A DNA stretch of 64,000 bases. It comes from an uncultured Pseudomonadales bacterium (lineage in GTDB: Bacteria; Patescibacteriota; Microgenomatia; UBA1400; PJMF01). The position numbers and the translations under genes are program-made. This document shows, piece by piece, positions 1 through 64,000 of the stretch; the stretch's first letter is position 1, and each line of letters opens with the position of its first letter. A model generated the notes under the pieces. The model had not been told where the DNA came from, ran no database searches, and saw nothing but the letters and a program-made list of their open reading frames with translations. The DNA is taken from positions 84,551 through 148,550 of the forward strand of contig CAZKVV010000001.1 in NCBI GenBank assembly GCA_964556485.1. Direction: 5' to 3'.

Positions 1-228
1 GATTTACCAGTCGATATTGGTTTAAAGAGAAGGGTTGAATCAGGCAAAATTGACCGGCTTGATATGGAGGGCGAACAGTTTCATGTAAAAATTCGCAAAG
101 CGTATTTAGAAATTGCGAAAGCAGATTCTACGGGTAGGTGGCACATCGTTGATGCTTCGGAGTCGTTGGAGAGTGTGGAAAACGAGTTGTGGGATAAAAC
201 ACAACAGGCATTAAAGCACCTTGAATAA
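1..228 (+). CDS. tmk: thymidylate kinase, C-terminal fragment (5' end outside window)
   Basis: Frame-1 ORF running in from the window edge to TAA at 226-228. The tail ...RLDMEGEQFHVKIRKAYLEIAKAD...WHIVDASESLESV matches the conserved C-terminal region of dTMP kinases (E. coli ...[22 protein letters not shown]...IHTIDATQPLEAV). Confidence 0.7.
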   Translation, partial: DLPVDIGLKRRVESGKIDRLDMEGEQFHVKIRKAYLEIAKADSTGRWHIVDASESLESVENELWDKTQQALKHLE

Positions 229-246
229 TAGTGTACGATTACTATC

Positions 247-1596
247 ATGCATTTGAACGAACAACACAGTGCCAATCACGGTCATCAACAACGCGAACAT
301 GAGCAAACATTTGTTTTTTTAGAGGATGTGCCTGCAGAAAAAACCTTTGAAGTTGCCCAAGAAAACCTCGATGCTGTTTTTGGTGGATTAACAGATAAGT
401 TGGGAAATGATTTGATTGGAACTTATGGGAGAGGCGAATGCTTGAGAGTTTTAGCTCGATGCGAGTATGTCGCATCGTTCCTTAAACAACAATTTGGTGA
501 TACAGCTCTTTGTCATCCTCAAGATCCAAATTATTTTTTTACTCCAGAGCTAACAGAACAAGCGCGTAAGGCAATGATGGATTTGACTCCAGCCGGTAAT
601 CCTACACCTGTGGGATTATTGAGAAATTACCATGAAGCAAATGAAGTCGAGTCTGTTTCAGATGGCATTGATGGTTACTATCAGTATCCAGCTTGGGACA
701 GAATAGTTCCTGAAGGGGAAGAATATGACAAAAACCAGGAGCTCAATTTTTATCGCAAATTACTCGTCCACATCATGACCACGCAGTACTACGTCGATGA
801 GCTAGGTGGCAAAATTAATGAGTATATTCGGTTGGCAAACACCCATGGTTGGCCATTACAGACTGGTGTATTTGCTCAACTCAGGCAAAACAATGGTAAG
901 TATGCCGAAATCGATCTCGAACGGTTGAAAGTGAGGATGTTGCTGCATGATATTGGTAGATGGGTGACACATCACGAGGTGTTGCACGAAACATTGCCGG
1001 ATCTTATTGCTAATTATATTGGTTTAAAGCCACCACTTATTAGTCATGAATTTGACCATGATGAACGGTATAGAAAGGGCGGAGACGAGCGAGTAGATCC
1101 AGAAAATATATATATTGAAGAGAGCATGCTGCATTATGTCGATTTTGTAGCAAAGCGACATGATGAAAACAACCTGAATGATGATAGGCTGCGCTCACTA
1201 GACCAGTTAGCAGAACACGCAATTAGTAGGGCTGCCAACTATAATGGAAAGTTGAAAGAATACCTCACACTTTTGAAGAAAATGGCACAAGAAAAAGGTT
1301 CGGAACTTTCTTCACAAGAAAAAGTTAACCATGCTCTCAAGTTTTTGCAGGAAGAAAGCTCTGACGAACAAGCGCAGTTTTATCGAAGAGAAATTTTATT
1401 CTTACAAAAAGTACTGCCATTTTTTGGAGTGGGACATGGCACTGGAATTCTTGGTGCAGTTGGGACTGATTTATATCAATTGCAGGAAAGAGTTGAACAA
1501 GTTTGGAATGCAGCTATAGAAGATTCCACCTTCCTCTCCTATAATCGAGATCCACTTCCTGATGCAGTCGATAAAGCGTTGTTAGGCCAGCAGTAA
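247..1596 (+). CDS. hypothetical protein (449 aa) with a possible HD-like motif (MLLHDIGRW...HHE)
   Basis: Long uninterrupted ORF between tmk and recR. No family recognised beyond a weak H...HD-like motif. Confidence 0.5.
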   Translation: MHLNEQHSANHGHQQREHEQTFVFLEDVPAEKTFEVAQENLDAVFGGLTDKLGNDLIGTYGRGECLRVLARCEYVASFLKQQFGDTALCHPQDPNYFFTPELTEQARKAMMDLTPAGNPTPVGLLRNYHEANEVESVSDGIDGYYQYPAWDRIVPEGEEYDKNQELNFYRKLLVHIMTTQYYVDELGGKINEYIRLANTHGWPLQTGVFAQLRQNNGKYAEIDLERLKVRMLLHDIGRWVTHHEVLHETLPDLIANYIGLKPPLISHEFDHDERYRKGGDERVDPENIYIEESMLHYVDFVAKRHDENNLNDDRLRSLDQLAEHAISRAANYNGKLKEYLTLLKKMAQEKGSELSSQEKVNHALKFLQEESSDEQAQFYRREILFLQKVLPFFGVGHGTGILGAVGTDLYQLQERVEQVWNAAIEDSTFLSYNRDPLPDAVDKALLGQQ

Positions 1597-1598
1597 CT

Positions 1599-2201
1599 AT
1601 GAAACTCCCAAAAGCAGTACAAGCCCTTGTCGATTCATTTGAAAAACTACCTGGAATTGGGCCAAAGTCTGCGCAGCGGCTGGTTTTTTACTTGCTGCAC
1701 AATCCAGAGCATGAGTTGGCGCAGTTTGCACGCAATCTAGAAAATCTCAAAAAAATGACTGTGCTATGTACGAAGTGTCACAATGTGAGTGAAAGTGATC
1801 CGTGCCAAATTTGCGCCGACACTTCACGCGATGCTACTTTGCTTTGCATTGTTGAACAACCACTTGATGTTTTAGCTATCGAAAAATCGGAATCATTTAA
1901 GGGCTTATATCATGTTTTGCATGGTTCAATAGCCCCTCTGCATAATATTGGTCCAGAGCAACTGTTTTTACATGACGTTGTAAGTAGACTAGATGCAGTT
2001 GCAGAGCTTGTGATTGCCACAAATCCAACCATGGAAGGTGAGGCAACAGCTTTATATATAAAAGAATATCTGATTCAGCAAGGAAAACATTCAGAATTAG
2101 CAATTTCAAGAATTGGACATGGATTACCAATCGGCGCAGATATTGAGTATGCAGATGGCATGACATTATCTCGAGCACTCGAGGGCAGAAGACAGTTGTA
2201 A
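1599..2201 (+). CDS. recR: recombination protein RecR
   Basis: N-terminal HhH (LPGIGPKSAQRL), C4 zinc finger (CTKCHNVSESDPCQIC) and Toprim-like C-terminus. Start lies 3 nt after the upstream stop. Confidence 0.9.
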   Translation: MKLPKAVQALVDSFEKLPGIGPKSAQRLVFYLLHNPEHELAQFARNLENLKKMTVLCTKCHNVSESDPCQICADTSRDATLLCIVEQPLDVLAIEKSESFKGLYHVLHGSIAPLHNIGPEQLFLHDVVSRLDAVAELVIATNPTMEGEATALYIKEYLIQQGKHSELAISRIGHGLPIGADIEYADGMTLSRALEGRRQL

Positions 2202-2357
2202 TCGTTGTGTTATTTTTAAAAGGTGCTATCATACTCTTGTAATGGCGAAAGTCAAAGCAGCTAATTCAACCGCATTTTTCATATTGAGATCTGGCGGTTT
2301 TTTTTGTGAAGACCGCAAGTAGAACTATGTTCCAATGTGGAACTGAAGGGAGGTACT

Positions 2358-2714
2358 ATGACAGTAATTGTCGAGTCCAAACGCATGAAGGTCACACAGG
2401 CGCTGCGACAGTTTGTCGAGCAGCATGCCAAAAAAATTGCCAAGCTGAGTAAGCCAGCAACAATGATTCGTGTCAATCTTGAAACGGTTGAAAAAAAATC
2501 AAATGATCCACTGGCAAACTCTGTTACATTTAGAGTTAAAACACCAGGAAAAGATGTGGTTGTAACAAAAAAGGCAGTCAATATGTACGATGCAATTGTT
2601 GATGCTTCTCGGGGAGCAGCCAGGCAATTACGCAAATACTATGAGCGTCAACTAGGATCCAAGCGACTGAAGCGTCACGAGGTTAGTAATGATACTTTGC
2701 CTACAGCCTTCTAG
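2358..2714 (+). CDS. hpf: ribosome hibernation promoting factor (HPF/RaiA family)
   Basis: MTVIVESKRMKVTQALRQFVEQHAKKIAKL...VNLE...MYDAIVDASRGAARQLRKY fits the HPF/YfiA pattern. ATG at 2358 sits behind a GAAGGGAGG RBS; the ORF track started upstream at 2337. Confidence 0.75.
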   Translation: MTVIVESKRMKVTQALRQFVEQHAKKIAKLSKPATMIRVNLETVEKKSNDPLANSVTFRVKTPGKDVVVTKKAVNMYDAIVDASRGAARQLRKYYERQLGSKRLKRHEVSNDTLPTAF

Positions 2715-2772
2715 CAGCTTAGTAATTGCTAAATTCATACCTAATCCTGTATTGTGGTCGTAAGGAGTTACT

Positions 2773-3249
2773 ATGAATGACGATACTACCACGATGCCAA
2801 CACTTACTTCGGACACGCCCGCAAGTGATCCGTTGGCGGCAGCACTAGCCGCAGATGATGGGTTGGCACAACCTGCTTCGTTAGCTGCAGATGCTCCGGC
2901 AGATGATCAAAGTCAAAAGAGTCCACTTGACATTCTGGAAGAATTACTAAAAGAATCTGGTAATTCGGGAGCATCGTCTCAACCTACTGCGCCAGCTGCA
3001 GAGCCGGGCCAACCTACAGAAGAGGAAAAGGCTAAGAAGTTGGAAGAGTTGCAAGAGAAGATGGCAGAGCAAGCTATAGAAGATAAAGAAAACATTGCAA
3101 AACAACAAGAATTATTAGAATCTTTGAAGCAAACACCGCAATACCAAGCTCGTGTGCAGCAAAATGAAGAAAAAGCACAAACTGAAGCAGACAAAGATAC
3201 GGCAGGACAAGGCTTTGAGATTACACAACTAAAGCACGACAAAGTGTAG
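2773..3249 (+). CDS. hypothetical acidic low-complexity/coiled-coil protein (158 aa)
   Basis: ORF with RBS-like GGAG upstream. Ala/Asp/Glu/Gln-rich; no family recognised. Confidence 0.45.
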   Translation: MNDDTTTMPTLTSDTPASDPLAAALAADDGLAQPASLAADAPADDQSQKSPLDILEELLKESGNSGASSQPTAPAAEPGQPTEEEKAKKLEELQEKMAEQAIEDKENIAKQQELLESLKQTPQYQARVQQNEEKAQTEADKDTAGQGFEITQLKHDKV

Positions 3250-3261
3250 CAAGGGATACGT

Positions 3262-3834
3262 ATGAGTGGAGGTCAACCTGGTGCACCAGGTATGGGAATG
3301 CCTGGAGACATGGGTGGCGCAGGTTCAATGGATGTACTTAGTCAGTTGGGTCAACTTGGCGCAGCTGGTACAAGTCGTTCTTCTGGATCATCGCAAGGTC
3401 AAACACCAAAACCACCGCCACCCCCAAGACCAGTGGGGACAATTACCGAAGAGCTTGGTATGATCGGATCGGATTTTGGTAAAGGTGTTGTTGATCTTCT
3501 TAACTTTGCCAAATGGTTTGGGATTGAGTCAGCTCAGCTTTCACCAGAAGAAAAAGCAAAATTGAAACAAGTCCATACCAAATTTACCCAATTAACCGAG
3601 CAACAACAGATGGTTGCCCGGGAGAAAATGCAAAAAGAGCAGCAAAGAAAGCAGCGTATCGCACAGGAAGATGCTCAAAAAAGACAAGCAGATGCAGATA
3701 GTAAACAGAGCTATGTAGTACCATCGGGAAAGCAATCTGGAGCACAAAATGCGGGCGGCAACAAAAAACAGCGGGCCGTGCAAACTCTTCAAGATAAAAG
3801 AAAAACCCTTAGTGGGCCTAGTAGCGCTAACTAA
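3262..3834 (+). CDS. hypothetical Gly/Pro/Gln-rich protein (190 aa)
   Basis: ORF 12 nt after the previous gene. G/M-rich N-terminus, a PPPPPRP tract, K/Q-rich C-terminus; no family recognised. Confidence 0.45.
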   Translation: MSGGQPGAPGMGMPGDMGGAGSMDVLSQLGQLGAAGTSRSSGSSQGQTPKPPPPPRPVGTITEELGMIGSDFGKGVVDLLNFAKWFGIESAQLSPEEKAKLKQVHTKFTQLTEQQQMVAREKMQKEQQRKQRIAQEDAQKRQADADSKQSYVVPSGKQSGAQNAGGNKKQRAVQTLQDKRKTLSGPSSAN

Positions 3835-3981
3835 GGACATACGATATACTCCCACTATGTATATGAATTTATTATTTTCCATCTGTTGTTTCAAAGGTAG
3901 CTAACATTTGAGGATGTCGAAGTATACTAGCCGTCCTCAAGGGGGGGGCGGTTTTTTTATGGTTAACGTTAGAAAGTTGTG

Positions 3982-4726
3982 ATGACAAAACAAGAAATAC
4001 GCATTTTACCAACCTGGCAGGAAAAGGGAGTAGCTATTGTAGTAGCTCATCCAGATGATGAAGCTCTTTTTTGGGGATTAGTGGAGTCACTTTGTTGATG
4101 CTGTTGTCCCAGTTACCATTATTTTAATGACTCTTGGCGAGCTCGGCATTGCCTTCACCGATCAAAAAACGACTCCTGAGCAAATGGCCGAAATTAGATA
4201 TGGTGAGTTTATTTCTGCGATGGCAGAGCTTGGATTTGGCTATGAAATTTTGGCATTACCAGATTTGGGTTTAAGTAGTATCGATTTCTCTGTTATGGTT
4301 ATGTCGCTGTTGTCACTGTTTCGCACGCACGATTTTGCCAGCATTTTTGCTTTTGCTCCAGACGAGTTCACGCCACTTTTTGATCACCCAGATCATACTA
4401 AATCGGGTGAAGCAGCTCGCTACGCAGCCATGGCAACAAATGTCGGGCGCCTGCTGCCAGAAAGTCCTGCAATTGAGGGTAGGCCAGAGTTATACCTGAG
4501 ACGAACTGAAAAGAATCGGTCTACACACCAGCTTCCACTCACGAGTCAGGCTAGAGAACGCCGCGATGCGTTTCTTATCGGTCAGTATCCTTCGCAGTTC
4601 AGCCAAGAAAATCATGCACAGTGGAGTGAGGCTTTCGACCAAGTTCATCATTTCAAAAAGCAGTCGAGAAAAAAGTTCTCCAACAAAGACAAGAAACAGA
4701 CAGAATATTACCAGAGAATACGGTAG
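3982..4726 (+). pseudogene. PIG-L/LmbE-family N-acetylglucosaminyl deacetylase, disrupted by a +1 frameshift
   Basis: Frame 1 from ATG 3982 encodes MTKQEIRILPTWQEKGVAIVVAHPDDEALFWGLVESLC and stops at TGA 4096-4098. Frame 2 opens at 4082 (stop TAG at 4079-4081) and continues ...VVPVTIILMTLGELG...FDHPDHTKSGEAARYA. HPDDE, TxGExG and HPDH are the LmbE/PIG-L signature motifs. The two frames overlap only across 4082-4098. Confidence 0.55.
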
Positions 4727-4755
4727 AATAGGGATGTTCCCGAGGAAAGGATTAA

Positions 4756-6174
4756 ATGGTTACACTTTACAACACGCTGACACGAAACATTGAGGCATTT
4801 ACCCCAAGAGATGCAAAAAAAGTGGGACTGTATGCTTGTGGTTTTACTGTCTATGACTATACACACTTAGGTCACTTGCGAAAGTATTCACTCGACGATG
4901 TGTTGGTACGGATGTTGCGTCATGCTGGCTATGAAGTGACCTTTGTACAGAATGTTACAGATGTAGGTCATTTGGCTTCAGATGCTGATTCGGGTGAAGA
5001 TAAGCTCGAAAAAGGTGCCAAAAAATATGGTCAAACGGTGTTTGATGTTGCTCGGACTTTTGAAGACTACTTTTTTAAAAGCATGGATGCCATGGGAAAT
5101 CTTCGCCCAGATGTGAGTTGCCGGGCAACAGAGCATATTGAGGCACAACTGGAAATGGTAAAAACACTTGAAGCAAGAGGTTTCACGTACGTAATTGAAG
5201 ATGATGGCGTGTATTTTGACACGGCAAAAATTGATGATTATGGCAAGTTAGCACATTTGGATATTGAACACCTCAAAGAAGGAGCTCGGGTTGAGATGGT
5301 AGCGGGCAAGCGAAATCCAACCGACTTTGCTCTGTGGAAGTTCGAGCGTCCCGGAGAAAATAGAGCGATGATATGGCCAAGTCCTTGGGCCGAGCGCAGT
5401 TTTCCCGGTTGGCATATTGAGTGTAGTGCTATGGCAATGCAGTATTTGGGCGACCAGTTTGATGTGCACACTGGTGGTATCGACCACATTCCCGTTCATC
5501 ACACCAACGAAATAGCTCAAGCAGAGGCGGCCAGTGGTAAACAACCCTTCGTGCGATACTGGGTTCACCACAATATGTTGCGAGTTGAAGGCGAAAAAAT
5601 GAGTAAGTCGTTGGGCAACTTTTTTACCATTGATGATGTCATAAAGAATGGGATTGCACCTAAGGCATTGCGATTATTATTCCTCACTACCCATTATCGC
5701 AGCCAACTTAATTTTACTTGGGATAGTTTGGCGGGAATTCAGAAGGCATTTGAGCGCTTAGTCGGGCAGTTCGCACTGGTCAATTCGGCAGATACGACGG
5801 GCGTTGTACTCTCGCCAGAAGCACAGTTGCTTGAGACTCGCTTTTTTACTGCAGTTGAATCTGATCTCAACACGCCAGAAGCTCTGGTTGTGCTGTGGGA
5901 AGTACTACGATCTCGATTGTCAGATGCAGAAAAGAAACTGTTACTGCTGGCATTCGATACTGTGTTAGGATTCGATTTGCCACTTTTACTCAAAGAGCAA
6001 AAAGTGACAGTTGTAGAAGAATATCCAGAAGAAATTCAAAAGTTGATACTCCAAAGAAATGAAGCTCGCGAGCAAAAAAACTGGAAAGTATCGGACGAAC
6101 TGAGAGCCGCCTTAGAAGCAGCTGGGTATGTGGTTGAAGACACTAAAGATGGAACTAGGGTAGAAATACAATAG
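4756..6174 (+). CDS. cysS: cysteine--tRNA ligase
   Basis: Class I aaRS motifs HLGHLRKY (HIGH) and KMSKSLGN (KMSKS) plus the Zn-binding Cys context; 472 aa is a typical length. Confidence 0.95.
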   Translation: MVTLYNTLTRNIEAFTPRDAKKVGLYACGFTVYDYTHLGHLRKYSLDDVLVRMLRHAGYEVTFVQNVTDVGHLASDADSGEDKLEKGAKKYGQTVFDVARTFEDYFFKSMDAMGNLRPDVSCRATEHIEAQLEMVKTLEARGFTYVIEDDGVYFDTAKIDDYGKLAHLDIEHLKEGARVEMVAGKRNPTDFALWKFERPGENRAMIWPSPWAERSFPGWHIECSAMAMQYLGDQFDVHTGGIDHIPVHHTNEIAQAEAASGKQPFVRYWVHHNMLRVEGEKMSKSLGNFFTIDDVIKNGIAPKALRLLFLTTHYRSQLNFTWDSLAGIQKAFERLVGQFALVNSADTTGVVLSPEAQLLETRFFTAVESDLNTPEALVVLWEVLRSRLSDAEKKLLLLAFDTVLGFDLPLLLKEQKVTVVEEYPEEIQKLILQRNEAREQKNWKVSDELRAALEAAGYVVEDTKDGTRVEIQ

Positions 6175-6227
6175 AAATGGGCAGTTTTACTTCATGCCCA
6201 AGGAAGTTGTTTCTATCTTACATTTGC

Positions 6228-6689
6228 TTAGTTGCCAAAGCCCGACATCTCGCAGCGGGTTGGAATTTTATCATTGAGTCCGTACAGTTTAGCAGCACCA
6301 GACTCAAAGAAATTATCCCATTTGGCATTGTAGTTGCCACAACGGCGGTTAAATTCGCCGCGGGCAACTGTCATTTGCCTGTTCCATTGAGACCAGGCGG
6401 TTCGATCTGCTGAAGACCATTGCAATTGATCTTCATAGCCCGCATTGCGGGCTTCAATGGCAGCCATCTCTGCCTCATAACTTTTGAGGTTGACGACCAA
6501 AGCGGACAGTTGGTTATACTGCTCCGTAAGGTCTGTTACTTGCGCCTGTGCTTCTTTTGCAGTTAGGACGTTTGCGGGGATGTTCGCCCAACCAAGTCCA
6601 ACTGCAATAAGCCTGATAAATATTGACACTGCAAGCAGAAGTAGGGTGCTTGTTACCACGTACACCCACAAGGGATATTTTTGTTTCAT
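6228..6689 (-). CDS. LemA-family protein (diverged)
   Basis: N-terminal TM helix. The C-terminal half NRQMTVARGEFNRRCGNYNAKWDNFFESGAAKLYGL matches the LemA pattern NRI.VARGDY..YN..I.TFP..AGMFGF. Confidence 0.5.
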   Translation of the reverse strand: MKQKYPLWVYVVTSTLLLLAVSIFIRLIAVGLGWANIPANVLTAKEAQAQVTDLTEQYNQLSALVVNLKSYEAEMAAIEARNAGYEDQLQWSSADRTAWSQWNRQMTVARGEFNRRCGNYNAKWDNFFESGAAKLYGLNDKIPTRCEMSGFGN

Positions 6690-6722
6690 TGAACCGCCTC
6701 CAAAAACGGTGTTTTTTTAGGG

Positions 6723-7391
6723 TTAATCTTCAGTTGATGTTCCCTCGGAATTGTCGAGATTGTTGAAAGTCATGCCCAGTCTTTCTTCAACGGCTGAGCA
6801 TTCAATTTGGTTAAGGTTGCTATCAACGCAACCACCATTAGCAATGATTGCCTTGGCGGTTTCGATTTTGGCAACTTGACCTTCGTCAACCAGGACTACT
6901 GGATTGGCATACGCCCGCGGCGCAGTGGTTACGCGAACATTCGCATACACCGACCACTGCTCATAATTTCCCTCTGGGGTGATGCAGAACAAAAAGGGCA
7001 CTGCATCACCGTAGGTGGCATCGATGCCCATCACTTCTTCGGTGTATGCGTTTACACCGTCGACATCAATTTTCCAAAATCCCGTGTAAGCGGGATCAGC
7101 AAAATTGGGCTCGATTGATTCTGTGGATGAGACAGGTCTACCCTGACACATCCAGCTATCAATCAGCCGCCCATCATCTGCCAATTGATATGCCCAAAAG
7201 AACATATCGTCTCGATTGGAGATATGATCCGCTATCAGAATTTGAGTCCTTTCGCGGAGCGCGTCCTGATCGGAATCAGGTGCTGGTGCAGCCTCTTGCG
7301 CATTTTCCATGCGCTCAGTGGTGGTGCCACATGCTGTTACTGCTAACAGCATTACTGCTAACAAAAAAAGTACTAATGTGGTTTTTTTCAC
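6723..7391 (-). CDS. hypothetical lipoprotein (222 aa)
   Basis: Signal peptide with lipobox LLAVTAC; no family recognised. Sits immediately upstream of (co-oriented with) the LemA-like gene. Confidence 0.55.
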   Translation of the reverse strand: MKKTTLVLFLLAVMLLAVTACGTTTERMENAQEAAPAPDSDQDALRERTQILIADHISNRDDMFFWAYQLADDGRLIDSWMCQGRPVSSTESIEPNFADPAYTGFWKIDVDGVNAYTEEVMGIDATYGDAVPFLFCITPEGNYEQWSVYANVRVTTAPRAYANPVVLVDEGQVAKIETAKAIIANGGCVDSNLNQIECSAVEERLGMTFNNLDNSEGTSTED

Positions 7392-7593
7392 TCGACCTTC
7401 TCCTTGAATTTGAAAAGAAAAGATAGAAACATGTTAAATAGCTCGCGTTCACACATCAAAAAAAAACAAGATTTGTGGACGTGAATGGAGAATTATACAT
7501 GAACGATACTAATAAGTCTATTATGGGACTAAATTAGGTGTATTTGTTGCTAAAATCAAGTAGTTTTGTCATACTTACTTAGAAGGGCTTCGT

Positions 7594-7785
7594 GTGTCAG
7601 CAAAAAAACTCTATATATCCAATAAAGATAAAGTCTTTTTAGGTGTTGCGGCCGCTTTGGCGCGTTATTTTAATGTTGATGTTACCTTGATGCGCATTAT
7701 TTGGGTGCTTTTACTACTTCCTGGGGGACTGCCGGGTATTGTGCCCTACATTGTCTGTTGGTTACTCATCCCTGAAAAAGAATAA
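7594..7785 (+). CDS. PspC-domain small membrane protein
   Basis: GTG start. KLYISNKDKVFLGVAAALARYFNVDVTLMRIIWVLL...IVPYIVCWLLIP matches the PspC domain pattern (LYRS..D..I.GVC.GLA.YF..D..LVR..FVL). Confidence 0.65.
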   Translation: MSAKKLYISNKDKVFLGVAAALARYFNVDVTLMRIIWVLLLLPGGLPGIVPYIVCWLLIPEKE

Positions 7786-7850
7786 AAAGCAAACTGCTGC
7801 ATCACCATTGTGTAAGCTATCGTACATTGACAATTAGTCTATAATGACGT

Positions 7851-8228
7851 ATGGCAAGAAAACCGGCAGTAGCGCAACACATCTGTGCAATTTTAGCTCA
7901 AAAGCATCTTTTGAGTGCTACCGGCATTGTACAAGAGTTGTCTGAACAGTTTAAGCAATACAATAAAACGAGTGTGTATCGTGCTCTCGAATCGTTATTA
8001 GCAGATGGCATTGTATGCAGGCAGCTATTGGCAGGTTCGGAGGTGCTCTATGAGTTGCGAGAACACCATCATGACCACACTGTGTGCACTAGTTGCCAAA
8101 CAGTGAATGCTATTGAATGTCAATCTCACCCAGCTCCTGTAGTGCAAGGATTTGCGGTTGACCATCACCATACAACCATGTATGGAGTGTGTGATGCGTG
8201 TCGAAATAATGTCTCAAAGAATAGCTGA
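7851..8228 (+). CDS. Fur-family metalloregulator (Fur/Zur/PerR)
   Basis: HHHDHTVCTSCQ ... HHHTTMYGVCDACR: the Fur-family HHDH-x2-C-x2-C and C-x2-C metal-site architecture. Ends in TGA. Confidence 0.8.
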   Translation: MARKPAVAQHICAILAQKHLLSATGIVQELSEQFKQYNKTSVYRALESLLADGIVCRQLLAGSEVLYELREHHHDHTVCTSCQTVNAIECQSHPAPVVQGFAVDHHHTTMYGVCDACRNNVSKNS

Positions 8229-9273
8229 TCCTCAACCTAAACTGTGGATGCTGGCAGTGTTTGCACTCTGTGCGGGAGTTGTGGTAATCACTAAAGGTGT
8301 AGACATGGAGTGGAATCGTGTTTTTAATAGATCTGATTCGTCGTTTGGCAAAGCTCAGTCTTCGCCCATAGTACTGCAAGAAACAGAAGTTGTGGAAGAT
8401 GCTCAAGTTGCAACTCAGTCTGCTCAACCAGTTTCAATAGAGCCCGGTGGCACTCTGCTTTTTGCAGGTGATATGCAGTGGGATAGATACATTAGGCAAA
8501 TGGCTACAAAAGAAGGATATGACTTTATTTTGTCTCCAGTGCGCAGTGTACTGCTTTCAGCAGATGCGGTAATTGCAAATCTGGAAGGGCCAGTGACGAC
8601 CTTTCCTTCAAAAAGCCTCACGGCAGACATTGGTAGCCATGACAACTATATTTTTACTTTTAGTCCAGAAGTGCTGCCCGTTTTGTATGACCACAACATT
8701 AGGGTGGTGAATCTGGGAAACAATCATATTTTGAATTTTGGTGCAGAAGGTCTTGCTCAAACCGAACAAAACTTGCAAGCAGCAGGGATTGCATACTTTG
8801 GAAATACCTCAAAAGAAACTTGGCTGGCAGATTCATTTTTAGAGTATGACTTGAATGGTTTGCAGGTATTATTGGTCAATTACAACCAATTTCTTGCGAG
8901 TGATATGGCTGTTTTGCTTGAGGAAATTCAGCAAAAAAATACTCAGTATGATGCGGTAGTGCTTTATACCCACTGGGGGAATGAGTACCTTACCGAAGCA
9001 AGCGCTTTGTATCAAGAACGGGCACATGCGTTTGTTGATGTGGGCGTTGATTTGATTATTGGTTCGCATCCGCATGTTATTCAGCAAAAAGAAGAATACC
9101 GGGGCAAAACGATTTATTACTCACTGGGAAATTTTGTGTTTGATCAGTATTTTGATCCCGAGTCTCGTAAGGGTTGGTTGGTTGAAGTTGCCTTTGATGC
9201 AGATGGTGAATATACAAGCAAGGAAATTCCGACATATCTAGAAAAAAATGGTCAGACCGTGTTGGTAGAGTAG
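8209..9273 (+). CDS. CapA/PGA_cap-family metallophosphatase-like capsule synthesis protein
   Basis: N-terminal membrane anchor followed by motifs GNNHILNFG, HWGNEY, IIGSHPHVIQ and YSLGNFVFDQ typical of the CapA family. ATG at 8209 overlaps the fur-like gene by 20 nt; ATG 8251 is an alternative start. Confidence 0.8.
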   Translation: MSQRIADPQPKLWMLAVFALCAGVVVITKGVDMEWNRVFNRSDSSFGKAQSSPIVLQETEVVEDAQVATQSAQPVSIEPGGTLLFAGDMQWDRYIRQMATKEGYDFILSPVRSVLLSADAVIANLEGPVTTFPSKSLTADIGSHDNYIFTFSPEVLPVLYDHNIRVVNLGNNHILNFGAEGLAQTEQNLQAAGIAYFGNTSKETWLADSFLEYDLNGLQVLLVNYNQFLASDMAVLLEEIQQKNTQYDAVVLYTHWGNEYLTEASALYQERAHAFVDVGVDLIIGSHPHVIQQKEEYRGKTIYYSLGNFVFDQYFDPESRKGWLVEVAFDADGEYTSKEIPTYLEKNGQTVLVE

Positions 9274-9374
9274 GGGGTTGCGCCTAGAGTATCGCCCTTC
9301 ATGGTTTTAGTCTCCATACGTCTTATAGTATTTACAAGTCTTATAATATATGTTATAATTAGTCGTTGTGGTTT

Positions 9375-9790
9375 TTACTGCAACTGCACATTTAAACTGG
9401 CTGATCGCAAGAGAGGCCAAGTGTGGAACATCAAAAAAACATCAAATGGTATTTTTCTACCTCGTTGGTGACCATGCTTGGCCCCTCTTAAGTGCGGAGA
9501 GGTGTGTCACTCGCCCCGACATGGGTGAGAAACAATTGCTCAGGTGCCTTGTAAAGTGCAAGGTCGACCGCCACGCACGAATATCGTGAATTGGATTATT
9601 CACATCTGTTTTACAAAATACAGATGCCATTGGGGTGGTATGTAGCACCACTGAATAATTCAAAAGCCAAGTAAGCTACGAAGGAAAGAAGTTACCAAGT
9701 GGGTCTGAATTGGTTTACACTAATACTGCAAACCAATTCGAGAATCCCATACTCATGGTAAAAAAGAACTTTTTAAAGTCCACTTCGTCA
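9375..9790 (+). ncRNA. rnpB: candidate RNase P RNA (bacterial type A-like, divergent)
   Basis: No plausible ORF. A -35/-10 promoter-like TTACAA-16-TATAAT lies at about 9331-9358. Matches to M1 RNA conserved regions, in the correct order: GAGAGGCCAAGUGUGGAAC vs GGGAGGAAAGUCCGGGCUC (CR-I/P4 5'); CAGGUGCC..GUAAAGUGCAAGG..ACCGCC vs AGGGUGCC..GGUAACG..GUGCAAC..ACCGCC; a P12-like hairpin CATCTGT/ACAGATG; GGGGUGGUAUGUAGCACCAC vs GGGUGCGGUAAGAGCGCACC; AAGCCAAGUAAG vs AAGGCCAAAUAGG; GAGAAUCCCAUACUCAUGG vs ACAGAACCCGGCUUAUCGG (P4 3'). The P4 strands covary (GUGUGGAA pairs with UCCCAUAC). Ends are approximate. Confidence 0.45.
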
Positions 9791-9972
9791 TGATTGATCT
9801 CCAAATATTCGGGGAACAGTCAAGAGACGATGAAGGACAAAAAATTGTTTTTCAAATTTCCCTGCCCCAAGTGAGGCGCCCCATGGACTACGAGATTCCT
9901 TTAAAAAAGGAACCGAGTCAAAATAAAAGGTTGGGCAATCACTTCACAAAAAAATAGAATGTGCACATATAA

Positions 9973-9999
9973 GCCCGGGTAAACCCCGGGCTTTTGCTT
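9973..9999. terminator. intrinsic terminator hairpin (GCCCGGG-TAAAC-CCCGGGC) with T-tract on the + strand; potentially bidirectional
   Basis: Perfect 7-bp GC stem followed by TTTTGCTTTG on the + strand. Lies 12 nt beyond the 3' end of the minus-strand photolyase gene. Confidence 0.6.
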
Positions 10000-10010
10000 T
10001 GTCTGAAGTT

Positions 10011-11462
10011 TTAGAGCCATTGCTTGCAATAGGTGGCTACATCAAATTTTCGTTCAGCACCAGAACGATTCATATATCTAACTGTCCCAAAAATGGGACG
10101 TTCAAACCAGGGACGGTCATGCACGCCGCCCATACTCCAAGCAACACCGGTGTAGCCGTTGGGATCGCGGCCGTCGAGTTGATAGGTATCGTTGAGGGTT
10201 AGGGCAGTTGTATGTGCTTGCTCGACAGTGGCACTCCACTCAAAGATTTTCTTAGCCCAGTACATACGCATATATCCGTGCATGTGCCCAGATTTGACCA
10301 TTTGCTTTTGTGCGGCATTCCACAAAGTGTCGTGGGTTTGGGCAGTTTCGAGTTGTTCAAGATTATAACTGTACTCACGGGGGTCTTCGGCATGTTGTGC
10401 TAATGTTTTTTCTGCCCACTGGGGATATCCTTTGGTGTCGGCATAGTTGGGGTTGTAGTAGCAAAAATTTTCAGCTAGTTCGCGACGAATAAGTAGCTCT
10501 TCTAAAAATGCATCCTTGTCTTGTTGAGGGGCCTGGGCGCCTTCGACGGCCTGGTAAATTTCAGCAGCACTCAGCATGCCAAAATGTAGCCAAGGGGAGA
10601 GGGTAGAAGTGTGTTGTTTGGTCGGGTCGTTTCGCAGCCTAGCATAGTCGTGCACGTTTGTTTGCACGAATTTTTTGAGTGCGATTTGGCCCGCTTTTTG
10701 GCCGGGTGTAAACCAGTCTGGCAGCTTGATGGTAGTGTCAACGCGAATCTTTGTATGCAACTGGGCAAGTGTGTGTTTCGTTTCTTCTGAAATAGTTGAA
10801 GGAACTGGATGCACCTTGAGCGGTGGAAAAGCGGTGAGGTAGGCTGGCAGTAGGGATAGCAGTTTTGGTCGCAGAATTCTGGCAGAAAAAGCGGCTTTGG
10901 GATAGGCAATCCAGGGAGGAATAATGTTGTGCGCATCGATAGTGTGGACTTCATAGTCACTTTTTTCACTGAGTTCTTGGCGCCAAGAGACATTCAACTT
11001 CAGCGGTGAAAAGTCGGTGACGATTAAACTTGCTTGCTGTGCTTGCGCAAAATCCGCAACCATTTTTGGAGGGTCCCCAATAAGAATGGCTAGGCCAATG
11101 GCATGATTGGCTAACTCAGCAGAAACGTCGAGTAAACCCTGTTGCAGACTTACGAGTAGTCTAGTAGTGCCATGGTGCTTGATAAGGTCCTGGCGAATAG
11201 CAAACACAACAGTTAGTGCCACCTTACGCGCAAGCGCTTGTTCCTGGGCGTAGAGCAATGCCCAGTTGTTGCGAGTTCGAATATCTCGGGACATCCAGTA
11301 CACCACTGATCCCGATTGACTGACGCCGGGTTGGGTAGCTTTAGTTGATGGTGCAATTCTGTTGGCGAAGTTGGTTGAATAGGTGTAGTAATTGTGCACT
11401 GACTGGTATACTAACACTATGAAAACTTCCACACTATTGTCACAACGTTGGTTGCAGATCAC
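10011..11462 (-). CDS. class II CPD deoxyribodipyrimidine photolyase
   Basis: Strong match along its length to class II photolyases: GSVVYWMSRDIRTRNNWAL; TDFSPL; ...GYMRMYWAKKIFEWS...LNDTYQLDGRDPNGYTGVAWSMGGVHDRPWFERPIFGTVRYMNRSGAERKFDV. The 5' end is uncertain: ATG at 11462 adds about 50 non-conserved residues, and an in-frame GTG at 11399 gives a more typical N-terminus. Confidence 0.85.
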   Translation of the reverse strand: MICNQRCDNSVEVFIVLVYQSVHNYYTYSTNFANRIAPSTKATQPGVSQSGSVVYWMSRDIRTRNNWALLYAQEQALARKVALTVVFAIRQDLIKHHGTTRLLVSLQQGLLDVSAELANHAIGLAILIGDPPKMVADFAQAQQASLIVTDFSPLKLNVSWRQELSEKSDYEVHTIDAHNIIPPWIAYPKAAFSARILRPKLLSLLPAYLTAFPPLKVHPVPSTISEETKHTLAQLHTKIRVDTTIKLPDWFTPGQKAGQIALKKFVQTNVHDYARLRNDPTKQHTSTLSPWLHFGMLSAAEIYQAVEGAQAPQQDKDAFLEELLIRRELAENFCYYNPNYADTKGYPQWAEKTLAQHAEDPREYSYNLEQLETAQTHDTLWNAAQKQMVKSGHMHGYMRMYWAKKIFEWSATVEQAHTTALTLNDTYQLDGRDPNGYTGVAWSMGGVHDRPWFERPIFGTVRYMNRSGAERKFDVATYCKQWL

Positions 11463-12036
11463 TAGAGTGGTTCGTATTGTTGCATACTATGTCTTGCCAA
11501 CTATGTTGTTGGTGGGTTCGTTGCTTTTTGGTAGTGAAGTGCGTTTTATTGCGCAGTTTGGAAACGCAGCATTATTTCTTATTTTGGGTAACTTATTTCT
11601 TAAGCCGGTTGCTTTGATAACAAAGAATGGCATTGTTTCGCTGTTACTTACTTTGCGCAGGGAAATGGGAGTGGCAAGTTTTTGGCTCTATATTTTTCAT
11701 GCGGTGGGAATGGTGAATATTTACAAGTTTCAACCGGCTGATTTTGCAGGAATAGACAACTTTTTATTGTATGGATCTTTAGCAGGGATGGGAATGTGGG
11801 TCTTGGGCTTAACTTCAAACAATGGTGCTCAAAAACTACTAAAGAAAAACTGGAAAAAAGTGCAGATGGTAGCGTATCCCGTACTTTTTTTGGCGCTGCT
11901 TCATGGTGCAAAAGCACAAACAGAAATTGAGAAATTTTATCTTTTTTCGACACTCTATCTTTTCCTGAAAGCACTGCAATTTAAGAAGGTTGATTTATCT
12001 GTACAATTTGGAAAATTGCCCTTGTGGCTACAATAG
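11419..12036 (+). CDS. ferric-reductase-like transmembrane protein (MsrQ/YedZ-like heme-binding membrane subunit)
   Basis: Multi-TM protein with LRREMGVASFWLYIFHAVGMV and KKNWKKVQMVAYPVLFLALLHG, resembling the MsrQ pattern (RR.LG..AF.YA.LH / W+.LHRL.Y....LH). ATG 11419 chosen; the ORF track began at TTG 11392. Confidence 0.5.
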   Translation: MKTSTLLSQRWLQITRVVRIVAYYVLPTMLLVGSLLFGSEVRFIAQFGNAALFLILGNLFLKPVALITKNGIVSLLLTLRREMGVASFWLYIFHAVGMVNIYKFQPADFAGIDNFLLYGSLAGMGMWVLGLTSNNGAQKLLKKNWKKVQMVAYPVLFLALLHGAKAQTEIEKFYLFSTLYLFLKALQFKKVDLSVQFGKLPLWLQ

Positions 12037-12082
12037 GATATGACTTCCGCATGAGTGGTATTTGTTGTATTATCATACCCAT

Positions 12083-13984
12083 ATGATGCAAGAAACTGTT
12101 GGTTCTAATTATTGTAATAAATGTGGCGATCCTATTACTGGAAGCTTCTGTTCTGCATGTGGTTCCAAAGTAGTGAGGCAGAAGATGCGTGAAGGAGTCG
12201 CAACACGTGAAAAACAAGTTGCCCCAATTTTTATTGGCTCCATGGCTGTTAACACGACAGATAATCAAATTATTTTTCATGACGCTGCGGGAGTAGAGTC
12301 TCACAGATGTAGTTTTAATGATTTTGCACAATTAAGTACCAATAAATCGATTGATAGTATATTGGCAAACCCAACGGTGAATGATCGTATTGTAGTAACT
12401 ATTTCTCAACAAATCGATGGAGTACAAATCAAAACAACACTAGATGTGCCTCAAGCACACTATTTGGGAGCAAGAGGAATAGTCGATTATTTTAATCCTA
12501 AGGTTGATACAGCCGAGCTCGCTGCAAACGTTGCAAATTATGAACAATTGCGAAAAAAAAGAGAAAGAGTTGATGGTGGCTTACTTACGTATTCACCAAA
12601 GACGGAAGATGGCACAAAATTTTCGAGAGCAGAAACGAAACTTGCAGATGGCAGTGATTTTCCCGTCTACGTTCCTGCTGAACTATTAAACATATTAGAT
12701 GGCGCATTATGTGTTTTTTTAACTACAGCTTCTAATCTTACCCAGGATTCTGATACCTTTAACCTAGCAGGCCACACTATAAATAAAGCACAACTACTTA
12801 GCACTTTATCTGGCAATGGACAATTCTATCCATTTAGAAGAGAGCTTATTAATCCTAGATTAAGTTTGAATGATGTCAAAACACATCAAGCATATTTGCC
12901 AGTAAATGACATTAATAATAAACCCATTATTATTTCCATCGATCAAACGATTCTAGTTGAGTTATTTGCAAAGTATGAAAAGCAAATAGATCAACCTGCA
13001 GTGAGAATGTCAGTTGAAAATACTCTGAAGAGAGAGAAGCATGTTGTTACAAAATCTGAACATAAAGTTAACGTTGGTATAGCAAAAGGTTTGGTGAGAA
13101 AAGGTAGTTATGTGCGTGAAGGTCAAAGATTTAGCGAATCGATAGATGTCCAAGCTGGGACAACAATAGGTGATAGATTTTTAGATGCAAATCAAGAAAG
13201 AGCAGCAAATCAGGACATGCTCGTTGCTCGAACAGTCGAGATGGCAGATGGTACGATTGTTACTATCCTCAGAGTGTATGACGGGATGGGAGGACATGGA
13301 CACGGTGAGCAAGCATCTAAAACAGCAGCAGCAAACGAAATTAATTTTCTTACCACTCTCACTGAGAAGCAAATTAAGGCTATAAAAGATCGAGCTCAAA
13401 AAAAGAACAGATCGTATGAAGTTGAGTTAGCAGATGTAATGCTCAAATACATTGCAAAGACAACCGTTAGCCAAATTCCTGCTGAGGCAGGCACAACTAT
13501 GTCGGGAAGCTTGATTATCAATGGCAAATGCATTGTAACGAGCAAAGGTGATTCGAAGACATACGTATTTAGGGGTGGAAAACCTGTATTACGGACAATT
13601 GATCATAGTTTGGTTGCGAGGTTAGTAGCTACAAAACAAATTACTCCGGATGAAGCAGTGCATCATCCGCAAAAGAATGTGATTTATAAAACAGCACTAG
13701 ATGAAGGAAGGGATGGAAATGTCGTCGCAACACACCCAATGCAGGAATTTCCTTTTGAAATCGCAGAAATTGTTCTCGAGGAAGGTGATGTGATCATATC
13801 AATGTGTGATGGAGTTGCTGGAGGTATTGAGACTCAGGGAAGAGATATTGAACAAGAGTTGCAAGCAATGATCGCGGCAAAATCTCAAGACGCAGCGCTG
13901 TATGCACTAAATGTCTTAGCCGAAGGTAGTGGTGACAACGATACCTTTTTGATGGCAACATACCACACATCGAATGTGACGTAA
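12083..13984 (+). CDS. zinc-ribbon domain protein with C-terminal PP2C-family Ser/Thr phosphatase domain
   Basis: N-terminal CNKCGDPITGSFCSACG (CxxC-x9-CxxC). The C-terminal ~260 aa carry PP2C motifs: VYDGMGGHGHGEQAS (DGxGG), GDSKTYVFRGGKPVLRTIDHS, ISMCDGV and GDNDTFLMATY (DN.T). The middle ~300 aa are unassigned. Confidence 0.7.
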   Translation: MMQETVGSNYCNKCGDPITGSFCSACGSKVVRQKMREGVATREKQVAPIFIGSMAVNTTDNQIIFHDAAGVESHRCSFNDFAQLSTNKSIDSILANPTVNDRIVVTISQQIDGVQIKTTLDVPQAHYLGARGIVDYFNPKVDTAELAANVANYEQLRKKRERVDGGLLTYSPKTEDGTKFSRAETKLADGSDFPVYVPAELLNILDGALCVFLTTASNLTQDSDTFNLAGHTINKAQLLSTLSGNGQFYPFRRELINPRLSLNDVKTHQAYLPVNDINNKPIIISIDQTILVELFAKYEKQIDQPAVRMSVENTLKREKHVVTKSEHKVNVGIAKGLVRKGSYVREGQRFSESIDVQAGTTIGDRFLDANQERAANQDMLVARTVEMADGTIVTILRVYDGMGGHGHGEQASKTAAANEINFLTTLTEKQIKAIKDRAQKKNRSYEVELADVMLKYIAKTTVSQIPAEAGTTMSGSLIINGKCIVTSKGDSKTYVFRGGKPVLRTIDHSLVARLVATKQITPDEAVHHPQKNVIYKTALDEGRDGNVVATHPMQEFPFEIAEIVLEEGDVIISMCDGVAGGIETQGRDIEQELQAMIAAKSQDAALYALNVLAEGSGDNDTFLMATYHTSNVT

Positions 13985-14004
13985 ATTGTGTATGAAAAGT
14001 AAAT

Positions 14005-15531
14005 ATGTCCACACAAACCACTGAATGGCAACCAATTACTTTTTTTGATACTACAGACTCAGATCAACATCAAGAACCTGCCTCAGAGCAAGAAGAATAT
14101 ATATCTCCTGGATATCCAGAACAAGAAGTACTCATTCTTGAGGGAAGCACAGCTCTTCTGGAAATAACCAATGCTTGTTTGGCAGATTGTCCTTGGTGTT
14201 ACAAAAGTCATAGCAATGATGTGAAAAACAGCGTGACTCGTCACAAAGGTCACGTTGAGCTAAATGACCTAAAACGTAGAATTGAGTGGATAGACTCATT
14301 CTCTTCTGCAACAGAAATTTGTCTTTTGGGTGGAGAACCACTGTTACATCCTCATTTGCAAGAATTGTTTGATTTTTTGTTAGAGCGAGGTATCCAACCA
14401 CAAATTATCACAGCAGCAGTGGTTGGGGATTCCGAGATTGGAAAGAAGAATACCGACATTTTGTTTGATTACTGGTTGCGTGGATTAGTAAATGTAGAGC
14501 TGAGTTATCAGCCACAAAAAAATCAAGCAGAATTTACAGCTCTGTACACCCGAATGAGAGAAGCTTTGCCTGGCAGAAACGATGTAATTCGTGGCGAAAT
14601 AAGGAAAATTGAAGATGTAATTAGATCAGATGATTCCCAGCTTTCAGAAGAAGAAAAGAAGGCACTTACAGCCAAAAATTCAGCGCTCCTTGCTCAACTA
14701 CCTAATGGAGTAGGTAAGTATCAAAAATATTTTTTACAATCGGTTGCCACGTTTCCTCGACATATTATTACTAATCCAGAGCTTTGGGCAAAGGAGTTTA
14801 CCCAGTTGATGCGTGTGGCAGTAAACGTTGATATGACAAGTACAGCTGAAACTATGAGTTATGAGGGAAAAGATTGGATAATGGTTGATTCTATAGAAGA
14901 ATTTCGCCAATTATTTTTGCGGGTAATTAATTCTGAGCCAAATCCTGATGGGTCAGCAATATCCTTTGATGATTATTTCCCAAACGATGGGTCTTTGCCA
15001 AACTCATCACTACGTATCTGGAGTGAGCAGCAAATTTATCCCCGTTTTATCAAGGATGATACTTCCCCAAGTGGTAAACACCATGTGGCAAATATGGTAG
15101 TTCAGAGACCAGGTTCAGCGAAATATGCACAAGTATGTTCGTACATGAAAGTGAAGCCAAAAGGCACAAAGGCGTTGAGTATAACTAGCTTGCTAGTGAG
15201 AACTGACGGTGAGTGTACGTTTACAGAACCAGAGTGTATTGCAGCAAAAGAAGGGTTTACAAATGTTGACTTGCATCAAACACCAGAGGAAATATATGCG
15301 GTTACACTTGAACATGCTCGATTGCTGCGTTTCTTAAACTATGAAATTAAAAGAAAGCGTGCCGAAGCAATTGGTGTAGGAGCTGAGGGATACTGCAAGT
15401 TTGATCCGCTCATAAAAAGTGGCGAAATAAAAGTTGGTAACCTGCCTTGCCACGGCTGCGGTATTGAAGGTTCGGTGGGTAACTTGTGTCAAATGTGCAG
15501 CGCTATACGAAGAGTAATGGTACCTCAGTAA
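14005..15531 (+). CDS. radical SAM domain protein (QueE/NrdG-like single-cluster core) with a Cys-rich C-terminal region, 508 aa
   Basis: CLADCPWCY (Cx3Cx2C) at residues ~58-66 and ICLLGGEPLLHP (the GGEP SAM-binding motif). C-terminal CHGCGIEGSVGNLCQMCS cysteine cluster. 20 nt downstream of the PP2C gene. Confidence 0.65.
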   Translation: MSTQTTEWQPITFFDTTDSDQHQEPASEQEEYISPGYPEQEVLILEGSTALLEITNACLADCPWCYKSHSNDVKNSVTRHKGHVELNDLKRRIEWIDSFSSATEICLLGGEPLLHPHLQELFDFLLERGIQPQIITAAVVGDSEIGKKNTDILFDYWLRGLVNVELSYQPQKNQAEFTALYTRMREALPGRNDVIRGEIRKIEDVIRSDDSQLSEEEKKALTAKNSALLAQLPNGVGKYQKYFLQSVATFPRHIITNPELWAKEFTQLMRVAVNVDMTSTAETMSYEGKDWIMVDSIEEFRQLFLRVINSEPNPDGSAISFDDYFPNDGSLPNSSLRIWSEQQIYPRFIKDDTSPSGKHHVANMVVQRPGSAKYAQVCSYMKVKPKGTKALSITSLLVRTDGECTFTEPECIAAKEGFTNVDLHQTPEEIYAVTLEHARLLRFLNYEIKRKRAEAIGVGAEGYCKFDPLIKSGEIKVGNLPCHGCGIEGSVGNLCQMCSAIRRVMVPQ

Positions 15532-15564
15532 GCTGTTTCTCTCAGAGGTGGTAGAATACACCAT

Positions 15565-16647
15565 ATGTCATTATCCGCTGGAATTGTTGGTCTACCAAAT
15601 GTAGGCAAGTCAACCTTATTTAACGCTTTGCTAAAACGCCAGGTGGCGCTTGCTGCAAATTATCCATTTGCAACCATCGATCCAAACACTGGCGTGGTTC
15701 CTGTGCCTGACGATCGCCTCGAAACATTGGCAAAAGTGGTGGGAACGACCGTTATTAAACCTGCAACTATGTCGTTTGTAGATATTGCTGGTTTGGTTAA
15801 GGGTGCGAGTGAAGGTGAAGGATTGGGAAATCAATTTTTAGCCAATATTCGTGAGACCGACTTAGTCTGTCATGTAGTGCGTGGCTTTACTGATAGTGCC
15901 ATTTTGCGCGAAGGCAGTACCGATCCTGCATCAGATAAAGAAATTATTGAAACTGAACTATTGCTTGCCGACCTAGCAACACTCGAAAAACAAAAACCAC
16001 CAAAAGCTACTAAAGAAAAGGATGCGTTGTTTCGTTGGAGCGTGATCGAGGAAATGCTAGCTGCAGTTCGACACGGTAGTGCAGTTGCAACCGTTTTGGA
16101 TACGCCAGAAAAAAAACAGATTGGCAGAGAACTGGGTCTGATTTCAGCCAAAACGGTGATTTATGTCGTTAATGTTGATGAAGATGTAGTTGGTGACCAA
16201 GATGTGCAAACCGCAAAGTTTGCCCAGCTGCTCGGTGTGCATGCAGAGCAAGTGGTGATTATTTCCGCAAAAATTGAGAGTGAAATAGCAACACTTTCGG
16301 ATGAAGATGCGCGCATATTTTTAGCTGAACTTGGGCTAAGCAAAAGTGGACTGGAGCGGCTTATTCAAAAAGTATTTGATCAACTTGGCTTGCAAACCTA
16401 TCTAACTGCTGGCGAACTTGAAGTCAGAGCATGGACTATTCATAAGGGTGATTTTGCTCCTCAAGCAGCAGGCGTTATCCACACTGATTTTGAAAAAAAG
16501 TTTATCAAAGCTAAAGTTGCCTCATATGCAGATTTCATTTTGCTTGACGGTTGGAAGGGCACTAAAGAAAAAGGCAAGCAACGACTCGAGGGCAAAGACT
16601 ACGAAATGCAACCAGATGATGTGGTTGAGTTTATGATAGGGGCCTAA
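15565..16647 (+). CDS. ychF: ribosome-binding ATPase YchF (Obg-family GTPase)
   Basis: G1 motif GIVGLPNVGKSTLFNAL and conserved YchF coiled-coil and TGS C-terminus (...DFEKKFIKAKVASYADF...). Confidence 0.9.
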   Translation: MSLSAGIVGLPNVGKSTLFNALLKRQVALAANYPFATIDPNTGVVPVPDDRLETLAKVVGTTVIKPATMSFVDIAGLVKGASEGEGLGNQFLANIRETDLVCHVVRGFTDSAILREGSTDPASDKEIIETELLLADLATLEKQKPPKATKEKDALFRWSVIEEMLAAVRHGSAVATVLDTPEKKQIGRELGLISAKTVIYVVNVDEDVVGDQDVQTAKFAQLLGVHAEQVVIISAKIESEIATLSDEDARIFLAELGLSKSGLERLIQKVFDQLGLQTYLTAGELEVRAWTIHKGDFAPQAAGVIHTDFEKKFIKAKVASYADFILLDGWKGTKEKGKQRLEGKDYEMQPDDVVEFMIGA

Positions 16648-16698
16648 TTTTTTTATTTTTTCTAATGGTGTTACAATTGAAAATACTCACAAGTTAAA

Positions 16699-17043
16699 AT
16701 GAGTTTTTCATACTTTGGGAAAAAGAAGGAAAAAATGACTGAACAACCTCCAGTAGACACAACGAATCCCGAACGGCCAGCACCGGGGACACCAGAATAT
16801 GCCTTACTAATGTTCGACGAGGGTGAGGATAGAGATTTTGTTAGAACCTTGTCTACTGAGTTTGAAGAGATTTCTCAGGAAGAAGTGGAACAACGGGTTG
16901 TTGCTTTGCAGCAATTGGCCGAACAACACTTCGAAGCAGTTCGCTCAGAGGCATTAAAAGTTAACGAAGCAGGTAGTAAAATGCTCAGTGGCACCGTGAG
17001 TGTCATTTTGGAGATCCAAAGCATTGGGCAGAGCACAGCGTAG
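16699..17043 (+). CDS. hypothetical acidic protein (114 aa)
   Basis: ORF in the same orientation, 51 nt after ychF. No family recognised. Confidence 0.4.
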   Translation: MSFSYFGKKKEKMTEQPPVDTTNPERPAPGTPEYALLMFDEGEDRDFVRTLSTEFEEISQEEVEQRVVALQQLAEQHFEAVRSEALKVNEAGSKMLSGTVSVILEIQSIGQSTA

Positions 17044-17051
17044 TGCAAGAG

Positions 17052-17534
17052 ATGACGTATGAACAACTGCGTGCATTTGCGACAGAAAATCTGGATACAG
17101 CTTTTTGGACAAGTAGATCTAAAACTTCGCAAAGGCCAAATGAGTGGTCAGATATTCCCGAAGATGAATCCGCAGCCGAGCCGTCTGCCCTTGATAAAGT
17201 TCACTCATTAGCAACTATGGGTGAAATTATTTTTTCACCCTTTACTGGTGAATATGCGGTACTTGTTCCCAGAGTGAATGTAGATGCAGCTAGACTTGAA
17301 CGATTTTCGAAGTTGTTGCAAGCTGTAGCAATTAGCGAGTATGATCGCGGACAAAATGGACATCCAGCTTTTTTTGACAGCTATTTAGAAGAGTTTGTTT
17401 CTTTTGAAGTACGGATTGTTAGAATTAAAACTGAATCCCAGGCGGAAGCTCCTATTTCAGCAGTTGTACATAATACATTACTTGGAAAAGCTAGAGCATG
17501 GGTTGAGAAACAGAGAAATCGATTTAGCAAGTAA
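17052..17534 (+). CDS. hypothetical protein (about 160 aa)
   Basis: ORF abutting the previous one (GTG 17043 overlaps its stop; first ATG at 17052). No family recognised. Confidence 0.45.
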   Translation: MTYEQLRAFATENLDTAFWTSRSKTSQRPNEWSDIPEDESAAEPSALDKVHSLATMGEIIFSPFTGEYAVLVPRVNVDAARLERFSKLLQAVAISEYDRGQNGHPAFFDSYLEEFVSFEVRIVRIKTESQAEAPISAVVHNTLLGKARAWVEKQRNRFSK

Positions 17535-17559
17535 TACGTGTAATTAATAGAAAGTTACT

Positions 17560-18891
17560 ATGAATGGCGATTACAATCAAAGATTTCCATATCGAGATGA
17601 ATCTCAAGGAGGTAAAGTGGAAGTCAGCTCGCCATCTGAGCTCAAAACGCTCTTACATCGGTACTTTGATTTGGATGAATTGAGAGGGCTGTGTTTTGAT
17701 TTTGGAATTGCTTTGACTGAACCACAATATCGCGCTTTAAATGCATTGAATCGAAGCGATCTTGCAGATTATATGGTTAGAGCACTAGAACAATCTGGAA
17801 ATCTGCAACGTTTGCAGGATGCCATTGTAACCCTGCGACCTTTTTTATCTGATGTACAAAAGACAAGTGAGTTGCCATATGCACTTGTTGATAAAAAGTT
17901 ATTACTTCTTAAAAGCGTACTTAATGATAAATTTAATAAAAGCGAGCTTCAGAACCTTTGTTTTGATTTGAACATAGGTTATGAGTCTCTATCAGGTGAA
18001 AGTACATTTGCAAAAATACAGCATCTTATAATCATATGTAACACTACTAATCGCATTGATGAGTTAGTTGACGCAATAGTAGCAGAACGCTCAGAAACTG
18101 GTTTGAAAGAAATCGAAGCACCAGCTCAACCTCAAACCGAAAAGTCTGTTGAAGTTTTAAAACTTCCAAACAGTGTTCTTATCCGTGACTTTTTGATGCA
18201 ATTTTCACTAAAAGAGCTGACAATACTGATGTATTTTTCTGATCTGCCAGTCGGCACGAAAAGTAAACCAAGTATGTGTCTAGAAATTGCTCAATATCTT
18301 CCTAGACATGGTATAGATGAGTATGCGAAATTTTTGCAGGCTTTACACACGTACAAACCAGAGCAGGACTTGGTTGCAGCACAATTACTAACATCGTACG
18401 ATTTACTACCAACTGCTGAAAATAAGAAAATTGCAATTTTCAACACTTTAGTGCAGAAGATTACTACCAAGGTGGCGCTTGACGACGTATGTTTAGATAT
18501 ATTTAAAGTAAAACTTGCTGCAGATCTGTATAGTTACGACAGAAAGTCACCAAATATAGATCTTGGTATAGTACAACTTATGGAATATGTTGTAAGGCAA
18601 GCATATTGCTCTGACATAAATGAATTACCAGCTATTGCTGATGCAGCACTCAATCGGCCTCAAGCTGCAAAAGAATTAAATCAGTTAACAACGCGTCGCG
18701 ATTTTGTTAGTTATGTTAGAGTGCACGCAGTATCGAGCGAAGATTTTAAGAATGTTTGTCTTGCTTTTGATTTAGATCATGAAGATTTAGAAGGTGCAGA
18801 TCCTTATGAAAAAGCACTGTATTTAGTTCAAAAATTGTACTCTCATGGAATGATCTCAACATTTACTCAAAAGATGTCTCAGCTAGTCTAG
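17560..18891 (+). CDS. protein composed of five tandem effector-associated (EAD1-like, Death-like) helical repeats
   Basis: Five repeats of ~80-90 aa, each with the pattern [L/I]xx[L/F]L...F...EL..LCFDL.I.YE.L.G...........L......L.EL...[IL]...RP. Repeat 1 is SELKTLLHRYFDLDELRGLCFDFGIALTE...NLQRLQDAIVTLRP. Repeat 2 is KKLLLLKSVLNDKFNKSELQNLCFDLNIGYESL...RIDELVDAIVAER. Repeats 3-5 are more degenerate (FSLKELTILMYFSDLPVG; VALDDVCLDIFKVKLAADL; SSEDFKNVCLAFDLDHEDLEG). No other domain. Confidence 0.6.
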   Translation: MNGDYNQRFPYRDESQGGKVEVSSPSELKTLLHRYFDLDELRGLCFDFGIALTEPQYRALNALNRSDLADYMVRALEQSGNLQRLQDAIVTLRPFLSDVQKTSELPYALVDKKLLLLKSVLNDKFNKSELQNLCFDLNIGYESLSGESTFAKIQHLIIICNTTNRIDELVDAIVAERSETGLKEIEAPAQPQTEKSVEVLKLPNSVLIRDFLMQFSLKELTILMYFSDLPVGTKSKPSMCLEIAQYLPRHGIDEYAKFLQALHTYKPEQDLVAAQLLTSYDLLPTAENKKIAIFNTLVQKITTKVALDDVCLDIFKVKLAADLYSYDRKSPNIDLGIVQLMEYVVRQAYCSDINELPAIADAALNRPQAAKELNQLTTRRDFVSYVRVHAVSSEDFKNVCLAFDLDHEDLEGADPYEKALYLVQKLYSHGMISTFTQKMSQLV

Positions 18892-20767
18892 CCGCATGCA
18901 AAGCTAACACCTCCCGAGGATCTTCAAGCAGTAATAATGCTAAACAAAACTCCATATGTCGTCTGGTAGTGAAGTCTTCTGATTTTTCATGAGTACTATG
19001 AAAATATGTTTCTGTTGCTGCAAAATATTTTTTTGCTTGCTGAAGAGCTTCTTCTTCAGTTGTGACAGCACCCTCATCCTGATCTAATAGGACACATTTT
19101 GCAATCACACCAATCCATTCACCACCTTTTTTGTTAAGGCTTTTTAATAGCTCTTTATTTGAGAGCAATGGTTTAGCAACTTTTGTTGCAATGTCATATT
19201 CAGCAGTTTTTTGACTAAACCAACGTTTCATTTTCACTAAATCTTGCAAATCATCTTCTTCAAGTGGTGTATTTTCATTACCATTTCTTCCTCGATAATC
19301 TGCTTCGGTTACCAACATTAAAAAATTAAGTGGCAAACCTGCTTCGGTTGCGAGTTTCCGCGCCATTTTTCGCAGTGTGGTGGCACTATCAAATGATGTG
19401 GCCGTGCTACTTGGTTCTCTTGGAAATTCTTGTTTAAACACACCTCCTAACTGCATGTGTTTTGGCACCAGAGCTTCAACTTGCATTTTGGTAGCATTAT
19501 CAATTTTTAATCGATTCAGGAAACGTCTAGTTGGTTCAAGTCCTGCTGCTTCATGTCCAAATGCGCGGTAGTAGCCATCTTTCAATTCAGTAGTGGCGGG
19601 TTTTCCTAGATCGTGACAGAGCATCGTCAACATGAGCACTAGTCGGCGGTCATCAGATAGATTTTCACGCTCGGCAATGAGTGCGGCAGCATCGAGGGTT
19701 TGTAGCGTATGCACCCAGGCATCACCTTCGGGATGAAAGAGTTGATGCTGAGGCGTGCCAATCAAGGCAAAAAATTCAAGCCAGTATTTTTCAATAAAAC
19801 CAATTTCTCTTGCAAATTCTAGACCAACAGATGGTCTGTTACTTTTAAGCAGCATCTTGAGCAACTCATCTCTGACACGTTCAGCTGCAAGTGTATCCAA
19901 TAAACCATCTGCAACCATTTTGGTACAAAGAGCAACGGTCTCTGGAGTAGGCTGCATCTCAAATCGAGCAGTAAACTGCATAATGCGAAGAACTCTGAGT
20001 GGGTCTTCAATAAATGTTTCATTGTCTGTTATGCTTATTTGCTTGCTTTGAAGATCAAGTTTTCCTAAAAATGGGTCATAGAGACTCTTGAGCAGCGGAT
20101 CATAGGAAAGGGCATTCATTTTCAGATCACGACGGCGGCTTGCTACTTTATAATTCATTGAAGGATTAGTAACAGTTTTGAAATCTTTGTGACCAGGCCC
20201 AGTTGAAACATCTGTACGGGTCACTGATACATCAAGTGGTTCAGCAAACCCATCAATGTAGACTTTTATAACACCGAACGACTTACTCACACTATCGATT
20301 TTGCTCTTCGGAAAGGTTTTTGTAAGCACTGCCTGCACTGTTGGCACATCAAGACCATACACTTCAATGTCAAAATCTTTGGGTTTTGGTGTTGTGCCGG
20401 TGAAGTCAGAAAGTACGACGTCGCGAATTATGCCGCCAACGAGCAAAGCACGACCACCAACAGTTTGCACGTTCTTACACAGGTGTAGTACCTCGTCAGG
20501 GATTGTAAATCCAAGTTCTCGTTCTTCTACGTTTGTTTGGGCATCAATGTTTGGAGTAAGGTAGCTCGCGTTGACCCCAGTCAGTTCACTAATAACGAAA
20601 AGAGTAGGGAGTGCAAGGGACGGATCAACGGTGATTAGTTTTTCTTCTTCAGGCAGCGTTACCCCAAAATGCTCCTGCATTATTTTGGAGGTTTCTTGCC
20701 AGCTTTGAATGGTTTCATTTTTCATGTTTAAGCCCATAAGTATACAGGGAGAAGGTGCTTTTGTCAA
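18863..20767 (-). CDS. cca: CCA-adding tRNA nucleotidyltransferase (class II, HD domain) with a ~190-aa C-terminal extension
   Basis: LVGGIIRDVVL (GGxxRD), DFDIEV, RRDLKMNAL (RRD.T.NA) and the HD motif CHDLGK. The 3' end overlaps the convergent EAD gene by 29 nt. Met11 or Met15 may be the true start. Confidence 0.8.
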   Translation of the reverse strand: MTKAPSPCILMGLNMKNETIQSWQETSKIMQEHFGVTLPEEEKLITVDPSLALPTLFVISELTGVNASYLTPNIDAQTNVEERELGFTIPDEVLHLCKNVQTVGGRALLVGGIIRDVVLSDFTGTTPKPKDFDIEVYGLDVPTVQAVLTKTFPKSKIDSVSKSFGVIKVYIDGFAEPLDVSVTRTDVSTGPGHKDFKTVTNPSMNYKVASRRRDLKMNALSYDPLLKSLYDPFLGKLDLQSKQISITDNETFIEDPLRVLRIMQFTARFEMQPTPETVALCTKMVADGLLDTLAAERVRDELLKMLLKSNRPSVGLEFAREIGFIEKYWLEFFALIGTPQHQLFHPEGDAWVHTLQTLDAAALIAERENLSDDRRLVLMLTMLCHDLGKPATTELKDGYYRAFGHEAAGLEPTRRFLNRLKIDNATKMQVEALVPKHMQLGGVFKQEFPREPSSTATSFDSATTLRKMARKLATEAGLPLNFLMLVTEADYRGRNGNENTPLEEDDLQDLVKMKRWFSQKTAEYDIATKVAKPLLSNKELLKSLNKKGGEWIGVIAKCVLLDQDEGAVTTEEEALQQAKKYFAATETYFHSTHEKSEDFTTRRHMEFCLALLLLEDPREVLALHAARLAETSFE

Positions 20768-20779
20768 ATAGTTATAGGC

Positions 20780-20808
20780 TTGACAAAATGAGCATTTTAG
20801 CCTATAAT
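20780..20808 (+). promoter_or_regulatory. consensus sigma70-type promoter (TTGACA-17 nt-TATAAT) for the 21044 gene
   Basis: Exact TTGACA at 20780-20785, a 17-nt spacer, and exact TATAAT at 20803-20808. Predicted TSS near 20815, about 228 nt upstream of ATG 21044. Confidence 0.55.
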
Positions 20809-21043
20809 ATATACGTTGACAGTTTTGCGCCTCGATGCATTTTTGTGTCGAGATCGCGAGACGACAACTATTCTTTAACAGTTGTTTTATATGCTAGAAA
20901 AATGACTTGTGGGAGTGATTTTGGGTTTTTATCTAAAACTTGGAATCATTCCCGCAAGCAGATGTGGGAGTGTCGTCTCCTTAGAGGGGTTTTAAGACGA
21001 AAATTTATTTTTTTCAAGAGGCCAAGCCTCAAAGGAGAAACGC

Positions 21044-22003
21044 ATGAACACTTTAAATCGTTTGGCGCAAGTAAATCAAATTATTTCTGTGGGTAGTGGG
21101 GATGGCGTAGCCACCACTGCAGGTTTTAATGCTTGGATGGGACGCGCTGTCCCAGTTGTTTTCACCCAGGCCTTTGATGTCGACAAGATCGACATCTCTG
21201 GTTGGGAAAAAAATCGCCAGGTGTTATTTATTGACCTGGCAGTCAATAACCAGAATCAAAATATGACGGCTGAATTTGTTCAAAAAATTCAGGCTGCCGG
21301 TCACACTATTGTGGCCATTATCGATGAACACGATGCCCAAGCCTGGCAACAGGTATTGGGCGAGACATGGGACACACTGGCTGTACAGCCAGTGACCCAA
21401 AAAACGGGGCCTATTAAATCTTCCGGTGCTTTGTTGAAATCTGTGCTTGGCACAGAGATGACTGAGCACGTCGCCGAACTGTTTGATGCAGCAGATGCAG
21501 CCGACCGGTTTGATTTTTCAACCCGGTTTGGTCAAATGATTAACCAGGCCGTGAAGTCCAAAATTACGGACAACAAGCGCAGGGTACATTTGGCCGAGTG
21601 GCTTGCTTTTAACAGCGAGCCTGACCAGATGATTCTGGGTTGGATCCAGGAGTATGAAAAAATCCTGGAGAACCATGCTGCTATCATCAAAGAAGCCACA
21701 TGGGTTGTGCAAGGAACAATCATTCGCGTCAACACGACAGACGTCGTGTTTGACATGTCTGGATTGACTGCGGAGCTGTACCGTATGGCTCCGATTGTAA
21801 TTATGGAAGCGAAAGCATTCCACAAACCCGCAGGAGGTCAAATGCCCATGGTGGCAGTTATGACCAACAGAAAGGATTTGGATTTGCTGGCTGCATTAAC
21901 CGATGTTGAAGGCGTTGAACTGTTGGGTGGCTTTGCCTCTAAGGCGAATGTTACTCCGGCAAGTGAAGCTGCTGCAACTGAAGTCGTTAAAAAATTAATC
22001 TAG
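21044..22003 (+). CDS. hypothetical protein (319 aa)
   Basis: Clean ORF with AAAGGAG RBS. No family recognised. Codon usage looks slightly more GC-rich than neighbouring genes. Confidence 0.55.
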   Translation: MNTLNRLAQVNQIISVGSGDGVATTAGFNAWMGRAVPVVFTQAFDVDKIDISGWEKNRQVLFIDLAVNNQNQNMTAEFVQKIQAAGHTIVAIIDEHDAQAWQQVLGETWDTLAVQPVTQKTGPIKSSGALLKSVLGTEMTEHVAELFDAADAADRFDFSTRFGQMINQAVKSKITDNKRRVHLAEWLAFNSEPDQMILGWIQEYEKILENHAAIIKEATWVVQGTIIRVNTTDVVFDMSGLTAELYRMAPIVIMEAKAFHKPAGGQMPMVAVMTNRKDLDLLAALTDVEGVELLGGFASKANVTPASEAAATEVVKKLI

Positions 22004-22103
22004 CAGAAACCAGATTCCGCCCCCCAAAGTACTCATCACATGCCTCCGCGCATGTCGAAGAGTCACTAAAGGACAAGGTGGCGTCTAGCTAGAACAACTT
22101 GTT

Positions 22104-22136
22104 AAAAAAACCCTGGTGAAATACCCAGGGTTTTTT
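22104..22136. terminator. bidirectional intrinsic terminator (A7-CCCTGG-loop-CCAGGG-T6)
   Basis: Hairpin flanked by an A-run upstream and a T-run downstream. Lies between the convergent genes 21044..22003 (+) and 22147..24894 (-). Confidence 0.65.
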
Positions 22137-22146
22137 GTATCTTGAG

Positions 22147-24894
22147 CTATATATTTTCTTCTAAAAACGGAGAGTCTAAATACCCACCAGTGTTTCCGTT
22201 GTAATTACTCCAGAACAATCGAGTTTTCTTGAAAGTGTTGACTTCAGCTTGCACAGCCTGCACTTCTTGCCATGTTTGTGGTTGTCGCTGCTGCATAAAG
22301 TAGTCATTAAGTGCTTGAGAAATATGATCTTGCACCTGTGTAGATAACCTGATGGGAAATCCGCCCTGGATAATTCTTAGTTTTGTATCTGGTTGTGTAA
22401 GCAGAATGTCGGTGACACAGTCCATAACCATTGGTACCAGAACGCTGACCACTTTCATATGCTCACCATCTTCAATATTAAATGCACCAGTGCTAATTGA
22501 GCCATCGATGGCATCAATTTTTTGAATTTCGTTAGTTGTAGTAGTGAATTCAGATAGTAAAACTTTTGCTGCGATAGGTCGAGTAATTTCGACAAGAAGC
22601 GAAATAGTTTGACCATGCTTGCCAGCCTCGATGTTTGCTACTAATTCTGCAGTATTTGGTTTTTGCACCTTACTGTTTGTCAGTCCGGAAATAGTCTCAG
22701 TACTTTCTGATTCTGGGATGAGCGCTAGCAATGGCTCAACTTCTGTTGCAAAGTGTTTGCGTAACAATTCTTTATAGCTCGCATCAAGCTGATTCCAATG
22801 TCCACTCATTTCACTGCCGTACTTTTGTGTGAGTTCAGAAATCAGGTGAGAGGCGAGAGTGGGGTTGGTTGGTTTGAGTTCAGCTGCATAAAAAATAAGT
22901 GAAGGCAGGAGCGAGTCGTAACTTTGTCCGGTGTGACTTTGGACGTATGCCTCAGAAGTTAGGATCTGCAGCAGTGTTTCGACAAGTGCTGTTTGTTGTT
23001 GTTGGTTTTTTGTGGCAATTGTTTCTGAAATTGCACGCCCAACCAGTTTGGTGTCGATGGTTCTTGCCAGTGATTTGAGTCGATATCTGTTGAATTTATA
23101 GTCTTCCATGAATGGTTTTATTTCTTCAGGAAGTCGTACATCTACCAGTCCGTAGGTAAGGTCATTTTTGTCCCAGATATGAGCTACAGCTGTTTTATTT
23201 TGAGAAATAACAGAGAGAATAGTGATTTTTTGTTCAAGCGGTAGTGAAGTGAGTGTTTTTTCATTGACCATTGCCAATACTGCCAGCAGCCGCTCAGCAT
23301 CATTGGTTTTACAGTATTCAGTAATCCATTTCTTGGCGTGTTCTGCCTTGCGTTCAATGACTGCCGGTGGTTCGGACAGGGCAGTTCGCTGTAGCAATAA
23401 TGTTCTATTTTCTTCGACAGATTCCGTAAAAAGTGGCTCATAAAAAAGCAAATCTTCTTCGGTAAGACCCACCGTCGTTAGCGTGCCTTCATTAGTGTTG
23501 GAGGTGGGCAGGGTAAAGATGCATTTGCGGGTTCCAAGTTCATACCTAGTGTTACTTGGCTCAACTTGCATAAGAGTGAACTGTTCCGTGCCCAACGCTG
23601 CAGCAATCTGCGATGCCTTTTTTTCAAAATGAGAATTTGAGTGTCTAGGATAGTCAAAAAAATGTTGCAAACTTTGCCACAAAGCATCGGCAGGGATGTC
23701 ACTGCCAGCTGTTTGGGGAGATGCGACTAGGGCATCATGAGAACCAAACGAACTTTGTTTGCTGTAGTGGTAGCCTTTGCCAAATTGCGCCTCCGCAAGC
23801 GCAAATCGATCTGCAAGCAGCGCTAAAAGTGGCGAATCGTTGGTACCTGGATTAGTATTTTGTTGAAAGATTTTGAACTGAGCACCGATGGTTTCTTGGG
23901 TATTTTGAGGATTTTTTTGGTCGTCTATGAGCAGCAAAATATCGGATTTGCCTTTACTATTTGCCAGTGCCCGTGCGCCTTTTTCTTGGTTTAATCCACG
24001 AATATCAAAGTAGGTGAGTGTTATGCCAGCCATTGTCGTAACTTGACGATATGTTTCTGGATTGGTGAGTCTCTCAACGAGTGGAGCTCGTGATTCTTTT
24101 TCTTTTTGTGCGCCAGCTATCAGTACTTCACTGTATGTAGCTTTTATTTCCTCGGTTGTGGCTCCGTGCACAATTTTTTCTAGAGCTGTAACTGCTTCAA
24201 TGAGAAGCTGCGCCTGATTTTGTGGGGTATTTTCCTTGAATTTTTCTTTGAGTCCATAAAAAAGTGGCACAATCAAATCAAGGTCAATGACATCGCTTTT
24301 CAGTTTACGAATAGAACCTCTTTTGTTAGTGTCGAACCCTTCCTGCGCTTGGAGCCAATAATCTAAATCTTTTAATTGAAGAGTGTCGGGGAGATTTTTT
24401 TGAAAGTGAGTAGAGCCATAACGAGCCTTGAGTTCCGTTGCTGCAGGCTCACCGTTACTGCCATTAGCGAAGTTTCCCAGTGTTTTTTTTTGACTTACTT
24501 TTGCGTCATTTTCGTCAGGTGAATGTCCAAAGCCTTCAATAACTAATGTGGAAGGGTTTGAAAAGTAGGAGCTGCTGTCTTCATTTTCTTCATGAATGTT
24601 GGGTGTAAAGAGCACGTGTGCATTTGCAGAAATAAGTCCTCCTTTTAGTGCAAAGTAGTAGGCAAATAGTTGATCGATGTCAAAATCTTGAAAACTGTGG
24701 CCCATGACTACTTGAGTGAATACCTGCTTTTTTTCTCGGGATGCAGCTTCACCAATAAAAACAGTAGTGAGGATATCTGGTAGTAGAGTTGCTAACTGTT
24801 TAGCTTCCGCTTGTTCCAATTCAGCAATTTCTGCTAAATTTTGAGCAACAGTTTTGAAATGTTTTTGAGTATCTTGTATTTCAGTCTCCGACAT
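22147..24894 (-). CDS. large hypothetical protein (915 aa)
   Basis: Uninterrupted 2.7-kb ORF. No family recognised. Divergently oriented to the 1890-aa helicase gene with a 61-nt intergenic region. Confidence 0.6.
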   Translation of the reverse strand: MSETEIQDTQKHFKTVAQNLAEIAELEQAEAKQLATLLPDILTTVFIGEAASREKKQVFTQVVMGHSFQDFDIDQLFAYYFALKGGLISANAHVLFTPNIHEENEDSSSYFSNPSTLVIEGFGHSPDENDAKVSQKKTLGNFANGSNGEPAATELKARYGSTHFQKNLPDTLQLKDLDYWLQAQEGFDTNKRGSIRKLKSDVIDLDLIVPLFYGLKEKFKENTPQNQAQLLIEAVTALEKIVHGATTEEIKATYSEVLIAGAQKEKESRAPLVERLTNPETYRQVTTMAGITLTYFDIRGLNQEKGARALANSKGKSDILLLIDDQKNPQNTQETIGAQFKIFQQNTNPGTNDSPLLALLADRFALAEAQFGKGYHYSKQSSFGSHDALVASPQTAGSDIPADALWQSLQHFFDYPRHSNSHFEKKASQIAAALGTEQFTLMQVEPSNTRYELGTRKCIFTLPTSNTNEGTLTTVGLTEEDLLFYEPLFTESVEENRTLLLQRTALSEPPAVIERKAEHAKKWITEYCKTNDAERLLAVLAMVNEKTLTSLPLEQKITILSVISQNKTAVAHIWDKNDLTYGLVDVRLPEEIKPFMEDYKFNRYRLKSLARTIDTKLVGRAISETIATKNQQQQTALVETLLQILTSEAYVQSHTGQSYDSLLPSLIFYAAELKPTNPTLASHLISELTQKYGSEMSGHWNQLDASYKELLRKHFATEVEPLLALIPESESTETISGLTNSKVQKPNTAELVANIEAGKHGQTISLLVEITRPIAAKVLLSEFTTTTNEIQKIDAIDGSISTGAFNIEDGEHMKVVSVLVPMVMDCVTDILLTQPDTKLRIIQGGFPIRLSTQVQDHISQALNDYFMQQRQPQTWQEVQAVQAEVNTFKKTRLFWSNYNGNTGGYLDSPFLEENI

Positions 24895-24955
24895 AAGGGT
24901 TTTTTGTGCTTAAATTAATACTACCTGTATATTGGGTGTAAGTGAAGCTTAAAGC

Positions 24956-27900
24956 ATGCAACAAGAAGAAAGAGAAACAACTAAAAAACCTGAAAGCAAA
25001 CATGGTGGTCGGGAGCCCTATATCTGGAAAGACGGCGTTGCGCGTGTAGAGCGACCGATGGACATGTATTTGAAAGAAGTTTTAGACAAGCTATCTCAAA
25101 AACAGGTTGTTGTAGTTCAGGCCGAGACTGGAGTGGGCAAGACTTCCAGAATTCCTCAGGCAATCATGGATAGTCAGCCTAATACAAAAATCTACATGAC
25201 TCAGCCAAGACGGTATGCCGTACGGATGAACGCTGGATATATTGCCAGAGAGAAAAAACAACGCTTGGGACAGGATGTTGATTTTACCTTACGCGGTGTT
25301 CCTGGCGAGAATAGCCAAGATAAAAAAGCAAGTCGAGATGCAAAACTTGAGGTCATGATCGACGAAACATTGGTCAATAGAATCTTACGAGAAAAAAAGC
25401 TTCCCGATGGAGTGATTATTGTTGATGAAGCGCACGAGCGGTCGATAAATATTGATCTATTGTTGCTGCTTATTCGTACCTACTTGCCAAACTCTCCGAA
25501 TACAAAAATTCTGATTACCTCAGCAACTATTGATACCCAAAAGTTTAAAGGCTACTTTAAGTATTCTCCAGAAGAGTTGACGGCATATTCTGGCAAAGAG
25601 TCCGAACTCGATTTTGCTGCTGAACCAGTGATTGCCCTCAATGAGAAATTGTTCCGAGTCGAGACAGAAATGATCCACCTAAATTCTGGAGAGCACCATA
25701 CGACAAAGGCAATCGAAACGGCTGTGGAAGTCTTTAAGCAGTTTGTTGTTGGTAAAACAGAAGCTGGGTTAAAAGATCGTGTGCTAGCAGAAGAAGAAAG
25801 AATTTATAGAGAAAAGGGATTTATTAGCTTTTCCGTCCTACCAGTACCTCAACCATTAACCATTCCACCAGAACAAGAAGGTGATGCTCGCATTCCGGTC
25901 GCAGATGGAACTGTTTTGGTTTTCTTACCTGGTAAAGAAGAGATCGCAGAAGGTGTGAGGGTGTTAAAAGAGTATGCAAGAAAAATTGGGTGCTCTGAGT
26001 ATGTCGAGTGTCTCTCGATGTATAGAGGGGTAGATGATGCTGAGAGAAACGCAATTGAGGCCCCAATTGTTCCTGGCAAGTTGCGAGTTATTTTTACTAC
26101 TGAAATTCTTAAATCGTCAGTAACACCAACAAAAACAGTGGTGGTCATCGACTCATTTCAGGTTAAGCGCGATGTTGAAAATGAGCATGGTGTGTCAGTA
26201 CTTAGAAAAGTGTCACAGTCTGGTGCGGAGTCAGAGCAAGCAAAAGGTAGAGGCGGTAGAACAAATACAACGGTCTATAAACCAGTTGTTGGCGGAATTG
26301 ATGAAGTTTTATCAATGCAGGAAGAGTCAGGAGATTATTGGCCACAGCCTGCAATTTTGAGAGAAGGCATAATTTCGGTAACGCTAAAGATGGCTGCTGC
26401 TGGGTTGGATATAAAAACTGCCAAATTGCTTGACAGACCTAATCAGAAAAATGTTGATCGAGCAGTAATTCGTTTGCAACAAATCAATGCACTTGATGAT
26501 GAAGGCAGAATCACGTCGTTTGGCAGAGAGTTGCTGAGATTTTCGATTGCACCAGAGCAAGCCAAAGCGTTATTTGAGGGAGAAAAGCAAGGGGTATTAC
26601 CTGAAAGTATGATTGCGCTAGCTGTAGCCTCAGAGGAAGGCATATTCTCACTTCCTCCAAGAGGAATGAGAGAACTTATTTGTTCGGAGGTTGATCTGCA
26701 ATCTGGGTTAGAGAGATATCTGGCAACAAAGTGGTTGAGGGAGATTCACTATAGTTTTTCTGGAATTGCTCAAGACAGCGGAGAGTTGCAAGAAAAATTC
26801 CAAGCTATTCAGCGAGAAAAGTGGGGAGAAGTTCGACTTGCGTTTAAAGATTCTTATCTGAACTCAGCGCGTTATCCCGTTTATATTAATACTTTGGAAG
26901 CCAAGAATCTTTGGCAACATGTGGAGCAGACGCGCATCTATGATGGTAGGCAAATGATTGATGGATTGTTACTTGATTATGTAAGAGAACTGGTTTTTGA
27001 CAAGCTGAGTTCAAGTTCGATTACCATTCCAACTACTCAAGAATCATTGCACGCTGACCTGATGAAAATCAAAGCTACTATAAATGTCAAACTTACCCAG
27101 TTTGGTGGTGCACCACTGGAAATGCGTTTTAATCCAACTGTCTTGAGCGAGCTAACGTTTCCTTTAGGGTACGGCATTGTTCGTTCGGAGGTGATAAAAC
27201 AAGCTCTGCAATTTAGGGTAGAAAATGAAGATGATATCTTACTTGACGTATTTAATATTCGCTATGATCAAGGATTCTTTAGAGTAAAATCATCTGAGAA
27301 CGATTCATCCATTCCAAATGATTTTTTTAGCACAATTTTGTGTCCCGATTGTAAAGTCAGGAACCGTGATAGCGATCTCGATGAGCATGATTATCGAAAA
27401 CAAATATATGAAAAGAGATGGTTGCAATTTGCACTTGATCAAGATGGTCAGCAAACAAACTCCGATTTTGTTGCATCTGTAAATGCATTTCGAGCCTACA
27501 AACAGGCAAAAAGACAGATGTCCGACAATCAACTTTGGCTTTGGTGCCAGGCAAATGGGCTCAACCTCAAAAAAATGCAGCAAGTTGATACTAGATTAAG
27601 TTATTTGATTGACGAGGTTGAAAAAAGTAGGTTATCACTTTCCGAAAATGTTTCCAGTCGACGTGCATTTTCTTCAGATGCACTTACTAAAGCGATGTTA
27701 GCTGGATTGGCTGCCAATGTTTGTTTTGGTCAATCAGGTCCGGTGGCTCCATTAATCAGTGCATCTAAAGAATCAGCGCTCAATGGTAAGGCTCCTTACT
27801 ATATATTTGGTGGCATCAGAAAATCAGAAATTAAGCCCAGAAAGTTAGAGCATCATCTTCATTTTGCCAGCCTTTGTGCGCCAATAAAGCTGGAGTGGTT

Positions 27901-30628
27901 GGAGGAAATTTCACCACAACTGTGCACCAAAAAAAGAATTGAAAATAGTGCAGCGATAACTCCAGAGGGTGCGGTTAAGTTTAATTTTAACCAGTATTAT
28001 ATTGGTCATCAGTATGAAATGGGCAGTTATGTTGTGGATGGGATCATAGCTCAAGAAGCACTAGCATCATTTATTTTTGCAAAAAAACTGACACATCCAG
28101 ATCATCAGCGGAATCTAGAGGTTATTGCCGAAGCACATTCGGTGTTACTCAGATCAAAGCAGGTTCGAGTTCTCGAGACGCTAGTTGAAGATTGGTATAA
28201 GAGCAAGTTCAAAGGTTTATCGACAGTAGCGGAAATTGAAAACGTTTCGCTTGCGCTCACGCCAGAAATACTCACTGAATTGCTTGGACTCGACTATGCG
28301 AAACTCAAGGCAGAAGTTGAGGCAACTATTCCAGATGAGGTTACAATTAGGGGGGTACAGTATTCAGTAACGTATCGACTTGGCGGCGGCAAGTTTTTTC
28401 AGGATCTTTCCTTGCCAAATACCGTCGCAGCTGAGTTGCTGTTGCATGATTTACCAAATTCTCCACAAGGTTTTGAGCGAACAATTGTTGTTTCCTTTGA
28501 ATCAGGTGCTTCAACAACAAGACGAGTGGTGACGACTGAAGAAAATTTGAAAGAGTTGCAGCAAGAAGTTGAAAAAAAACGAAAAGAATTGGTTTGGCAG
28601 CAATTCATTTCTGCAAATTCAGCGCACTTGAGAAAAACTTATTTCGATTCTGGATATTTTTGGCACGAATCTGCCTCTCAAGATAGAAAAAAAATTATTG
28701 TTGCAGATGGAGATCCTTTACCGCTTGAGGTATTACCAACACAAGCTATATGGGACGAGCAAACTGGTTCACAATGTTACTACTATTTTGAAAGGGATCC
28801 ATATTCATCACTCACTGGATCGAAAGCGTATAACATTAGAGTGTTTAACAATGAGGAAGAGTATTTGGAACGGAAGGCGACAATCAACTCTGAGAGAGAA
28901 GAATTGCTCAGAGAGAAGCAACGAAAAGTGGATGCAGTTCGATTTGAAATGGAAACAAAAGCAATGGTTGCTAGTGCTGATGCCATGCTGAAATCTTTCG
29001 ATCTTAGCCAGCACCTACGATATGGTTTGACAGCAAGGCAGGTGGAGAGCGGCTACTATGCTGACGATGTCGTCAGTTTATTTGCAAGACTACTGGCTGT
29101 GAAAAAAAGTATTGGTTGGTTTAATGGATATTCTGGAACTCCAGATTGGAAAGAAGCCCGACGGTTGATGCTCCAGCTAAATGCAGAACTTACAGAAGCT
29201 CAGGAAAAATATGATTCTCCAGATATAAATGCAAAAACTACGGCTGCATTTATGGGAGAAGAAGCACTTTTCAACTCAGAAGGTTTCACAATTCCGCAAA
29301 AGATTGGCAAGTTGAATGGGGAAATCAATCTTGGCATGCGCCGTTCTCAAGAAAACAATCGTTGGTATTTGGTCATGTCAGATGATGATGGTATTTGGTC
29401 AAACTATAAAGGTGCCTATTCGAGTAGATTCTCAGGAGGATATGAGAGCCAAGGATTATTGCTTCGGGCTGTGAAAGCGCAATTTGCTGAATATGGATAT
29501 TCTTTTGTTCCAGTTGAAAATCTAGCAGTTGCAGAGGTGAGTCCCGAAGCACTGAGAGATTCGCGATTTAGAGACTTGATTTTTCGTCAGTCCGAACATG
29601 AGGGTGTGTTTACTGGGTATCGCTATGTTGATACTCAAGGACCATGGGAGCTGGTATACATGAAAAAAACTGCTGGGACTGAGGGGTGGGAATTGCACTG
29701 TCTTGACTTAGAAACAGGTGAAATTCAAGGTCCTAAGGTTTTTAATGACTCAAGGCAGTTTCGATTTGTGGAGAATTTGAGTGATATTGGTGGGCAAATG
29801 ACACGTCTTGGAGATAGGAGCTTTATAAATCGCACAGATGGTGGTATTACAAATAGTAGGTTTCAAAAGTTAGAAACACTTGAAAGCGGTCTCAAGAGAT
29901 TTATGGGTGGTACAGGTGGTTCAAGTAGGGTGCCGGCTGTATTCGCACCTGAAGTTCGTACTTCTACTAGGAAGCCTGAGCCTCAAAGAGCTCCTGCGGT
30001 TGTTCCACAGCCTGAACCTTTTGTATATCGTAGACCTCCAGATCGAGTCATTGACAGACAAGAGCTCGCCCCAATAGAAAAGGCAAAAATATATGCGTAT
30101 TTGCAAAGCAGCGAAGTGTCGTTGCGAGAAAATATTGCTAAGATTGAATCTGGGAAAGATAGTCAGTCTATTAGACAGACTCCAGAGTGGCGCTCGGCAT
30201 TTATTAAAGCAATGTTAAACCCCGATGGTCTAGCTGCAATTTTAGAGATGAGTTGGAGTTCTGATCTGCTAAAACAGACTACCGATATTTTGACTAAAGC
30301 TGTCAACAGTTGGATTAATGAGTATGAGAGTCGTAGAAATTTTGGTGAAAATTTAGATCAGAAATCATTAGATGAACTGCGAGTTGCCCAGGGTATTTTT
30401 GAGTATGTACAACCAATGCGCTCGTTTATTTCTAGAAATAGAGCAAATATTGCGGATTATGTTGGCGGTGATCGAGAATCAATTACAGCTTTTTATACGG
30501 GGCTTTTGCTGTATTCACAAACAAATGGAGTTGCGGTACTCCATAACAAAACAGTAGTAGATGAGAAAAACAAAAGGAGTGATGAACAGATTATCGAAGA
30601 AGTATTAGATTCAATTCCAATCATCTGA
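24956..30628 (+). CDS. giant DEAH-box (HrpA/HrpB-like, DExH) helicase fusion protein, 1890 aa
   Basis: The N-terminal ~700 aa carry helicase motifs: AETGVGKTS (motif I), VDEAHERSINIDLLL (DEAH, motif II), TSATID (motif III), a helicase-C region (LVFLPGKEEI...), and an HA2/ratchet-like segment (LQQINALDDEGRITSFGRELLRFSIAPEQAKAL). The C-terminal ~1200 aa have no recognisable family. Confidence 0.8.
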   Translation: MQQEERETTKKPESKHGGREPYIWKDGVARVERPMDMYLKEVLDKLSQKQVVVVQAETGVGKTSRIPQAIMDSQPNTKIYMTQPRRYAVRMNAGYIAREKKQRLGQDVDFTLRGVPGENSQDKKASRDAKLEVMIDETLVNRILREKKLPDGVIIVDEAHERSINIDLLLLLIRTYLPNSPNTKILITSATIDTQKFKGYFKYSPEELTAYSGKESELDFAAEPVIALNEKLFRVETEMIHLNSGEHHTTKAIETAVEVFKQFVVGKTEAGLKDRVLAEEERIYREKGFISFSVLPVPQPLTIPPEQEGDARIPVADGTVLVFLPGKEEIAEGVRVLKEYARKIGCSEYVECLSMYRGVDDAERNAIEAPIVPGKLRVIFTTEILKSSVTPTKTVVVIDSFQVKRDVENEHGVSVLRKVSQSGAESEQAKGRGGRTNTTVYKPVVGGIDEVLSMQEESGDYWPQPAILREGIISVTLKMAAAGLDIKTAKLLDRPNQKNVDRAVIRLQQINALDDEGRITSFGRELLRFSIAPEQAKALFEGEKQGVLPESMIALAVASEEGIFSLPPRGMRELICSEVDLQSGLERYLATKWLREIHYSFSGIAQDSGELQEKFQAIQREKWGEVRLAFKDSYLNSARYPVYINTLEAKNLWQHVEQTRIYDGRQMIDGLLLDYVRELVFDKLSSSSITIPTTQESLHADLMKIKATINVKLTQFGGAPLEMRFNPTVLSELTFPLGYGIVRSEVIKQALQFRVENEDDILLDVFNIRYDQGFFRVKSSENDSSIPNDFFSTILCPDCKVRNRDSDLDEHDYRKQIYEKRWLQFALDQDGQQTNSDFVASVNAFRAYKQAKRQMSDNQLWLWCQANGLNLKKMQQVDTRLSYLIDEVEKSRLSLSENVSSRRAFSSDALTKAMLAGLAANVCFGQSGPVAPLISASKESALNGKAPYYIFGGIRKSEIKPRKLEHHLHFASLCAPIKLEWLEEISPQLCTKKRIENSAAITPEGAVKFNFNQYYIGHQYEMGSYVVDGIIAQEALASFIFAKKLTHPDHQRNLEVIAEAHSVLLRSKQVRVLETLVEDWYKSKFKGLSTVAEIENVSLALTPEILTELLGLDYAKLKAEVEATIPDEVTIRGVQYSVTYRLGGGKFFQDLSLPNTVAAELLLHDLPNSPQGFERTIVVSFESGASTTRRVVTTEENLKELQQEVEKKRKELVWQQFISANSAHLRKTYFDSGYFWHESASQDRKKIIVADGDPLPLEVLPTQAIWDEQTGSQCYYYFERDPYSSLTGSKAYNIRVFNNEEEYLERKATINSEREELLREKQRKVDAVRFEMETKAMVASADAMLKSFDLSQHLRYGLTARQVESGYYADDVVSLFARLLAVKKSIGWFNGYSGTPDWKEARRLMLQLNAELTEAQEKYDSPDINAKTTAAFMGEEALFNSEGFTIPQKIGKLNGEINLGMRRSQENNRWYLVMSDDDGIWSNYKGAYSSRFSGGYESQGLLLRAVKAQFAEYGYSFVPVENLAVAEVSPEALRDSRFRDLIFRQSEHEGVFTGYRYVDTQGPWELVYMKKTAGTEGWELHCLDLETGEIQGPKVFNDSRQFRFVENLSDIGGQMTRLGDRSFINRTDGGITNSRFQKLETLESGLKRFMGGTGGSSRVPAVFAPEVRTSTRKPEPQRAPAVVPQPEPFVYRRPPDRVIDRQELAPIEKAKIYAYLQSSEVSLRENIAKIESGKDSQSIRQTPEWRSAFIKAMLNPDGLAAILEMSWSSDLLKQTTDILTKAVNSWINEYESRRNFGENLDQKSLDELRVAQGIFEYVQPMRSFISRNRANIADYVGGDRESITAFYTGLLLYSQTNGVAVLHNKTVVDEKNKRSDEQIIEEVLDSIPII

Positions 30629-30632
30629 TAAT

Positions 30633-30644
30633 CTGTGATATAAT
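30633..30644 (+). promoter_or_regulatory. extended -10 promoter element (TGTGATATAAT) upstream of rpsF
   Basis: TGn-TATAAT-type element 105 nt upstream of rpsF; no clear -35. Confidence 0.35.
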
Positions 30645-30749
30645 CACCAGGCTTGTAGCATTGCTACGAGCACAGTAATAACTACTGTTTTGCTTACACT
30701 GTACAGACGCAGTGTCCCACAGCTCTAAAGCAAAACCAGAAAGGGCAGT

Positions 30750-31115
30750 ATGAAGATCGTTTCAGAGAAGCGCGTTCGTTCTTACGAACTCACCTTCTTA
30801 GTTCCAGCTTCGCTCACCTCGGATAAAATTTCCGGGACTGTAGTCGAAGTGCTAGAACTAGTGAAGAAACATAAACTCACTGTTACTACACAAGAAGATT
30901 GGGGCAAGAAAGATCTTGCATATCCAATTCGTTTCCAAAGTAGTAATGAACGCGAGGCTATGTATACACACATAGTTTTTGAAGCAGAAGCTTCCAAAGT
31001 GCAAGCTTTCGAGCGCGACCTCTACCTTAACCAAAATGTGATTCGTCACTTATTGGTGTTGGCAGAAGCTCCTGGCACTGAACTCGGAGATTTGCAAGAA
31101 CAAAAAGAAGAATAA
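30750..31115 (+). CDS. rpsF: 30S ribosomal protein S6
   Basis: YELTFLV...EDWGKKDLAYPI matches S6; conserved rpsF-ssb-rpsR gene order. Confidence 0.85.
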   Translation: MKIVSEKRVRSYELTFLVPASLTSDKISGTVVEVLELVKKHKLTVTTQEDWGKKDLAYPIRFQSSNEREAMYTHIVFEAEASKVQAFERDLYLNQNVIRHLLVLAEAPGTELGDLQEQKEE

Positions 31116-31227
31116 TACACGTAGAAAAACAGCAAGAATGGCGCTGAATCTACCTCTTTAGAATTCTACGGTTTGTGTAAGAATGGAACGTATACTAAGG
31201 TGAAGTATTGAGGTATGAAAGGAAGCT

Positions 31228-31695
31228 ATGTCGGTTCGCTCATTAAACAAAGTGTTGCTCATTGGAAATCTTACTAGAGATCCAAATTTACGCTACACAC
31301 CAAACAATACGGCAGTCTGTTCATTTGGTATTGCTACCAATAGAACCTGGACTCCGAATGAAGGTGGTGAAAAGCAAGAAAGAGTAGAGTACCACAACAT
31401 CGTTGCTTGGTCTAAACTCGCAGATATCTGTGGTCAGCTCCTTCACAAAGGCGACAAAGTCTATGTTGAAGGCAGAATGCAAACCAGAGATTGGAAGGGC
31501 GAAGACGGCCAAGAGCGCAAAACCACAGAAGTGGTTATCGACAACATGATTTTGCTAAGATCATCAAATGGTGCGTCTCAACAAGATTATGATGATGACG
31601 ATATTGGAGCTCCAAGCAGATCGAGAGATGCAGAAGTGCAGATGCCAGCAGAAGTTTCTGAAGCAGAAGACATTGCAGACGATGTGCCATTCTAG
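31228..31695 (+). CDS. ssb: single-stranded DNA-binding protein
   Basis: OB-fold N-terminus (NKVLLIGNLTRDPNLRYTPNN...), acidic C-terminal tail ending DDVPF. Confidence 0.9.
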   Translation: MSVRSLNKVLLIGNLTRDPNLRYTPNNTAVCSFGIATNRTWTPNEGGEKQERVEYHNIVAWSKLADICGQLLHKGDKVYVEGRMQTRDWKGEDGQERKTTEVVIDNMILLRSSNGASQQDYDDDDIGAPSRSRDAEVQMPAEVSEAEDIADDVPF

Positions 31696-31731
31696 ACAGA
31701 AAGGTATGTCACTTAAGGTGACAAGAAATAT

Positions 31732-31959
31732 ATGAAGAAAAAGAAAATCAAACGACTAAGACGCAAACCAATGCATATTAGTTCAAAGGTAACATTCTCT
31801 TACAAGAATATTCCTGTGCTCAAGAAATTTGTGAGTGAGCAAGGATCAATTTTCTCTAGAGAAGAAACCGGTTTAAGTCAAAAACAGCAAAGACAGTTGG
31901 CAACCTCTATCAAAAGAGCTCGCCACTTGGCAATGTTGCCTTTCACTCAAGTTATGTAG
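31732..31959 (+). CDS. rpsR: 30S ribosomal protein S18
   Basis: FSYKNIPVLKKFVSEQGSIFSREETGLSQKQQRQLATSIKRARHLAMLPF matches S18. Confidence 0.85.
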   Translation: MKKKKIKRLRRKPMHISSKVTFSYKNIPVLKKFVSEQGSIFSREETGLSQKQQRQLATSIKRARHLAMLPFTQVM

Positions 31960-31988
31960 TGATTGGTGATTTAGTACATAAGAAACAA

Positions 31989-32020
31989 GGGACTCCCGCC
32001 GTAAGGCGGGAGTCTTGGTT
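31989..32020 (+). terminator. intrinsic terminator after the rpsF-ssb-rpsR operon
   Basis: GACTCCCGCC-GTAA-GGCGGGAGTC 10-bp stem followed by TTGGTTT. Confidence 0.7.
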
Positions 32021-32083
32021 TAGCGAGACTTTTAAGTAATCCATTTTATTTCGCCCCGTGACCAATGGTAAGACAATGGTAAA

Positions 32084-33355
32084 ATGAGAAGTCTTATGAA
32101 AGTAAAATCCACATCCCTCAGTAATCTCATCGTCGCAGGAGCACTTGTTATGGCTGGTGGTGTGTTTCAATATCAATTCAATCCAATTGGAAAGATTGTT
32201 TCCGCAAAAAGTGGCACCAACGCTGGTGATATTTCAGCAAGTAAGCTTTCTCAGTTAGTTAATGAAGATGCGCCAGCAAGCAAAAAGGATGTTGACTTCG
32301 GTGTTTTTTGGGAAGTATGGGGATTACTGGAAAAAGATTATATCGACCAGGAAAAAGTTCAGCCAGATGCTATGGTGCACGGGGCTATTGCGGGTATGAC
32401 CTCAGCGCTCGGTGATCCATACACCATGTATTTACCTCCAGATTTAAATGAAAAAAGTGCCCAAGAATTAGCAGGCAGTTTTTATGGAGTTGGTATTGAG
32501 TTGGGTTACATTGATGGTGTTTTAGCAGCAGTTGCTCCACTTGCCGGTACGCCAGCAGATATTGCAGGTGTTCGTGCAGGAGATCTAATTATAAAAGTGA
32601 AAGATGAAGCAAAAGGTTTGGATAAATCAACGGAAGGCTGGTCACTCAATGAAGCAGTTGAAGCCATTCGTGGTCCAAAAGATTCTCCAGTGATCCTAAG
32701 CTTAGTGAGAAAAGAAACTCCAGAACCATTTGATATTACCATTAAGCGTGGGGAGATTGTAGTTAAGTCTGCCGAAGTTACGTTTGTAGAGTATGCAGGC
32801 AAACGAGTGGCGCATGTTAAACTGTCTCGATTTGGTGAGCGTACTGTGGGTGAATGGGATGGAGTGGTCGCTCAAATTTTAGCAGAAAAAAATAAGATTG
32901 CCGGCATTGTTTTAGATGTTCGTAATAATCCAGGCGGACTATTTGATGATTCCTTAACTATCGCCAGTGATTTTATTGAAGATGGCGTGGTAGTTTCGCA
33001 AAAAAATACGACTGGTCAACAAGATTTCAAAGCAAAAGGTAAAGCTAGACTAGTCGGTATACCAGTTGAACTCTTGGTAAACAAGGGGAGTGCTTCAGCT
33101 TCAGAGATTGTTGCTGGCGCCCTACGAGATCAAATTGGTGCAAAGCTGATTGGTGAAAAAACATTTGGTAAGGGTACTGTGCAAGACAGAAGAGAACTCT
33201 CTAATGGAGGTGGAATTCATATCACTATTAGTCGCTGGTTGTTACCAAAAGGCGATTGGATTCATGACGAAGGTATTCCTGTAGATATTGAAGTTGAACA
33301 AGATTTTAACACTGAGGCAGATGAACAACTCAATAAAGCTATCGAAGTATTGTAA
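32084..33355 (+). CDS. carboxyl-terminal processing (S41, tail-specific) peptidase with PDZ domain
   Basis: N-terminal TM anchor, a PDZ-like segment (GVGIELGY...GDLIIKV), and the S41 catalytic region ...VNKGSASASEIVAGALRD...GEKTFGKGTVQ. Confidence 0.85.
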   Translation: MRSLMKVKSTSLSNLIVAGALVMAGGVFQYQFNPIGKIVSAKSGTNAGDISASKLSQLVNEDAPASKKDVDFGVFWEVWGLLEKDYIDQEKVQPDAMVHGAIAGMTSALGDPYTMYLPPDLNEKSAQELAGSFYGVGIELGYIDGVLAAVAPLAGTPADIAGVRAGDLIIKVKDEAKGLDKSTEGWSLNEAVEAIRGPKDSPVILSLVRKETPEPFDITIKRGEIVVKSAEVTFVEYAGKRVAHVKLSRFGERTVGEWDGVVAQILAEKNKIAGIVLDVRNNPGGLFDDSLTIASDFIEDGVVVSQKNTTGQQDFKAKGKARLVGIPVELLVNKGSASASEIVAGALRDQIGAKLIGEKTFGKGTVQDRRELSNGGGIHITISRWLLPKGDWIHDEGIPVDIEVEQDFNTEADEQLNKAIEVL

Positions 33356-33382
33356 AACACTGTCAAATTTTGTTACCATGCA

Positions 33383-33826
33383 ATGATGATTCATCCAGAT
33401 AAGGCAAGGCAAATTTTAGCGGAAACCAATCGTTTTCTTCCAGATTCAGAAATGAGCGAATTGCCTCCATTAATGGTGAGTGAGATGGTCCTAACTGCGG
33501 AGCGAATGGTTGAGCTCGGCCTCACTCAAGAACAACAAGAATTTTTATCGCAGTACGAGCCCATTTCCTTTAGTGTTTGGAGTGAAGCTCCTATACAGGG
33601 AGACTTTAGGCTTTCACAGTTCACCACAATTGGTTTAGCTGAAGGACTGATATCAAACCACGACGAGTGGGACAATCCTCACCAGTCACTAGTGAAAGCA
33701 ATGCAGAGACAGTGCAATAAATCACGTATCTTTAGGGCAGTAAACAAACCACTAGCTTTTTTTTGCGGTGAGTTGTCCTGGCTTTGGAGGTACTCGACTC
33801 AAAAATCCAGGACAGGCAACAGTTGA
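33383..33826 (+). CDS. hypothetical protein (147 aa); possibly the N-terminal part of a frameshifted gene
   Basis: ORF overlapping the next ORF by 59 nt. A T8 homopolymer at 33757-33764 sits where the next reading frame opens. Confidence 0.4.
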   Translation: MMIHPDKARQILAETNRFLPDSEMSELPPLMVSEMVLTAERMVELGLTQEQQEFLSQYEPISFSVWSEAPIQGDFRLSQFTTIGLAEGLISNHDEWDNPHQSLVKAMQRQCNKSRIFRAVNKPLAFFCGELSWLWRYSTQKSRTGNS

Positions 33827-35120
33827 CAGTGTCTCGAGCACAAGTTACTCAAAACTACTATCGATATGTAACTCGCTTTTTACACCTAAAGTCATAGTAG
33901 GTCACTCTGCTGGCGGCGAGGCATCACTACAGTATTCTTTTCAACAGCCAATTGAGGGTGAAAAGAAAGTGCCAGTCGTAGCATTACACCCAGCGGTTTC
34001 ACTTAAAAATCAGGGTATATTTAGGACGATATCTAATTTAGATGCCACAAATCGATTTTTTAGGCAATTGCTAGTGTTTACTCCGGTTGTAAGTGCGATA
34101 GAGAATCAAATACTCAGTTGGCTTGTTGGTGCTGATACAAAATCTGATGCAACAAAATGGCAGTTGGCACTACATAAAGATGAAGCTGAAAGAAACACAG
34201 TGGCCTATAGACTAAAAAACCGCGAACTCGAATTGCCAGATGATCCCGCAAGGTTCGAACAGTACAGCATGCAGCTGCTTCCCACGGTATTGTTAGGTGA
34301 GGCAGACAGACTAACCACTGAAATGAATGCTCGTTCTTTTCTTCCCGTTATCCGCCAGCTCCTGCTAGAGAGAATAGGAAAAGAGACATCGCTTATTGTT
34401 ACCTCAGAGGACCAATTAAAATTACTAGCTAAAACGGTAGGCACCAGCATTGTATCTGGAAATTGGGGACATGATGCGGTATTTTTTGACGAAGTGGCCC
34501 AAGAAGCTGCGGCGACACTTATAGTTAATCAGTTGGAAATGAGCTTGCTGAAAGATAGTTGGTATTTCCAAGAGCTTAAGAACATATGTGTGTTGCTTAG
34601 GCAACAAGGTTTTCCTTTAGAGTTTTGTTTGTATTCTGACATCCGTGAAGAACACGCAAACTTTGAAAAGAATATGGCCTTGTTGTTGGAGCATGTAAGG
34701 GATGATCAGGATTTTGTGAGACGTGTCTTTACTTCTGAAAAAGACAGTCTTAGATATGAGCTCGAGCAGCGATATATCATGGTTTCTTGGATGCAAGTTT
34801 TTCGTCAACTCATTGGTATGGCGGGAGTTGTAACTGAGAGGATCAATGGGGGTGGAGCCGATAGGACTGCGAAGGCTGAACTAGAACGTATGCTGGTAGA
34901 GATAGCAACCATGATGACAAAGTTTCCTTCTGTAGAGTTGTATCTTCATGCAATGGGTAAGGAGTATAAAAATGAGAATATAATCGAATCTATAGAGTTG
35001 CTATTAGAATTGCTCTTTAACCAAGAAGATGATCCAGAAAAACCAAAAACTATTCCTAGAGCTTTTTTCGAAAGTGAAAGCCAAAGGTTTTCTTTTAAAA
35101 ATGGTTTCGCGGCTTATTGA
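33768..35120 (+). CDS. hypothetical protein with an alpha/beta-hydrolase-like nucleophile elbow (GHSAGG); 450 aa
   Basis: GTG start directly after the T8 run. VIVGHSAGGEAS motif; no family confidently recognised. Confidence 0.45.
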   Translation: MSCPGFGGTRLKNPGQATVDSVSSTSYSKLLSICNSLFTPKVIVGHSAGGEASLQYSFQQPIEGEKKVPVVALHPAVSLKNQGIFRTISNLDATNRFFRQLLVFTPVVSAIENQILSWLVGADTKSDATKWQLALHKDEAERNTVAYRLKNRELELPDDPARFEQYSMQLLPTVLLGEADRLTTEMNARSFLPVIRQLLLERIGKETSLIVTSEDQLKLLAKTVGTSIVSGNWGHDAVFFDEVAQEAAATLIVNQLEMSLLKDSWYFQELKNICVLLRQQGFPLEFCLYSDIREEHANFEKNMALLLEHVRDDQDFVRRVFTSEKDSLRYELEQRYIMVSWMQVFRQLIGMAGVVTERINGGGADRTAKAELERMLVEIATMMTKFPSVELYLHAMGKEYKNENIIESIELLLELLFNQEDDPEKPKTIPRAFFESESQRFSFKNGFAAY

Positions 35121-35237
35121 AGCTGTAGTGCTGCCAGGATTTAAACTTAGAGTTACCACGGACGAATTTGCATCAAATGCAGGAAAAGTAAGAATCTCTC
35201 CTTCAGATCTTAACATTTTGTTAACTGTTCTAGCAGA

Positions 35238-36221
35238 TTAGTCTTCAGGGGAGGCATCAACTGTTTCGTCTGTTTGTGATGTTGTATCTTTGGCAAATGC
35301 TTGATGTAGCTCTTCAAGCATACTGCCCATGTATCCATCAAGGATAATCGGTAAATTGTGCCAAGATTGTTTGGTGCGGTGGTCAGTAATGCGATTTTGT
35401 GGGTAGTTATAGGTGCGAATTTTCTCGGCACGTTTAGCGCGGCCAATGACGCTTCGTGCGTTACCCAGAAGTTCTTGACGTTTTTCTTCTTCGATTTCCC
35501 ACAGCTGTGAGCGAAGTAAGTCTAGGGCAATCTTTCTATTTTGTTCCTGCTTTTTCTCTTGGCTACAGGTTGTTGTGATGCCTGTTGGAGTGTGAATAAG
35601 TCGCACGGCACTACTGGTTTTATTGACACTTTGGCCTCCAGCCCCACTTGCTCTCATAAACTGCCATTCCAAGTCTTCTTCTCGGATTACTACCGCATGC
35701 ACTGGAACTTCTGGTAGCACTGCTACAGATGCTGTCGAAGTATGAATACGTCCTTGCGCTTCTGTTTCTGGAACACGCTGCACCCTATGTACGCCAGATT
35801 CATATTTGAATAATTCATAAGCAGTGAAAGCTTCTTGGGTCTGGTGGGGATTTGTAACTATTTTTGTTCTTCCTTTAACCTTAAATACGAGGTCATCTAT
35901 GAACTCAATCTTTAGACTTGCTTGCTCGAGAAAACGCACATACATACGTTTTAGATCGTTCGCCCAAATTTTGGCCTCGTCACCACCGGCTCCAGGCCTA
36001 ATTTCAAAAGTGCAATTCACTTTTTCTGCTTCTTCTTCTGGCGAACCTTCAAGTGAGCTTGAATAGTCTAAAGCAATTTTTTCTAGTTCGTTAAGTTGGA
36101 TGGTGATTTGTTCCATTTCTGACTGCGCAAGTTCTGAAAAGTCGGGATCCTGCAACAATGCTTCGGCTTCTGCGCGCTTTTTTTGCAGTTCTTCGATTTG
36201 GGCTTGATATGGATTAAACAT
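35238..36221 (-). CDS. prfA: peptide chain release factor 1
   Basis: GGQ motif RASGAGGQSVNKTSSAVRLIHTPTGI and RF1-type codon-recognition region GVHRVQRVPETEAQGRIHTS (PET where PAT/PVT is usual). Start taken at MFNPYQAQIEEL (36221); the ORF track began 60 nt upstream. Confidence 0.85.
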   Translation of the reverse strand: MFNPYQAQIEELQKKRAEAEALLQDPDFSELAQSEMEQITIQLNELEKIALDYSSSLEGSPEEEAEKVNCTFEIRPGAGGDEAKIWANDLKRMYVRFLEQASLKIEFIDDLVFKVKGRTKIVTNPHQTQEAFTAYELFKYESGVHRVQRVPETEAQGRIHTSTASVAVLPEVPVHAVVIREEDLEWQFMRASGAGGQSVNKTSSAVRLIHTPTGITTTCSQEKKQEQNRKIALDLLRSQLWEIEEEKRQELLGNARSVIGRAKRAEKIRTYNYPQNRITDHRTKQSWHNLPIILDGYMGSMLEELHQAFAKDTTSQTDETVDASPED

Positions 36222-36295
36222 AGGTAGTTTCCGAGGTGGTTTTAGTATATCAGTACCACGCCGAACGCAGTGGAGGGACAAAATGAATTGGAAAG

Positions 36296-36634
36296 CTACT
36301 GTGCCTGGGTTTTGCCAGATTTCTTGAGTTCAAGTTGTTGAGCTCTGAGAATATCTTGGTATGACTTTGATTCTTCGTTAGAATCATCATCCTTTTTAAC
36401 TTTTTTGCTGCTTTTTGCTGCTTTTTGGCTCTGAGCAACTTGCATTTTCTTGAGGAATTTATCGACACGACCTTGGCGGTCAACAAAGCGAAGTTCGCCG
36501 GTAAAGAATGGGTGACACTTACTGCAGATATCAACGGTGAGTGTTGGGTGTACTGAACCAACGGTAAATGAATTTCCGCAAGAACAAGTAATTAGCGCTT
36601 CTTGATGCCACGTGGGATGAATTCCAGTCTTCAT
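36296..36634 (-). CDS. rpmE: 50S ribosomal protein L31 (Zn-ribbon form) with a Lys-rich C-terminal extension
   Basis: MKTGIHPTWHQEALITCSCGNSFT...DICSKCHPFFTG; CxC...CxxC present. Confidence 0.85.
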   Translation of the reverse strand: MKTGIHPTWHQEALITCSCGNSFTVGSVHPTLTVDICSKCHPFFTGELRFVDRQGRVDKFLKKMQVAQSQKAAKSSKKVKKDDDSNEESKSYQDILRAQQLELKKSGKTQAQ

Positions 36635-36774
36635 AGACAGTTATTCTACCATGAAAATGGAGTGGGGCAAGAGTGGGATGTTATAATAGCCCTCGTTCTT
36701 TAACTATCGGCTTTTATCAGCGTTTTACGCTCATCTCTTCGAACAATTGTTCGAAATTCGAAAAAGGAGTAGGA

Positions 36775-37194
36775 ATGAGTTATAACACATTGAGACGAAG
36801 CTTGCTTCTTGTAGGGCTGATAATAGTAGTTGTCATTGGCGTTGTTTTATCCTCTTTGTCTGGATGTAGTGGTGGTGCGCAAGTAGGTGTGTCACCAACT
36901 GTTAGTCCAGATGTAGGGGCGAGTATGGAAGCTGTCCCAACTGCGCGATCACAACCGGTTCAAGATGCGCTTTCGACACCAGAGATACCTCCTAATACCC
37001 CTGCTATGCAGGTGCAGGTATTAGGCGAAGCCGACTTGAGCTTGGTGGTTGGTGTGTCCCGTAGCACTCTCAATTTTAGAGACGTGCTAATCATGCGCGG
37101 CGATGGTAGTTTGCTCAGATGCATGATTATTATTGGCAAAGCGTTTGAGCTGGGTGTCCCAGATTCAATTGCCCAAACGTGCGAACCCCAATAG
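36775..37194 (+). CDS. hypothetical lipoprotein (139 aa)
   Basis: ATG behind AAAAAGGAG. Signal peptide with lipobox LSGC. Confidence 0.5.
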   Translation: MSYNTLRRSLLLVGLIIVVVIGVVLSSLSGCSGGAQVGVSPTVSPDVGASMEAVPTARSQPVQDALSTPEIPPNTPAMQVQVLGEADLSLVVGVSRSTLNFRDVLIMRGDGSLLRCMIIIGKAFELGVPDSIAQTCEPQ

Positions 37195-37230
37195 CTAAGC
37201 AGAATTGCCGATAAAATAGAACAAGTATAT

Positions 37231-37272
37231 GCTCCAACCTGAATGCCGATAGCAGGTTGGAGCTTTTTTTTT
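37231..37272 (+). terminator. intrinsic terminator (GCTCCAACCTG ... CAGGTTGGAGC + T9)
   Basis: 11-bp perfect stem followed by a 9-T run. Confidence 0.75.
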
Positions 37273-37648
37273 GCTGTGATACGATAACTGCAGTACAAAC
37301 CTAAACAATTGAAAGGACAGTTCAACAAAAATAAAGAGAGCGTGTGGCTCTGTGGTTCTCCCCACGGAGATACGAGGAAGAAGGGTGCTAGCAAAACAAA
37401 TTGAATAAGTAGCACAATCGAACCACTGTCCAAGCACAGTGAGGATCTGCGGAAACCTTCTGGTGATGTTGCAAACCCATATGCAACCAGGCTATTTTCA
37501 GGAGTAAAATCCTATAGTCTGTTTTTCAATAAAAAATACTATTCGTTTTTAGTGCGGGTTGTTTGCCAGCGGTTTTTCAGTACAAAAAAAGTACTCAAAT
37601 CGCATCTTAACACCAACAAATTGCACAAAAGCGTACAGAAAGTAACGT

Positions 37649-39430
37649 ATGTGTGGCATTTTTGGATTTTATGGAACTGACAAAGAGCAGCAAGCGGCTG
37701 CAGTGGTTTTAGAGGGATTACAGAACTTGAGTTATCGCGGCTATGATTCTTGGGGAATTACGGTGGTATCAGAGGGGACATTGCATACCACGAAAGATGT
37801 GGGACATGTTGCGACAAATGTTCCAGCGAGTTTACCCAAGGCATCAATTGCAATTGCACATAGCAGATGGGCAACCCATGGCGGCGTGACAAAAGTCAAT
37901 GCTCACCCCCATACAGCTACTGATGGTAGTTTTGTGTTGGCTCAAAATGGTATTATCGAAAATTTCGAGGTTTTGAAAAGTGATTTGCAACAAAAAGGCT
38001 ATACCTTTCTTTCCCAGACGGACACCGAGGTTATTGTGTATCTGGTAGAAGAACAAAAGAAAAAAGGATTGCCATTGGATGAAGCAGTACGTCAAGCATT
38101 TTTATTGCTAGATGGAAGAAACACTATCCTAGTGCTTTCAACAGAAGGTGAAATAATTGCCGCGCGCAATGGTTCGCCGTTGGTGGTGGGGAAGGGCAAA
38201 AATAAGGATGAGTGGTACTTTTCTTCGGACACCTTATCCTTTGCTAATACGGTTGAAAAAGTGCTGGTTGTTGAGAATGGCCAGATGGTGGTTTGTTCTT
38301 CTGGGAAAGTTGAGTTGCTCGCAATAAGCACCGGTAAAACAGTTGAACCTGAGTTTGAGAAGTTTCATTTTGCTTCCCAAAAAGCTGACAAAGCAGGTTT
38401 CGATCACTTCATGCAAAAAGAAATTGATGAAACTCCACAAGTTATTGCGCAAGTGTTAGCTCAAGATAAAACAATGTTGTTGGCTTTGGCTGAGGCTGTT
38501 ACCAGTGCGCGTCAGGTGTATACATTGGGTTCTGGTACTGCTGGAATTGCATCTCAACAAATAGCCTTCTATCTAAGAAAAATAGCAAAAGTGAACACTA
38601 TAAGTTTGGTGGGTGCGGAGGCTCAAAGTTACTTTGAACTCTTCAACAAGGACGATCTCATTATTGCTCCCTCACAGAGCGGTGAGACAGCTGACGTCTT
38701 AGAAGTCCTGGAGGTCGCGCAGAAAAAAGGTGTCAAAATTGCAACGTACGTCAACATGTATGGTTCTATCATGACGCGCATGGCTGATTTCCCGTTTATG
38801 GCGGGGGCAGGACCTGAGATGTGTGTGATGTCTACCAAAGTTTTTACCTCACAAATTGCTTGGGGTTACTTGTTGGCAAAAACCATTGCTGGGGAATTTG
38901 AGCAGGGTCGAGCTCAACTGCAGGAACTTAAGGAGCAGCTTCGTATTTGTTTGGATGATTCAGCTTTTCATGCACAACTCAAAAATGTTGCCGGCACGCT
39001 TGTTGACGCACAAGATATTTTCTTGCTGGGTAAGTCACAAAATATGGCCATGGTTTTGGAAGGTATGGTTAAGATTATCGAAGGTTCATACAAACATGCC
39101 CATGGAATTCCAGCTGGTGACCTTAAACACTATGCCATCACGATTATGGAAAAAGGTGTGCCGGTATTTGTGTTAGTGAGCAATGATGAAGCCCGGACAG
39201 ATAGTATTTCCGCGGGGACTGAGGTCAAGACAAGAGGTGCAACGGTTATTGGCATCGGCCAGGGAAAAGTACCAAGTTTTGATAGCTTTATTGAACTGCC
39301 AGATGTTGGTGAAGTTTCGGCTATTATGAACATTGTGCCGCTGCAACTCATTGCCTACTACCTGACAGTAGCTCTGGGAAATAATGTTGATAAGCCCAGA
39401 AACATTGCCAAGAGTGTGACGGTGAAGTAG
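37649..39430 (+). CDS. glmS: glutamine--fructose-6-phosphate aminotransferase
   Basis: MCGIFGF N-terminal nucleophile (Ntn amidotransferase) and two SIS domains; 593 aa. Confidence 0.95.
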   Translation: MCGIFGFYGTDKEQQAAAVVLEGLQNLSYRGYDSWGITVVSEGTLHTTKDVGHVATNVPASLPKASIAIAHSRWATHGGVTKVNAHPHTATDGSFVLAQNGIIENFEVLKSDLQQKGYTFLSQTDTEVIVYLVEEQKKKGLPLDEAVRQAFLLLDGRNTILVLSTEGEIIAARNGSPLVVGKGKNKDEWYFSSDTLSFANTVEKVLVVENGQMVVCSSGKVELLAISTGKTVEPEFEKFHFASQKADKAGFDHFMQKEIDETPQVIAQVLAQDKTMLLALAEAVTSARQVYTLGSGTAGIASQQIAFYLRKIAKVNTISLVGAEAQSYFELFNKDDLIIAPSQSGETADVLEVLEVAQKKGVKIATYVNMYGSIMTRMADFPFMAGAGPEMCVMSTKVFTSQIAWGYLLAKTIAGEFEQGRAQLQELKEQLRICLDDSAFHAQLKNVAGTLVDAQDIFLLGKSQNMAMVLEGMVKIIEGSYKHAHGIPAGDLKHYAITIMEKGVPVFVLVSNDEARTDSISAGTEVKTRGATVIGIGQGKVPSFDSFIELPDVGEVSAIMNIVPLQLIAYYLTVALGNNVDKPRNIAKSVTVK

Positions 39431-39483
39431 CATTGACCATTTCTTGGTAATCTTACTTGTAGGTTTAAATTGATACTGGTACT

Positions 39484-40032
39484 ATGGGGTCTATGACAGA
39501 ACAACAACTTCCTAATGTAGCAGATGTAAAAATAGCAGCCATTGAAGAAAATAGTCCTGATGCTAGCGAAGTAGTCATTCCAAATTGGTATCAAGATTTC
39601 GCTGTAAGTATGGCTAAAGCTGAGAATGTTTCGGAAAAACTTGCGAATTTCGATACTTTATCTTATGCAGCTATCAATGCAGCCATAGGTGGTGATATGA
39701 GGGAGTTGCCATACCAAGTGCTCAGAGTTTTATTACCTGACGGTTCGGATAACCAGCAAGTCGCAGACGTACTGAGAAGTTCCAGAGAAGAATATCTAAA
39801 ATCTCATCCAGATGAAGTACAAGGCCGTGGCGCAACTGAAGGTATCATTAGCTATGACGGTAGATTTATACCAATCAAGATTTGGGAAACGCTTACAGAG
39901 CATCAAAAATTTGCTGTATTCGTGGGGTCAACATGCACTCATTATGCAGGAGATGTTCCAGGATATGGCGACTTGGATTATATGGATGCCGATCAATATG
40001 ATGCTTATCTTAGAGAAAAAAAACAGTTCTAA
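39484..40032 (+). CDS. hypothetical protein (182 aa)
   Basis: ORF; no family recognised. Confidence 0.45.
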   Translation: MGSMTEQQLPNVADVKIAAIEENSPDASEVVIPNWYQDFAVSMAKAENVSEKLANFDTLSYAAINAAIGGDMRELPYQVLRVLLPDGSDNQQVADVLRSSREEYLKSHPDEVQGRGATEGIISYDGRFIPIKIWETLTEHQKFAVFVGSTCTHYAGDVPGYGDLDYMDADQYDAYLREKKQF

Positions 40033-40033
40033 A

Positions 40034-40960
40034 CTATTTTTTTCTTCTTTTCTTCCTTCGTTCAGCCACAATTACTCCTGAAATAATTAACAAAAGGGCA
40101 AGCGTTTGCCCCCAGTGTAGTGTGTCGCCAAGCAAGAGTACTGCAAGTGGAACATAGACAAGAGGTTGCAAGTAGGTGAATAGGCTCGCTTCGGATGCTT
40201 CGATGCCATCTTGGCCTTTTATGTAGGCGGTAAGCCCTATGATTGAACCAAAGGTTGCCATATAGAAAGCTGCCACCCAGACAGAAGGGGATTGCAGGTC
40301 AGTTTGTATGGCAGGAAGCAGTGCAGAATGAGACCAGCCAGCTTCCCAAAGACTCAGAACACCAAAGACGATCATGCCAATAACAAAACTCACAGCCGCT
40401 ACAAAGAGTTTAGGGAGTTTCTTGTAGTGTTTTTTTGCTAGGACAAAGTAAAATGCCGCGGCAATATTCTGTCCAATAATCAAGACATTACCTAACAGGG
40501 ACAGATGAGTGATAGACTGCAGGCCCAACAACAATGGTAGCAGCACTAACAAAATAGTTCCTGAAAGTGCCAGTCCAAGTCCAATCAATTCATGTTTTTC
40601 TTCACGTTCACGTAAGTACCAAGTTCCAACCAGTACTGTGAAAATGGGAGCTGTAGTGGTGATCAGACTCGCCTCAAGTGCCGTGGTCTTTGCGAGTCCA
40701 ATGTATAACAACCCGAGTGAAACAGTGCCGAGTAGTTCAACAGAAAGGAGCGATACTAGTTTCTTTTTGAGTGACTTAATTTTGGGTACATAGTACAAAA
40801 AAATGGGTATCGACAGTACGCTGGCTATGAAAAAACGGTACAGTAAATACCGAAACGCAGTAGAGACGTCTAAACTTGGTTTTACTATGACTAGTGCAGC
40901 GCCCCAGACAATAGTATTTACTAGCAAAAATCCATAGGAAACAGTTCGCTTTGAAAACAT
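40034..40960 (-). CDS. EamA/DMT-family transporter (10 TM)
   Basis: Two repeated 5-TM halves and hydrophobicity typical of the EamA family. Confidence 0.65.
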   Translation of the reverse strand: MFSKRTVSYGFLLVNTIVWGAALVIVKPSLDVSTAFRYLLYRFFIASVLSIPIFLYYVPKIKSLKKKLVSLLSVELLGTVSLGLLYIGLAKTTALEASLITTTAPIFTVLVGTWYLREREEKHELIGLGLALSGTILLVLLPLLLGLQSITHLSLLGNVLIIGQNIAAAFYFVLAKKHYKKLPKLFVAAVSFVIGMIVFGVLSLWEAGWSHSALLPAIQTDLQSPSVWVAAFYMATFGSIIGLTAYIKGQDGIEASEASLFTYLQPLVYVPLAVLLLGDTLHWGQTLALLLIISGVIVAERRKKRRKK

Positions 40961-40978
40961 ATCCTACTAGCTTAGCAC

Positions 40979-42229
40979 TTACTTTGTTGCAAGCGTACTA
41001 ATAGCTTTGTCGATCGAAACACTATCCTGTTGGCCCGTCACTAAATTTTTGAGAACTACGATATTTTGTGACTGTTCTGCTTCACCCGCGACAATAACAA
41101 ATGGTATGCCTTTTTTGTCGGCATACTTGAACTGTTTGGATAAATCATCGGGGGTGGGGTAGAGTTCAACAGCAATACCAGCCTTGCGCAGTTTGGTTGT
41201 TATTTGCAGTGTGTAGTTAGTTGCTAGGCTTTGAGATGCTGTTTCAAATACCGTAACCAGGGCTTTTGTGCTTGCCTTGCTGGTTGCAATGCCAAGAGCA
41301 AGTGCAGCTTCGACAACGCGGTCAAAACCAATGCCCACACCAACGGCCGGAGTTTCTTTGCCGCAGAGTTGACCAATCAGGTTGTCATATCTACCACCGC
41401 CACCACAAGATCCACCTTCATAACCCGGAATAGTAATTTCAAAAATCATGCCGGTGTAGTAATCGAGACCACGGGCAAGACTTGGGGTAAAAATCAGAGT
41501 TGACTCTGGAATACCCAGTTGTTGTGTTAGCTTGCTGATTTCTTGTAATTGCTCAGACATTGTTGCGGCAGCTATAGCAGAAAGGACATTTTCTGCCCTA
41601 GATTCAGAAAGGCCTTTGGCTACCAATTCAGCAGCGACATCTGCAGGTGTCATCTTATCTAGTTTGTCGATTGTTTGGACAATAGAGTACACAGGCACTT
41701 GGTCGGTAGCAAAAGGTGACAGGACAGTCAACAAGGTTTGGCGGTCGTTAATTTTGATTTCAATTTGCGAAAAACCTACTGCAGACAGTGCCTCGTAGGT
41801 GCCTGCCAAAATTTCGGCATCGGCAAGAGGTGAGGTAGTGTTATAGATATCAATGTCACACTGGGTGAATTCGCGGTATCTGCCTTTTTGTGGTTTATCG
41901 GCACGGAATACATTTTGAATTTGATATCTTCTAAAGAATTTTGGTAGCTCATTTTGATATTGTGCCAACACTCGAGCTGTTGGTACTGTTTGGTCGTAGC
42001 GAAGGGCAACTTCGCGATTGCCTCGATCTTCAAAAGTATAGACCAATTTGTCAGCTTCACTGCCATATTTGCCCAGAAGTAAGGATGCGTATTCGAGTGT
42101 GGGTGTTTCGAGTGGTTCAAAACCAAATCGTTCAAAACTGTTTGCAATAGCTGTTGCCACAGCAGTACGCACCCTCTTTTGCGAAGGGAGAAAATCTCTA
42201 AAACCTTTAAGTGTTTGTACGTTGTTCAT
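40979..42229 (-). CDS. hisS: histidine--tRNA ligase
   Basis: MNNVQTLKGFRDFLP N-terminus; class II motifs (FRAD/RYDQT, GGGRYD); anticodon-binding C-terminus. Confidence 0.95.
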   Translation of the reverse strand: MNNVQTLKGFRDFLPSQKRVRTAVATAIANSFERFGFEPLETPTLEYASLLLGKYGSEADKLVYTFEDRGNREVALRYDQTVPTARVLAQYQNELPKFFRRYQIQNVFRADKPQKGRYREFTQCDIDIYNTTSPLADAEILAGTYEALSAVGFSQIEIKINDRQTLLTVLSPFATDQVPVYSIVQTIDKLDKMTPADVAAELVAKGLSESRAENVLSAIAAATMSEQLQEISKLTQQLGIPESTLIFTPSLARGLDYYTGMIFEITIPGYEGGSCGGGGRYDNLIGQLCGKETPAVGVGIGFDRVVEAALALGIATSKASTKALVTVFETASQSLATNYTLQITTKLRKAGIAVELYPTPDDLSKQFKYADKKGIPFVIVAGEAEQSQNIVVLKNLVTGQQDSVSIDKAISTLATK

Positions 42230-42418
42230 ATTCTGTCTTTCTCTTGTATTTGTACTATAGCGTAGGTGGATCGGAAAGGGTACAAAAAAACCCCCGTTGA
42301 GGGAGTTTTACAATGCACGCAAGAACACCCCTCTCAACACTGAGTGGTATGATGATGTGCTTGTGCAAAAGTATTTTTCATACGCCTATAGTATATCACA
42401 TGGTATACTATCTGCTTT

Positions 42419-43369
42419 ATGAAGCAAGAAATATCAGTAATAAATCGCGCCGCCACTGCTAGATATCAAGAACTTACTCGTACAAAATTAGGTAGACTTG
42501 ATGAGTTGGTTATTCCTTCAGAATGCAATGTTGAAGTGAAAGAGTGGGGGTATGTATTCTTTCCACAAAATGCAGAAAAAATTGATACTCTAATTATATT
42601 CGTACATTCTGGAATTCGTGTTCCAGATGGTTTTGACAATTTGCTCAATATCGGCAGCCCTGAAGCAATTGCGGATTTTGTAGAAACAGTGGTGTTAAAC
42701 GTTGATTTAGGGGGTGGCCTGGTAGCTAGCAACCTTTTAGCGCAACTCAACGAAAATCCTTCAACTGCGCTAGTTTGGTATGACTACACTCGTATTACCG
42801 GCGATCCTAATAGAGTGTTTCTCGAAGAACAGCTGCCTGATAAACCTTTTAGAGGCGCGACACCTTGGAGTACAGAAGCACAAACAGTAGTTAGTCGTGC
42901 GCCGATTGTTGAAGCAACGATTGCTCCATTTTTTTCAGATTTACTTGATTTAACTAAACAGTATCAACCTCGATTGATTATTTCTCCCCATACGTATGAT
43001 CCTTTAGGCGGTGGGTTTGTGAGCGCTAGTATTACTGATACGTTTGGTGAAACCTTACGACCAGCAGGTATGATTTTTCAGGAAAACACCTATGCGCCAG
43101 AATTAGGAACTCTACTTTCACCAGAAGATATAGAACGGTTGCAAAAAATGTATACGCTTGCATTATCAAAAATTTCAACATTAGAAAAAGCACAAAACGT
43201 TCAAGTTACTATTGACGAGCCTTATAAAATTGGACTTACCTTAGTTGTTTGGTTGCAAATGATGCAAAAATGCAGCCATTTTATGTTCGAAATGCGCAAA
43301 GACATGTTTGAAGGAATTACAGATGCAGACCTCGATGTGCTAGCGCAACTTATTTTGAAAGCTCGATAG
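42419..43369 (+). CDS. hypothetical protein (316 aa)
   Basis: ORF; no family confidently recognised. Confidence 0.45.
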   Translation: MKQEISVINRAATARYQELTRTKLGRLDELVIPSECNVEVKEWGYVFFPQNAEKIDTLIIFVHSGIRVPDGFDNLLNIGSPEAIADFVETVVLNVDLGGGLVASNLLAQLNENPSTALVWYDYTRITGDPNRVFLEEQLPDKPFRGATPWSTEAQTVVSRAPIVEATIAPFFSDLLDLTKQYQPRLIISPHTYDPLGGGFVSASITDTFGETLRPAGMIFQENTYAPELGTLLSPEDIERLQKMYTLALSKISTLEKAQNVQVTIDEPYKIGLTLVVWLQMMQKCSHFMFEMRKDMFEGITDADLDVLAQLILKAR

Positions 43370-44426
43370 CATCAGTGTCGGTGATGAGCACCGTATTTTC
43401 AAATCGATAGCCAAACTTTTCTTGCAAGTAAATGCCGGGTTCGATGGTAATAACAGTGTTTGTGGCCACGAGTGCTTCATTTCTCCAGTTGAGTGACGGT
43501 GGCTCATGAATATCCAACCCCAGTCCATGCCCAGTGGTATGTATAAACTGTTGGCCAAAACCAGCTCTTGTGATCACTTCCCGAGCCCAGGCGTCGATCG
43601 TTTTGGCAGCAAGTTGCTTTTTTTCCGCAATGGTTGTTTTTACGCCTGATAGTGCTGCGTTATATGCTGCCATGACAATTGATTCTATCGAAAGAAACTC
43701 GGCAGAGGGTGTTGGTCCAAACCAAACGGTGCGAGTCATGTCAGCGCAGAAGCCGTTTACGCGACCGCCGACATCAATAAGCACGGCCATGTTTTCCTCG
43801 AGTATTTTGCTGGTTGGCTGATGGTGAGGAAGTGCGCTGTTTGGTCCAAAAGCAACGATGGTTGGGAATGCTAGGTTAGCGTCAGCACCAAGTTGTAACA
43901 TGTTTAAGAACAGCAGTGAGCGGACTTCTTTTTCGGTCATTCCTACACGAAGTTGCGATATGACAGCAGTAACAGCTTGACTAGTAATTTCACAAGCCTT
44001 GGCAATTGACTGTTGTTCGAGCTCATTTTTTGCGGCGCGAAGTTGCCAGATTTGCTCTTTTTGCATCGGTTCAATTTCAAGCGAGCATTTTTCCTTAATC
44101 CATCGATATTCTTCAAACTTGAGATCATCTGCATCGATAAAAAGGGTTTTGATGGGTGAGACCTTGGAGCTTTCCTCAATATGACCCACAAGTTGACTAG
44201 GGAATGATCCGGTTTTTAAGGTGATATCAGCAAAAACGGTAGAAGTTGGAGAAAAACTTGAGTGGATGAGCGTGACGTCATCAGTGCGGATTAATAGAAA
44301 TGCTTCACGTTCGGATGTAACTAGGCAGTTAAAGCCTGCGAAAATAGTAATGTCTGAAGGTTGAGAAAGTAGAATAGCTTGATTTGGCTTCACGGATGAC
44401 TGCAGAGTGGCAAGTCGAGCGTCCAT
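43350..44426 (-). CDS. M24-family Xaa-Pro aminopeptidase / prolidase
   Basis: HTTGHGLGLDIHE and other pita-bread metal ligands (DxGG..., E..E). Confidence 0.85.
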   Translation of the reverse strand: MDARLATLQSSVKPNQAILLSQPSDITIFAGFNCLVTSEREAFLLIRTDDVTLIHSSFSPTSTVFADITLKTGSFPSQLVGHIEESSKVSPIKTLFIDADDLKFEEYRWIKEKCSLEIEPMQKEQIWQLRAAKNELEQQSIAKACEITSQAVTAVISQLRVGMTEKEVRSLLFLNMLQLGADANLAFPTIVAFGPNSALPHHQPTSKILEENMAVLIDVGGRVNGFCADMTRTVWFGPTPSAEFLSIESIVMAAYNAALSGVKTTIAEKKQLAAKTIDAWAREVITRAGFGQQFIHTTGHGLGLDIHEPPSLNWRNEALVATNTVITIEPGIYLQEKFGYRFENTVLITDTDAIELSK

Positions 44427-44428
44427 AA

Positions 44429-45148
44429 TTAGTTCATTTCCTCAAGTGGGGCTAGGGATCGAAGTGTAGCTAGTTCAAAGCCTGTTTCTGTATCAAAACC
44501 AGTTATAAGAACAGTCACGTCTTCATCGAAGTCTGCAATTACAGCTTTTTCGCCGGTTTCATCCTGTAAAATGGAATTTTTCATTACTTTGAATTTCTTT
44601 TCTTCGCCGTTTGAGCGATCGGTAATGCTTACTTCTTTAGCTGAAATAGTGACGATTGGTCCAATGGTGACTATCTGCGTTTTTGGTCGTAGTGTTGTTT
44701 CGGAAACTAAAATCACACTTGGTATAAAATCATTTGCAACTTTAGAGCCAAGGACTGTGACCCAATTTCCTACAGCGATATCTTCAAGCGGTAAGCTTTT
44801 GCCTTTTTTTGTGATCACGATTGTGTCATCTATGGCAAGAATGGTAGTGCCTTGTCTATTTTGGTAGGTGAGAGCACCGTCATTGATGCGTTGCACTTCA
44901 CCAATACTGCCATATTTTGAGTTCAGCATAGTGCTAATGGCACCTTTTACTTTTGAGGTGTTGTCTTCGATGCGCTTTTTAATTTCATCAATGGCACTTT
45001 CAGCAGTTTCTTCGAGGGTTGCCTCGGCTGTAGCAGTTTTTGGTTGAGCAGCCATAGCAGGCGTAGTTGAGAGTGCTAGTGCCGCAACCGTACTCAGTGT
45101 GAGTAGGAAGCCAAGAAATAAGTAGTGTTGTAGGTTATTTTTCATCAT
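44429..45148 (-). CDS. hypothetical exported protein
   Basis: Start taken at MMKNNLQHY (45148) with a signal peptide; the ORF track start was 45211. Confidence 0.45.
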   Translation of the reverse strand: MMKNNLQHYLFLGFLLTLSTVAALALSTTPAMAAQPKTATAEATLEETAESAIDEIKKRIEDNTSKVKGAISTMLNSKYGSIGEVQRINDGALTYQNRQGTTILAIDDTIVITKKGKSLPLEDIAVGNWVTVLGSKVANDFIPSVILVSETTLRPKTQIVTIGPIVTISAKEVSITDRSNGEEKKFKVMKNSILQDETGEKAVIADFDEDVTVLITGFDTETGFELATLRSLAPLEEMN

Positions 45149-45611
45149 CTTTTGTTTCTGCTGAAGCTGAAGCCTCTGGAGATGGTGAGACTTCAAGTAA
45201 ATCTGAGACAATTATTACACGTTCGTCAGTAGCAGTGGTGCCAGTTTCATCTAAGACGTGGACTGAGAGTACATTGACACCATCTTCAAGTTCAACACTA
45301 AAGCTGAAGTTGCCGGTAGCGTCTGAGGTGGAGATGTAGTCATCATTATTTACAAACAGTACCACGTGAGCATTTTCACTGGTGGTCCCAGTTACAGTAG
45401 TTTCTGATCCAGGTTGCACCGTGCCATTTTCGGGATTATGAATGGCAATAAGGGCGGGATCTGAGGTGGTTGCAGGGCTTGGCTCGGTTGCTAGTTCGAG
45501 ATCTGTTGTAGGAGTTTCAGATAAAGAAGTACGAAAACGATACACACCATAAGTAATAAAGAGCCCCATGCCAAGGCCAATAAGGATTGCTAAGATAACT
45601 TCTTTTTTCAT
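45135..45611 (-). CDS. hypothetical membrane-anchored protein (158 aa)
   Basis: N-terminal TM helix; Thr/Ser/Glu-rich ectodomain. Confidence 0.45.
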   Translation of the reverse strand: MKKEVILAILIGLGMGLFITYGVYRFRTSLSETPTTDLELATEPSPATTSDPALIAIHNPENGTVQPGSETTVTGTTSENAHVVLFVNNDDYISTSDATGNFSFSVELEDGVNVLSVHVLDETGTTATDERVIIVSDLLEVSPSPEASASAETKDDEK

Positions 45612-45690
45612 TTTTCCTGATGCAATTTGTATGTGTTCAGGGTAGCATTATAACGCAAGTTACGGTACAGTGCAGGTAGCAAGGAGAGAT

Positions 45691-46350
45691 ATGTTACTTA
45701 CGTATCATGGACACGCAGCATTTAAGTTAAAGGGTAAAAAAGGCTCAGTTGTTACTGATCCCTACGCCGACTATGTTGGCTTCAGTTTACCCAAATTGAG
45801 TGCTGATTTGGTGACAGTTTCACACCAACATGAAGATCATAATGCTGTAGAAAAAGTGGCAAGTTCGAGCAAAAGAGCAAGGCCATTTATCATTGATAAA
45901 CCAGGCGAATATGAAGTTGGAGGTATTTCAGTTTTTGGAACTTCCTCGTTTCATGATGCCACTGGTGGAGTAGAACGTGGTCAAAATTTCATTTTTACCG
46001 TTCTGATTGATGGCGTGCGCGTTTGCCACTTGGGTGATCTTGGTCATGACTTAACACCAGATCAAATCGATGCGATTGGTCCTGTAGATGTCTTGCTCGT
46101 TCCGGTTGGTGGTAGTTTTACCATAGATCCTGTGGGAGCAGTTAAAGCAATTCGAGCAATTGAGCCTGGAATTGCTATTCCTATGCACTACAGAACACCT
46201 CGACATGACGCAAATATCTTTGGCGATATGAAGACACTCAATGATTTCTTGATGGAATATGGTGTAAGCCCTATACCAGTACCAAAACTAGATGTGACGG
46301 CAGGTAGAGTTTCGGAAGAAACAGAAATTGTGATACTGCTGGAGACTTGA
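45691..46350 (+). CDS. MBL-fold metal-dependent hydrolase (UlaG-like)
   Basis: ATG behind AAGGAGAG. LLTYHGHAAF...SHQHEDH resembles the MBL HxHxDH motif. Confidence 0.7.
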   Translation: MLLTYHGHAAFKLKGKKGSVVTDPYADYVGFSLPKLSADLVTVSHQHEDHNAVEKVASSSKRARPFIIDKPGEYEVGGISVFGTSSFHDATGGVERGQNFIFTVLIDGVRVCHLGDLGHDLTPDQIDAIGPVDVLLVPVGGSFTIDPVGAVKAIRAIEPGIAIPMHYRTPRHDANIFGDMKTLNDFLMEYGVSPIPVPKLDVTAGRVSEETEIVILLET

Positions 46351-47678
46351 GTTTGATGCAACATACGACAGACGGGAGAACACCTCCGCAAAATCTTGAT
46401 GCTGAGCGCTCAGTGTTGGGCGCTATTCTTATTGACCCAGACGTAATTGTAAATGTAGCCGACGCGTTAGTGCCGGAGAGTTTTTACGACCCCGCACATC
46501 AATTGGTGTACGCGGCAATGCAAAGTTTGTACGAGAAGCGCCAACCTATCGATGTGGTTACTCTCACCAGTGAGCTCAAGAAAATGAAGGAGCTGAAAGG
46601 TGCCGGTGGCACTGCGGGGGTGGCGGCGCTGTCTAATACCGTATCGTCATCTGGAAATGCAGAGCACTATGCTAAATTAGTTGCTGAGGCCTACACAAAG
46701 CGCCGCCTCATCGCTATGGGCGCTGAGGTTTCCAAGCTAGCCTTCGATGACTCCCAAGATGTTCTAGATATCATGGATACAGCGGAACAACGTGTGTTTT
46801 CGCTCTCTCAAGCCCAAAATAAAAAAGCATTTAGTCATATCAAAGATACATTGGTTGAAAGTTTTGAACGAATCGACCAACTCCAACGCTCTGGTGAGGA
46901 TGTTCGCGGCGTGGGTTCTGGTTTTATCGATCTTGATAACTGTTTATCAGGTTTTGGTAAATCTAACTTAATTATTTTGGCTGCTCGTCCAGGTATGGGA
47001 AAAACCACCCTGGCGTTAAACATTGCGCAGCATGTCTCAGTTGTTTCCAAAAAATCAGTTGGTATTTTTTCGCTCGAAATGAGTAGAGAAGAGTTAGTTG
47101 ATAGATTACTCGTTGCCCAGGCCGATATCGATTCTTGGCGTCTTAAATCCGGTCGCCTCGATCAACAGGACTTTTTAAAGCTTTCTGATGCAATGGGAGT
47201 GCTTGCCGATGCCAAGTTCTATATCGATGACACGCCTGGTCTTAGCATTTTTGAAATCCGCACTCGCGCTCGCAGGCTTATGACGGAGCACCATATCGAT
47301 ATTTTAATTGTCGACTATCTCCAGTTAGCCCATGGTCGCACCAAGGATAATCGTGTGCAGGAAGTTGCTGAAGTTTCGCAAGGACTTAAAAATATTGCTC
47401 GTGAACTTAAAATTCCTGTCATCGCCCTCTCTCAGTTGTCTCGTGCAATCGAGAGTAGAGGAGAAAAAGTGCCGCAACTTTCCGACCTTCGTGAATCTGG
47501 TTCTATCGAGCAGGATGCTGACGTCGTCATGTTCCTGTACCGTAAAGATGATGACATCCGCGAATCGGTTAACCTCAAAATTGCCAAACATCGTCATGGT
47601 GGACTTGCCGATATTGATCTATACTTTAGAGGCGATAGAACACGTTTTTATGGCATGGAAACAAGGCGAAAGGAGTAG
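46347..47678 (+). CDS. dnaB: replicative DNA helicase DnaB
   Basis: N-terminal DnaB domain (ERSVLGAILIDPD), Walker A GMGKTT, and motifs H1a, H3 and H4. Confidence 0.95.
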   Translation: MSLMQHTTDGRTPPQNLDAERSVLGAILIDPDVIVNVADALVPESFYDPAHQLVYAAMQSLYEKRQPIDVVTLTSELKKMKELKGAGGTAGVAALSNTVSSSGNAEHYAKLVAEAYTKRRLIAMGAEVSKLAFDDSQDVLDIMDTAEQRVFSLSQAQNKKAFSHIKDTLVESFERIDQLQRSGEDVRGVGSGFIDLDNCLSGFGKSNLIILAARPGMGKTTLALNIAQHVSVVSKKSVGIFSLEMSREELVDRLLVAQADIDSWRLKSGRLDQQDFLKLSDAMGVLADAKFYIDDTPGLSIFEIRTRARRLMTEHHIDILIVDYLQLAHGRTKDNRVQEVAEVSQGLKNIARELKIPVIALSQLSRAIESRGEKVPQLSDLRESGSIEQDADVVMFLYRKDDDIRESVNLKIAKHRHGGLADIDLYFRGDRTRFYGMETRRKE

Positions 47679-47690
47679 TGGCTGTAGATT

Positions 47691-47945
47691 TTAAGCCACT
47701 CTCGAATACCCAAACAGTAAATACATCAAAACGCCGGAGAGCACTAAAAACATGAGCAAAAATCCCAAATTGGATTTAAGGCTTTTGGTGGCTTTGTCTG
47801 GGTCAGATTTGTCTAAGCTAACAATAATAACCACTGCAATAACGCACCAAATGGCGCCTCTAAACACCACCGACCAGACGCTATTGACTGAAAAAACTGC
47901 TGTATAAATCTGTTCCAAAATTTCCATCCCTCCACTATGCATCAT
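47691..47945 (-). CDS. hypothetical small membrane protein (84 aa)
   Basis: Two predicted TM helices; low-confidence ORF. Confidence 0.3.
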   Translation of the reverse strand: MMHSGGMEILEQIYTAVFSVNSVWSVVFRGAIWCVIAVVIIVSLDKSDPDKATKSLKSNLGFLLMFLVLSGVLMYLLFGYSRVA

Positions 47946-48150
47946 TTATGTATAAAATGCAAGTTTGCGTCCGTTTAAGATTTTCACTTCTTGGCTGAAG
48001 TAGCCTATATAAATTGACATTTCACTCAAATAATGGTATAATGACAGTCTAGTAATGGAGCCCAGTGTGATTTTTCACACTTTTGTTTTTAAGCATGGCG
48101 CCATTTGATTTTTAACAGTGATTTTTTATTTCCCTTAAAGGAGGGACCTC

Positions 48151-48597
48151 ATGACTGATGCAATTATCTCTCAGTGTCCGGCCTGCGCCGCAACAAGCGG
48201 CCAGAAAGTTTGGTTTAATGGCCAAACCCATTGCTCATTTTGTGGAGTTGATTACACCCGATTGGGTGTAGTGCAAACTCCAGTCGTCGCCATCAAGCGG
48301 GCGGTATCCCGCAAAGAAGAGGACGAGAAATTTGGCGCAACCTCAATGTTTTTCGGTTGCGCAACTTTAGCGTTTCTCTGGTTTGTTGGCGCATTTATCA
48401 CAACGATTTTTTCATTTTTGATTGGTGGCATTTTCTTTGGCGCCAATGCAAATGTTGCGTTGGCGATTGGAACCTGCCTTCCCACGGTTGGCATGCTGCT
48501 GTTTTTGGTTGCCACCGTTTACGATGGCACAAAAAACAAAAAGCAGCAGACAGATGGCCAGGCCGTCGAATCTCCCGTCTTAACAGAACCGGAATAA
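48151..48597 (+). CDS. hypothetical membrane protein with N-terminal zinc-ribbon (CPACAA...CSFCG)
   Basis: AAAGGAGGGACCTC-ATG RBS context; Cx2C...Cx2C followed by three TM helices. Confidence 0.5.
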   Translation: MTDAIISQCPACAATSGQKVWFNGQTHCSFCGVDYTRLGVVQTPVVAIKRAVSRKEEDEKFGATSMFFGCATLAFLWFVGAFITTIFSFLIGGIFFGANANVALAIGTCLPTVGMLLFLVATVYDGTKNKKQQTDGQAVESPVLTEPE

Positions 48598-48610
48598 AAT
48601 AATCACTTAG

Positions 48611-48647
48611 GGGAACCTGTGTTTTCACACAGGTTCCCAAGATTTTT
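48611..48647 (+). terminator. intrinsic terminator (11-bp stem GGGAACCTGTG/CACAGGTTCCC + T-tract)
   Basis: Perfect inverted repeat followed by AAGATTTTT. Confidence 0.7.
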
Positions 48648-48721
48648 CATACTGAATTTTTTTCATTTCTTAAACTTCCTTTTCCCAACGCACTTTGTCT
48701 GGTACAATAGGTGTCTTGATT

Positions 48722-48804
48722 GCCGAGGTGGCGGAATGGTAGACGCGTGGGTCTCAAAAACCCATGGGGGCAACTTCATGAGGGTTCGACTCCCTCCCTC
48801 GGCA
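48722..48804 (+). tRNA. tRNA-Leu (anticodon CAA), long variable arm, no encoded 3' CCA
   Basis: Acceptor stem GCCGAGG/CCTCGGC, D-arm, anticodon stem TGGGT/ACCCA with loop CUCAAAA, long variable arm, T-arm GGTTCGACTCC. The sequence after discriminator A is CATAAG. Confidence 0.9.
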
Positions 48805-48890
48805 CATAAGAATTCTAAAATCAAATCGTGCAGTTATACTTCAACTTTTTTACACATCCATTACGCATAAATTATGCATCTATTTTTCCT

Positions 48891-48919
48891 TTGCCAAATC
48901 AATCCTTTTCTCATATAAT
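48891..48919 (+). promoter_or_regulatory. sigma70-like promoter (TTGCCA-17 nt-TATAAT) upstream of the 49048 gene
   Basis: Near-consensus hexamers with a 17-nt spacer. Confidence 0.45.
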
Positions 48920-49047
48920 GCCAAAAGCTTTTTTGCCAATTCGGGTTTCTGAAAAAGGCGAATCGCACATTAATTAACGTACCTTTTTGAGAAACAAAAA
49001 ATCCCTCAATCGTTTTTGCGCTGAGTCGCAAGAACAAGGAGAAATAG

Positions 49048-49686
49048 ATGAATGTAGCCCATTTGCACATAACGAAGTCAGGGCAACCGATTGTAAACAA
49101 TTGGTTCCCAGTTCAGCGTTTGAAGACGCCAGATGGAATTGTGTATGATGAAGTGGTACTAGGTCGGGCAGTGTGTGGAAGGTATCCACTTAGTGTCTGG
49201 CTAGATACAGAAGAACCGCCTACCGTTAGGCGACCACTGCGCCGTTTCATGACGCGTGGAGTTGAAAGCGTCAAACCTACTTTTAAAGGCACTCGAATGT
49301 ATTTAAAAGCACCTGATGCCATAGTTTCCGAAGACATTCTTTTTCGGGATGGCGATTTTCTATTAGGCTTCGATACGCATTTTGGTTCAGTGGATAATGG
49401 TTTGCCTGGTAGATTTGTCATGCTTTCTGGAAACTCTTACCACCAAATGCTTGTCTTGCATCAGGCTTCGCATGATGCAGGTTTTGATGCAGGCTTTGTT
49501 GTAATTCGGCCAGGATTTTTGGCTCGAGCTCATACAGAATTTTTTGGGGAGCAGTGGAATTTGTTGTACCCAAGTCAAGAAGCTGGGCTGATTTTGACCC
49601 AGCGAAATGTGGGTGGACAGCATGCTGACATGCAAAACATGCATTCAGCAGCAAACTATGCAAGATATTCGCAACAAAGATTTTGA
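49048..49686 (+). CDS. hypothetical protein (212 aa)
   Basis: ORF with AAGGAG RBS, directly downstream of tRNA-Leu. No family recognised. Confidence 0.5.
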   Translation: MNVAHLHITKSGQPIVNNWFPVQRLKTPDGIVYDEVVLGRAVCGRYPLSVWLDTEEPPTVRRPLRRFMTRGVESVKPTFKGTRMYLKAPDAIVSEDILFRDGDFLLGFDTHFGSVDNGLPGRFVMLSGNSYHQMLVLHQASHDAGFDAGFVVIRPGFLARAHTEFFGEQWNLLYPSQEAGLILTQRNVGGQHADMQNMHSAANYARYSQQRF

Positions 49687-49725
49687 TTTTTTGTTCAAAA
49701 AAGTAAGTTAAAAAGTTCGGGCCCC

Positions 49726-50187
49726 TTAGGGGGCCCTATTTGTAACTAACCATACAATAACGCTAATGGTGATTACTTGAGGTAATAAGCCTAACAGTTT
49801 ATGGTGAGTTGAGTGGTGAAACAGACCATGAAACTCATTGAGTGGTTTTAAAAACGGTGGCTCCCACCTTAAAAAGTTCCTTGGTGCTTCCAGCAAGTCT
49901 GGCAGGATTCCAAGCAGAGCGCCTAGCCAGGCATGATACTGAATGCTGGTGTTTCCTTTTTGAAATAACACATATATCAAACCAAAGGTAACGACTAGTT
50001 CGCCAATTTCGAGCAAAATTGCAGTCGATCGTTTTCTTTTACCTGTCGAAAGGCCTGTACCAAAATCCCAGTGTGGCGTCCAATCTTGTAGGTAGTGAAA
50101 ACCAAGTGCTATTGGGGCATATACTAGGGGGTGGGGCAGGCTCGTAGCAACAAATGCGCCAGTTAAGGCATGTGGTATTGAAAGCAT
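49726..50187 (-). CDS. membrane-bound metal-dependent hydrolase-like protein (DUF457/YdjM-like)
   Basis: Multi-TM protein with His-rich motifs and GILPDLLE, resembling DUF457 signature regions. Confidence 0.4.
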   Translation of the reverse strand: MLSIPHALTGAFVATSLPHPLVYAPIALGFHYLQDWTPHWDFGTGLSTGKRKRSTAILLEIGELVVTFGLIYVLFQKGNTSIQYHAWLGALLGILPDLLEAPRNFLRWEPPFLKPLNEFHGLFHHSTHHKLLGLLPQVITISVIVWLVTNRAP

Positions 50188-50228
50188 ACTGGTATAATGC
50201 CATTATCCGGTGAGGACAGCAAGCAGCT

Positions 50229-51059
50229 ATGTTTCCAGAATTATTTGCAATCGGCTCATTCTCTTTTCGCACATTCATTCTTTTTTTGGTAGCTAGTTTC
50301 TTGCTAAGTGCCTTTGTCTTTTGGCGAAAGGGTAGAGAAGAACACTATCCGGAGGATCAACTTTTTGATGTGTTCTTATTATCCTTTTGCGTTGGTTCTG
50401 TCGCGTCTCGCATGGGCTATATTCTATTTCACTTAGAACAGTTTGCGTTTAATCCGCTTACTTGGTTGGATCTGTTTCGCAATGCTGGTTTTAACGGTCT
50501 GATAGGCATTGTTTTCGGTGGATTCTATGTCTATCGCATTGCAGACAAGAAGAAGTGGGATGCATTCGAAATTCTCGACTTTTGGACGATTTCACTTACG
50601 CTTGGTTTAGGTCTCATTTACTTGGGTCAGTTTTTTGATGGTTCAGGTGTTGGGTATCCAACATCGCTTCCGGTTGGCATTCAGTTTGACGGTTTGTTTG
50701 AGCCTGTCCATCCAGTGCAGCTCTACCAATCAGTGTTTTTCATAGGCCTTTCAGCGTACCTGTCTTGGGCGGAATTTCGTTATCGAAACTTCAGATGGTA
50801 TAGAGCAGGTAAGAAGTCGGCTCAAACAGGCTTTTTGGTTGCAATGGCACTGCTTACTAGCGGAATTTTTTCTTTCTTCATTTCATTTGTAAAACCACCA
50901 CTTATTGAAATAGTTGGGAGTAATATCGATCAATTGCTGTCGCTCTTTGTCGCTGCTATAGGCGGTATGGTCTTGTACCATCGCTCTGGCAGACCACTAC
51001 CGTTTACCAGAGAAAAGAAAAAGCAACAAAAGCGAGTAGAACGGCTCCGTGTCCAATAG
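50229..51059 (+). CDS. lgt: prolipoprotein diacylglyceryl transferase
   Basis: Multi-TM protein. SRMGYILFH and LGQFFDGSGVGYPTSLPVGIQF resemble the Lgt signature regions (GARLGYVLF..., GRLGNF.NGEL.G.PT.LPWG). Conserved lgt-lspA adjacency. Confidence 0.75.
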   Translation: MFPELFAIGSFSFRTFILFLVASFLLSAFVFWRKGREEHYPEDQLFDVFLLSFCVGSVASRMGYILFHLEQFAFNPLTWLDLFRNAGFNGLIGIVFGGFYVYRIADKKKWDAFEILDFWTISLTLGLGLIYLGQFFDGSGVGYPTSLPVGIQFDGLFEPVHPVQLYQSVFFIGLSAYLSWAEFRYRNFRWYRAGKKSAQTGFLVAMALLTSGIFSFFISFVKPPLIEIVGSNIDQLLSLFVAAIGGMVLYHRSGRPLPFTREKKKQQKRVERLRVQ

Positions 51060-51471
51060 AACTGTACTCATCACTATGTTGCTGGTGTTAGGCTTTGATC
51101 AATTCAGCAAAGATAGCGCTCATTTGTTTGGTTTTGCAACGAGTCTTAATACCGGAGTGTCTTTCTCACTTTTTTCTTCCGTTTCTGCCGAAGTCTTAAC
51201 CCTGGTTTTACTGCTGTGTATTTTTGGATTATGGTACAAATTGCAGTACTTTTGGCAGAAAAATCAGCTTGCAGCAGGCTTTTTTTTCGGTGGAGGTATC
51301 TCAAATATTCTTGATAGAGCGCTGTACGGCGGAGTAAGAGATTGGCTGCCAGTTCCAGGTGCATCAATTTCAAATAACCTTGCCGATTGGGCCATTGGGA
51401 TAGCTATTTTGCTGCTGCTGATTTCGACAGTACAAACAACACAAAAACACAAACATGCACGAAGTATTTAA
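51049..51471 (+). CDS. lspA: lipoprotein signal peptidase II
   Basis: FGGGISNILDRALYGGVRDWL matches the LspA C-region motif (GGA.GN..DR...G.V.D). Overlaps lgt by 11 nt. Confidence 0.75.
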   Translation: MSNRTVLITMLLVLGFDQFSKDSAHLFGFATSLNTGVSFSLFSSVSAEVLTLVLLLCIFGLWYKLQYFWQKNQLAAGFFFGGGISNILDRALYGGVRDWLPVPGASISNNLADWAIGIAILLLLISTVQTTQKHKHARSI

Positions 51472-52288
51472 TTTTGATCCAGAGGTTCTTTTTGAAGATG
51501 CAGACGTGCTTATTTTGCAAAAGCCGCCTGGTGTGGTGGTGAATCGCGCAGATACCATTGCTGTACCCACCATTCAAGACTGGTTGGATGTTCGTTTTAA
51601 AGGACTGGATTGGCCTGCAGATTGGGAACAACTGGTTCCTGCTGATTTTTTGCCAGAATATGGAACTCCTCAAGAAATTTTTGCCAGCAGATCTGGAATT
51701 GCACATCGGCTAGATAAAGACACCAGTGGTGTATTTATGTGTGCTAAGCACCCAGGTTCGTTGCTAGCGTTGCTCAAACAGTTTCGCGAGAGAACCATCA
51801 CCAAAACATATCGCACTTTGGTGCATGGACACTTTTCCCAGCTAGAAGGTGAAGTTACAGCTCCCATTGGTCGAAGTAGTACAAACAGAAAGCGTTTTGC
51901 GGTAGTTCCAGATGGCAGAACTGCACATACGTTTTATAAAGTAGAAAAATCATTTGCCAAGCTTGATTTAGCGCGCGTTTCGACTTCGGTTTTCGAGCAA
52001 TTACAACAGCGGTCAGACCTCTACCAGGGCTTTACTCTGGTAACGTGTTGGCCTAAGACCGGCAGAACCCACCAGATTAGAGTCCATATGGCTCATCTGC
52101 AACATCCATTGGTAGGTGATGTTCACTACGTTGGTAAAAAACGCGCCAAGCTTGATCCACTGTGGTGTCCACGACAGTTTTTACATGCTGCCAGCATCCA
52201 ATTTGTGCATCCCAGAACTGGCGAGCAGCTTTCTATAGAAGCACCCCTTACTTCCGATTTACAAACAGTACTAAGCTACTTAGAGTAA
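51455..52288 (+). CDS. RluA-family 23S rRNA pseudouridine synthase (RluD-like)
   Basis: HRLDKDTSGVFMCAKH catalytic motif. Conserved position after lspA. Confidence 0.85.
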   Translation: MHEVFNFDPEVLFEDADVLILQKPPGVVVNRADTIAVPTIQDWLDVRFKGLDWPADWEQLVPADFLPEYGTPQEIFASRSGIAHRLDKDTSGVFMCAKHPGSLLALLKQFRERTITKTYRTLVHGHFSQLEGEVTAPIGRSSTNRKRFAVVPDGRTAHTFYKVEKSFAKLDLARVSTSVFEQLQQRSDLYQGFTLVTCWPKTGRTHQIRVHMAHLQHPLVGDVHYVGKKRAKLDPLWCPRQFLHAASIQFVHPRTGEQLSIEAPLTSDLQTVLSYLE

Positions 52289-52292
52289 TAGC

Positions 52293-52901
52293 ATGAACAT
52301 TACTTTTCCCCAAGAACAACTAACCTTTATTGCCCCAGGATGGCAAAAGCTGCAAGATTTGACCTTTAAAATGGCCAAAGAAGTGCGAGATAGCGAACTG
52401 CAGTTTGATAGAGTAGTAACTCTGGCAAAAGGTGGCTGGCCAATGAGTCGCACGCTGGCCGATTTTTTGGAAATTTCTGAAGTGCAAAGCATGGGACTGA
52501 AATTTTACAAAGGTATCGATTCTCGTATGGCTAAACCAGTGATTTATCAAGATTTGCCTGTTGACGTGAGTGGCGAGAGCATTCTCCTTTTTGATGACGT
52601 GGCAGATACTGGCGAATCTCTAGCTTTTGCCATTGATTACCTCCTTGAGCGCGGCGCAGCTCTGATTACCACAGCATGTATCTACTACAAAAAGCGCTCT
52701 AGAGTGAAACCAAGCTTTTTTGCCACCCAAGTAGATGGCTGGATTGTTTTTCCGTACGAACTTCTCGAGACCTTACGCATTTTAGCGACAGGATGGCTTG
52801 CAGAAGGTGTCACCCCCGAGGAAGTTGTGCAGCGATTCATTCAGCTTAATTTCCCAGAACCACAAATTAGATACTTTCTTGAGGAAGTGATACTTACCTA
52901 A
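52293..52901 (+). CDS. type I phosphoribosyltransferase-family protein
   Basis: PRPP-binding motif ILLFDDVADTGESLA. Confidence 0.7.
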   Translation: MNITFPQEQLTFIAPGWQKLQDLTFKMAKEVRDSELQFDRVVTLAKGGWPMSRTLADFLEISEVQSMGLKFYKGIDSRMAKPVIYQDLPVDVSGESILLFDDVADTGESLAFAIDYLLERGAALITTACIYYKKRSRVKPSFFATQVDGWIVFPYELLETLRILATGWLAEGVTPEEVVQRFIQLNFPEPQIRYFLEEVILT

Positions 52902-52963
52902 TGTGCTTTTTTGCACTTGCAAACCTTTATTAAGCGGCTACAATAACTAGCTATAACAAATTG

Positions 52964-53031
52964 GCGAGGGCACCGTGCTTTCGCTCCCAAGTAACGATTT
53001 TTTGCACTGGGTTGCAAAAAGGGAAACCAAG
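52964..53031 (+). ncRNA. unclassified structured RNA-like motif, copy 1 (strand uncertain)
   Basis: The two copies are written identically on this strand. Hairpin GCGAGGG-loop-CTTTCGC; exact 19-mer GCTTTCGCTCCCAAGTAAC (52977-52995); 8-bp hairpin TTTTTGCA/TGCAAAAA; GGAAACCAAG. The second copy at 53242-53321 has different but still complementary stem sequences. Confidence 0.35.
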
Positions 53032-53241
53032 CTGAGCTGAAGCTATAAGGTGTTCTTTTTTTATTCCCAAAATAGATTCTCAAAAAATCATTACAAGACT
53101 TCGCATTATGCTATTTTGCCTAAATCGCAAATCAGCATCTGCACAAGTTAACAAAAGTAATTAAGTTATAAGATACTTGGGGAAATTGGTAGTTGCAATG
53201 TTGTCTTATATATATTATTATAAGACTATATAAATGGAATT

Positions 53242-53321
53242 GCGAAAGGCACTAGGTCAGCTTTCGCTCCCAAGTAACACACATCCGCTTTTTACTCAGA
53301 AGAAAGCGGATTGAAACCAAG
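53242..53321 (+). ncRNA. unclassified structured RNA-like motif, copy 2 (strand uncertain)
   Basis: Hairpin GCGAAAG-loop-CTTTCGC; the same exact 19-mer (53260-53278); 9-bp hairpin ATCCGCTTT/AAAGCGGAT; GAAACCAAG. Lies about 65 nt upstream of the 53386 start. Confidence 0.35.
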
Positions 53322-53385
53322 TAGAGCAATAGTTGAGAAAGGTGCCTGTTTTTGTACCTCAGCCTCAACAGAAAGTACAAAAGCT

Positions 53386-54390
53386 ATGTCACAAACAGCA
53401 GAAATTGTTAAAAAAAATAGTTCGCACAATCTTTCGCTTTCTTCAGTTGATGTGCCCCATCTATTGGCACCGCTCCCCAGAAATGCAGAAAATATTTATC
53501 ATAGTGCTGCGATGTCTCAGCGTTGGGATCTCATTGCACGTCATATGCCTGGTGCAAAAGGTGAAGTATTACGCAACACCCTCGAAGGGGCGAATGCAGC
53601 AGAGGATTACCTCGCAATTTCCAGAACAATTGGCTTTTTGTATGAAGCCATTGGGCATGATATTACAGATGTAGGTTACCTTCGAGATACTTTGTACGAA
53701 AATAGATCACGCTTTTTCCCTCAATCACTCCAAAACCTCGAACATTTTGCACCAGAACAGGTTTCTAAGTCTCATGAAGGCAGAAATCCATTACTACACA
53801 CCTGTGACGACTTAGCTCAATATGCGGTTGATGTAGCGCAAACCCCTGAAAAATCCAGACAAAGCGACTCAATGATTTTTATCGAAGTTGCCGCAATACT
53901 GTTGCACGACTACGGAAAATTATTTGATCCTAAAGATCCTTCACATGGGAGCGGTTCAGTCCGTTGGAGTGAGAAGTGGGTTGCTGGGTTGGCTGAAACC
54001 TTTCCAGATAAGACTATTGACAAAGATATTCTGACGTATCAACTAAACTTTCTAATGAAATTTCATGATTTACCAGGTAATATCGACTTGGGCAACTTAG
54101 ATATTGAAGGGGCAGTGAGAGTCATGCTTGATGAAGGCTATATTCCAAGCAACCAGTTGCTTTTGTCTCTAGAGCGTGTGCAAGAAGCAGATATGTTGGG
54201 TACTCCTGGCATGCCAAGAGAGTTTAGACAAAAAAATAGGCAAATTTTGCGTCAACTTCGACAGACAATAGAAAATATAAAAATTGAATATGGTGTAGCC
54301 GATTCAATTGTTCCCACAGAGCAACTTATCTCGACTGATAAGGATTTAGTAACTGAGTTTTTTGCCATGATTAGTAGAGCAGAGGTGTAA
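53386..54390 (+). CDS. hypothetical protein with an HD-domain-like motif (ILLHDYGK)
   Basis: Start taken at MSQTAEIVKK (53386), downstream of the RNA motif; the ORF track started at 53311. No further family assignment. Confidence 0.5.
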   Translation: MSQTAEIVKKNSSHNLSLSSVDVPHLLAPLPRNAENIYHSAAMSQRWDLIARHMPGAKGEVLRNTLEGANAAEDYLAISRTIGFLYEAIGHDITDVGYLRDTLYENRSRFFPQSLQNLEHFAPEQVSKSHEGRNPLLHTCDDLAQYAVDVAQTPEKSRQSDSMIFIEVAAILLHDYGKLFDPKDPSHGSGSVRWSEKWVAGLAETFPDKTIDKDILTYQLNFLMKFHDLPGNIDLGNLDIEGAVRVMLDEGYIPSNQLLLSLERVQEADMLGTPGMPREFRQKNRQILRQLRQTIENIKIEYGVADSIVPTEQLISTDKDLVTEFFAMISRAEV

Positions 54391-54509
54391 CGTCACTCGT
54401 TTTATTGTTTGCATGATATACTTTCGCTATGGAAATTCAGTCTGAATCAACATTTTTTTACAAAGGCCAACATGATTAAGTCGGCTCTTTTGTTTATGGT
54501 TTCTTTTTC

Positions 54510-54536
54510 AACACTTTAACGTAGTGTTATTTTTTT
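54510..54536 (+). terminator. intrinsic terminator (AACACT-TTAACGT-AGTGTT + T7)
   Basis: 6-bp stem followed by ATTTTTTT. Confidence 0.5.
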
Positions 54537-54613
54537 GCATTTCCCCTGTGGTAGAGTAGGGGTAGTTGTGTTTTTGCGGTACGAAGTAAAGTAACAAATC
54601 CAAGAAAGAAATC

Positions 54614-55927
54614 ATGAAAGACAGTATTTTTTCACTCATCAAAAAAGAAGAGAAACGCCAAAAAGAAATGATTGGCCTCATTCCATCCGAAAACGCGGTG
54701 TCGCCAGAGGTGTCTGCGGTGTTGTCGAGCTGCTTGTCAAACAAGTATGCAGAAGGGTATCCAGGCAGAAGATACTACGAAGGCAACCAAATTGTCGATC
54801 AAGTCGAAATTGAGGCTCAGGAGCGGGTTAAAAAGCTATTTGGCGTGCCATACGTTAATGTTCAGCCATATTCTGGTTCGCCAGCAAACTTAGCTATTTA
54901 TTTTGCCCTGATGAAGCCGGGAGAAACCTTGATGGGACTGAAGTTGGCAAATGGGGGACACCTTACACATGGCCATCCGGATGTAACGGCTTCGGGAACT
55001 TTTTACAAAACAGTCCAGTATGGGGTGAAAGCAGATGCTCGTATTGATTTTGATGAAGTCAGAGCGTTGGCAAAAAAACACAAACCTAAGGTGATCGTGG
55101 CGGGTAATACGGCATATCCTTTCGAGCTAGATTTTAAAACATTTAGGAAAATTGCGGATGAAGTGGGCGCATTTTTGATTGCTGATATTTCGCATGTGAC
55201 AGGTCTGATTGTTGCTGGCGAACATGTGTCACCGGTGCCATATGCAGATGTGGTGATGACTACGACACATAAAACCTTCCGAGGTCCACGTGGTGCCATG
55301 ATCATGGTTACTCCAAGAGGTATGGAAAAAGACCCAAAAATGGGTAAAAAGATTGATGCTGCCATTATTCCAGGACTTCAAGGTGGTCCACACAATGCAA
55401 CCACTGCTGGTATTGCAATTGCTGCTGCAGAGGCGATGCGGCCTGAATTTACTGCGTATGCCAAGCAGATAAAGCTCAATGCGATGGCATTGGCAAATAG
55501 ATTAATGAAAAATGGGTTGCAGTTGGTAGGCGGTGGCACAGAGACTCACTTGATGGTTATTGATTTAACTAACAAGGGGATTGGACTGGGAACACAGGTA
55601 TCTTTTGCCATGGATGTTGCTGGTATCTACGCTAATCGAAACACTGTTCCGGGTGAGCAAGGTTCGCCATTTTTTCCAAGTGGCATTCGCATTGGTACGC
55701 CGCTCGTTACCACTCGCGGCATGAAACAAGCCGAAATGGTCAAAATTGCAGACTGGATTACTCGAGTAGTTGATTGCACGGTAGCTACACAACTGCCACA
55801 AGAAGTTAAAGCTCGAAGCGAATTTTTGACAACCTTCAGAAAAAATGCCCTCAAAGACCCAACCCTGTTGGCAATTCGCGCAGAGGTGACTACCATGGCC
55901 AAGACTTTTCCGTTGTTTAGTTGGTAA
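54614..55927 (+). CDS. glyA: serine hydroxymethyltransferase
   Basis: Near-canonical SHMT N-terminus (IGLIPSENAVSPEV...YAEGYPGRRYYEG) and PLP lysine region TTTHKTFRGPRG. Confidence 0.95.
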   Translation: MKDSIFSLIKKEEKRQKEMIGLIPSENAVSPEVSAVLSSCLSNKYAEGYPGRRYYEGNQIVDQVEIEAQERVKKLFGVPYVNVQPYSGSPANLAIYFALMKPGETLMGLKLANGGHLTHGHPDVTASGTFYKTVQYGVKADARIDFDEVRALAKKHKPKVIVAGNTAYPFELDFKTFRKIADEVGAFLIADISHVTGLIVAGEHVSPVPYADVVMTTTHKTFRGPRGAMIMVTPRGMEKDPKMGKKIDAAIIPGLQGGPHNATTAGIAIAAAEAMRPEFTAYAKQIKLNAMALANRLMKNGLQLVGGGTETHLMVIDLTNKGIGLGTQVSFAMDVAGIYANRNTVPGEQGSPFFPSGIRIGTPLVTTRGMKQAEMVKIADWITRVVDCTVATQLPQEVKARSEFLTTFRKNALKDPTLLAIRAEVTTMAKTFPLFSW

Positions 55928-55929
55928 TG

Positions 55930-56655
55930 TTACGCTAGTGTGCCACTTTTTTGCGCTTTTTTCTTCGCGTGGATTTCGAACAAACCTTTAGGTTGGTTGA
56001 TATTGAATTTCTCTAGCTGATAGCCATCTTTGAAATAGGTAAGAACAAATCCGTGATTAGTGAGCAATTCGGAAAGTTTTACCATGCTTTGATTTTTAGT
56101 TGAATGGTACTCAATGTGGATCTGGTCAATGAAGTGGAGAACGTTTGGGCAGGATTCAAGGACAAGTTGTTCGGCACCTTCGATATCTAGTTTTAGCAGG
56201 TCCACTTGAGTGGTTACGATGTCAGATAGCGGAATGGTTGGAACCAGGATTTCGGTTGATTTTTGTTGTTTGGTCCAGGCACCGTTGATAAAACTGCCGG
56301 TGGACCACCATTGGTTGGCTGTTTCATCAATGTAAAAGGGGAGCTTGTCTTTGGTTGCGGCAAGAGCTGCATTGATACAGATTATATCTTGTAGTTGGTT
56401 TTCAAAAATGTTTTGTTCTAGCAATGCAAACAGATACGGGTTTGGTTCGACTGCGGTAATAGTTGCCAAAGGGTACTGTGTCTTGAAGTACAGCGTTGCT
56501 AGCCCAATGTGCGCACCCGCATCAATGATGGTTGGGTTGGGACTAGTTGTCTCAAAGTAATAAGTGTTGTGCGAAAAAATTTCTCGCTTGAGGTGGTGGT
56601 ACTCTTCGGAGTTATGAAAGTGAACGGTAAAGTTTTGCAATTTTGCGTTTGGCAT
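55930..56655 (-). CDS. FkbM-family SAM-dependent methyltransferase
   Basis: IIDAGAHIGLATLYF (FkbM/SAM-binding) and downstream conserved blocks. Start taken at MPNAKLQNF (56655). Confidence 0.7.
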   Translation of the reverse strand: MPNAKLQNFTVHFHNSEEYHHLKREIFSHNTYYFETTSPNPTIIDAGAHIGLATLYFKTQYPLATITAVEPNPYLFALLEQNIFENQLQDIICINAALAATKDKLPFYIDETANQWWSTGSFINGAWTKQQKSTEILVPTIPLSDIVTTQVDLLKLDIEGAEQLVLESCPNVLHFIDQIHIEYHSTKNQSMVKLSELLTNHGFVLTYFKDGYQLEKFNINQPKGLFEIHAKKKAQKSGTLA

Positions 56656-56731
56656 AGGGGTATTGTACCTTACAGAAAAAAGCAGGGGGAACGGCATAAA
56701 AAACCCATCCGTGAGGATGGGTTAGTTGCAT

Positions 56732-56956
56732 TTATAAATCATAGGCTGCCAGCACTACATAAACTACTAGAACGATGGAGCCCGCTACTCCTGTCACCAG
56801 TGTAGCAATTGCTGCTACACCGACAATGTAGATAAAAGCTTTGTCAAAGCCTTTATCTAACATAAGGAAAAGAATTATTGCTACCAGAGCCCACGTAATT
56901 CCAGCTGCTTTTGCAGCAGCAAGAAGTGAAATGAGCACGAGAATGAAAGTCAACAT
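56732..56956 (-). CDS. hypothetical small membrane protein (74 aa)
   Basis: Two TM helices, Ala/Val/Ile-rich; low confidence. Confidence 0.3.
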   Translation of the reverse strand: MLTFILVLISLLAAAKAAGITWALVAIILFLMLDKGFDKAFIYIVGVAAIATLVTGVAGSIVLVVYVVLAAYDL

Positions 56957-57140
56957 TTTGCCTCCATTATCTGTATCTGTGGAAAATTTTGAAATTTTGA
57001 TTTATAAATTGTTAAACAACACGACAATTATAGCATGATTTAGCCTGAAAATCAAGTTATAGGCTTAAAACATCGCTTTGGGTGCATGAGAGCGATGTGG
57101 TACTCTATATCCCAATACCAGAGATACAAAGGTGAAAAGT

Positions 57141-58031
57141 ATGAGATATATTGGCGCACATGTTTCAGCTAGTGGTGGACTTGAAAAAGCCGTAGAGAGA
57201 GCGAATGACTTGGGGTCTAACGCACTGCAACTCTTTAGTGGTAGTCCGCGGGTGTGGAAGCGAAAAGACCTGAGTGAAATTACAACCAAAAAAATGTTTG
57301 CACTTCGTAGTGAATTGCAGTTTGGACCAGTGGTTACTCATGCACTGTATTTAGTTAATTTGGCATCTAGTAAACCCGAACTAATGGAGGGTTCCATTCG
57401 GGCACTACAATACGATATGGCCTTCGATAGTCTTATTAAGGGTTCGGGAGTGGTGGTGCATTTGGGTAGTCATTTGGGTGCTGGCTGGGAGGCTGTACGA
57501 GACCAAGTTGCAACCAACGTGGCGCGCATCATACAAAACAGTCCTAGTGACGCAACTTTTTTGATTGAGAATTCAGCGGGCCAGAATGGCAAACTGTGTA
57601 GTGATTTAGCTGAAATTGCTTGGCTTATTGAGCAAGTTAACTCTCCTCAATTAGGGTGGTGTTTTGATACCTGTCACTCACATGCTGCTGGCATGAGCAT
57701 TGGCGATCCTGCAGGTCCCGATGCTGTTGCAGGCGGTGCTGGTCAGACGGAGTGGGGGAGTGAAAAAAAATATGCTGTCATGCAGATCGAAACGCATGAT
57801 TTGTGGAAGCACTTGCGGGTTGTGCACGTCAATGACAGTAGAGATGCCTTTGCATCTGGACGAGATCGACATGAGAACTTAGGCAAAGGGAACATTGCTG
57901 AAGACGACTTTCGATACTTTTTAAACAGGCCAGAGCTGCGGAGTGTGCCATTGCTGACTGAGGTCCCTGGGTTGGATGGCAATGGACCGGACGCGGTTAA
58001 TGTTGCAGTCTTGAAGTCATACTTACAGTAG
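57141..58031 (+). CDS. nfo: endonuclease IV (AP endonuclease family 2)
   Basis: YIGAHVSASGG N-terminus, HALYLVNLAS, VVHVNDSRD...GRDRHENLGKG metal-binding motifs. ATG 57141 behind GGTGAAAAG. Confidence 0.8.
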   Translation: MRYIGAHVSASGGLEKAVERANDLGSNALQLFSGSPRVWKRKDLSEITTKKMFALRSELQFGPVVTHALYLVNLASSKPELMEGSIRALQYDMAFDSLIKGSGVVVHLGSHLGAGWEAVRDQVATNVARIIQNSPSDATFLIENSAGQNGKLCSDLAEIAWLIEQVNSPQLGWCFDTCHSHAAGMSIGDPAGPDAVAGGAGQTEWGSEKKYAVMQIETHDLWKHLRVVHVNDSRDAFASGRDRHENLGKGNIAEDDFRYFLNRPELRSVPLLTEVPGLDGNGPDAVNVAVLKSYLQ

Positions 58032-58075
58032 ATTGATCACTGTTTATTTTTTAATTATCTAGATATGATAGATGT

Positions 58076-58369
58076 GTGTACGAAAAAGAACATACATCAG
58101 TTACTGAGAATGCTGGTAAGCCTGAGAATGAGCGTTTACGCGAATCTCTCTCATTGCAAGATCGAGCAGATTTATTTCTCTCTCTTAATCGGGAAGCAGA
58201 ACGTTTGGGACCGATAGAAGTTTTTGAAGACAAATATGATTTTGTGATTCGAGATTATCCATTAAATACTGTTCCCAGTTGTGATTGGGGTGAGTATTTT
58301 TCAGAGCAGCCAATAGGGCTGCAGCACAAATTCACACCCAACTTTCTCTCTACAATCGTAAGTTGTTAA
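58076..58369 (+). CDS. hypothetical protein (97 aa), low confidence
   Basis: ORF with no RBS and no family; may be non-coding. Confidence 0.25.
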   Translation: MYEKEHTSVTENAGKPENERLRESLSLQDRADLFLSLNREAERLGPIEVFEDKYDFVIRDYPLNTVPSCDWGEYFSEQPIGLQHKFTPNFLSTIVSC

Positions 58370-58477
58370 AAAGCAGGCACTAGAAAAAGTGCTCGGATAT
58401 TGTATTAAAAAAGAGATACTTCGTCAATGACTATAGGACTATATTTGCCATTATAAACCTGGTATAATAACCTTCTT

Positions 58478-59398
58478 ATGATTGTTTTTGATGGAAACAC
58501 ACTAGCAAAAAGTCGAGAACTTGCCGTGCACGAGCGGATTGCTTCACAGGTAACTTCTCAGGGTGGCAAAATAGCTATAGCTGCGATTCTGTTTGTAGAA
58601 GACATTGGTAGCCGGTTGTATACGCGACTCAAAAAAGAAGCTGCGCAGCGAGTTGGTATAGAGTACAAAGTGTATTCTTTTTCGCTCTTAGACAATCCAG
58701 ACAGCATTATTTCAACTTTACAAACACTTAATGCAGATGGCGACATAACTGGCATTATAATTCAAAAACCATGGCGCAAAACATGGATTGATTCCAGATC
58801 TAGCGGGAATACTAGTGGAAATATGCGGGAAATGAATTTTGCATATAATACTTGGTGGAATACGCTTGTTGAGGGCTTAAATCCCGCGAAAGATGTTGAT
58901 GGTTTACATCCAAAAACCCGCGAAAGTATTTTGGCTGGTACTAGAGTAAAAGAGGGTAGAGTATTACCAGCAACGGTTCAAGCAATCTATACCATTTTAG
59001 AACAAGCGCAGTTAGAGTTATCGTTTAAGTTGAAAGAAAAAAAAGTCGGTATTATTGGTACCTCAGATATTGTGGGATTGCCTCTGTACCTGGAAATGCA
59101 GAGTAGGGGAGTGAAATGTGAATTGCTGGGTAGAAAAGAATTGCAAGCAAAAGTAGGTGCGGGGAGTGGTCTCAAAGATTCAGATATTATCATTTCTGCA
59201 ACTGGAATAGAGAAACTTATTACAGGAGAGATGGTGTCTGAAGGTTGTATCGTCATTGACGTTGGTGAACCCAGACCTGATGTTGATTTTGCCTCAGTTT
59301 CACCAAAGGCCTCATTCATTACGCCAGTGCCAGGGGGCGTTGGTCCACTTACCGTTGTAAGTTTGCTTGAAAATGCTTTGACGCTATTTGCTCACTAG
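58478..59398 (+). CDS. folD: bifunctional methylenetetrahydrofolate dehydrogenase/cyclohydrolase
   Basis: ILFVEDIGSRLYTRLKKEAAQRVGIEY...; the C-terminal PVPGGVGPLTV motif is characteristic of FolD. Confidence 0.9.
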   Translation: MIVFDGNTLAKSRELAVHERIASQVTSQGGKIAIAAILFVEDIGSRLYTRLKKEAAQRVGIEYKVYSFSLLDNPDSIISTLQTLNADGDITGIIIQKPWRKTWIDSRSSGNTSGNMREMNFAYNTWWNTLVEGLNPAKDVDGLHPKTRESILAGTRVKEGRVLPATVQAIYTILEQAQLELSFKLKEKKVGIIGTSDIVGLPLYLEMQSRGVKCELLGRKELQAKVGAGSGLKDSDIIISATGIEKLITGEMVSEGCIVIDVGEPRPDVDFASVSPKASFITPVPGGVGPLTVVSLLENALTLFAH

Positions 59399-59531
59399 AT
59401 CTTCTCGAGTAGTATGATATAATTTCACTTCTAGTAATACTACAATACATCTGCAGCGTTGGTACGCGTCCTGAAATTACACTACCAGCCCGTGCAGCTC
59501 GCACTAGAAAGCGAGAAAAAAAAGGACAGAT

Positions 59532-60254
59532 ATGCTTCAGACTTTTTCTGATCTTCCAAACAAAGCACCAGATTACGACTTGAGAGAACTTCTCGAGGCC
59601 GGATGTCATTTTGGTCACCAAAAAGCCAAGTGGAATCCTCACATGAGAGAGTGGATCTACATGGAAAAAGATGGTGTGCACATTTTCGATTTGGCAAAAA
59701 CAGCTGCTCAGTTGCAGATGGCATATAACTATGCATTTAAACTTGGCTCACAAGGCAAATCGGTTATTTTTGTTGGTACTAAGAAGCAAGCCCGAGAAGT
59801 TATTGAAAATGCTGCAAAATCAGCTGGAGTAGGATTCATTACTTCAAGATGGCTGGGTGGATTTCTTACCAATTGGGATCAGGTTCGCAAATCTATTAAG
59901 CGAATGACTGAGATTGAAAAAGGTCTTGAAACAGGTAAATATGATAACTACACCAAATACGAGCGTGTTCAACTAGATAAAGAGAAGACAAAATTATCAC
60001 GTTTTTTTGTTGGCGTACAATCACTCAAAGAAGTGCCGGATTGTATTTTTATCGTTGACCCGGGTAGAGAAAAAATTGCAGCATCTGAAGCTCGAAGTAT
60101 GAACGTGCCAGTAGTTGCACTCATCGACTCTAACTCAGATCCAGATCTAGTTGATCTTCCAATTCCAGCAAATGATGATGCTTTGAAGAGCGTTACCTAT
60201 ATTGTTGAGCAGTTTGCAGCTGGATATGCCGCTGGTAAAGCTGCTGGAAAATAA
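59532..60254 (+). CDS. rpsB: 30S ribosomal protein S2
   Basis: LLEAGCHFGHQKAKWNPHM... and VDPGREKIAASEARSMNVPVVALIDSN match S2. Confidence 0.95.
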   Translation: MLQTFSDLPNKAPDYDLRELLEAGCHFGHQKAKWNPHMREWIYMEKDGVHIFDLAKTAAQLQMAYNYAFKLGSQGKSVIFVGTKKQAREVIENAAKSAGVGFITSRWLGGFLTNWDQVRKSIKRMTEIEKGLETGKYDNYTKYERVQLDKEKTKLSRFFVGVQSLKEVPDCIFIVDPGREKIAASEARSMNVPVVALIDSNSDPDLVDLPIPANDDALKSVTYIVEQFAAGYAAGKAAGK

Positions 60255-60284
60255 GTACCATTTACTTTGAAATAAAGGAGAACT

Positions 60285-60743
60285 ATGTCATTTACTGCTG
60301 CTGATGTAAAAAAGCTGCGCGAGGAAACTGGTGCGGGCATGATGGATTGCAAGCGCGCTCTTGATGAAGCTAAGGGTGACTTTGAGCAAGCTAAAGAGAT
60401 TGTGCGACTCAAGGGTTTGGCAAGAGCAGAGAAGAAAGCTGATAGAGAAACCAAAGAAGGGTACATAGCTAGCTATGTACACGCTAATGGTAAGACAGCA
60501 GCGCTTGTTGAAATTTTATGCGAGACAGATTTTGTTGCTCGAAATGAAGATTTTCGTGAAATGGCTAAAGGTGTTGCAATGCAGGTTGTTGCCATGAGTC
60601 CTGAAACTGTAGAAGAATTGCTCGAACAAGAGTTCATCAAAGATCCATCACTTACTGTTGCTGACATTATTAAAGGTGTTTCAGGAACGATTGGTGAGAA
60701 ATTTGTAGTGAATAAGTTTGTTCGCTACGCAGTAGGAGAGTAG
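60285..60743 (+). CDS. tsf: elongation factor Ts (short form)
   Basis: UBA-like N-terminus VKKLREETGAGMMDCKRAL; conserved rpsB-tsf pairing. Confidence 0.9.
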   Translation: MSFTAADVKKLREETGAGMMDCKRALDEAKGDFEQAKEIVRLKGLARAEKKADRETKEGYIASYVHANGKTAALVEILCETDFVARNEDFREMAKGVAMQVVAMSPETVEELLEQEFIKDPSLTVADIIKGVSGTIGEKFVVNKFVRYAVGE

Positions 60744-60770
60744 TTTTACAGCGATTATTTTGAAATTGAA

Positions 60771-60796
60771 AGCGCCGGCACATGCCGGCGCTTTTG
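60771..60796 (+). terminator. intrinsic terminator (AGCGCCGG-CACATG-CCGGCGCT + TTTT)
   Basis: GC-rich 8-bp stem followed by a T-run. Sits between tsf and the convergent queA. Confidence 0.75.
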
Positions 60797-60802
60797 GATT
60801 CT

Positions 60803-61900
60803 TTACAGTATCAACATCCCATCGCCGAAAGAGTAAAATCTGTACTCATTTTGAATTGCATGAGTGTATGCAAGGCCAATAATTGATTCGCCAAAAGTAC
60901 TAAACAAGTGCTCTGTATTGGGTTGCGAACAAAAGGCTGAGACTAACATTAACAGCGTAGATTGCGGCAGGTGAAAGTTGGTAATCAACACATCAACGCA
61001 AGTACATTGATATGGTGGATAGATATAGATATCTGTTTCTCCTGTTTTTGCGGTGACAGTAGCAGTGCCATCATCAGCGCGTTTGGTGCAAGATTCTAAG
61101 ACTCTTGCTGAAGTTGTTCCCACAGCCACAATTCGATTTCCATTAGCCTTGGTTTCAGTAATAGTTTTTGCAGCTAACTCGGACAATTCAAACCATTCAC
61201 TATGCATGTGGTGCTGCGTAATATCTGAAATTTTTACTGGTAAAAAAGTACCAAGTCCTACATGGAGGGTTAGTTCAACAATAATGACGCCCATTTTTTG
61301 CAATTTTTCATCAAGTTCTTTGGTGAAGTGCAGACCAGCAGTTGGAGCCGCTGCCGAGCCGTCATGCTTGGCATACGTAGTTTGGTATCGATCTTCAAAC
61401 GCGTTTGGCGAATCGGTGTGTGCGTCTGAAATGTAAGGGGGCAATGGTGTAATGCCAATGGTGTGGAGTTCGGCAATTAAATCTGGACCAGCTTTAGAAA
61501 ATTGCATGTGTCTGGTGTACCCGTCGGAAGAAGTGCCGACACACTGAGCAGAAAGGGTCGCAGTAAGTGCAACCTCTTGTCCCATTTTGAGCCCTGGTTT
61601 TGTTAAACAATCCCAGATTTCAGTTTCAGCTGTTTGCGACAGTTTTTTAGTGAGCAACAGTTCCACTAATCCGCCCGTCGTTTTTTTACCATAGACACGT
61701 GCTGGAATAACTTTGGTGTTGTTACGAACCAGCACATCACCTGGAAGCAAAAAATCAGTGAGGTTGGAAAAAACACTATCAACAAGTTCGCCAGTGGTTT
61801 TGCTTACGACTAGCAACTTGCTGCTGTCACGAGGTTCGAGGGGATACTTAGCAATACGTTCAGGTGGAAGAATATAGTCAAAATCGGTGAGTTTCAGCAT
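60803..61900 (-). CDS. queA: S-adenosylmethionine:tRNA ribosyltransferase-isomerase
   Basis: MLKLTDFDYILPPERIAKYP canonical QueA N-terminus and conserved core. Confidence 0.9.
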   Translation of the reverse strand: MLKLTDFDYILPPERIAKYPLEPRDSSKLLVVSKTTGELVDSVFSNLTDFLLPGDVLVRNNTKVIPARVYGKKTTGGLVELLLTKKLSQTAETEIWDCLTKPGLKMGQEVALTATLSAQCVGTSSDGYTRHMQFSKAGPDLIAELHTIGITPLPPYISDAHTDSPNAFEDRYQTTYAKHDGSAAAPTAGLHFTKELDEKLQKMGVIIVELTLHVGLGTFLPVKISDITQHHMHSEWFELSELAAKTITETKANGNRIVAVGTTSARVLESCTKRADDGTATVTAKTGETDIYIYPPYQCTCVDVLITNFHLPQSTLLMLVSAFCSQPNTEHLFSTFGESIIGLAYTHAIQNEYRFYSFGDGMLIL

Positions 61901-61933
61901 GACACTATTATACTCGGTGCCTGGTATAATAGC

Positions 61934-63121
61934 GTGGTGAATACACCTTTTTCCTTTGAATTACAAAAAACAGTTGGTAAAATGCGAGCGGGAAAAATAA
62001 CGACGCCACATGGTGAAATAAAAACACCTATTTTTATGCCAGTGGGTACTGCGGCATCGGTAAAGGCGTTGGATGCGCGCGACATCACTGATGCAAAGTC
62101 GCAAATAATTTTAGCTAACACGTATCATTTATATCTTCGCCCAACAACTACAGTATTGCAGGAAGCTGGAGGTATTCATGCTTTTATGAAGTGGAATGGC
62201 CCGGTGCTTACTGATTCTGGTGGTTTTCAGGTGTTGTCTTTGGGAGATGCAATTGCTCACAAACAAGAAAAGGGGAGTGATGCAAAAACAGGTGTTACTA
62301 TTACCAATGAAGGCGTGGAGTTTAGGTCTCATTTAGATGGATCTAAGCACTTTTTTTCTCCACAGAAATCGATACAAATTCAGAGAGAAATCGGATCTGA
62401 CATTGCTATGGTTTTTGATGAGGCTTTGCCAGATAGTAAACCACTTGAGTATGCCCAGGCGTCACTGGCAAAAACCCACAGTTGGGCGAAAGCATGTTTC
62501 GACTATTGGGAAGAGTATGATCGCAAGAATGTCTATGGTTTATACCAGGCGCTGTTTGGCATTGTGCAAGGTGGATTATTTAAAGAATTGCGTCAAGAAT
62601 CTGCTAAGTACATTGCTAGTTTAGACTTTGATGGCGTTGCTGTTGGTGGTGAAACTGTTGGCTATAATCTTGCAGGTACCACAGAGGTGATGCAGTGGAT
62701 CGAGCCGCTCTTGCCAGCTAACAAACCACGGTATGCAATGGGAATGGGAATGAATCCTATCGATTTGGTCGAGGCGGTGAAAATGGGATTTGATATGTTT
62801 GATTGCGTTGCCCCAACACGCTTGGCACGAAATGGTTCTTTGTATGTAGGAAAGTTAGAAGAAAGAAATGGTGAGCCAGTGTTTGTCTCCACTGAAAAGA
62901 ATGGACGTACCAATATAAGTACTGTGCAGTACACGTTAGATAACAGACCAATTCAGGAAGATTGTGATTGCTATACCTGCGAGAGTGGTTACTCGCGTTC
63001 CTATTTACGCCACTTATATAAAGCTGCCGAATTAAGTTATTATAGATTAGCATCAATACATAATATCCGCAGCATGGTTCGCCTGAGTGAACAACTGCGT
63101 CGATTTGTGATTGAGCATTAA
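61934..63121 (+). CDS. tgt: queuine tRNA-ribosyltransferase
   Basis: FSFEL...TPIFMPVGT, the zinc site CDCYTC...H, and LASIHN all match Tgt. GTG start at 61934. Confidence 0.9.
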   Translation: MVNTPFSFELQKTVGKMRAGKITTPHGEIKTPIFMPVGTAASVKALDARDITDAKSQIILANTYHLYLRPTTTVLQEAGGIHAFMKWNGPVLTDSGGFQVLSLGDAIAHKQEKGSDAKTGVTITNEGVEFRSHLDGSKHFFSPQKSIQIQREIGSDIAMVFDEALPDSKPLEYAQASLAKTHSWAKACFDYWEEYDRKNVYGLYQALFGIVQGGLFKELRQESAKYIASLDFDGVAVGGETVGYNLAGTTEVMQWIEPLLPANKPRYAMGMGMNPIDLVEAVKMGFDMFDCVAPTRLARNGSLYVGKLEERNGEPVFVSTEKNGRTNISTVQYTLDNRPIQEDCDCYTCESGYSRSYLRHLYKAAELSYYRLASIHNIRSMVRLSEQLRRFVIEH

Positions 63122-63152
63122 AAGTAACTAAGCGTTAACGAAATTGCAACGT

Positions 63153-64000
63153 ATGACTCGAACTGCCCGTCGGTCTACAAATCGACCCGTACCTAGAAAA
63201 GCTAGCGTCCGTCGTGTGTCACAAGTTCCTGTAAAACGAGTTGTTAAACGATCCCGGATTGCCAAAAAAAGTGGCACCATGCCACCACTTTTCAGAACAC
63301 TTTTAATTGTTCTTTTCGCCGTTTTTTTCGTTTCTTGTGTAGCAGTAGTAGTATGGTTTTTTGTATTTCCTTCACTGTTGCTTTCGGGAATTACACAGAA
63401 AAATACTGTATACGTTTCACAAACTTTAGACTCTGAGGACAATATAATTCTATTTGCACAATTTAATAAAGATTTGCAAACCAGCAAGGTTTTTGCAGTG
63501 GATGGAACCATGGAGATAGTAGTGCCAAATGGCTATGGCACGTATGCACTTGAATCTCTGTATCCATTGCTCAAAATGGATGCATGGGAAGATGCCACAC
63601 TCAAATCAATAATGGGTAGAGCACTTACGGTACCGGTTGACGAATTGTTAGTAGGTGAGCCAATTCTTGCGGCAAATTTTACCAAAAAAGCCGCTCAAAA
63701 ATCGTTGCTCACCGCTATCAAAGGTACTTCGCCATTTGCGATAGACCAGTATGTTTCATTATTACGACTCTATTTTCTGGTGAGTTCGAGAGATGAAATT
63801 TCATTTTTTACTACTGATGAAGGCGCCAAATTTGCCGAGGAGGTGACGCTAGTGTTAGGAGAAGGCGAAGAAATGTGTTCAGTAGCAATTGTAAATACTA
63901 CTGCAACTCCGAAGCTTGCCGCCAAGATTGTGGAATTGTTTGAAAAAAATGGTATCTATGTGATTCGAGAAGACAGTACCATGGGGGAGCTTGCGCATAC
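63153..64000 (+). CDS. membrane-anchored protein with LytR_C-like C-terminal region (3' end outside window)
   Basis: ORF from ATG 63153 to the window edge; not in the supplied track because it is truncated. Arg/Lys-rich N-terminus, one TM helix, and later SVAIVNTTATPKLAAKIVELFEKNGIYV resembling the LytR C-terminal domain pattern. Confidence 0.4.
   Translation, partial: MTRTARRSTNRPVPRKASVRRVSQVPVKRVVKRSRIAKKSGTMPPLFRTLLIVLFAVFFVSCVAVVVWFFVFPSLLLSGITQKNTVYVSQTLDSEDNIILFAQFNKDLQTSKVFAVDGTMEIVVPNGYGTYALESLYPLLKMDAWEDATLKSIMGRALTVPVDELLVGEPILAANFTKKAAQKSLLTAIKGTSPFAIDQYVSLLRLYFLVSSRDEISFFTTDEGAKFAEEVTLVLGEGEEMCSVAIVNTTATPKLAAKIVELFEKNGIYVIREDSTMGELAH

Follow-up and report, generated by a model that had tools for sequence, protein, structure and literature searches.

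A predicted giant HrpA-clade helicase and a rare, unannotated protein encoded head-to-head: a candidate RNA quality-control module in uncultivated bacteria

Two large genes on opposite strands share a short control region in the 64,000-nt stretch of DNA analyzed here (hereafter, the window). Gene H encodes a predicted giant and divergent relative of the HrpA clade of DEAH/RHA helicases, and gene B encodes the founding member of a rare, undescribed, and unannotated protein family. Both are real genes, genuinely linked, and their head-to-head arrangement recurs in other lineages. Our tentative reading, to which we give somewhat less than an even chance, is that they form a module for the quality control of RNA or ribosomes, made up of an RNA helicase and a DHH-type phosphoesterase. 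The bacteria that carry the module are uncultivated and probably belong to the Patescibacteria/CPR.

Gene organization of the locus

Gene B (22147..24894, minus strand; ORF list) encodes a protein of 915 aa and gene H (24956..30628, plus strand) one of 1890 aa; ATG is the start codon of each. These coordinates agree with the initial annotation, which had described a minus-strand ORF and a plus-strand ORF of these lengths with 61 nt in between. They are the two largest ORFs of the window (the next two encode 640 and 634 aa) and together take up 8482 nt (13% of the window length). The GC content of the B/H region is 0.41-0.43, the same as that of the surroundings; reading frames this long at 42% GC are not attributable to chance, and homologs were found for both proteins. 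A third gene, A (21044..22003, plus strand, 319 aa; ORF list), is convergent with B. Downstream, H is directly followed by rpsF-ssb-rpsR in the window and in lineages L001 and L005. The adjacency to rpsF-ssb-rpsR is not kept in L007, and that to ssb is absent in L007, L006, L008, and L010. A check for hydrophobic segments found no membrane segments in H, B, or A. A gene encoding an EAD7 "effector-associated domain" is located 2.2 kb from A and ~3.3 kb from B.

Domain structure of helicase H

The sequence of H contains the hallmarks of DEAH/RHA helicases of superfamily 2 (SF2), with motifs I, II, III, and VI placed in two predicted RecA domains: GKT (T58/G61/K62, read as AETGVGKTS), DEAH (157-160, VDEAHERS), SAT (189-191, TSATID), and QxxGRxGR (428-435, QAKGRGGR). 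These catalytic motifs are invariant among 24 family members. Pfam matches to H included DEAD (E 2.7e-7), Helicase_C (below the cutoff), and HA2_N (residues 503-529), and PDB matches reached 1e-43 with the single sequence and 1e-109 with the family profile. The auxiliary domains typical of the group, namely, a winged helix, a ratchet (HA2), and an OB fold, are also present. The ratchet and OB fold were seen by profile alignment only (residues 812-~1030), and the Pfam domains OB_NTP_bind and HA2_C were undetected on the single H sequence.

Residues 31-560 (25046..26635, plus strand) comprise RecA1 (31-205), a variable first insert (206-316), RecA2 (317-500), and the winged helix (501-~560); this map is based on Pfam, PDB alignments, an HrpA profile match over residues 35-558, and the conservation profile. 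At the junction of winged helix and ratchet follows a second, lineage-specific insert (~561-811; 26636..27388, plus strand), which is present only in family members P0001-P0004, has an alignment occupancy of 0.1-0.5 across the family, no Pfam match, and no known relative, and is skipped by the HrpA profile (position 504 to 508). Residues 812-1146 (27389..28393, plus strand) hold the ratchet, a helical bundle, together with the OB fold and an HrpA-type connector of beta-meander and HB2; HrpA profile positions 508-847 match this segment with an E-value of 5.8e-12. Because the match to the HrpA profile breaks off after residues 35-558 and is taken up again over 812-1146, the helicase core is split by an insertion of ~250 aa. 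The initial annotation had placed the core in the first ~700 aa, followed by a motif-less tail of ~1200 aa; in fact the core continues through residues 812-1146, and the HrpA profile leaves a tail of ~745 aa (1147-1890).

The H family is small, with ~24 members retrieved before scores fall sharply to ordinary HrpA. The best PDB match of the family profile is full-length Escherichia coli HrpA (9ggr/9gft, E 1.6e-109), with Prp43 and Prp22 behind it (~1e-98), and DHX36 is also among the PDB matches of H. Two segments of E. coli HrpA, 76-529 and 541-868, are covered by the alignment with this profile, and hhalign of the H family with HrpA gave a probability of 100%, reaching HrpA column 878. The domain limits of E. 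coli HrpA and its role in ribosome splitting have been described (PMC11419001), and the HrpA-specific connector of beta-meander (688-740) and HB2 (741-850, both in HrpA numbering) is present in H. These similarities point to H as a giant, divergent relative of the HrpA clade. Like E. coli HrpA (6zww, 9gft/9ggr), H has the RecA1/RecA2 motor, the winged helix, the ratchet, the OB fold, and the beta-meander/HB2 connector. Unlike HrpA, H has a 250-aa insertion between winged helix and ratchet, a 110-aa insertion between the RecA domains, and a tail of ~745 aa rather than ~450 aa, in which DUF3418 (alpha+beta-1, alpha+beta-2, and Hook) is undetectable by sequence. H also stays far below the NCBIfam cutoffs for HrpA (187.8 bits vs. 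722.75 and 161.2 bits vs. 1400; TIGR01967 / PRK11131). To our knowledge, no dedicated, divergently transcribed partner gene such as that of H has been reported for HrpA, and a literature search on HrpA and Patescibacteria found nothing.

The first part of the tail (1147-1640; 28394..29875, plus strand) is weakly conserved in the family to ~1450 and variable beyond, and the last part (1641-1890; 29876..30625, plus strand) consists of a Pro-rich linker (1641-1685) and a C-terminal domain of ~200 aa common to P0001-P0004. An HMM trained on this domain of P0001 and P0002 detects P0003 (1.1e-7) as well as P0004 (1.5e-14), and the reciprocal test succeeds, too; neither P0005 nor P0006 was detected by HMMs of this domain. 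Identity between the tails of H and P0002 is 33-55%. The tail has no Pfam or PDB match, its comparison with HrpA 860-1300 by hhalign gave a probability of <1%, and the alignment of H with HrpA takes in only the first strands of alpha+beta-1. DUF3418 (PF11898) was found in every true HrpA match and in none of the 24 H-family members. The C-terminal DUF3418 region of HrpA binds collided ribosomes and recognizes the collision; in H, this ribosome-docking region appears to have been replaced or to have diverged beyond recognition.

These results bear out the initial view of the tail as unusual. The competing view, that it is simply the DUF3418-type extension of HrpA, holds for ~115 aa after the OB fold, which form the HrpA-type connector, and fails for the rest, which is not recognizable as DUF3418. 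Nuclease, RNA-binding, or cell-surface modules had also been suggested for the tail. Neither of the first two was found in the tail itself, and, with no hydrophobic segments in H, there is no evidence for the third. Candidates for a nuclease-like component exist in partner proteins B and A rather than in the tail.

Protein B represents a rare family

Protein B had been entirely unassigned, and our searches returned no Pfam, NCBIfam, PADLOC, or PDB-sequence match. A full HMMER scan of 1.84 billion proteins found ~50 representatives of the B family, nearly all of 830-930 aa and matching end to end, and a word search of 5.8 billion clusters with B gave only 4 matches. When 34 family members were compared with Pfam, including DHH/DHHA1, none matched at E<=1, and the family profile matched no PDB sequence. 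A confident AlphaFold2 model built from 34 sequences (pLDDT 83.6, pTM 0.69) suggests a protein of three parts, all encoded on the minus strand: an alpha/beta module (~59-420; 23635..24720) with a candidate DHH/DHHA1-like phosphoesterase fold, an all-helical repeat-like domain according to the model secondary structure (~482-723; 22726..23451), and a C-terminal alpha/beta domain with no known relative (~742-909; 22168..22671). The majority of the polar residues that are invariant in the family fall in the alpha/beta module at ~59-420 (G65, H66, D72, D74, E120, D297, R363, E368, G384, and H386). A hydrophobic stretch at 813-833 is modeled as a helix with pLDDT of about 90 or more, and we read it as buried rather than membrane-spanning. 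Foldseek comparison of the model with PDB gave nothing significant; the best matches (E 0.03) were helical repeats and can be attributed to the all-helical domain.

Against BFVD, the top Foldseek match of the model was a phage "Phosphoesterase" (E 1.9e-3, probability 1.00), and a Megaviridae protein (E 3e-3, probability 1.00) and a phage "Exopolyphosphatase" (E 0.03, probability 0.99) were also found. These matches are borderline in score, and we inferred the range of residues involved (~59-420). Judging from its length of 347 aa and its DHH motifs, the top target is most likely encoded by Y3_159, homologs of which carry the annotation "DHH phosphoesterase." No DHH protein was among the top 50 PDB matches of the model, and profile-profile comparison of the N-terminus of B with phage DHH proteins, MYG1, or A gave nothing significant. 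Assigned by eye, conserved residues of B occupy the places of DHH motifs I (H66-x5-D72-x-D74), II (E120), and IV (D297), and of the GGGH motif (G384-x-H386). The DHH triad of motif III is absent, with GN141F in its place; lacking the canonical triad, B might be catalytically inactive. Acidic residues and His predominate among the invariant residues of B (D72, D74, E120, E368, H386, and E479), as would be expected of a metal-dependent hydrolase. B may carry a DHH-type nuclease or phosphoesterase module and is a candidate relative of the DHH/DHHA1 group (RecJ, NrnA, MYG1, and phage proteins), phage DHH proteins being the best BFVD matches of its N-terminal module. Unlike DHH enzymes, however, B is ~3 times the typical size, with large helical insertions, two extra domains, and no Pfam match.

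Linkage of B and H across lineages

B and H are head-to-head in four lineages, namely, the window, L001/L002, L014, and L007. The genomic context in L007 is unrelated, with ileS/ftsW on one side and ftsZ/ftsA/mur on the other, and the B proteins of the window and L007 are 30% identical (E 2e-94). In a fifth lineage (L019), B is 3.6 kb from a split H-type gene, the second ORF of which is recognized only by the post-OB profile of the H family (E 1e-21) and not by that of HrpA. B and H do not always occur together. In L003, H was lost except for a 5' stub and both B and A are intact, and neither B nor A is encoded within 10 kb of the H homologs P0007, P0013, and P0017. The recurrence of the pair in L001/L002, L014, and L007, together with the proximity of B to H in L019, supports the functional coupling that had been suggested from the window, as does the higher conservation of the intergenic spacer relative to the coding DNA on either side. 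That the 915-aa protein might be a common hypothetical protein without linkage to the helicase is contradicted by the rarity of its family and by this linkage. Between the window and L001, H is 47% identical, compared with 77-92% for B, rpsF, ssb, and the S41 peptidase; along the proteins, identity ranges over 33-55% in the H tail and 74-84% in B.

Gene A and other DHH-like neighbors

Protein A contains the motifs GSGDG, FIDLA, IIDEHD, SSGALL, AADAADRFDF, and GGFASKA, and has no match in Pfam (including DHH/DHHA1) or NCBIfam. Copies of A adjoin B in L003 (77% identical) and are located directly upstream of the H homolog P0009 in L010/L011 (46% identical). Comparison of the A family with the phage DHH family by hhalign (E 6e-4, probability 28%) aligned motifs II and III and SGALL, pairing FIDLA with VVDFS, IIDEHD with VLDHHN, and SSGALL with GSGALL. 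The top PDB match of A, which is not significant, aligns IIDEHD with VIDHHD. A is a candidate divergent DHH-type phosphoesterase on this sequence evidence. In L007, the position that A has in the window is taken by a true MYG1 gene, convergent to B; MYG1 is a 3'-5' RNA exonuclease of the DHH family (PMC6582341). Furthermore, a 286-aa gene directly upstream of the H homolog P0005 has the "GG(H)xxIxGSPxxxGSxL" signature of B (hhalign E 3.9e-4, probability 35%); among 11 other neighboring genes used as controls, none had an E-value below 0.047. True or candidate DHH-type proteins are thus found repeatedly beside H homologs.

Proposed function and comparison with known systems

In the mechanism that we propose, H, as a member of the HrpA lineage, would be an ATP-dependent RNA helicase with an intact motor, a fast-evolving tail, and two lineage-specific insertions, and B would be its dedicated partner, transcribed divergently from the shared control region of 61 nt. 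The N-terminal module of B would be most similar to DHH/DHHA1 phosphoesterases of the RecJ/NrnA/MYG1 class, and A would be a second, small DHH-like protein. H would use its tail and insertions to dock on a structured RNA or an RNP, with stalled or collided ribosomes as the leading candidate target by analogy with HrpA, and would then move 3'->5' along the RNA. B, and possibly A, would bind H and hydrolyze the extracted RNA or RNA end groups, and the outcome would be helicase-coupled RNA clearance or a ribosome quality-control device. The suggested connection to ribosomes derives solely from the homology with HrpA, and the homologous region does not take in the ribosome-binding domains of HrpA. 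What the analysis demonstrates is the homology and domain layout of H, how rare and conserved B is, and the linkage of the genes; physical contact between the proteins, the RNA substrate, catalysis by B and A, and any tie to ribosomes are inferred. A more specific version, in which H, B, and A (or MYG1) constitute an undescribed RNA/ribosome quality-control machine of Patescibacteria-like bacteria with a new docking tail and a DHH-derived nuclease of ~900 aa, is in our view rather unlikely. If true, it would physically couple ribosome/RNP disassembly to RNA degradation, two steps performed in E. coli by separate factors (HrpA versus SmrB with tmRNA).

Partnerships of helicases with DHH proteins occur in RecQ-RecJ and MCM-Cdc45/GAN, and helicase-coupled RNA decay in RhlB-PNPase and Ski2/Mtr4-exosome. 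The proposed module would share with these systems the logic of a translocating helicase combined with a DHH-type or other exonuclease, but their helicases are from other families and their genes are not known to form divergent pairs; we know of none that includes an HrpA-type DEAH helicase. Another parallel is found in the G-patch-dependent DEAH helicases (Prp43, Prp2, and DHX15), which have a helicase fold close to that of H (Prp43 and Prp22 being top PDB matches) and rely on a dedicated partner protein, as H may rely on B. However, B has no G-patch motif and shows no similarity to the G-patch cofactors, and H carries the bacterial HrpA connector.

The role of HrpA in the rescue of collided ribosomes is a recent finding (PMC11419001). 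The locus described here would represent a branch of the HrpA lineage in which the collision-recognizing region has been replaced and a dedicated, conserved, and unannotated partner of ~900 aa is present. If the proposed function is correct, it would be a new way to couple a DEAH helicase with RNA hydrolysis, and it would offer the first functional handle on the B family, which is unannotated and has a model without significant PDB match. The locus also provides a lead on RNA/ribosome quality control in uncultivated bacteria with reduced genomes, and H and B make a testable two-protein system.

Alternative explanations

The missing motif III also fits a non-catalytic B, a cofactor or scaffold that tethers or activates H such that RNA or RNP is remodeled and not degraded. 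Precedents exist in the G-patch proteins that activate eukaryotic DEAH helicases and in Cdc45, an inactivated DHH protein that serves the MCM helicase. The large helical-repeat domain and the extra C-terminal domain of B are typical of scaffolds, the conserved pairing with H fits equally well, and B evolves slowly next to a fast-evolving H tail. However, the invariant acidic/His cluster (D72, D74, E120, E368, and H386) is unexpected for an inert scaffold and true or candidate DHH enzymes (MYG1 and A) accompany the module. We consider this explanation unlikely. A chance association of two large lineage-specific genes is highly improbable and disfavored. It would accommodate the intact B without H in L003 and the several H homologs without B nearby, but the head-to-head arrangement is kept at 30% identity of B and in an unrelated genomic context. 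With a B family of ~50 representatives among 1.84 billion proteins and an H family of a few dozen retrieved members, repeated adjacency by chance is very unlikely.

Two further explanations assign the module to other processes. The fast evolution of the H tail relative to its neighbors may suggest an undescribed conflict or anti-phage defense system made of a helicase and a nuclease. The presence of H also varies, with a deletion in L003 and replacement by a different SF2 helicase in L018 compared with L019. In L015, an H homolog without B has an integrase nearby; in L017, the neighbor is a group II intron RT; in L008, HicA and HTH_17; and in L006, a recombinase-like gene accompanied by PLD genes. 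In addition, the EAD7 gene is close to A and B. Yet PADLOC (PADLOC-DB v2) gave no match for H, B, or A, and among five H homologs and five neighbors, the sole match was that of a coiled coil of P0009 to LmuB; the EAD7 neighbor has a weak DrmMI match (E 0.0025). The B-paired copies are in stable housekeeping synteny (rpsF-ssb-rpsR-S41 or ileS/ftsZ), the GC content of the locus is native, neither B nor A was found on viral contigs of IMG/VR, and the closest relative of H is a housekeeping RNA helicase. A defense role is quite unlikely in our assessment. An action on DNA, as a RecQ/RecJ-like helicase-exonuclease pair in repair or replication restart, would fit the position of H directly upstream of rpsF-ssb-rpsR in the window, L001, and L005. 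RecJ, the archetypal DHH nuclease, acts with a helicase and SSB, and some DEAH/RHA helicases unwind DNA structures, DHX36 being among the PDB matches. Against this, the adjacency to ssb is gone in four lineages (L007, L006, L008, and L010), the nearest relatives of H (HrpA, Prp43, and Prp22) are RNA helicases, and the DHH enzyme that accompanies the pair in L007 is the RNA exonuclease MYG1 (PMC6582341); we regard a DNA substrate as very unlikely.

Conservation of the shared spacer

The control region common to B and H (24895..24955, 61 nt) is 84% identical (51/61) to the corresponding spacer of L001, compared with 67-74% for the adjacent coding DNA. Within it, the sequence TTTGTGCTTAAATTAATACTACCyGTATAwwGGGTsTAAGTGAAGCT forms a conserved core. 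L001 and L007 have spacers of 62 and 32 nt, respectively, and that of L014 measures ~62 nt provided that H starts at the upstream ATG. A sigma-70 consensus scan of the 61 nt found no hexamer pair that passes; by eye, weak promoter candidates can be recognized on the plus strand (TTGTGC-18-TATATT) and the minus strand (TTCACT-17-TAGTAT). A promoter with a perfect sigma-70 consensus (12/12) is located at 20780-20808, ahead of gene A.

Gene pair and gene neighborhood

The two giant divergent genes described in the initial annotation were borne out by the ORF coordinates, the ATG starts, and the length of the spacer. According to the ORF listing, the partner gene B (915 aa; window 22147..24894, minus strand) and the HrpA-like helicase gene H (1890 aa; window 24956..30628, plus strand) both begin with ATG and lie 61 nt apart. 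They are the two largest ORFs within the 64-kb window, and their GC content agrees with the rest of it. Upstream of the pair are ychF, a CCA/poly(A)-polymerase-HD gene (18863-20767), and an unknown 319-aa gene (A; 21044-22003, plus strand); downstream are rpsF, ssb, rpsR, and an S41 peptidase gene, and cysS, hisS, dnaB, glyA, tgt, and glmS are more distant. These are ordinary chromosomal genes. The finding is real, and its interest exceeds that of a plain HrpA with the typical C-terminal region DUF3418 (PF11898): what is new is a helicase of the HrpA lineage whose C-terminal region has been replaced and that has a dedicated partner family with no annotation.

Helicase H and its family

HrpA is the nearest NCBIfam model to H, with 188 bits against an equivalog cutoff of 723. 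Pfam models matched DEAD (residues 41-193), Helicase_C (317-436, sub-threshold), and HA2_N (503-529) and nothing else; OB_NTP_bind, HA2_C, and DUF3418 were not detected by Pfam in the single H sequence. When 5.8 billion protein clusters were searched, the H family comprised at least 24 proteins (1050-1890 aa) among the matches listed, one of which bears the name Candidatus Gottesmanbacteria. Below these, the scores drop abruptly from 304 to 157 bits and ordinary HrpA proteins follow, all carrying PF11898/PF07717/PF21010.

The best match of the 24-protein profile was full-length E. coli HrpA (9ggr/9gft; 1.6e-109), aligned in two stretches (HrpA 76-529 and 541-868), and hhalign of the family against an HrpA alignment (probability 100%, E 1e-99) extended to HrpA column 878. 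The HrpA profile in turn matched two segments of H, residues 35-558 and 812-1146. The published HrpA limits are 688-740 for the beta-meander, 741-850 for HB2, 851-996 for alpha+beta-1, 997-1077 for alpha+beta-2, and 1078-1300 for the Hook (PMC11419001). Read against these limits, the alignments place in H a complete DEAH cassette together with the HrpA-specific connector. The initial annotation had put the helicase core in the first ~700 residues with no recognizable motif beyond, and this map is corrected here: an insertion of ~250 aa, found only in the family members P0001-P0004, splits the cassette exactly at the winged-helix/ratchet junction, after which the HrpA-type match resumes. A second, variable insertion of ~110 aa lies between the RecA domains. 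Because the catalytic motifs are invariant family-wide, H should be an active ATPase.

Past residue ~1146, hhalign against the HrpA C-terminal region gave a probability below 1%. A comparison of the tail with DUF3418 as a diverged relative thus gave no signal, and the tail is not recognizable as the known DUF3418-type extension. The tail had no match to Pfam models or PDB sequences. It evolves fast, and its end consists of a Pro-rich linker followed by a domain of ~200 aa common to P0001-P0004; an HMM test rejected the sharing of this domain by all long H proteins. The suggestion of a cell-surface module did not hold either, as no hydrophobic segments were found in H and a surface or membrane role was rejected for lack of transmembrane segments.

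Shorter H-family members (1090-1138 aa) were found at loci L015 (7105-14527) and L017 (2613-15329), whose contexts do not look like those of CPR genomes. The L015 member lies beside RND efflux/OEP genes and an integrase, with a 945-aa gene 58 nt upstream, and the L017 member is accompanied by U-box/Sel1/ankyrin/RNase III genes and a group II intron RT. Such surroundings point to host-associated Gram-negative bacteria.

Linkage of B and H

The initial annotation took the back-to-back arrangement as a sign of co-regulation, and synteny supports a coupling of the two genes. The same head-to-head pair adjoins rpsF-ssb-rpsR in L001/L002 (62-nt spacer), and the spacer is 84% identical between the window and L001, compared with 67-74% for adjacent coding DNA. 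In L014 (P0004), a B homologue cut by the contig end is divergent from H (HMM E 2.5e-177). In L007 (P0006), an 832-aa gene 30% identical to B (E 2e-94) is head-to-head with H, 32 nt apart, in a neighborhood unrelated to that of the window, where ileS and ftsW flank the pair at one end and ftsZ, ftsA, and mur genes at the other. In L019, the H-type gene (region 16268-21032) is broken into two ORFs, one for the core and one for the tail, separated by a hydrophobic ORF of 151 aa, and B lies upstream of it at a distance of 3.6 kb; of the two profiles, the tail ORF matches that of the H family (E 1e-21) but not that of HrpA. The B genes of L018 and L019 are 98% identical, and the helicases downstream differ: L018 has a 771-aa SF2 ORF with "VDESQ" and "SATI" (15648-17960), which did not match the H profile and is followed by ileS. 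L004, L005, and L013 stop at or near the B/H junction and were left out as evidence on pairing. B was absent within 10 kb of the H homologues P0005, P0007, P0009, P0013, and P0017.

The full syntenic block without H, including intact B and A, was found in L003 (HK-STAS-PATE-16; GCA_020632255.1, JACKFX010000006.1). Within its rpsF-to-B gap of 772 nt (7757-8528), the first ~40 codons of H survive as a stub in the orientation expected (68% identity, E 1.5e-6), and this stub is almost the same as the 5' end of the L014 H. The retained stub identifies this as a recent deletion of H, with B and A kept.

Partner protein B

B had no match in Pfam, NCBIfam, or PADLOC. A word-indexed search returned four proteins, including three relatives at 77%, 49%, and 48% identity, and narrower B-family alignments used as locus queries found only two genome loci and three metagenome loci. 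Word-indexed searches with either the single sequence or a 5-sequence profile missed the L007 homologue, for which an exhaustive HMMER scan was needed. That scan found 50 B-family proteins among 1.84 billion representatives, nearly all of them 830-930 aa long and aligned over their full length. This rarity, together with the recurrence of the pair across unrelated contexts, runs counter to the possibility that B is a common hypothetical protein unlinked to the helicase. None of the 34 members tested had a Pfam domain, and the family profile had no match among PDB sequences.

AlphaFold2 with four sequences gave a pLDDT of 54; the 34-sequence alignment was used instead and gave a confident model (pLDDT 83.6, pTM 0.69). 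The model has a long N-terminal helix, an alpha/beta module with a large helical insertion (residues ~59-420), a helical-repeat domain (~482-723), and a C-terminal alpha/beta domain (~742-909). Foldseek against PDB gave only helical-repeat noise (best E 0.03). Among predicted viral structures, the top match was an Erwinia phage Y3 "Phosphoesterase" (E 1.9e-3, prob 1.00), followed by a Megaviridae protein (E 3e-3, prob 1.00) and a Bacillus phage Hakuna "Exopolyphosphatase" (E 0.03, prob 0.99). The Y3 target is most likely gene Y3_159, since its length of 347 aa agrees. Y3_159 has the motifs of the classical DHH family (YHQGCADG, VVD, LDHH, SDRD, and GGEGHINAAG), and its homologues in RefSeq phage records are annotated as "DHH phosphoesterase" or "DHH family protein".

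In the B family, G65, D72, D74, E120, E368, G372, H386, and E479 are invariant, and H66, N141, D297, R363, G384, and R417 are nearly so. By eye, conserved residues fall at the expected sites of DHH motifs I, II, and IV and the DHHA1 GGGH. The DHH triad is missing, and hhalign comparisons of the B N-terminus with Y3_159, MYG1, and an alignment of seven phage DHH proteins all fell short of significance; we therefore treat "DHH-like" as a structural lead and consider the odds of it about even. Residues 55-420 had no tblastn match in phages, and a phage origin of B or A was rejected, as neither was found in IMG/VR.

DHH-type genes near H

Gene A, which carries DHH-like motifs, and B are convergent both in the window and in L003, and a 46%-identical copy of A lies directly upstream of the H homologue P0009 (L010/L011). 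Against the phage DHH family, hhalign gave an E of 6e-4 for A, with motif II, motif III (IIDEHD vs VLDHHN), and SSGALL aligned. In L007, the place taken by the unrelated-looking A in the window and L003 is occupied by a bona fide MYG1 gene (6390-7301, plus strand; PF03690, E 1.5e-63), convergent to the B homologue; MYG1 belongs to the DHH family and acts as a 3'-5' RNA exonuclease (PMC6582341). Immediately upstream of the P0005 helicase gene, a 286-aa gene without a Pfam match (L006 8994-9854, plus strand) contains the motif NLDHHG and, C-terminally, the signature "WGGLPNIKGSPQNIGSKL", which hhalign aligned with the conserved FGGHxGIVxSPxxxGSxL of B (E 3.9e-4, prob 35%); the two share GG(H)xxIxGSPxxxGSxL. 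As negative controls, 11 other neighboring genes gave no E below 0.047. The 945-aa gene upstream of P0013 (L015) and other neighbors were rejected by comparison as relatives of B or A. Each of these links is weak by itself; jointly, they favor "HrpA-like helicase plus DHH-type protein" as the most economical way to describe the module. No paper that we found connects HrpA with Patescibacteria, or DEAH helicases with DHH neighborhoods.

Possible functions

We infer that the best-supported function of the module is helicase-coupled RNA clearance or ribosome quality control. Like HrpA, H would move along RNA; targeting and partner binding may fall to its novel tail and its insertions, and B, possibly with A, could contribute phosphoesterase or exonuclease chemistry. 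The scaffold-like domains of B and its lack of the triad would also fit a non-catalytic cofactor.

A novel defense system would be consistent with the rapid evolution of the tail, the presence of H in some loci and its absence in others, and the mobile-element neighbors of B-less H homologues. However, the synteny is with housekeeping genes, nothing was found in IMG/VR, and the negative PADLOC result led us to reject a known defense system. A DNA-repair pair beside ssb is disfavored since this adjacency is not conserved, and the retention of the pair in unrelated contexts speaks strongly against coincidental adjacency of B and H.

Other features of the window

A perfect sigma-70 consensus (TTGACA-17-TATAAT, 12/12) on the plus strand toward A lies back-to-back with an 11/12 match on the minus strand toward the CCA/poly(A)-polymerase-HD gene (window 20739-20808); in the same scan, no hexamer pair passed in the B/H spacer. 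Farther upstream, a gene for a 443-aa protein with two EAD7 ("effector-associated domain 7") stretches (17560-18891, plus strand; Pfam E 1.9e-23) has a weak PADLOC DrmMI match (E 0.0025) and is missing from the otherwise syntenic L003. The presence of this gene here and its absence from L003 hint at a variable or conflict-related region between ychF and A.

ORFs without a Pfam match encode proteins of 449 aa (247-1596), 640 aa (12062-13984), and 147 and 450 aa (33383-35120). A radical-SAM gene (14005-15531), a photolyase-like gene (10011-11462, minus strand), and tRNA-Leu, the sole RNA gene detected, are also in the window. The nearest relatives are MAGs labeled HK-STAS-PATE-16 and Candidatus Gottesmanbacteria.

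Follow-up and report, generated by a model that had tools for sequence, protein, structure and literature searches.

A conserved structured RNA in front of nucleotide-metabolism genes of Patescibacteria: an orphan riboswitch candidate

The window, by which we mean the whole 64-kb stretch of DNA that was analyzed, contains a gene for a purine-type phosphoribosyltransferase (PRTase) and, downstream of it, a gene for a 334-amino-acid lineage-specific protein (Table 1). The best NCBIfam matches of the PRTase were to hypoxanthine and xanthine PRTases (1e-10), all of them below the cut-off. For the 334-amino-acid protein no sequence match was obtained in Pfam, NCBIfam or the PDB; a profile comparison matched it to a second family associated with the motif, for which Pfam HD matches below the threshold were obtained, and its AlphaFold model (pLDDT 78) gave weak Foldseek matches to HD-fold proteins (YhaM, PDE4; E >0.3). 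The protein is rare: only nine homologues were found among 5.8 billion sequences, and an exhaustive HMMER search of 1.8 billion proteins returned only 16 representative clusters. On the contigs of the homologues the gene order was lgt, lspA, rluD, the PRTase gene, a spacer of about 500 nt, the HD-type gene and glyA, which is also the order in the window.

A preliminary description of this DNA had reported two copies of an RNA-like motif in the spacer, which share an identical 19-mer. The 19-mer, GCTTTCGCTCCCAAGTAAC, is present without mismatch at 52977-52995 and 53260-53278 of the + strand; no third site was found in the 64 kb with up to three mismatches allowed, and in shuffled sequences the mean number of matches was 0.03, with two or more in none of 100 shuffles. 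The other elements of the two copies were also found as described: P1 stems (GCGAGGG/CTTTCGC, with two G-U pairs, and GCGAAAG/CTTTCGC), P2 stems that differ between the copies yet are complementary within each of them (TTTTTGCA/TGCAAAAA at 52999-53006/53013-53020 in copy 1, ATCCGCTTT/AAAGCGGAT at 53283-53291/53303-53311 in copy 2), and GAAACCAAG after P2 in both. The limits originally given, 52964-53321, were too narrow and left out the last third of each copy at the 3' end (about 35 nt with GAGC, GAAAG, GGUGYY and the U-run). Apart from the two full-length matches, a covariance-model search with filters off gave nothing above 14.4 bits, thus the window holds two copies only. The inverted repeat GTCTTATA-N8-TATAAGAC noticed between the copies exists, one base away from where it had been placed (53203-53226). 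It was rejected as a functional element: its left arm is not conserved in relatives, and its right arm falls within the promoter region of copy 2.

Table 1. Positions of the genes, promoter-like sites and RNA elements of the locus (numbering of the window)
Feature	Positions	Strand	Evidence or remark
Purine-type PRTase gene, upstream neighbour	52293..52901	+	Pfam Pribosyltran 1.3e-14
Promoter-like site of copy 1: TTGCAA, 16 nt, TACAAT	52917..52944	+	Consensus scan; conserved in L001 and L004
Copy 1 leader RNA, full covariance-model match	52961..53063	+	94.2 bits; long hairpin as MFE structure
Copy 1, alternative 5' hairpin (P1), GCGAGGGCA / UGCUUUCGC	52964..52984	+	Predicted when the first 96 nt are folded; candidate antiterminator
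Copy 1, outer helix, 5' strand GAGGGCACC	52966..52974	+	Partner 53049-53057
Copy 1, second helix, 5' strand GCUUUCGCUC	52977..52986	+	Partner GAGC-U-GAAGC, 53034-53043
Copy 1, invariant internal loop, 5' side CCAAGUAACGA	52987..52997	+	Invariance of C38-C46
Copy 1, apical stem-loop P2, UUUUUGCA / UGCAAAAA	52999..53020	+	Compensatory changes
Copy 1, invariant internal loop, 3' side GGGAAACCAAGCU	53021..53033	+	G110, A111 and A113-G118 invariant or nearly so
Copy 1, second helix, 3' strand GAGCUGAAGC	53034..53043	+	Fold, covariation and duplex test
Copy 1, outer helix, 3' strand GGUGUUC, and seven-U run	53049..53062	+	Intrinsic-terminator signature
Promoter-like site of copy 2: TTGCAA, 17 nt, TATTAT	53193..53221	+	Consensus scan
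Copy 2 leader RNA, full covariance-model match	53239..53355	+	74.7 bits
Copy 2, alternative 5' hairpin GCGAAAG ... CUUUCGC	53242..53267	+	Fold, pairing across the alignment
Copy 2, outer helix, core of 5' strand GGCAC	53248..53252	+	Partner GUGCC, 53342-53346
Copy 2, second helix 5' strand and loop 5' side, GCUUUCGCUC CCAAGUAAC...	53260..53282	+	19-mer, covariation, loop invariance
Copy 2, apical stem-loop P2, AUCCGCUUU / AAAGCGGAU	53283..53311	+	Fold, covariation
Copy 2, loop 3' side and GAGC, GAAACCAAGUAGAGC	53313..53327	+	Covariation, loop invariance
Copy 2, GAAAG, outer helix 3' strand GGUGCC and interrupted U-run, UGUUUUUGU	53337..53355	+	Fold, covariation
Extra hairpin after copy 2, UUUUGUAC / GUACAAAA	53350..53382	+	Connects the U-run with the sequence immediately ahead of the start codon
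Regulated gene, 334-aa lineage-specific protein with H..HD..H..HD..D motifs	53386..54390	+	Probable HD-superfamily hydrolase

The motif is not confined to this locus. A loose pattern run against one genome per species returned at least 119 loci, of which about three quarters were chance matches and about 30 were true instances, and a stricter pattern found 29 metagenome contigs. With the covariance model the total was at least 70 instances (39 in species-representative genomes and 31 in metagenome contigs), which reduce to 53 distinct sequences and to 38 clusters at 90% identity. True instances scored between 50 and 101 bits, chance loci at most 18 bits. Among the matches listed, the range is narrow so far and covers one candidate phylum: all named source genomes are of Patescibacteria (Candidatus Pacebacteria, Paceibacterota, 'Patescibacteria group'), mostly of Candidatus Pacebacteria. 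Several metagenome-assembled genomes titled 'uncultured Pseudomonadales' have the same neighbourhoods; the title is probably wrong. In the viral contigs scanned for the motif no instance was found.

The possibility that relatives lack the motif, raised in the preliminary description, was not borne out. Both copies are present at the same place in every spacer of the syntenic relatives, where the stems differ in sequence with their complementarity kept; P2, for instance, is rebuilt from other sequence (UUCAGGUAA/UUACCUGA in L002). The pair of copy 1 and copy 2 represents two distinct, separately conserved subtypes (window, L001, L002, L004, L038/L139, L126, L149), and the tandem arrangement is conserved in at least seven loci.

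The two local hairpins that had been proposed for each copy do pair, but the dominant conserved fold is a single long hairpin. Here the distal GGUGYY before the U-run is the partner of the 5' half of P1, and GAGC-N-GAAAGC that of its 3' half. The long hairpin was the minimum free energy structure of all 34 full-length sequences when these were folded singly. Its base is an outer helix of 7-9 bp (GGGCACC/GGUGCUC; consensus GRRRNCACC / GGUGNYYUU) that leads into a U-tract. Above this come a small internal loop, the second helix (GCUUUCGCUC/GAGC-N-GAAAGC), an internal loop that is large and asymmetric and, at the top, the variable P2. The outer helix of copy 1, in which GGGCACC faces GGUGUUC, covaries among relatives (GAACACC/GGUGUUC in L002, for example). 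This long-range pairing and the corresponding one of copy 2, between GGCAC on the 5' side of the P1 loop and AGGUGCC, were first exposed by the alignments of the relatives. The extra hairpin 3' of copy 2 has a compensatory counterpart, UUUUUUUAC/GUAAAAAA, in L002 (alignment A9).

In the model-guided alignment of 39 sequences (A4), the pairing of the long hairpin was preserved in 92.5% of the cells and fell to 44-57% when the partner strands were slid. Compensatory changes were found in 12 of the 22 pairs, including all six modelled P2 pairs, and none of 500 shuffles reached the observed value on any of five measures. In every helix the cognate strand pairs were more stable than non-cognate ones (0 of 5000 permutations), and this was true even of the poorly aligned extension of the second helix. 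RNAalifold recovered the outer helix from a plain MAFFT alignment, and the outer helix together with P2 from A4. Taking into account the abundance of G-U pairs and the low scores of the reverse strand (about 15 bits), the transcribed strand is the + strand. The compensatory changes across related genomes thus uphold the earlier proposal that the motif is a structured RNA selected for pairing and not the product of plain duplication.

The internal loop of the RNA (5' CCAAGUAAC / 3' GGAMACCAAG) is almost invariant, the asymmetric loop as a whole having the consensus CCAAGUAACRA on the 5' and GGAMACCAAGYN on the 3' side. On the 5' side, C38 C39 A A G U A A C (to C46) was invariant in 39 of 39 sequences, except for one U-to-A change, and on the 3' side G110 A111 (A/C)112 A113 C C A A G118 was invariant or nearly so. 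A41-G-U-A44 opposite G110-A-A/C112 may represent an AGUA/GAA loop-E (sarcin-ricin) module, which it fits including the A/C alternative at the last position. The loop also contains two CCAAG words on opposite strands; these could equally be the site of a dimeric protein.

P1 uses the 5' strands of both the outer and the second helix and therefore cannot coexist with the long hairpin; being mutually exclusive with it, P1 is a candidate antiterminator. It was paired in 89.6% of the cells across the 39 sequences, as compared to 46-56% in the slid controls, and in 28 of 39 prefix folds, which represent the nascent RNA prior to synthesis of the 3' strands, P1 was the predicted structure. Double changes were seen in one P1 pair only, a position at which columns 12, 29 and 153 covary three ways (A-U-U in 8 sequences, G-C-C/U in 22); the conservation of P1 could largely derive from the constraint that the other partners place on its strands. 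Folds that retain P1 were less stable than the long hairpin, by 7 kcal/mol on average, thus termination may be constitutive or governed by the kinetics of transcription alone. Moreover, the 3' GGUG retains some weak pairing with the invariant GGAMACC when P1 is formed (84% paired, central pair mismatched in 27 of 39), so that the 'ON' state is not clean. GGAMACC/GGUG-YUU was rejected as an alternative hairpin in its own right: it has the same mismatched central pair (27/39) and owes its pairing mostly to the U-run. From these fold predictions, P1 and the long hairpin are best read as having the anatomy of an antiterminator/terminator pair, in which the antiterminator strand would lie, unusually, 5' of the conserved core.

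Sigma-70-type sites (TTGACA/TGnTATAAT-type) were found 20-30 nt upstream of nearly all instances, which places the motif near the 5' end of its transcript. The site preceding copy 2 is invariant in the window, L001, L002, L004 and L038, with the rest of the spacer diverging. In 37 of 39 instances at least five of the eight nucleotides after the outer helix are U, as expected of a Rho-independent terminator; a simple terminator scanner missed the long hairpin because of its loop limit of 8 nt. The start codon of the downstream gene is mostly within about 45 nt of the conserved ACCAAG, i.e. usually 10-40 nt past the U-run, and copy 2 is, as had been proposed, the leader of the HD-type gene. Two other candidate elements were discarded. 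A local short terminator, GAGC/GCUC, has only 4 bp and is lost in sequences that end GGUGUUUU, and a leader peptide encoded by a 26-codon ORF starting from the ATG at 53234 is broken at codon 3 in L004.

The position of the motif is the same in 27 loci, namely between rluD (in many cases with the purine PRTase gene after it) and glyA, whereas the gene in this slot varies. A PRTase gene is near the motif in 17 loci, directly upstream in 15 and just downstream in two, and glyA/folD are often downstream. The expectation that the motif always precedes HD or PRTase genes did not hold. Its downstream genes include three related lineage-specific HD-type families with H..HD..GK..H..HD..D motifs and sub-threshold Pfam HD matches, two of which (A and B) match each other (hhalign E 1e-5). 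They also include a family of about 265 amino acids without sequence annotation, whose AlphaFold model points to a Maf/ITPase fold (Foldseek matches to YhdE, Maf and YceF with E values from 4e-6 to 1e-4, and up to 1e-3 when Ham1/ITPase structures are included). No curated family model was matched above the cut-off by either the HD-type or the Maf/ITPase-fold families. Further downstream genes encode IMP dehydrogenase (4e-123), adenosine deaminase (1e-55) and a nucleoside-hydrolase-like protein with a DTDxGxDDxxAL N-terminus, a start that we take to be that of inosine-uridine nucleoside hydrolases. On the evidence of sequence and predicted fold, the common theme of these genes is the breakdown and interconversion of (purine) nucleotides.

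As the preliminary description had it, the motif was not matched by a known class. At the gathering threshold Rfam 15 gave only a tRNA in the whole window; with E values up to 10, only chance CRISPR and miRNA fragments of at most 17 bits were obtained in 52850-53450, and nothing was found at the motif positions of six other loci. The Rfam 15 families left unmatched include purine, ykkC/PRPP/ppGpp, ZTP, NMT1, THF, T-box and PyrR. Full-text searches of the published literature found no description of the motif.

Several known systems nevertheless resemble it in part. According to a review (PMC7266159) that covers Sherlock et al. (2019), the ykkC subtype 2c, or (d)NDP riboswitch, precedes NUDIX and HAD nucleotide-hydrolase genes and is thought to balance nucleotide pools. 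The present leader is likewise found in front of genes of nucleotide-hydrolase type, here HD-type and Maf/ITPase-fold, but it has no sequence or structure similarity to ykkC RNAs and no match to the Rfam ykkC clan even at E values up to 10. The ykkC RNAs form two coaxial stacks and subtype 2c is a predicted ON switch, whereas the motif is a single rod with an internal loop whose anatomy suggests an OFF switch. With the riboswitches of the purine family (RF00167, 2'-dG, xanthine/NMT1, 8-oxoguanine, PRPP, ZTP) it shares an association with purine salvage and interconversion genes (IMP dehydrogenase, adenosine deaminase, the purine PRTase neighbour, glyA/folD) as well as a terminator as the expression platform. 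A rod shape with a conserved internal loop is seen in the xanthine (NMT1) aptamer, too. However, the covariance models of this family fail to match, CCAAGUAAC / GGAMACCAAG is unrelated to the loops of its members, and the antiterminator strand, 3' of the aptamer in purine-family riboswitches, is 5' of it in the motif. PyrR-controlled pyr leaders have in common with the motif the mutually exclusive terminator and antiterminator folds, the location in the leader of nucleotide-metabolism genes and an adjoining gene of PRTase fold. They differ in that the motif has neither the PyrR binding-loop consensus nor an Rfam PyrR match, has two states instead of three hairpins, and adjoins a PRTase that looks like a purine salvage enzyme. 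Two full units of aptamer and terminator before one gene recall the tandem riboswitches (tandem TPP, glycine); unlike in these, each unit has a conserved promoter and the units are distinct, separately conserved subtypes. The motif appears to behave like known nucleotide-related riboswitches and to belong to none of them, and we rate it as an orphan riboswitch candidate.

We are fairly confident that the motif is a cis-regulatory structured leader of some sort. Generic features of riboswitches are present: a covarying structure in the 5' leader, mutually exclusive folds, as computed, and downstream genes of one metabolic theme. A conserved leader, a terminator hairpin with an invariant loop and nucleotide-metabolism genes behind it make a riboswitch-type switch that has not been described before the most likely reading. 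More specifically, each copy is probably, though by no means surely, a conditional intrinsic terminator of riboswitch type, with a purine or nucleotide compound as the candidate ligand. In the nascent RNA P1 would form first and block the terminator. A small molecule of purine or nucleotide metabolism would then bind the invariant loop, which needs the second helix; on binding, the outer-helix 5' strand would be released from P1 and the long hairpin would be locked. Formation of the terminator would stop transcription before the downstream gene, and the device would act as an OFF switch. Judged by gene context, the best candidate for the ligand is a purine end product, for instance a compound of the guanine or hypoxanthine family, which would suit regulated enzymes that are all upstream of GMP. 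The gene set recalls the PurR regulon of Escherichia coli, which includes glyA and guaB. The direction could also be the reverse, with the substrate turning the hydrolases ON by analogy to the NDP riboswitch: the regulated enzymes are mostly hydrolases, which in other riboswitch systems are usually turned ON by their substrate, and in that case the OFF assignment would be reversed. In the window two complete units, each with a promoter of its own, would act in series before the HD-type gene. The tandem arrangement might make the response sharper; alternatively, copy 1 might be a small RNA in its own right.

The same RNA with the same alternative folds might instead form an attenuator in which the loop is bound by a protein, for example a PyrR-like protein of PRTase fold such as the product of the upstream PRTase gene. 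We consider this rather unlikely. The two CCAAG words on opposite strands and the loop-E-like AGUA/GAA core would suit such an arrangement, since modules of this type are often protein sites. The PRTase gene adjoins the motif (upstream in 15 loci, downstream in two) and its product weakly matches PyrR models (E 1e-4), and PyrR is a precedent for a PRTase-fold protein controlling a terminator/antiterminator leader. However, the PRTase is closer to hypoxanthine/xanthine PRTase than to PyrR (1e-10 vs 1e-4) and is absent from the Pacebacteria loci where the motif precedes the Maf-like gene; moreover, the PyrR-binding-site family of Rfam (RF00515) was not matched and the loop sequences differ. Fifteen plus six invariant nucleotides, maintained over 28 clusters at 80% identity and associated with several enzymes of one pathway, are the usual picture of a metabolite aptamer. 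It seems improbable that copy 1, possibly along with other instances, represents an independent small RNA of some 100 nt that acts in trans, for instance as a decoy of the loop-binding factor. Such a role would agree with the promoter-like site at 52917-52944, with the strong terminator (GGUGUUC and seven U), with the lack of an ORF before the next promoter and with the maintenance of two distinct subtypes across the tandem loci. It is at variance with the start codon that follows most instances outside the tandem loci within a few tens of nucleotides, and with the fact that read-through from copy 1 directly enters copy 2 and the same gene; complete riboswitches in tandem series are a known arrangement.

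An unregulated role can be envisaged, in which the long hairpin is a constitutive terminator or insulator of the lgt-lspA-rluD-PRTase operon and the loop is kept for the stability or processing of the RNA. That the long hairpin is the thermodynamic optimum and, in many loci, lies 43-140 nt past the upstream gene would be in line with this. Nevertheless, we think it very improbable: nearly every instance has a dedicated promoter-like site before it, a terminator 10-40 nt ahead of an ORF would silence that ORF, and a plain terminator needs neither invariant loop nucleotides nor a conserved competing hairpin. In the Pacebacteria loci, moreover, the motif is present and keeps its orientation relative to the downstream gene in spite of a different neighbourhood. 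A repeat acting at the DNA level (an att-like site, a REP/MITE element or an operator pair) could be suspected from two copies 280 bp apart in an AT-rich spacer with inverted and direct repeats, but hardly deserves credence. The stems change in sequence and stay complementary; G-U pairs, to which C-A corresponds on the opposite strand, preserve the pairing; and the score, 75-100 bits for the motif, is about 15 bits for the reverse strand. In addition, the orientation is always the same, with the promoter on one side and the gene on the other, no instance was found in viral contigs, and the 64 kb contain two copies only.

Returning to the metabolite-binding terminator, the full proposal is that the motif represents a new riboswitch class, the first to be known, so far, from Patescibacteria alone. 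Its ligand would be a purine or nucleotide metabolite (for example a guanine-/hypoxanthine-family nucleotide or a non-canonical NTP), and it would control the nucleotide-scavenging enzymes (HD-type and Maf/ITPase-fold hydrolases, IMP dehydrogenase, adenosine deaminase) that are essential to these host-dependent bacteria with their poor biosynthesis. Its platform would be unusual, with the aptamer wholly inside the terminator hairpin and the antiterminator strand 5' of it. Taken with all its parts, this proposal stands, in our estimate, evenly between acceptance and doubt.

Patescibacteria are ultrasmall, mostly uncultured and host-dependent bacteria without de novo nucleotide synthesis. To our knowledge, almost nothing has been established about gene regulation in them, and in the literature searched riboswitches of Patescibacteria were mentioned only as possible engineered tools, in a review. 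For RNA biology, the motif would offer an orphan candidate of compact, rod-shaped architecture with an uncommon arrangement of the switching strands. If our reading is true, a native and strongly conserved leader RNA of nucleotide-related genes would hint at the function of the Maf/ITPase-fold family and of the three HD-type families, which are lineage-specific, and would supply a ready-made ligand-responsive part for the genetics of Patescibacteria. It would also be the first handle on how these bacteria sense their nucleotide supply.

Comparison of the spacers separating the two copies of the leader RNA revealed three TTAyAAGAC-like words, which are kept, with diverging flanking sequence, in the loci of four relatives (L001, L002, L004 and L038). 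These words may be operator or promoter-associated sites. In one of these relatives (L001) a 45-nt insertion sits downstream of the copy-2 promoter and ahead of the motif, and the inserted segment holds a perfect 11-bp inverted repeat, TTCGTTTGCAA ... TTGCAAACGAA.

Features in and around the leader RNA copies (window coordinates unless a locus is named)
Feature	Coordinates	Sequence	Location
TTAyAAGAC-like word	53092-53103	ATTACAAGACTT	spacer between copies 1 and 2
TTAyAAGAC-like word	53165-53176	GTTATAAGATAC	spacer between copies 1 and 2
TTAyAAGAC-like word	53216-53227	TATTATAAGACT	spacer between copies 1 and 2
26-codon ORF	53234-53314	MELRKALGQLSLPSNTHPLFTQKKAD	overlaps copy 2
U-run/pre-ATG pairing	53350-53382		after copy 2
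tRNA	48722-48804		window
45-nt insertion	L001:3536-3580		between copy-2 promoter and motif
tmRNA	L011:5504-5916		Pacebacteria locus
tmRNA	L116:3850-4245		Pacebacteria locus

The U-run of copy 2, together with GUAC, is complementary to GUACAAAA, located just upstream of the ATG at 53386, and L002 has the compensatory pair UUUUUUUAC/GUAAAAAA. Such pairing could add a second level of regulation, acting on translation and confined to leaders of the copy-2 type. The short ORF running through copy 2 is not conserved, because in L004 it is interrupted by a stop at codon 3.

A set of MAG records probably bears wrong organism labels. These records, which have titles of the form 'uncultured Pseudomonadales bacterium ... 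SRPxxxx_co' (L009, L012, L019, L022, L035, L053, L055, L056, L063, L074, L080, L090, L122 and L123), show gene neighbourhoods of the Pacebacteria type, and L009 and the Patescibacteria MAG L037 are almost identical.

The HD-type protein encoded downstream of copy 2 (53386-54390) matches no curated family model, and its family is extremely small: clustering at 90% leaves 9 homologues, and a set of 1.8 billion proteins contains 16 representative clusters. A tRNA gene is present in the window, and in two Pacebacteria loci tmRNA genes lie approximately 0.1-0.5 kb from the motif; a functional link of these genes to the motif is not evident. The order lgt-lspA-rluD-(PRTase)-[motif]-X-glyA is kept at 50229-55927 of the window and in 27 related loci, but gene X varies by genome and encodes IMPDH, a member of the Maf-like family or an HD-type protein of family A, B or C. 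Thus, the leader has been retained, whereas the regulated gene has been swapped.
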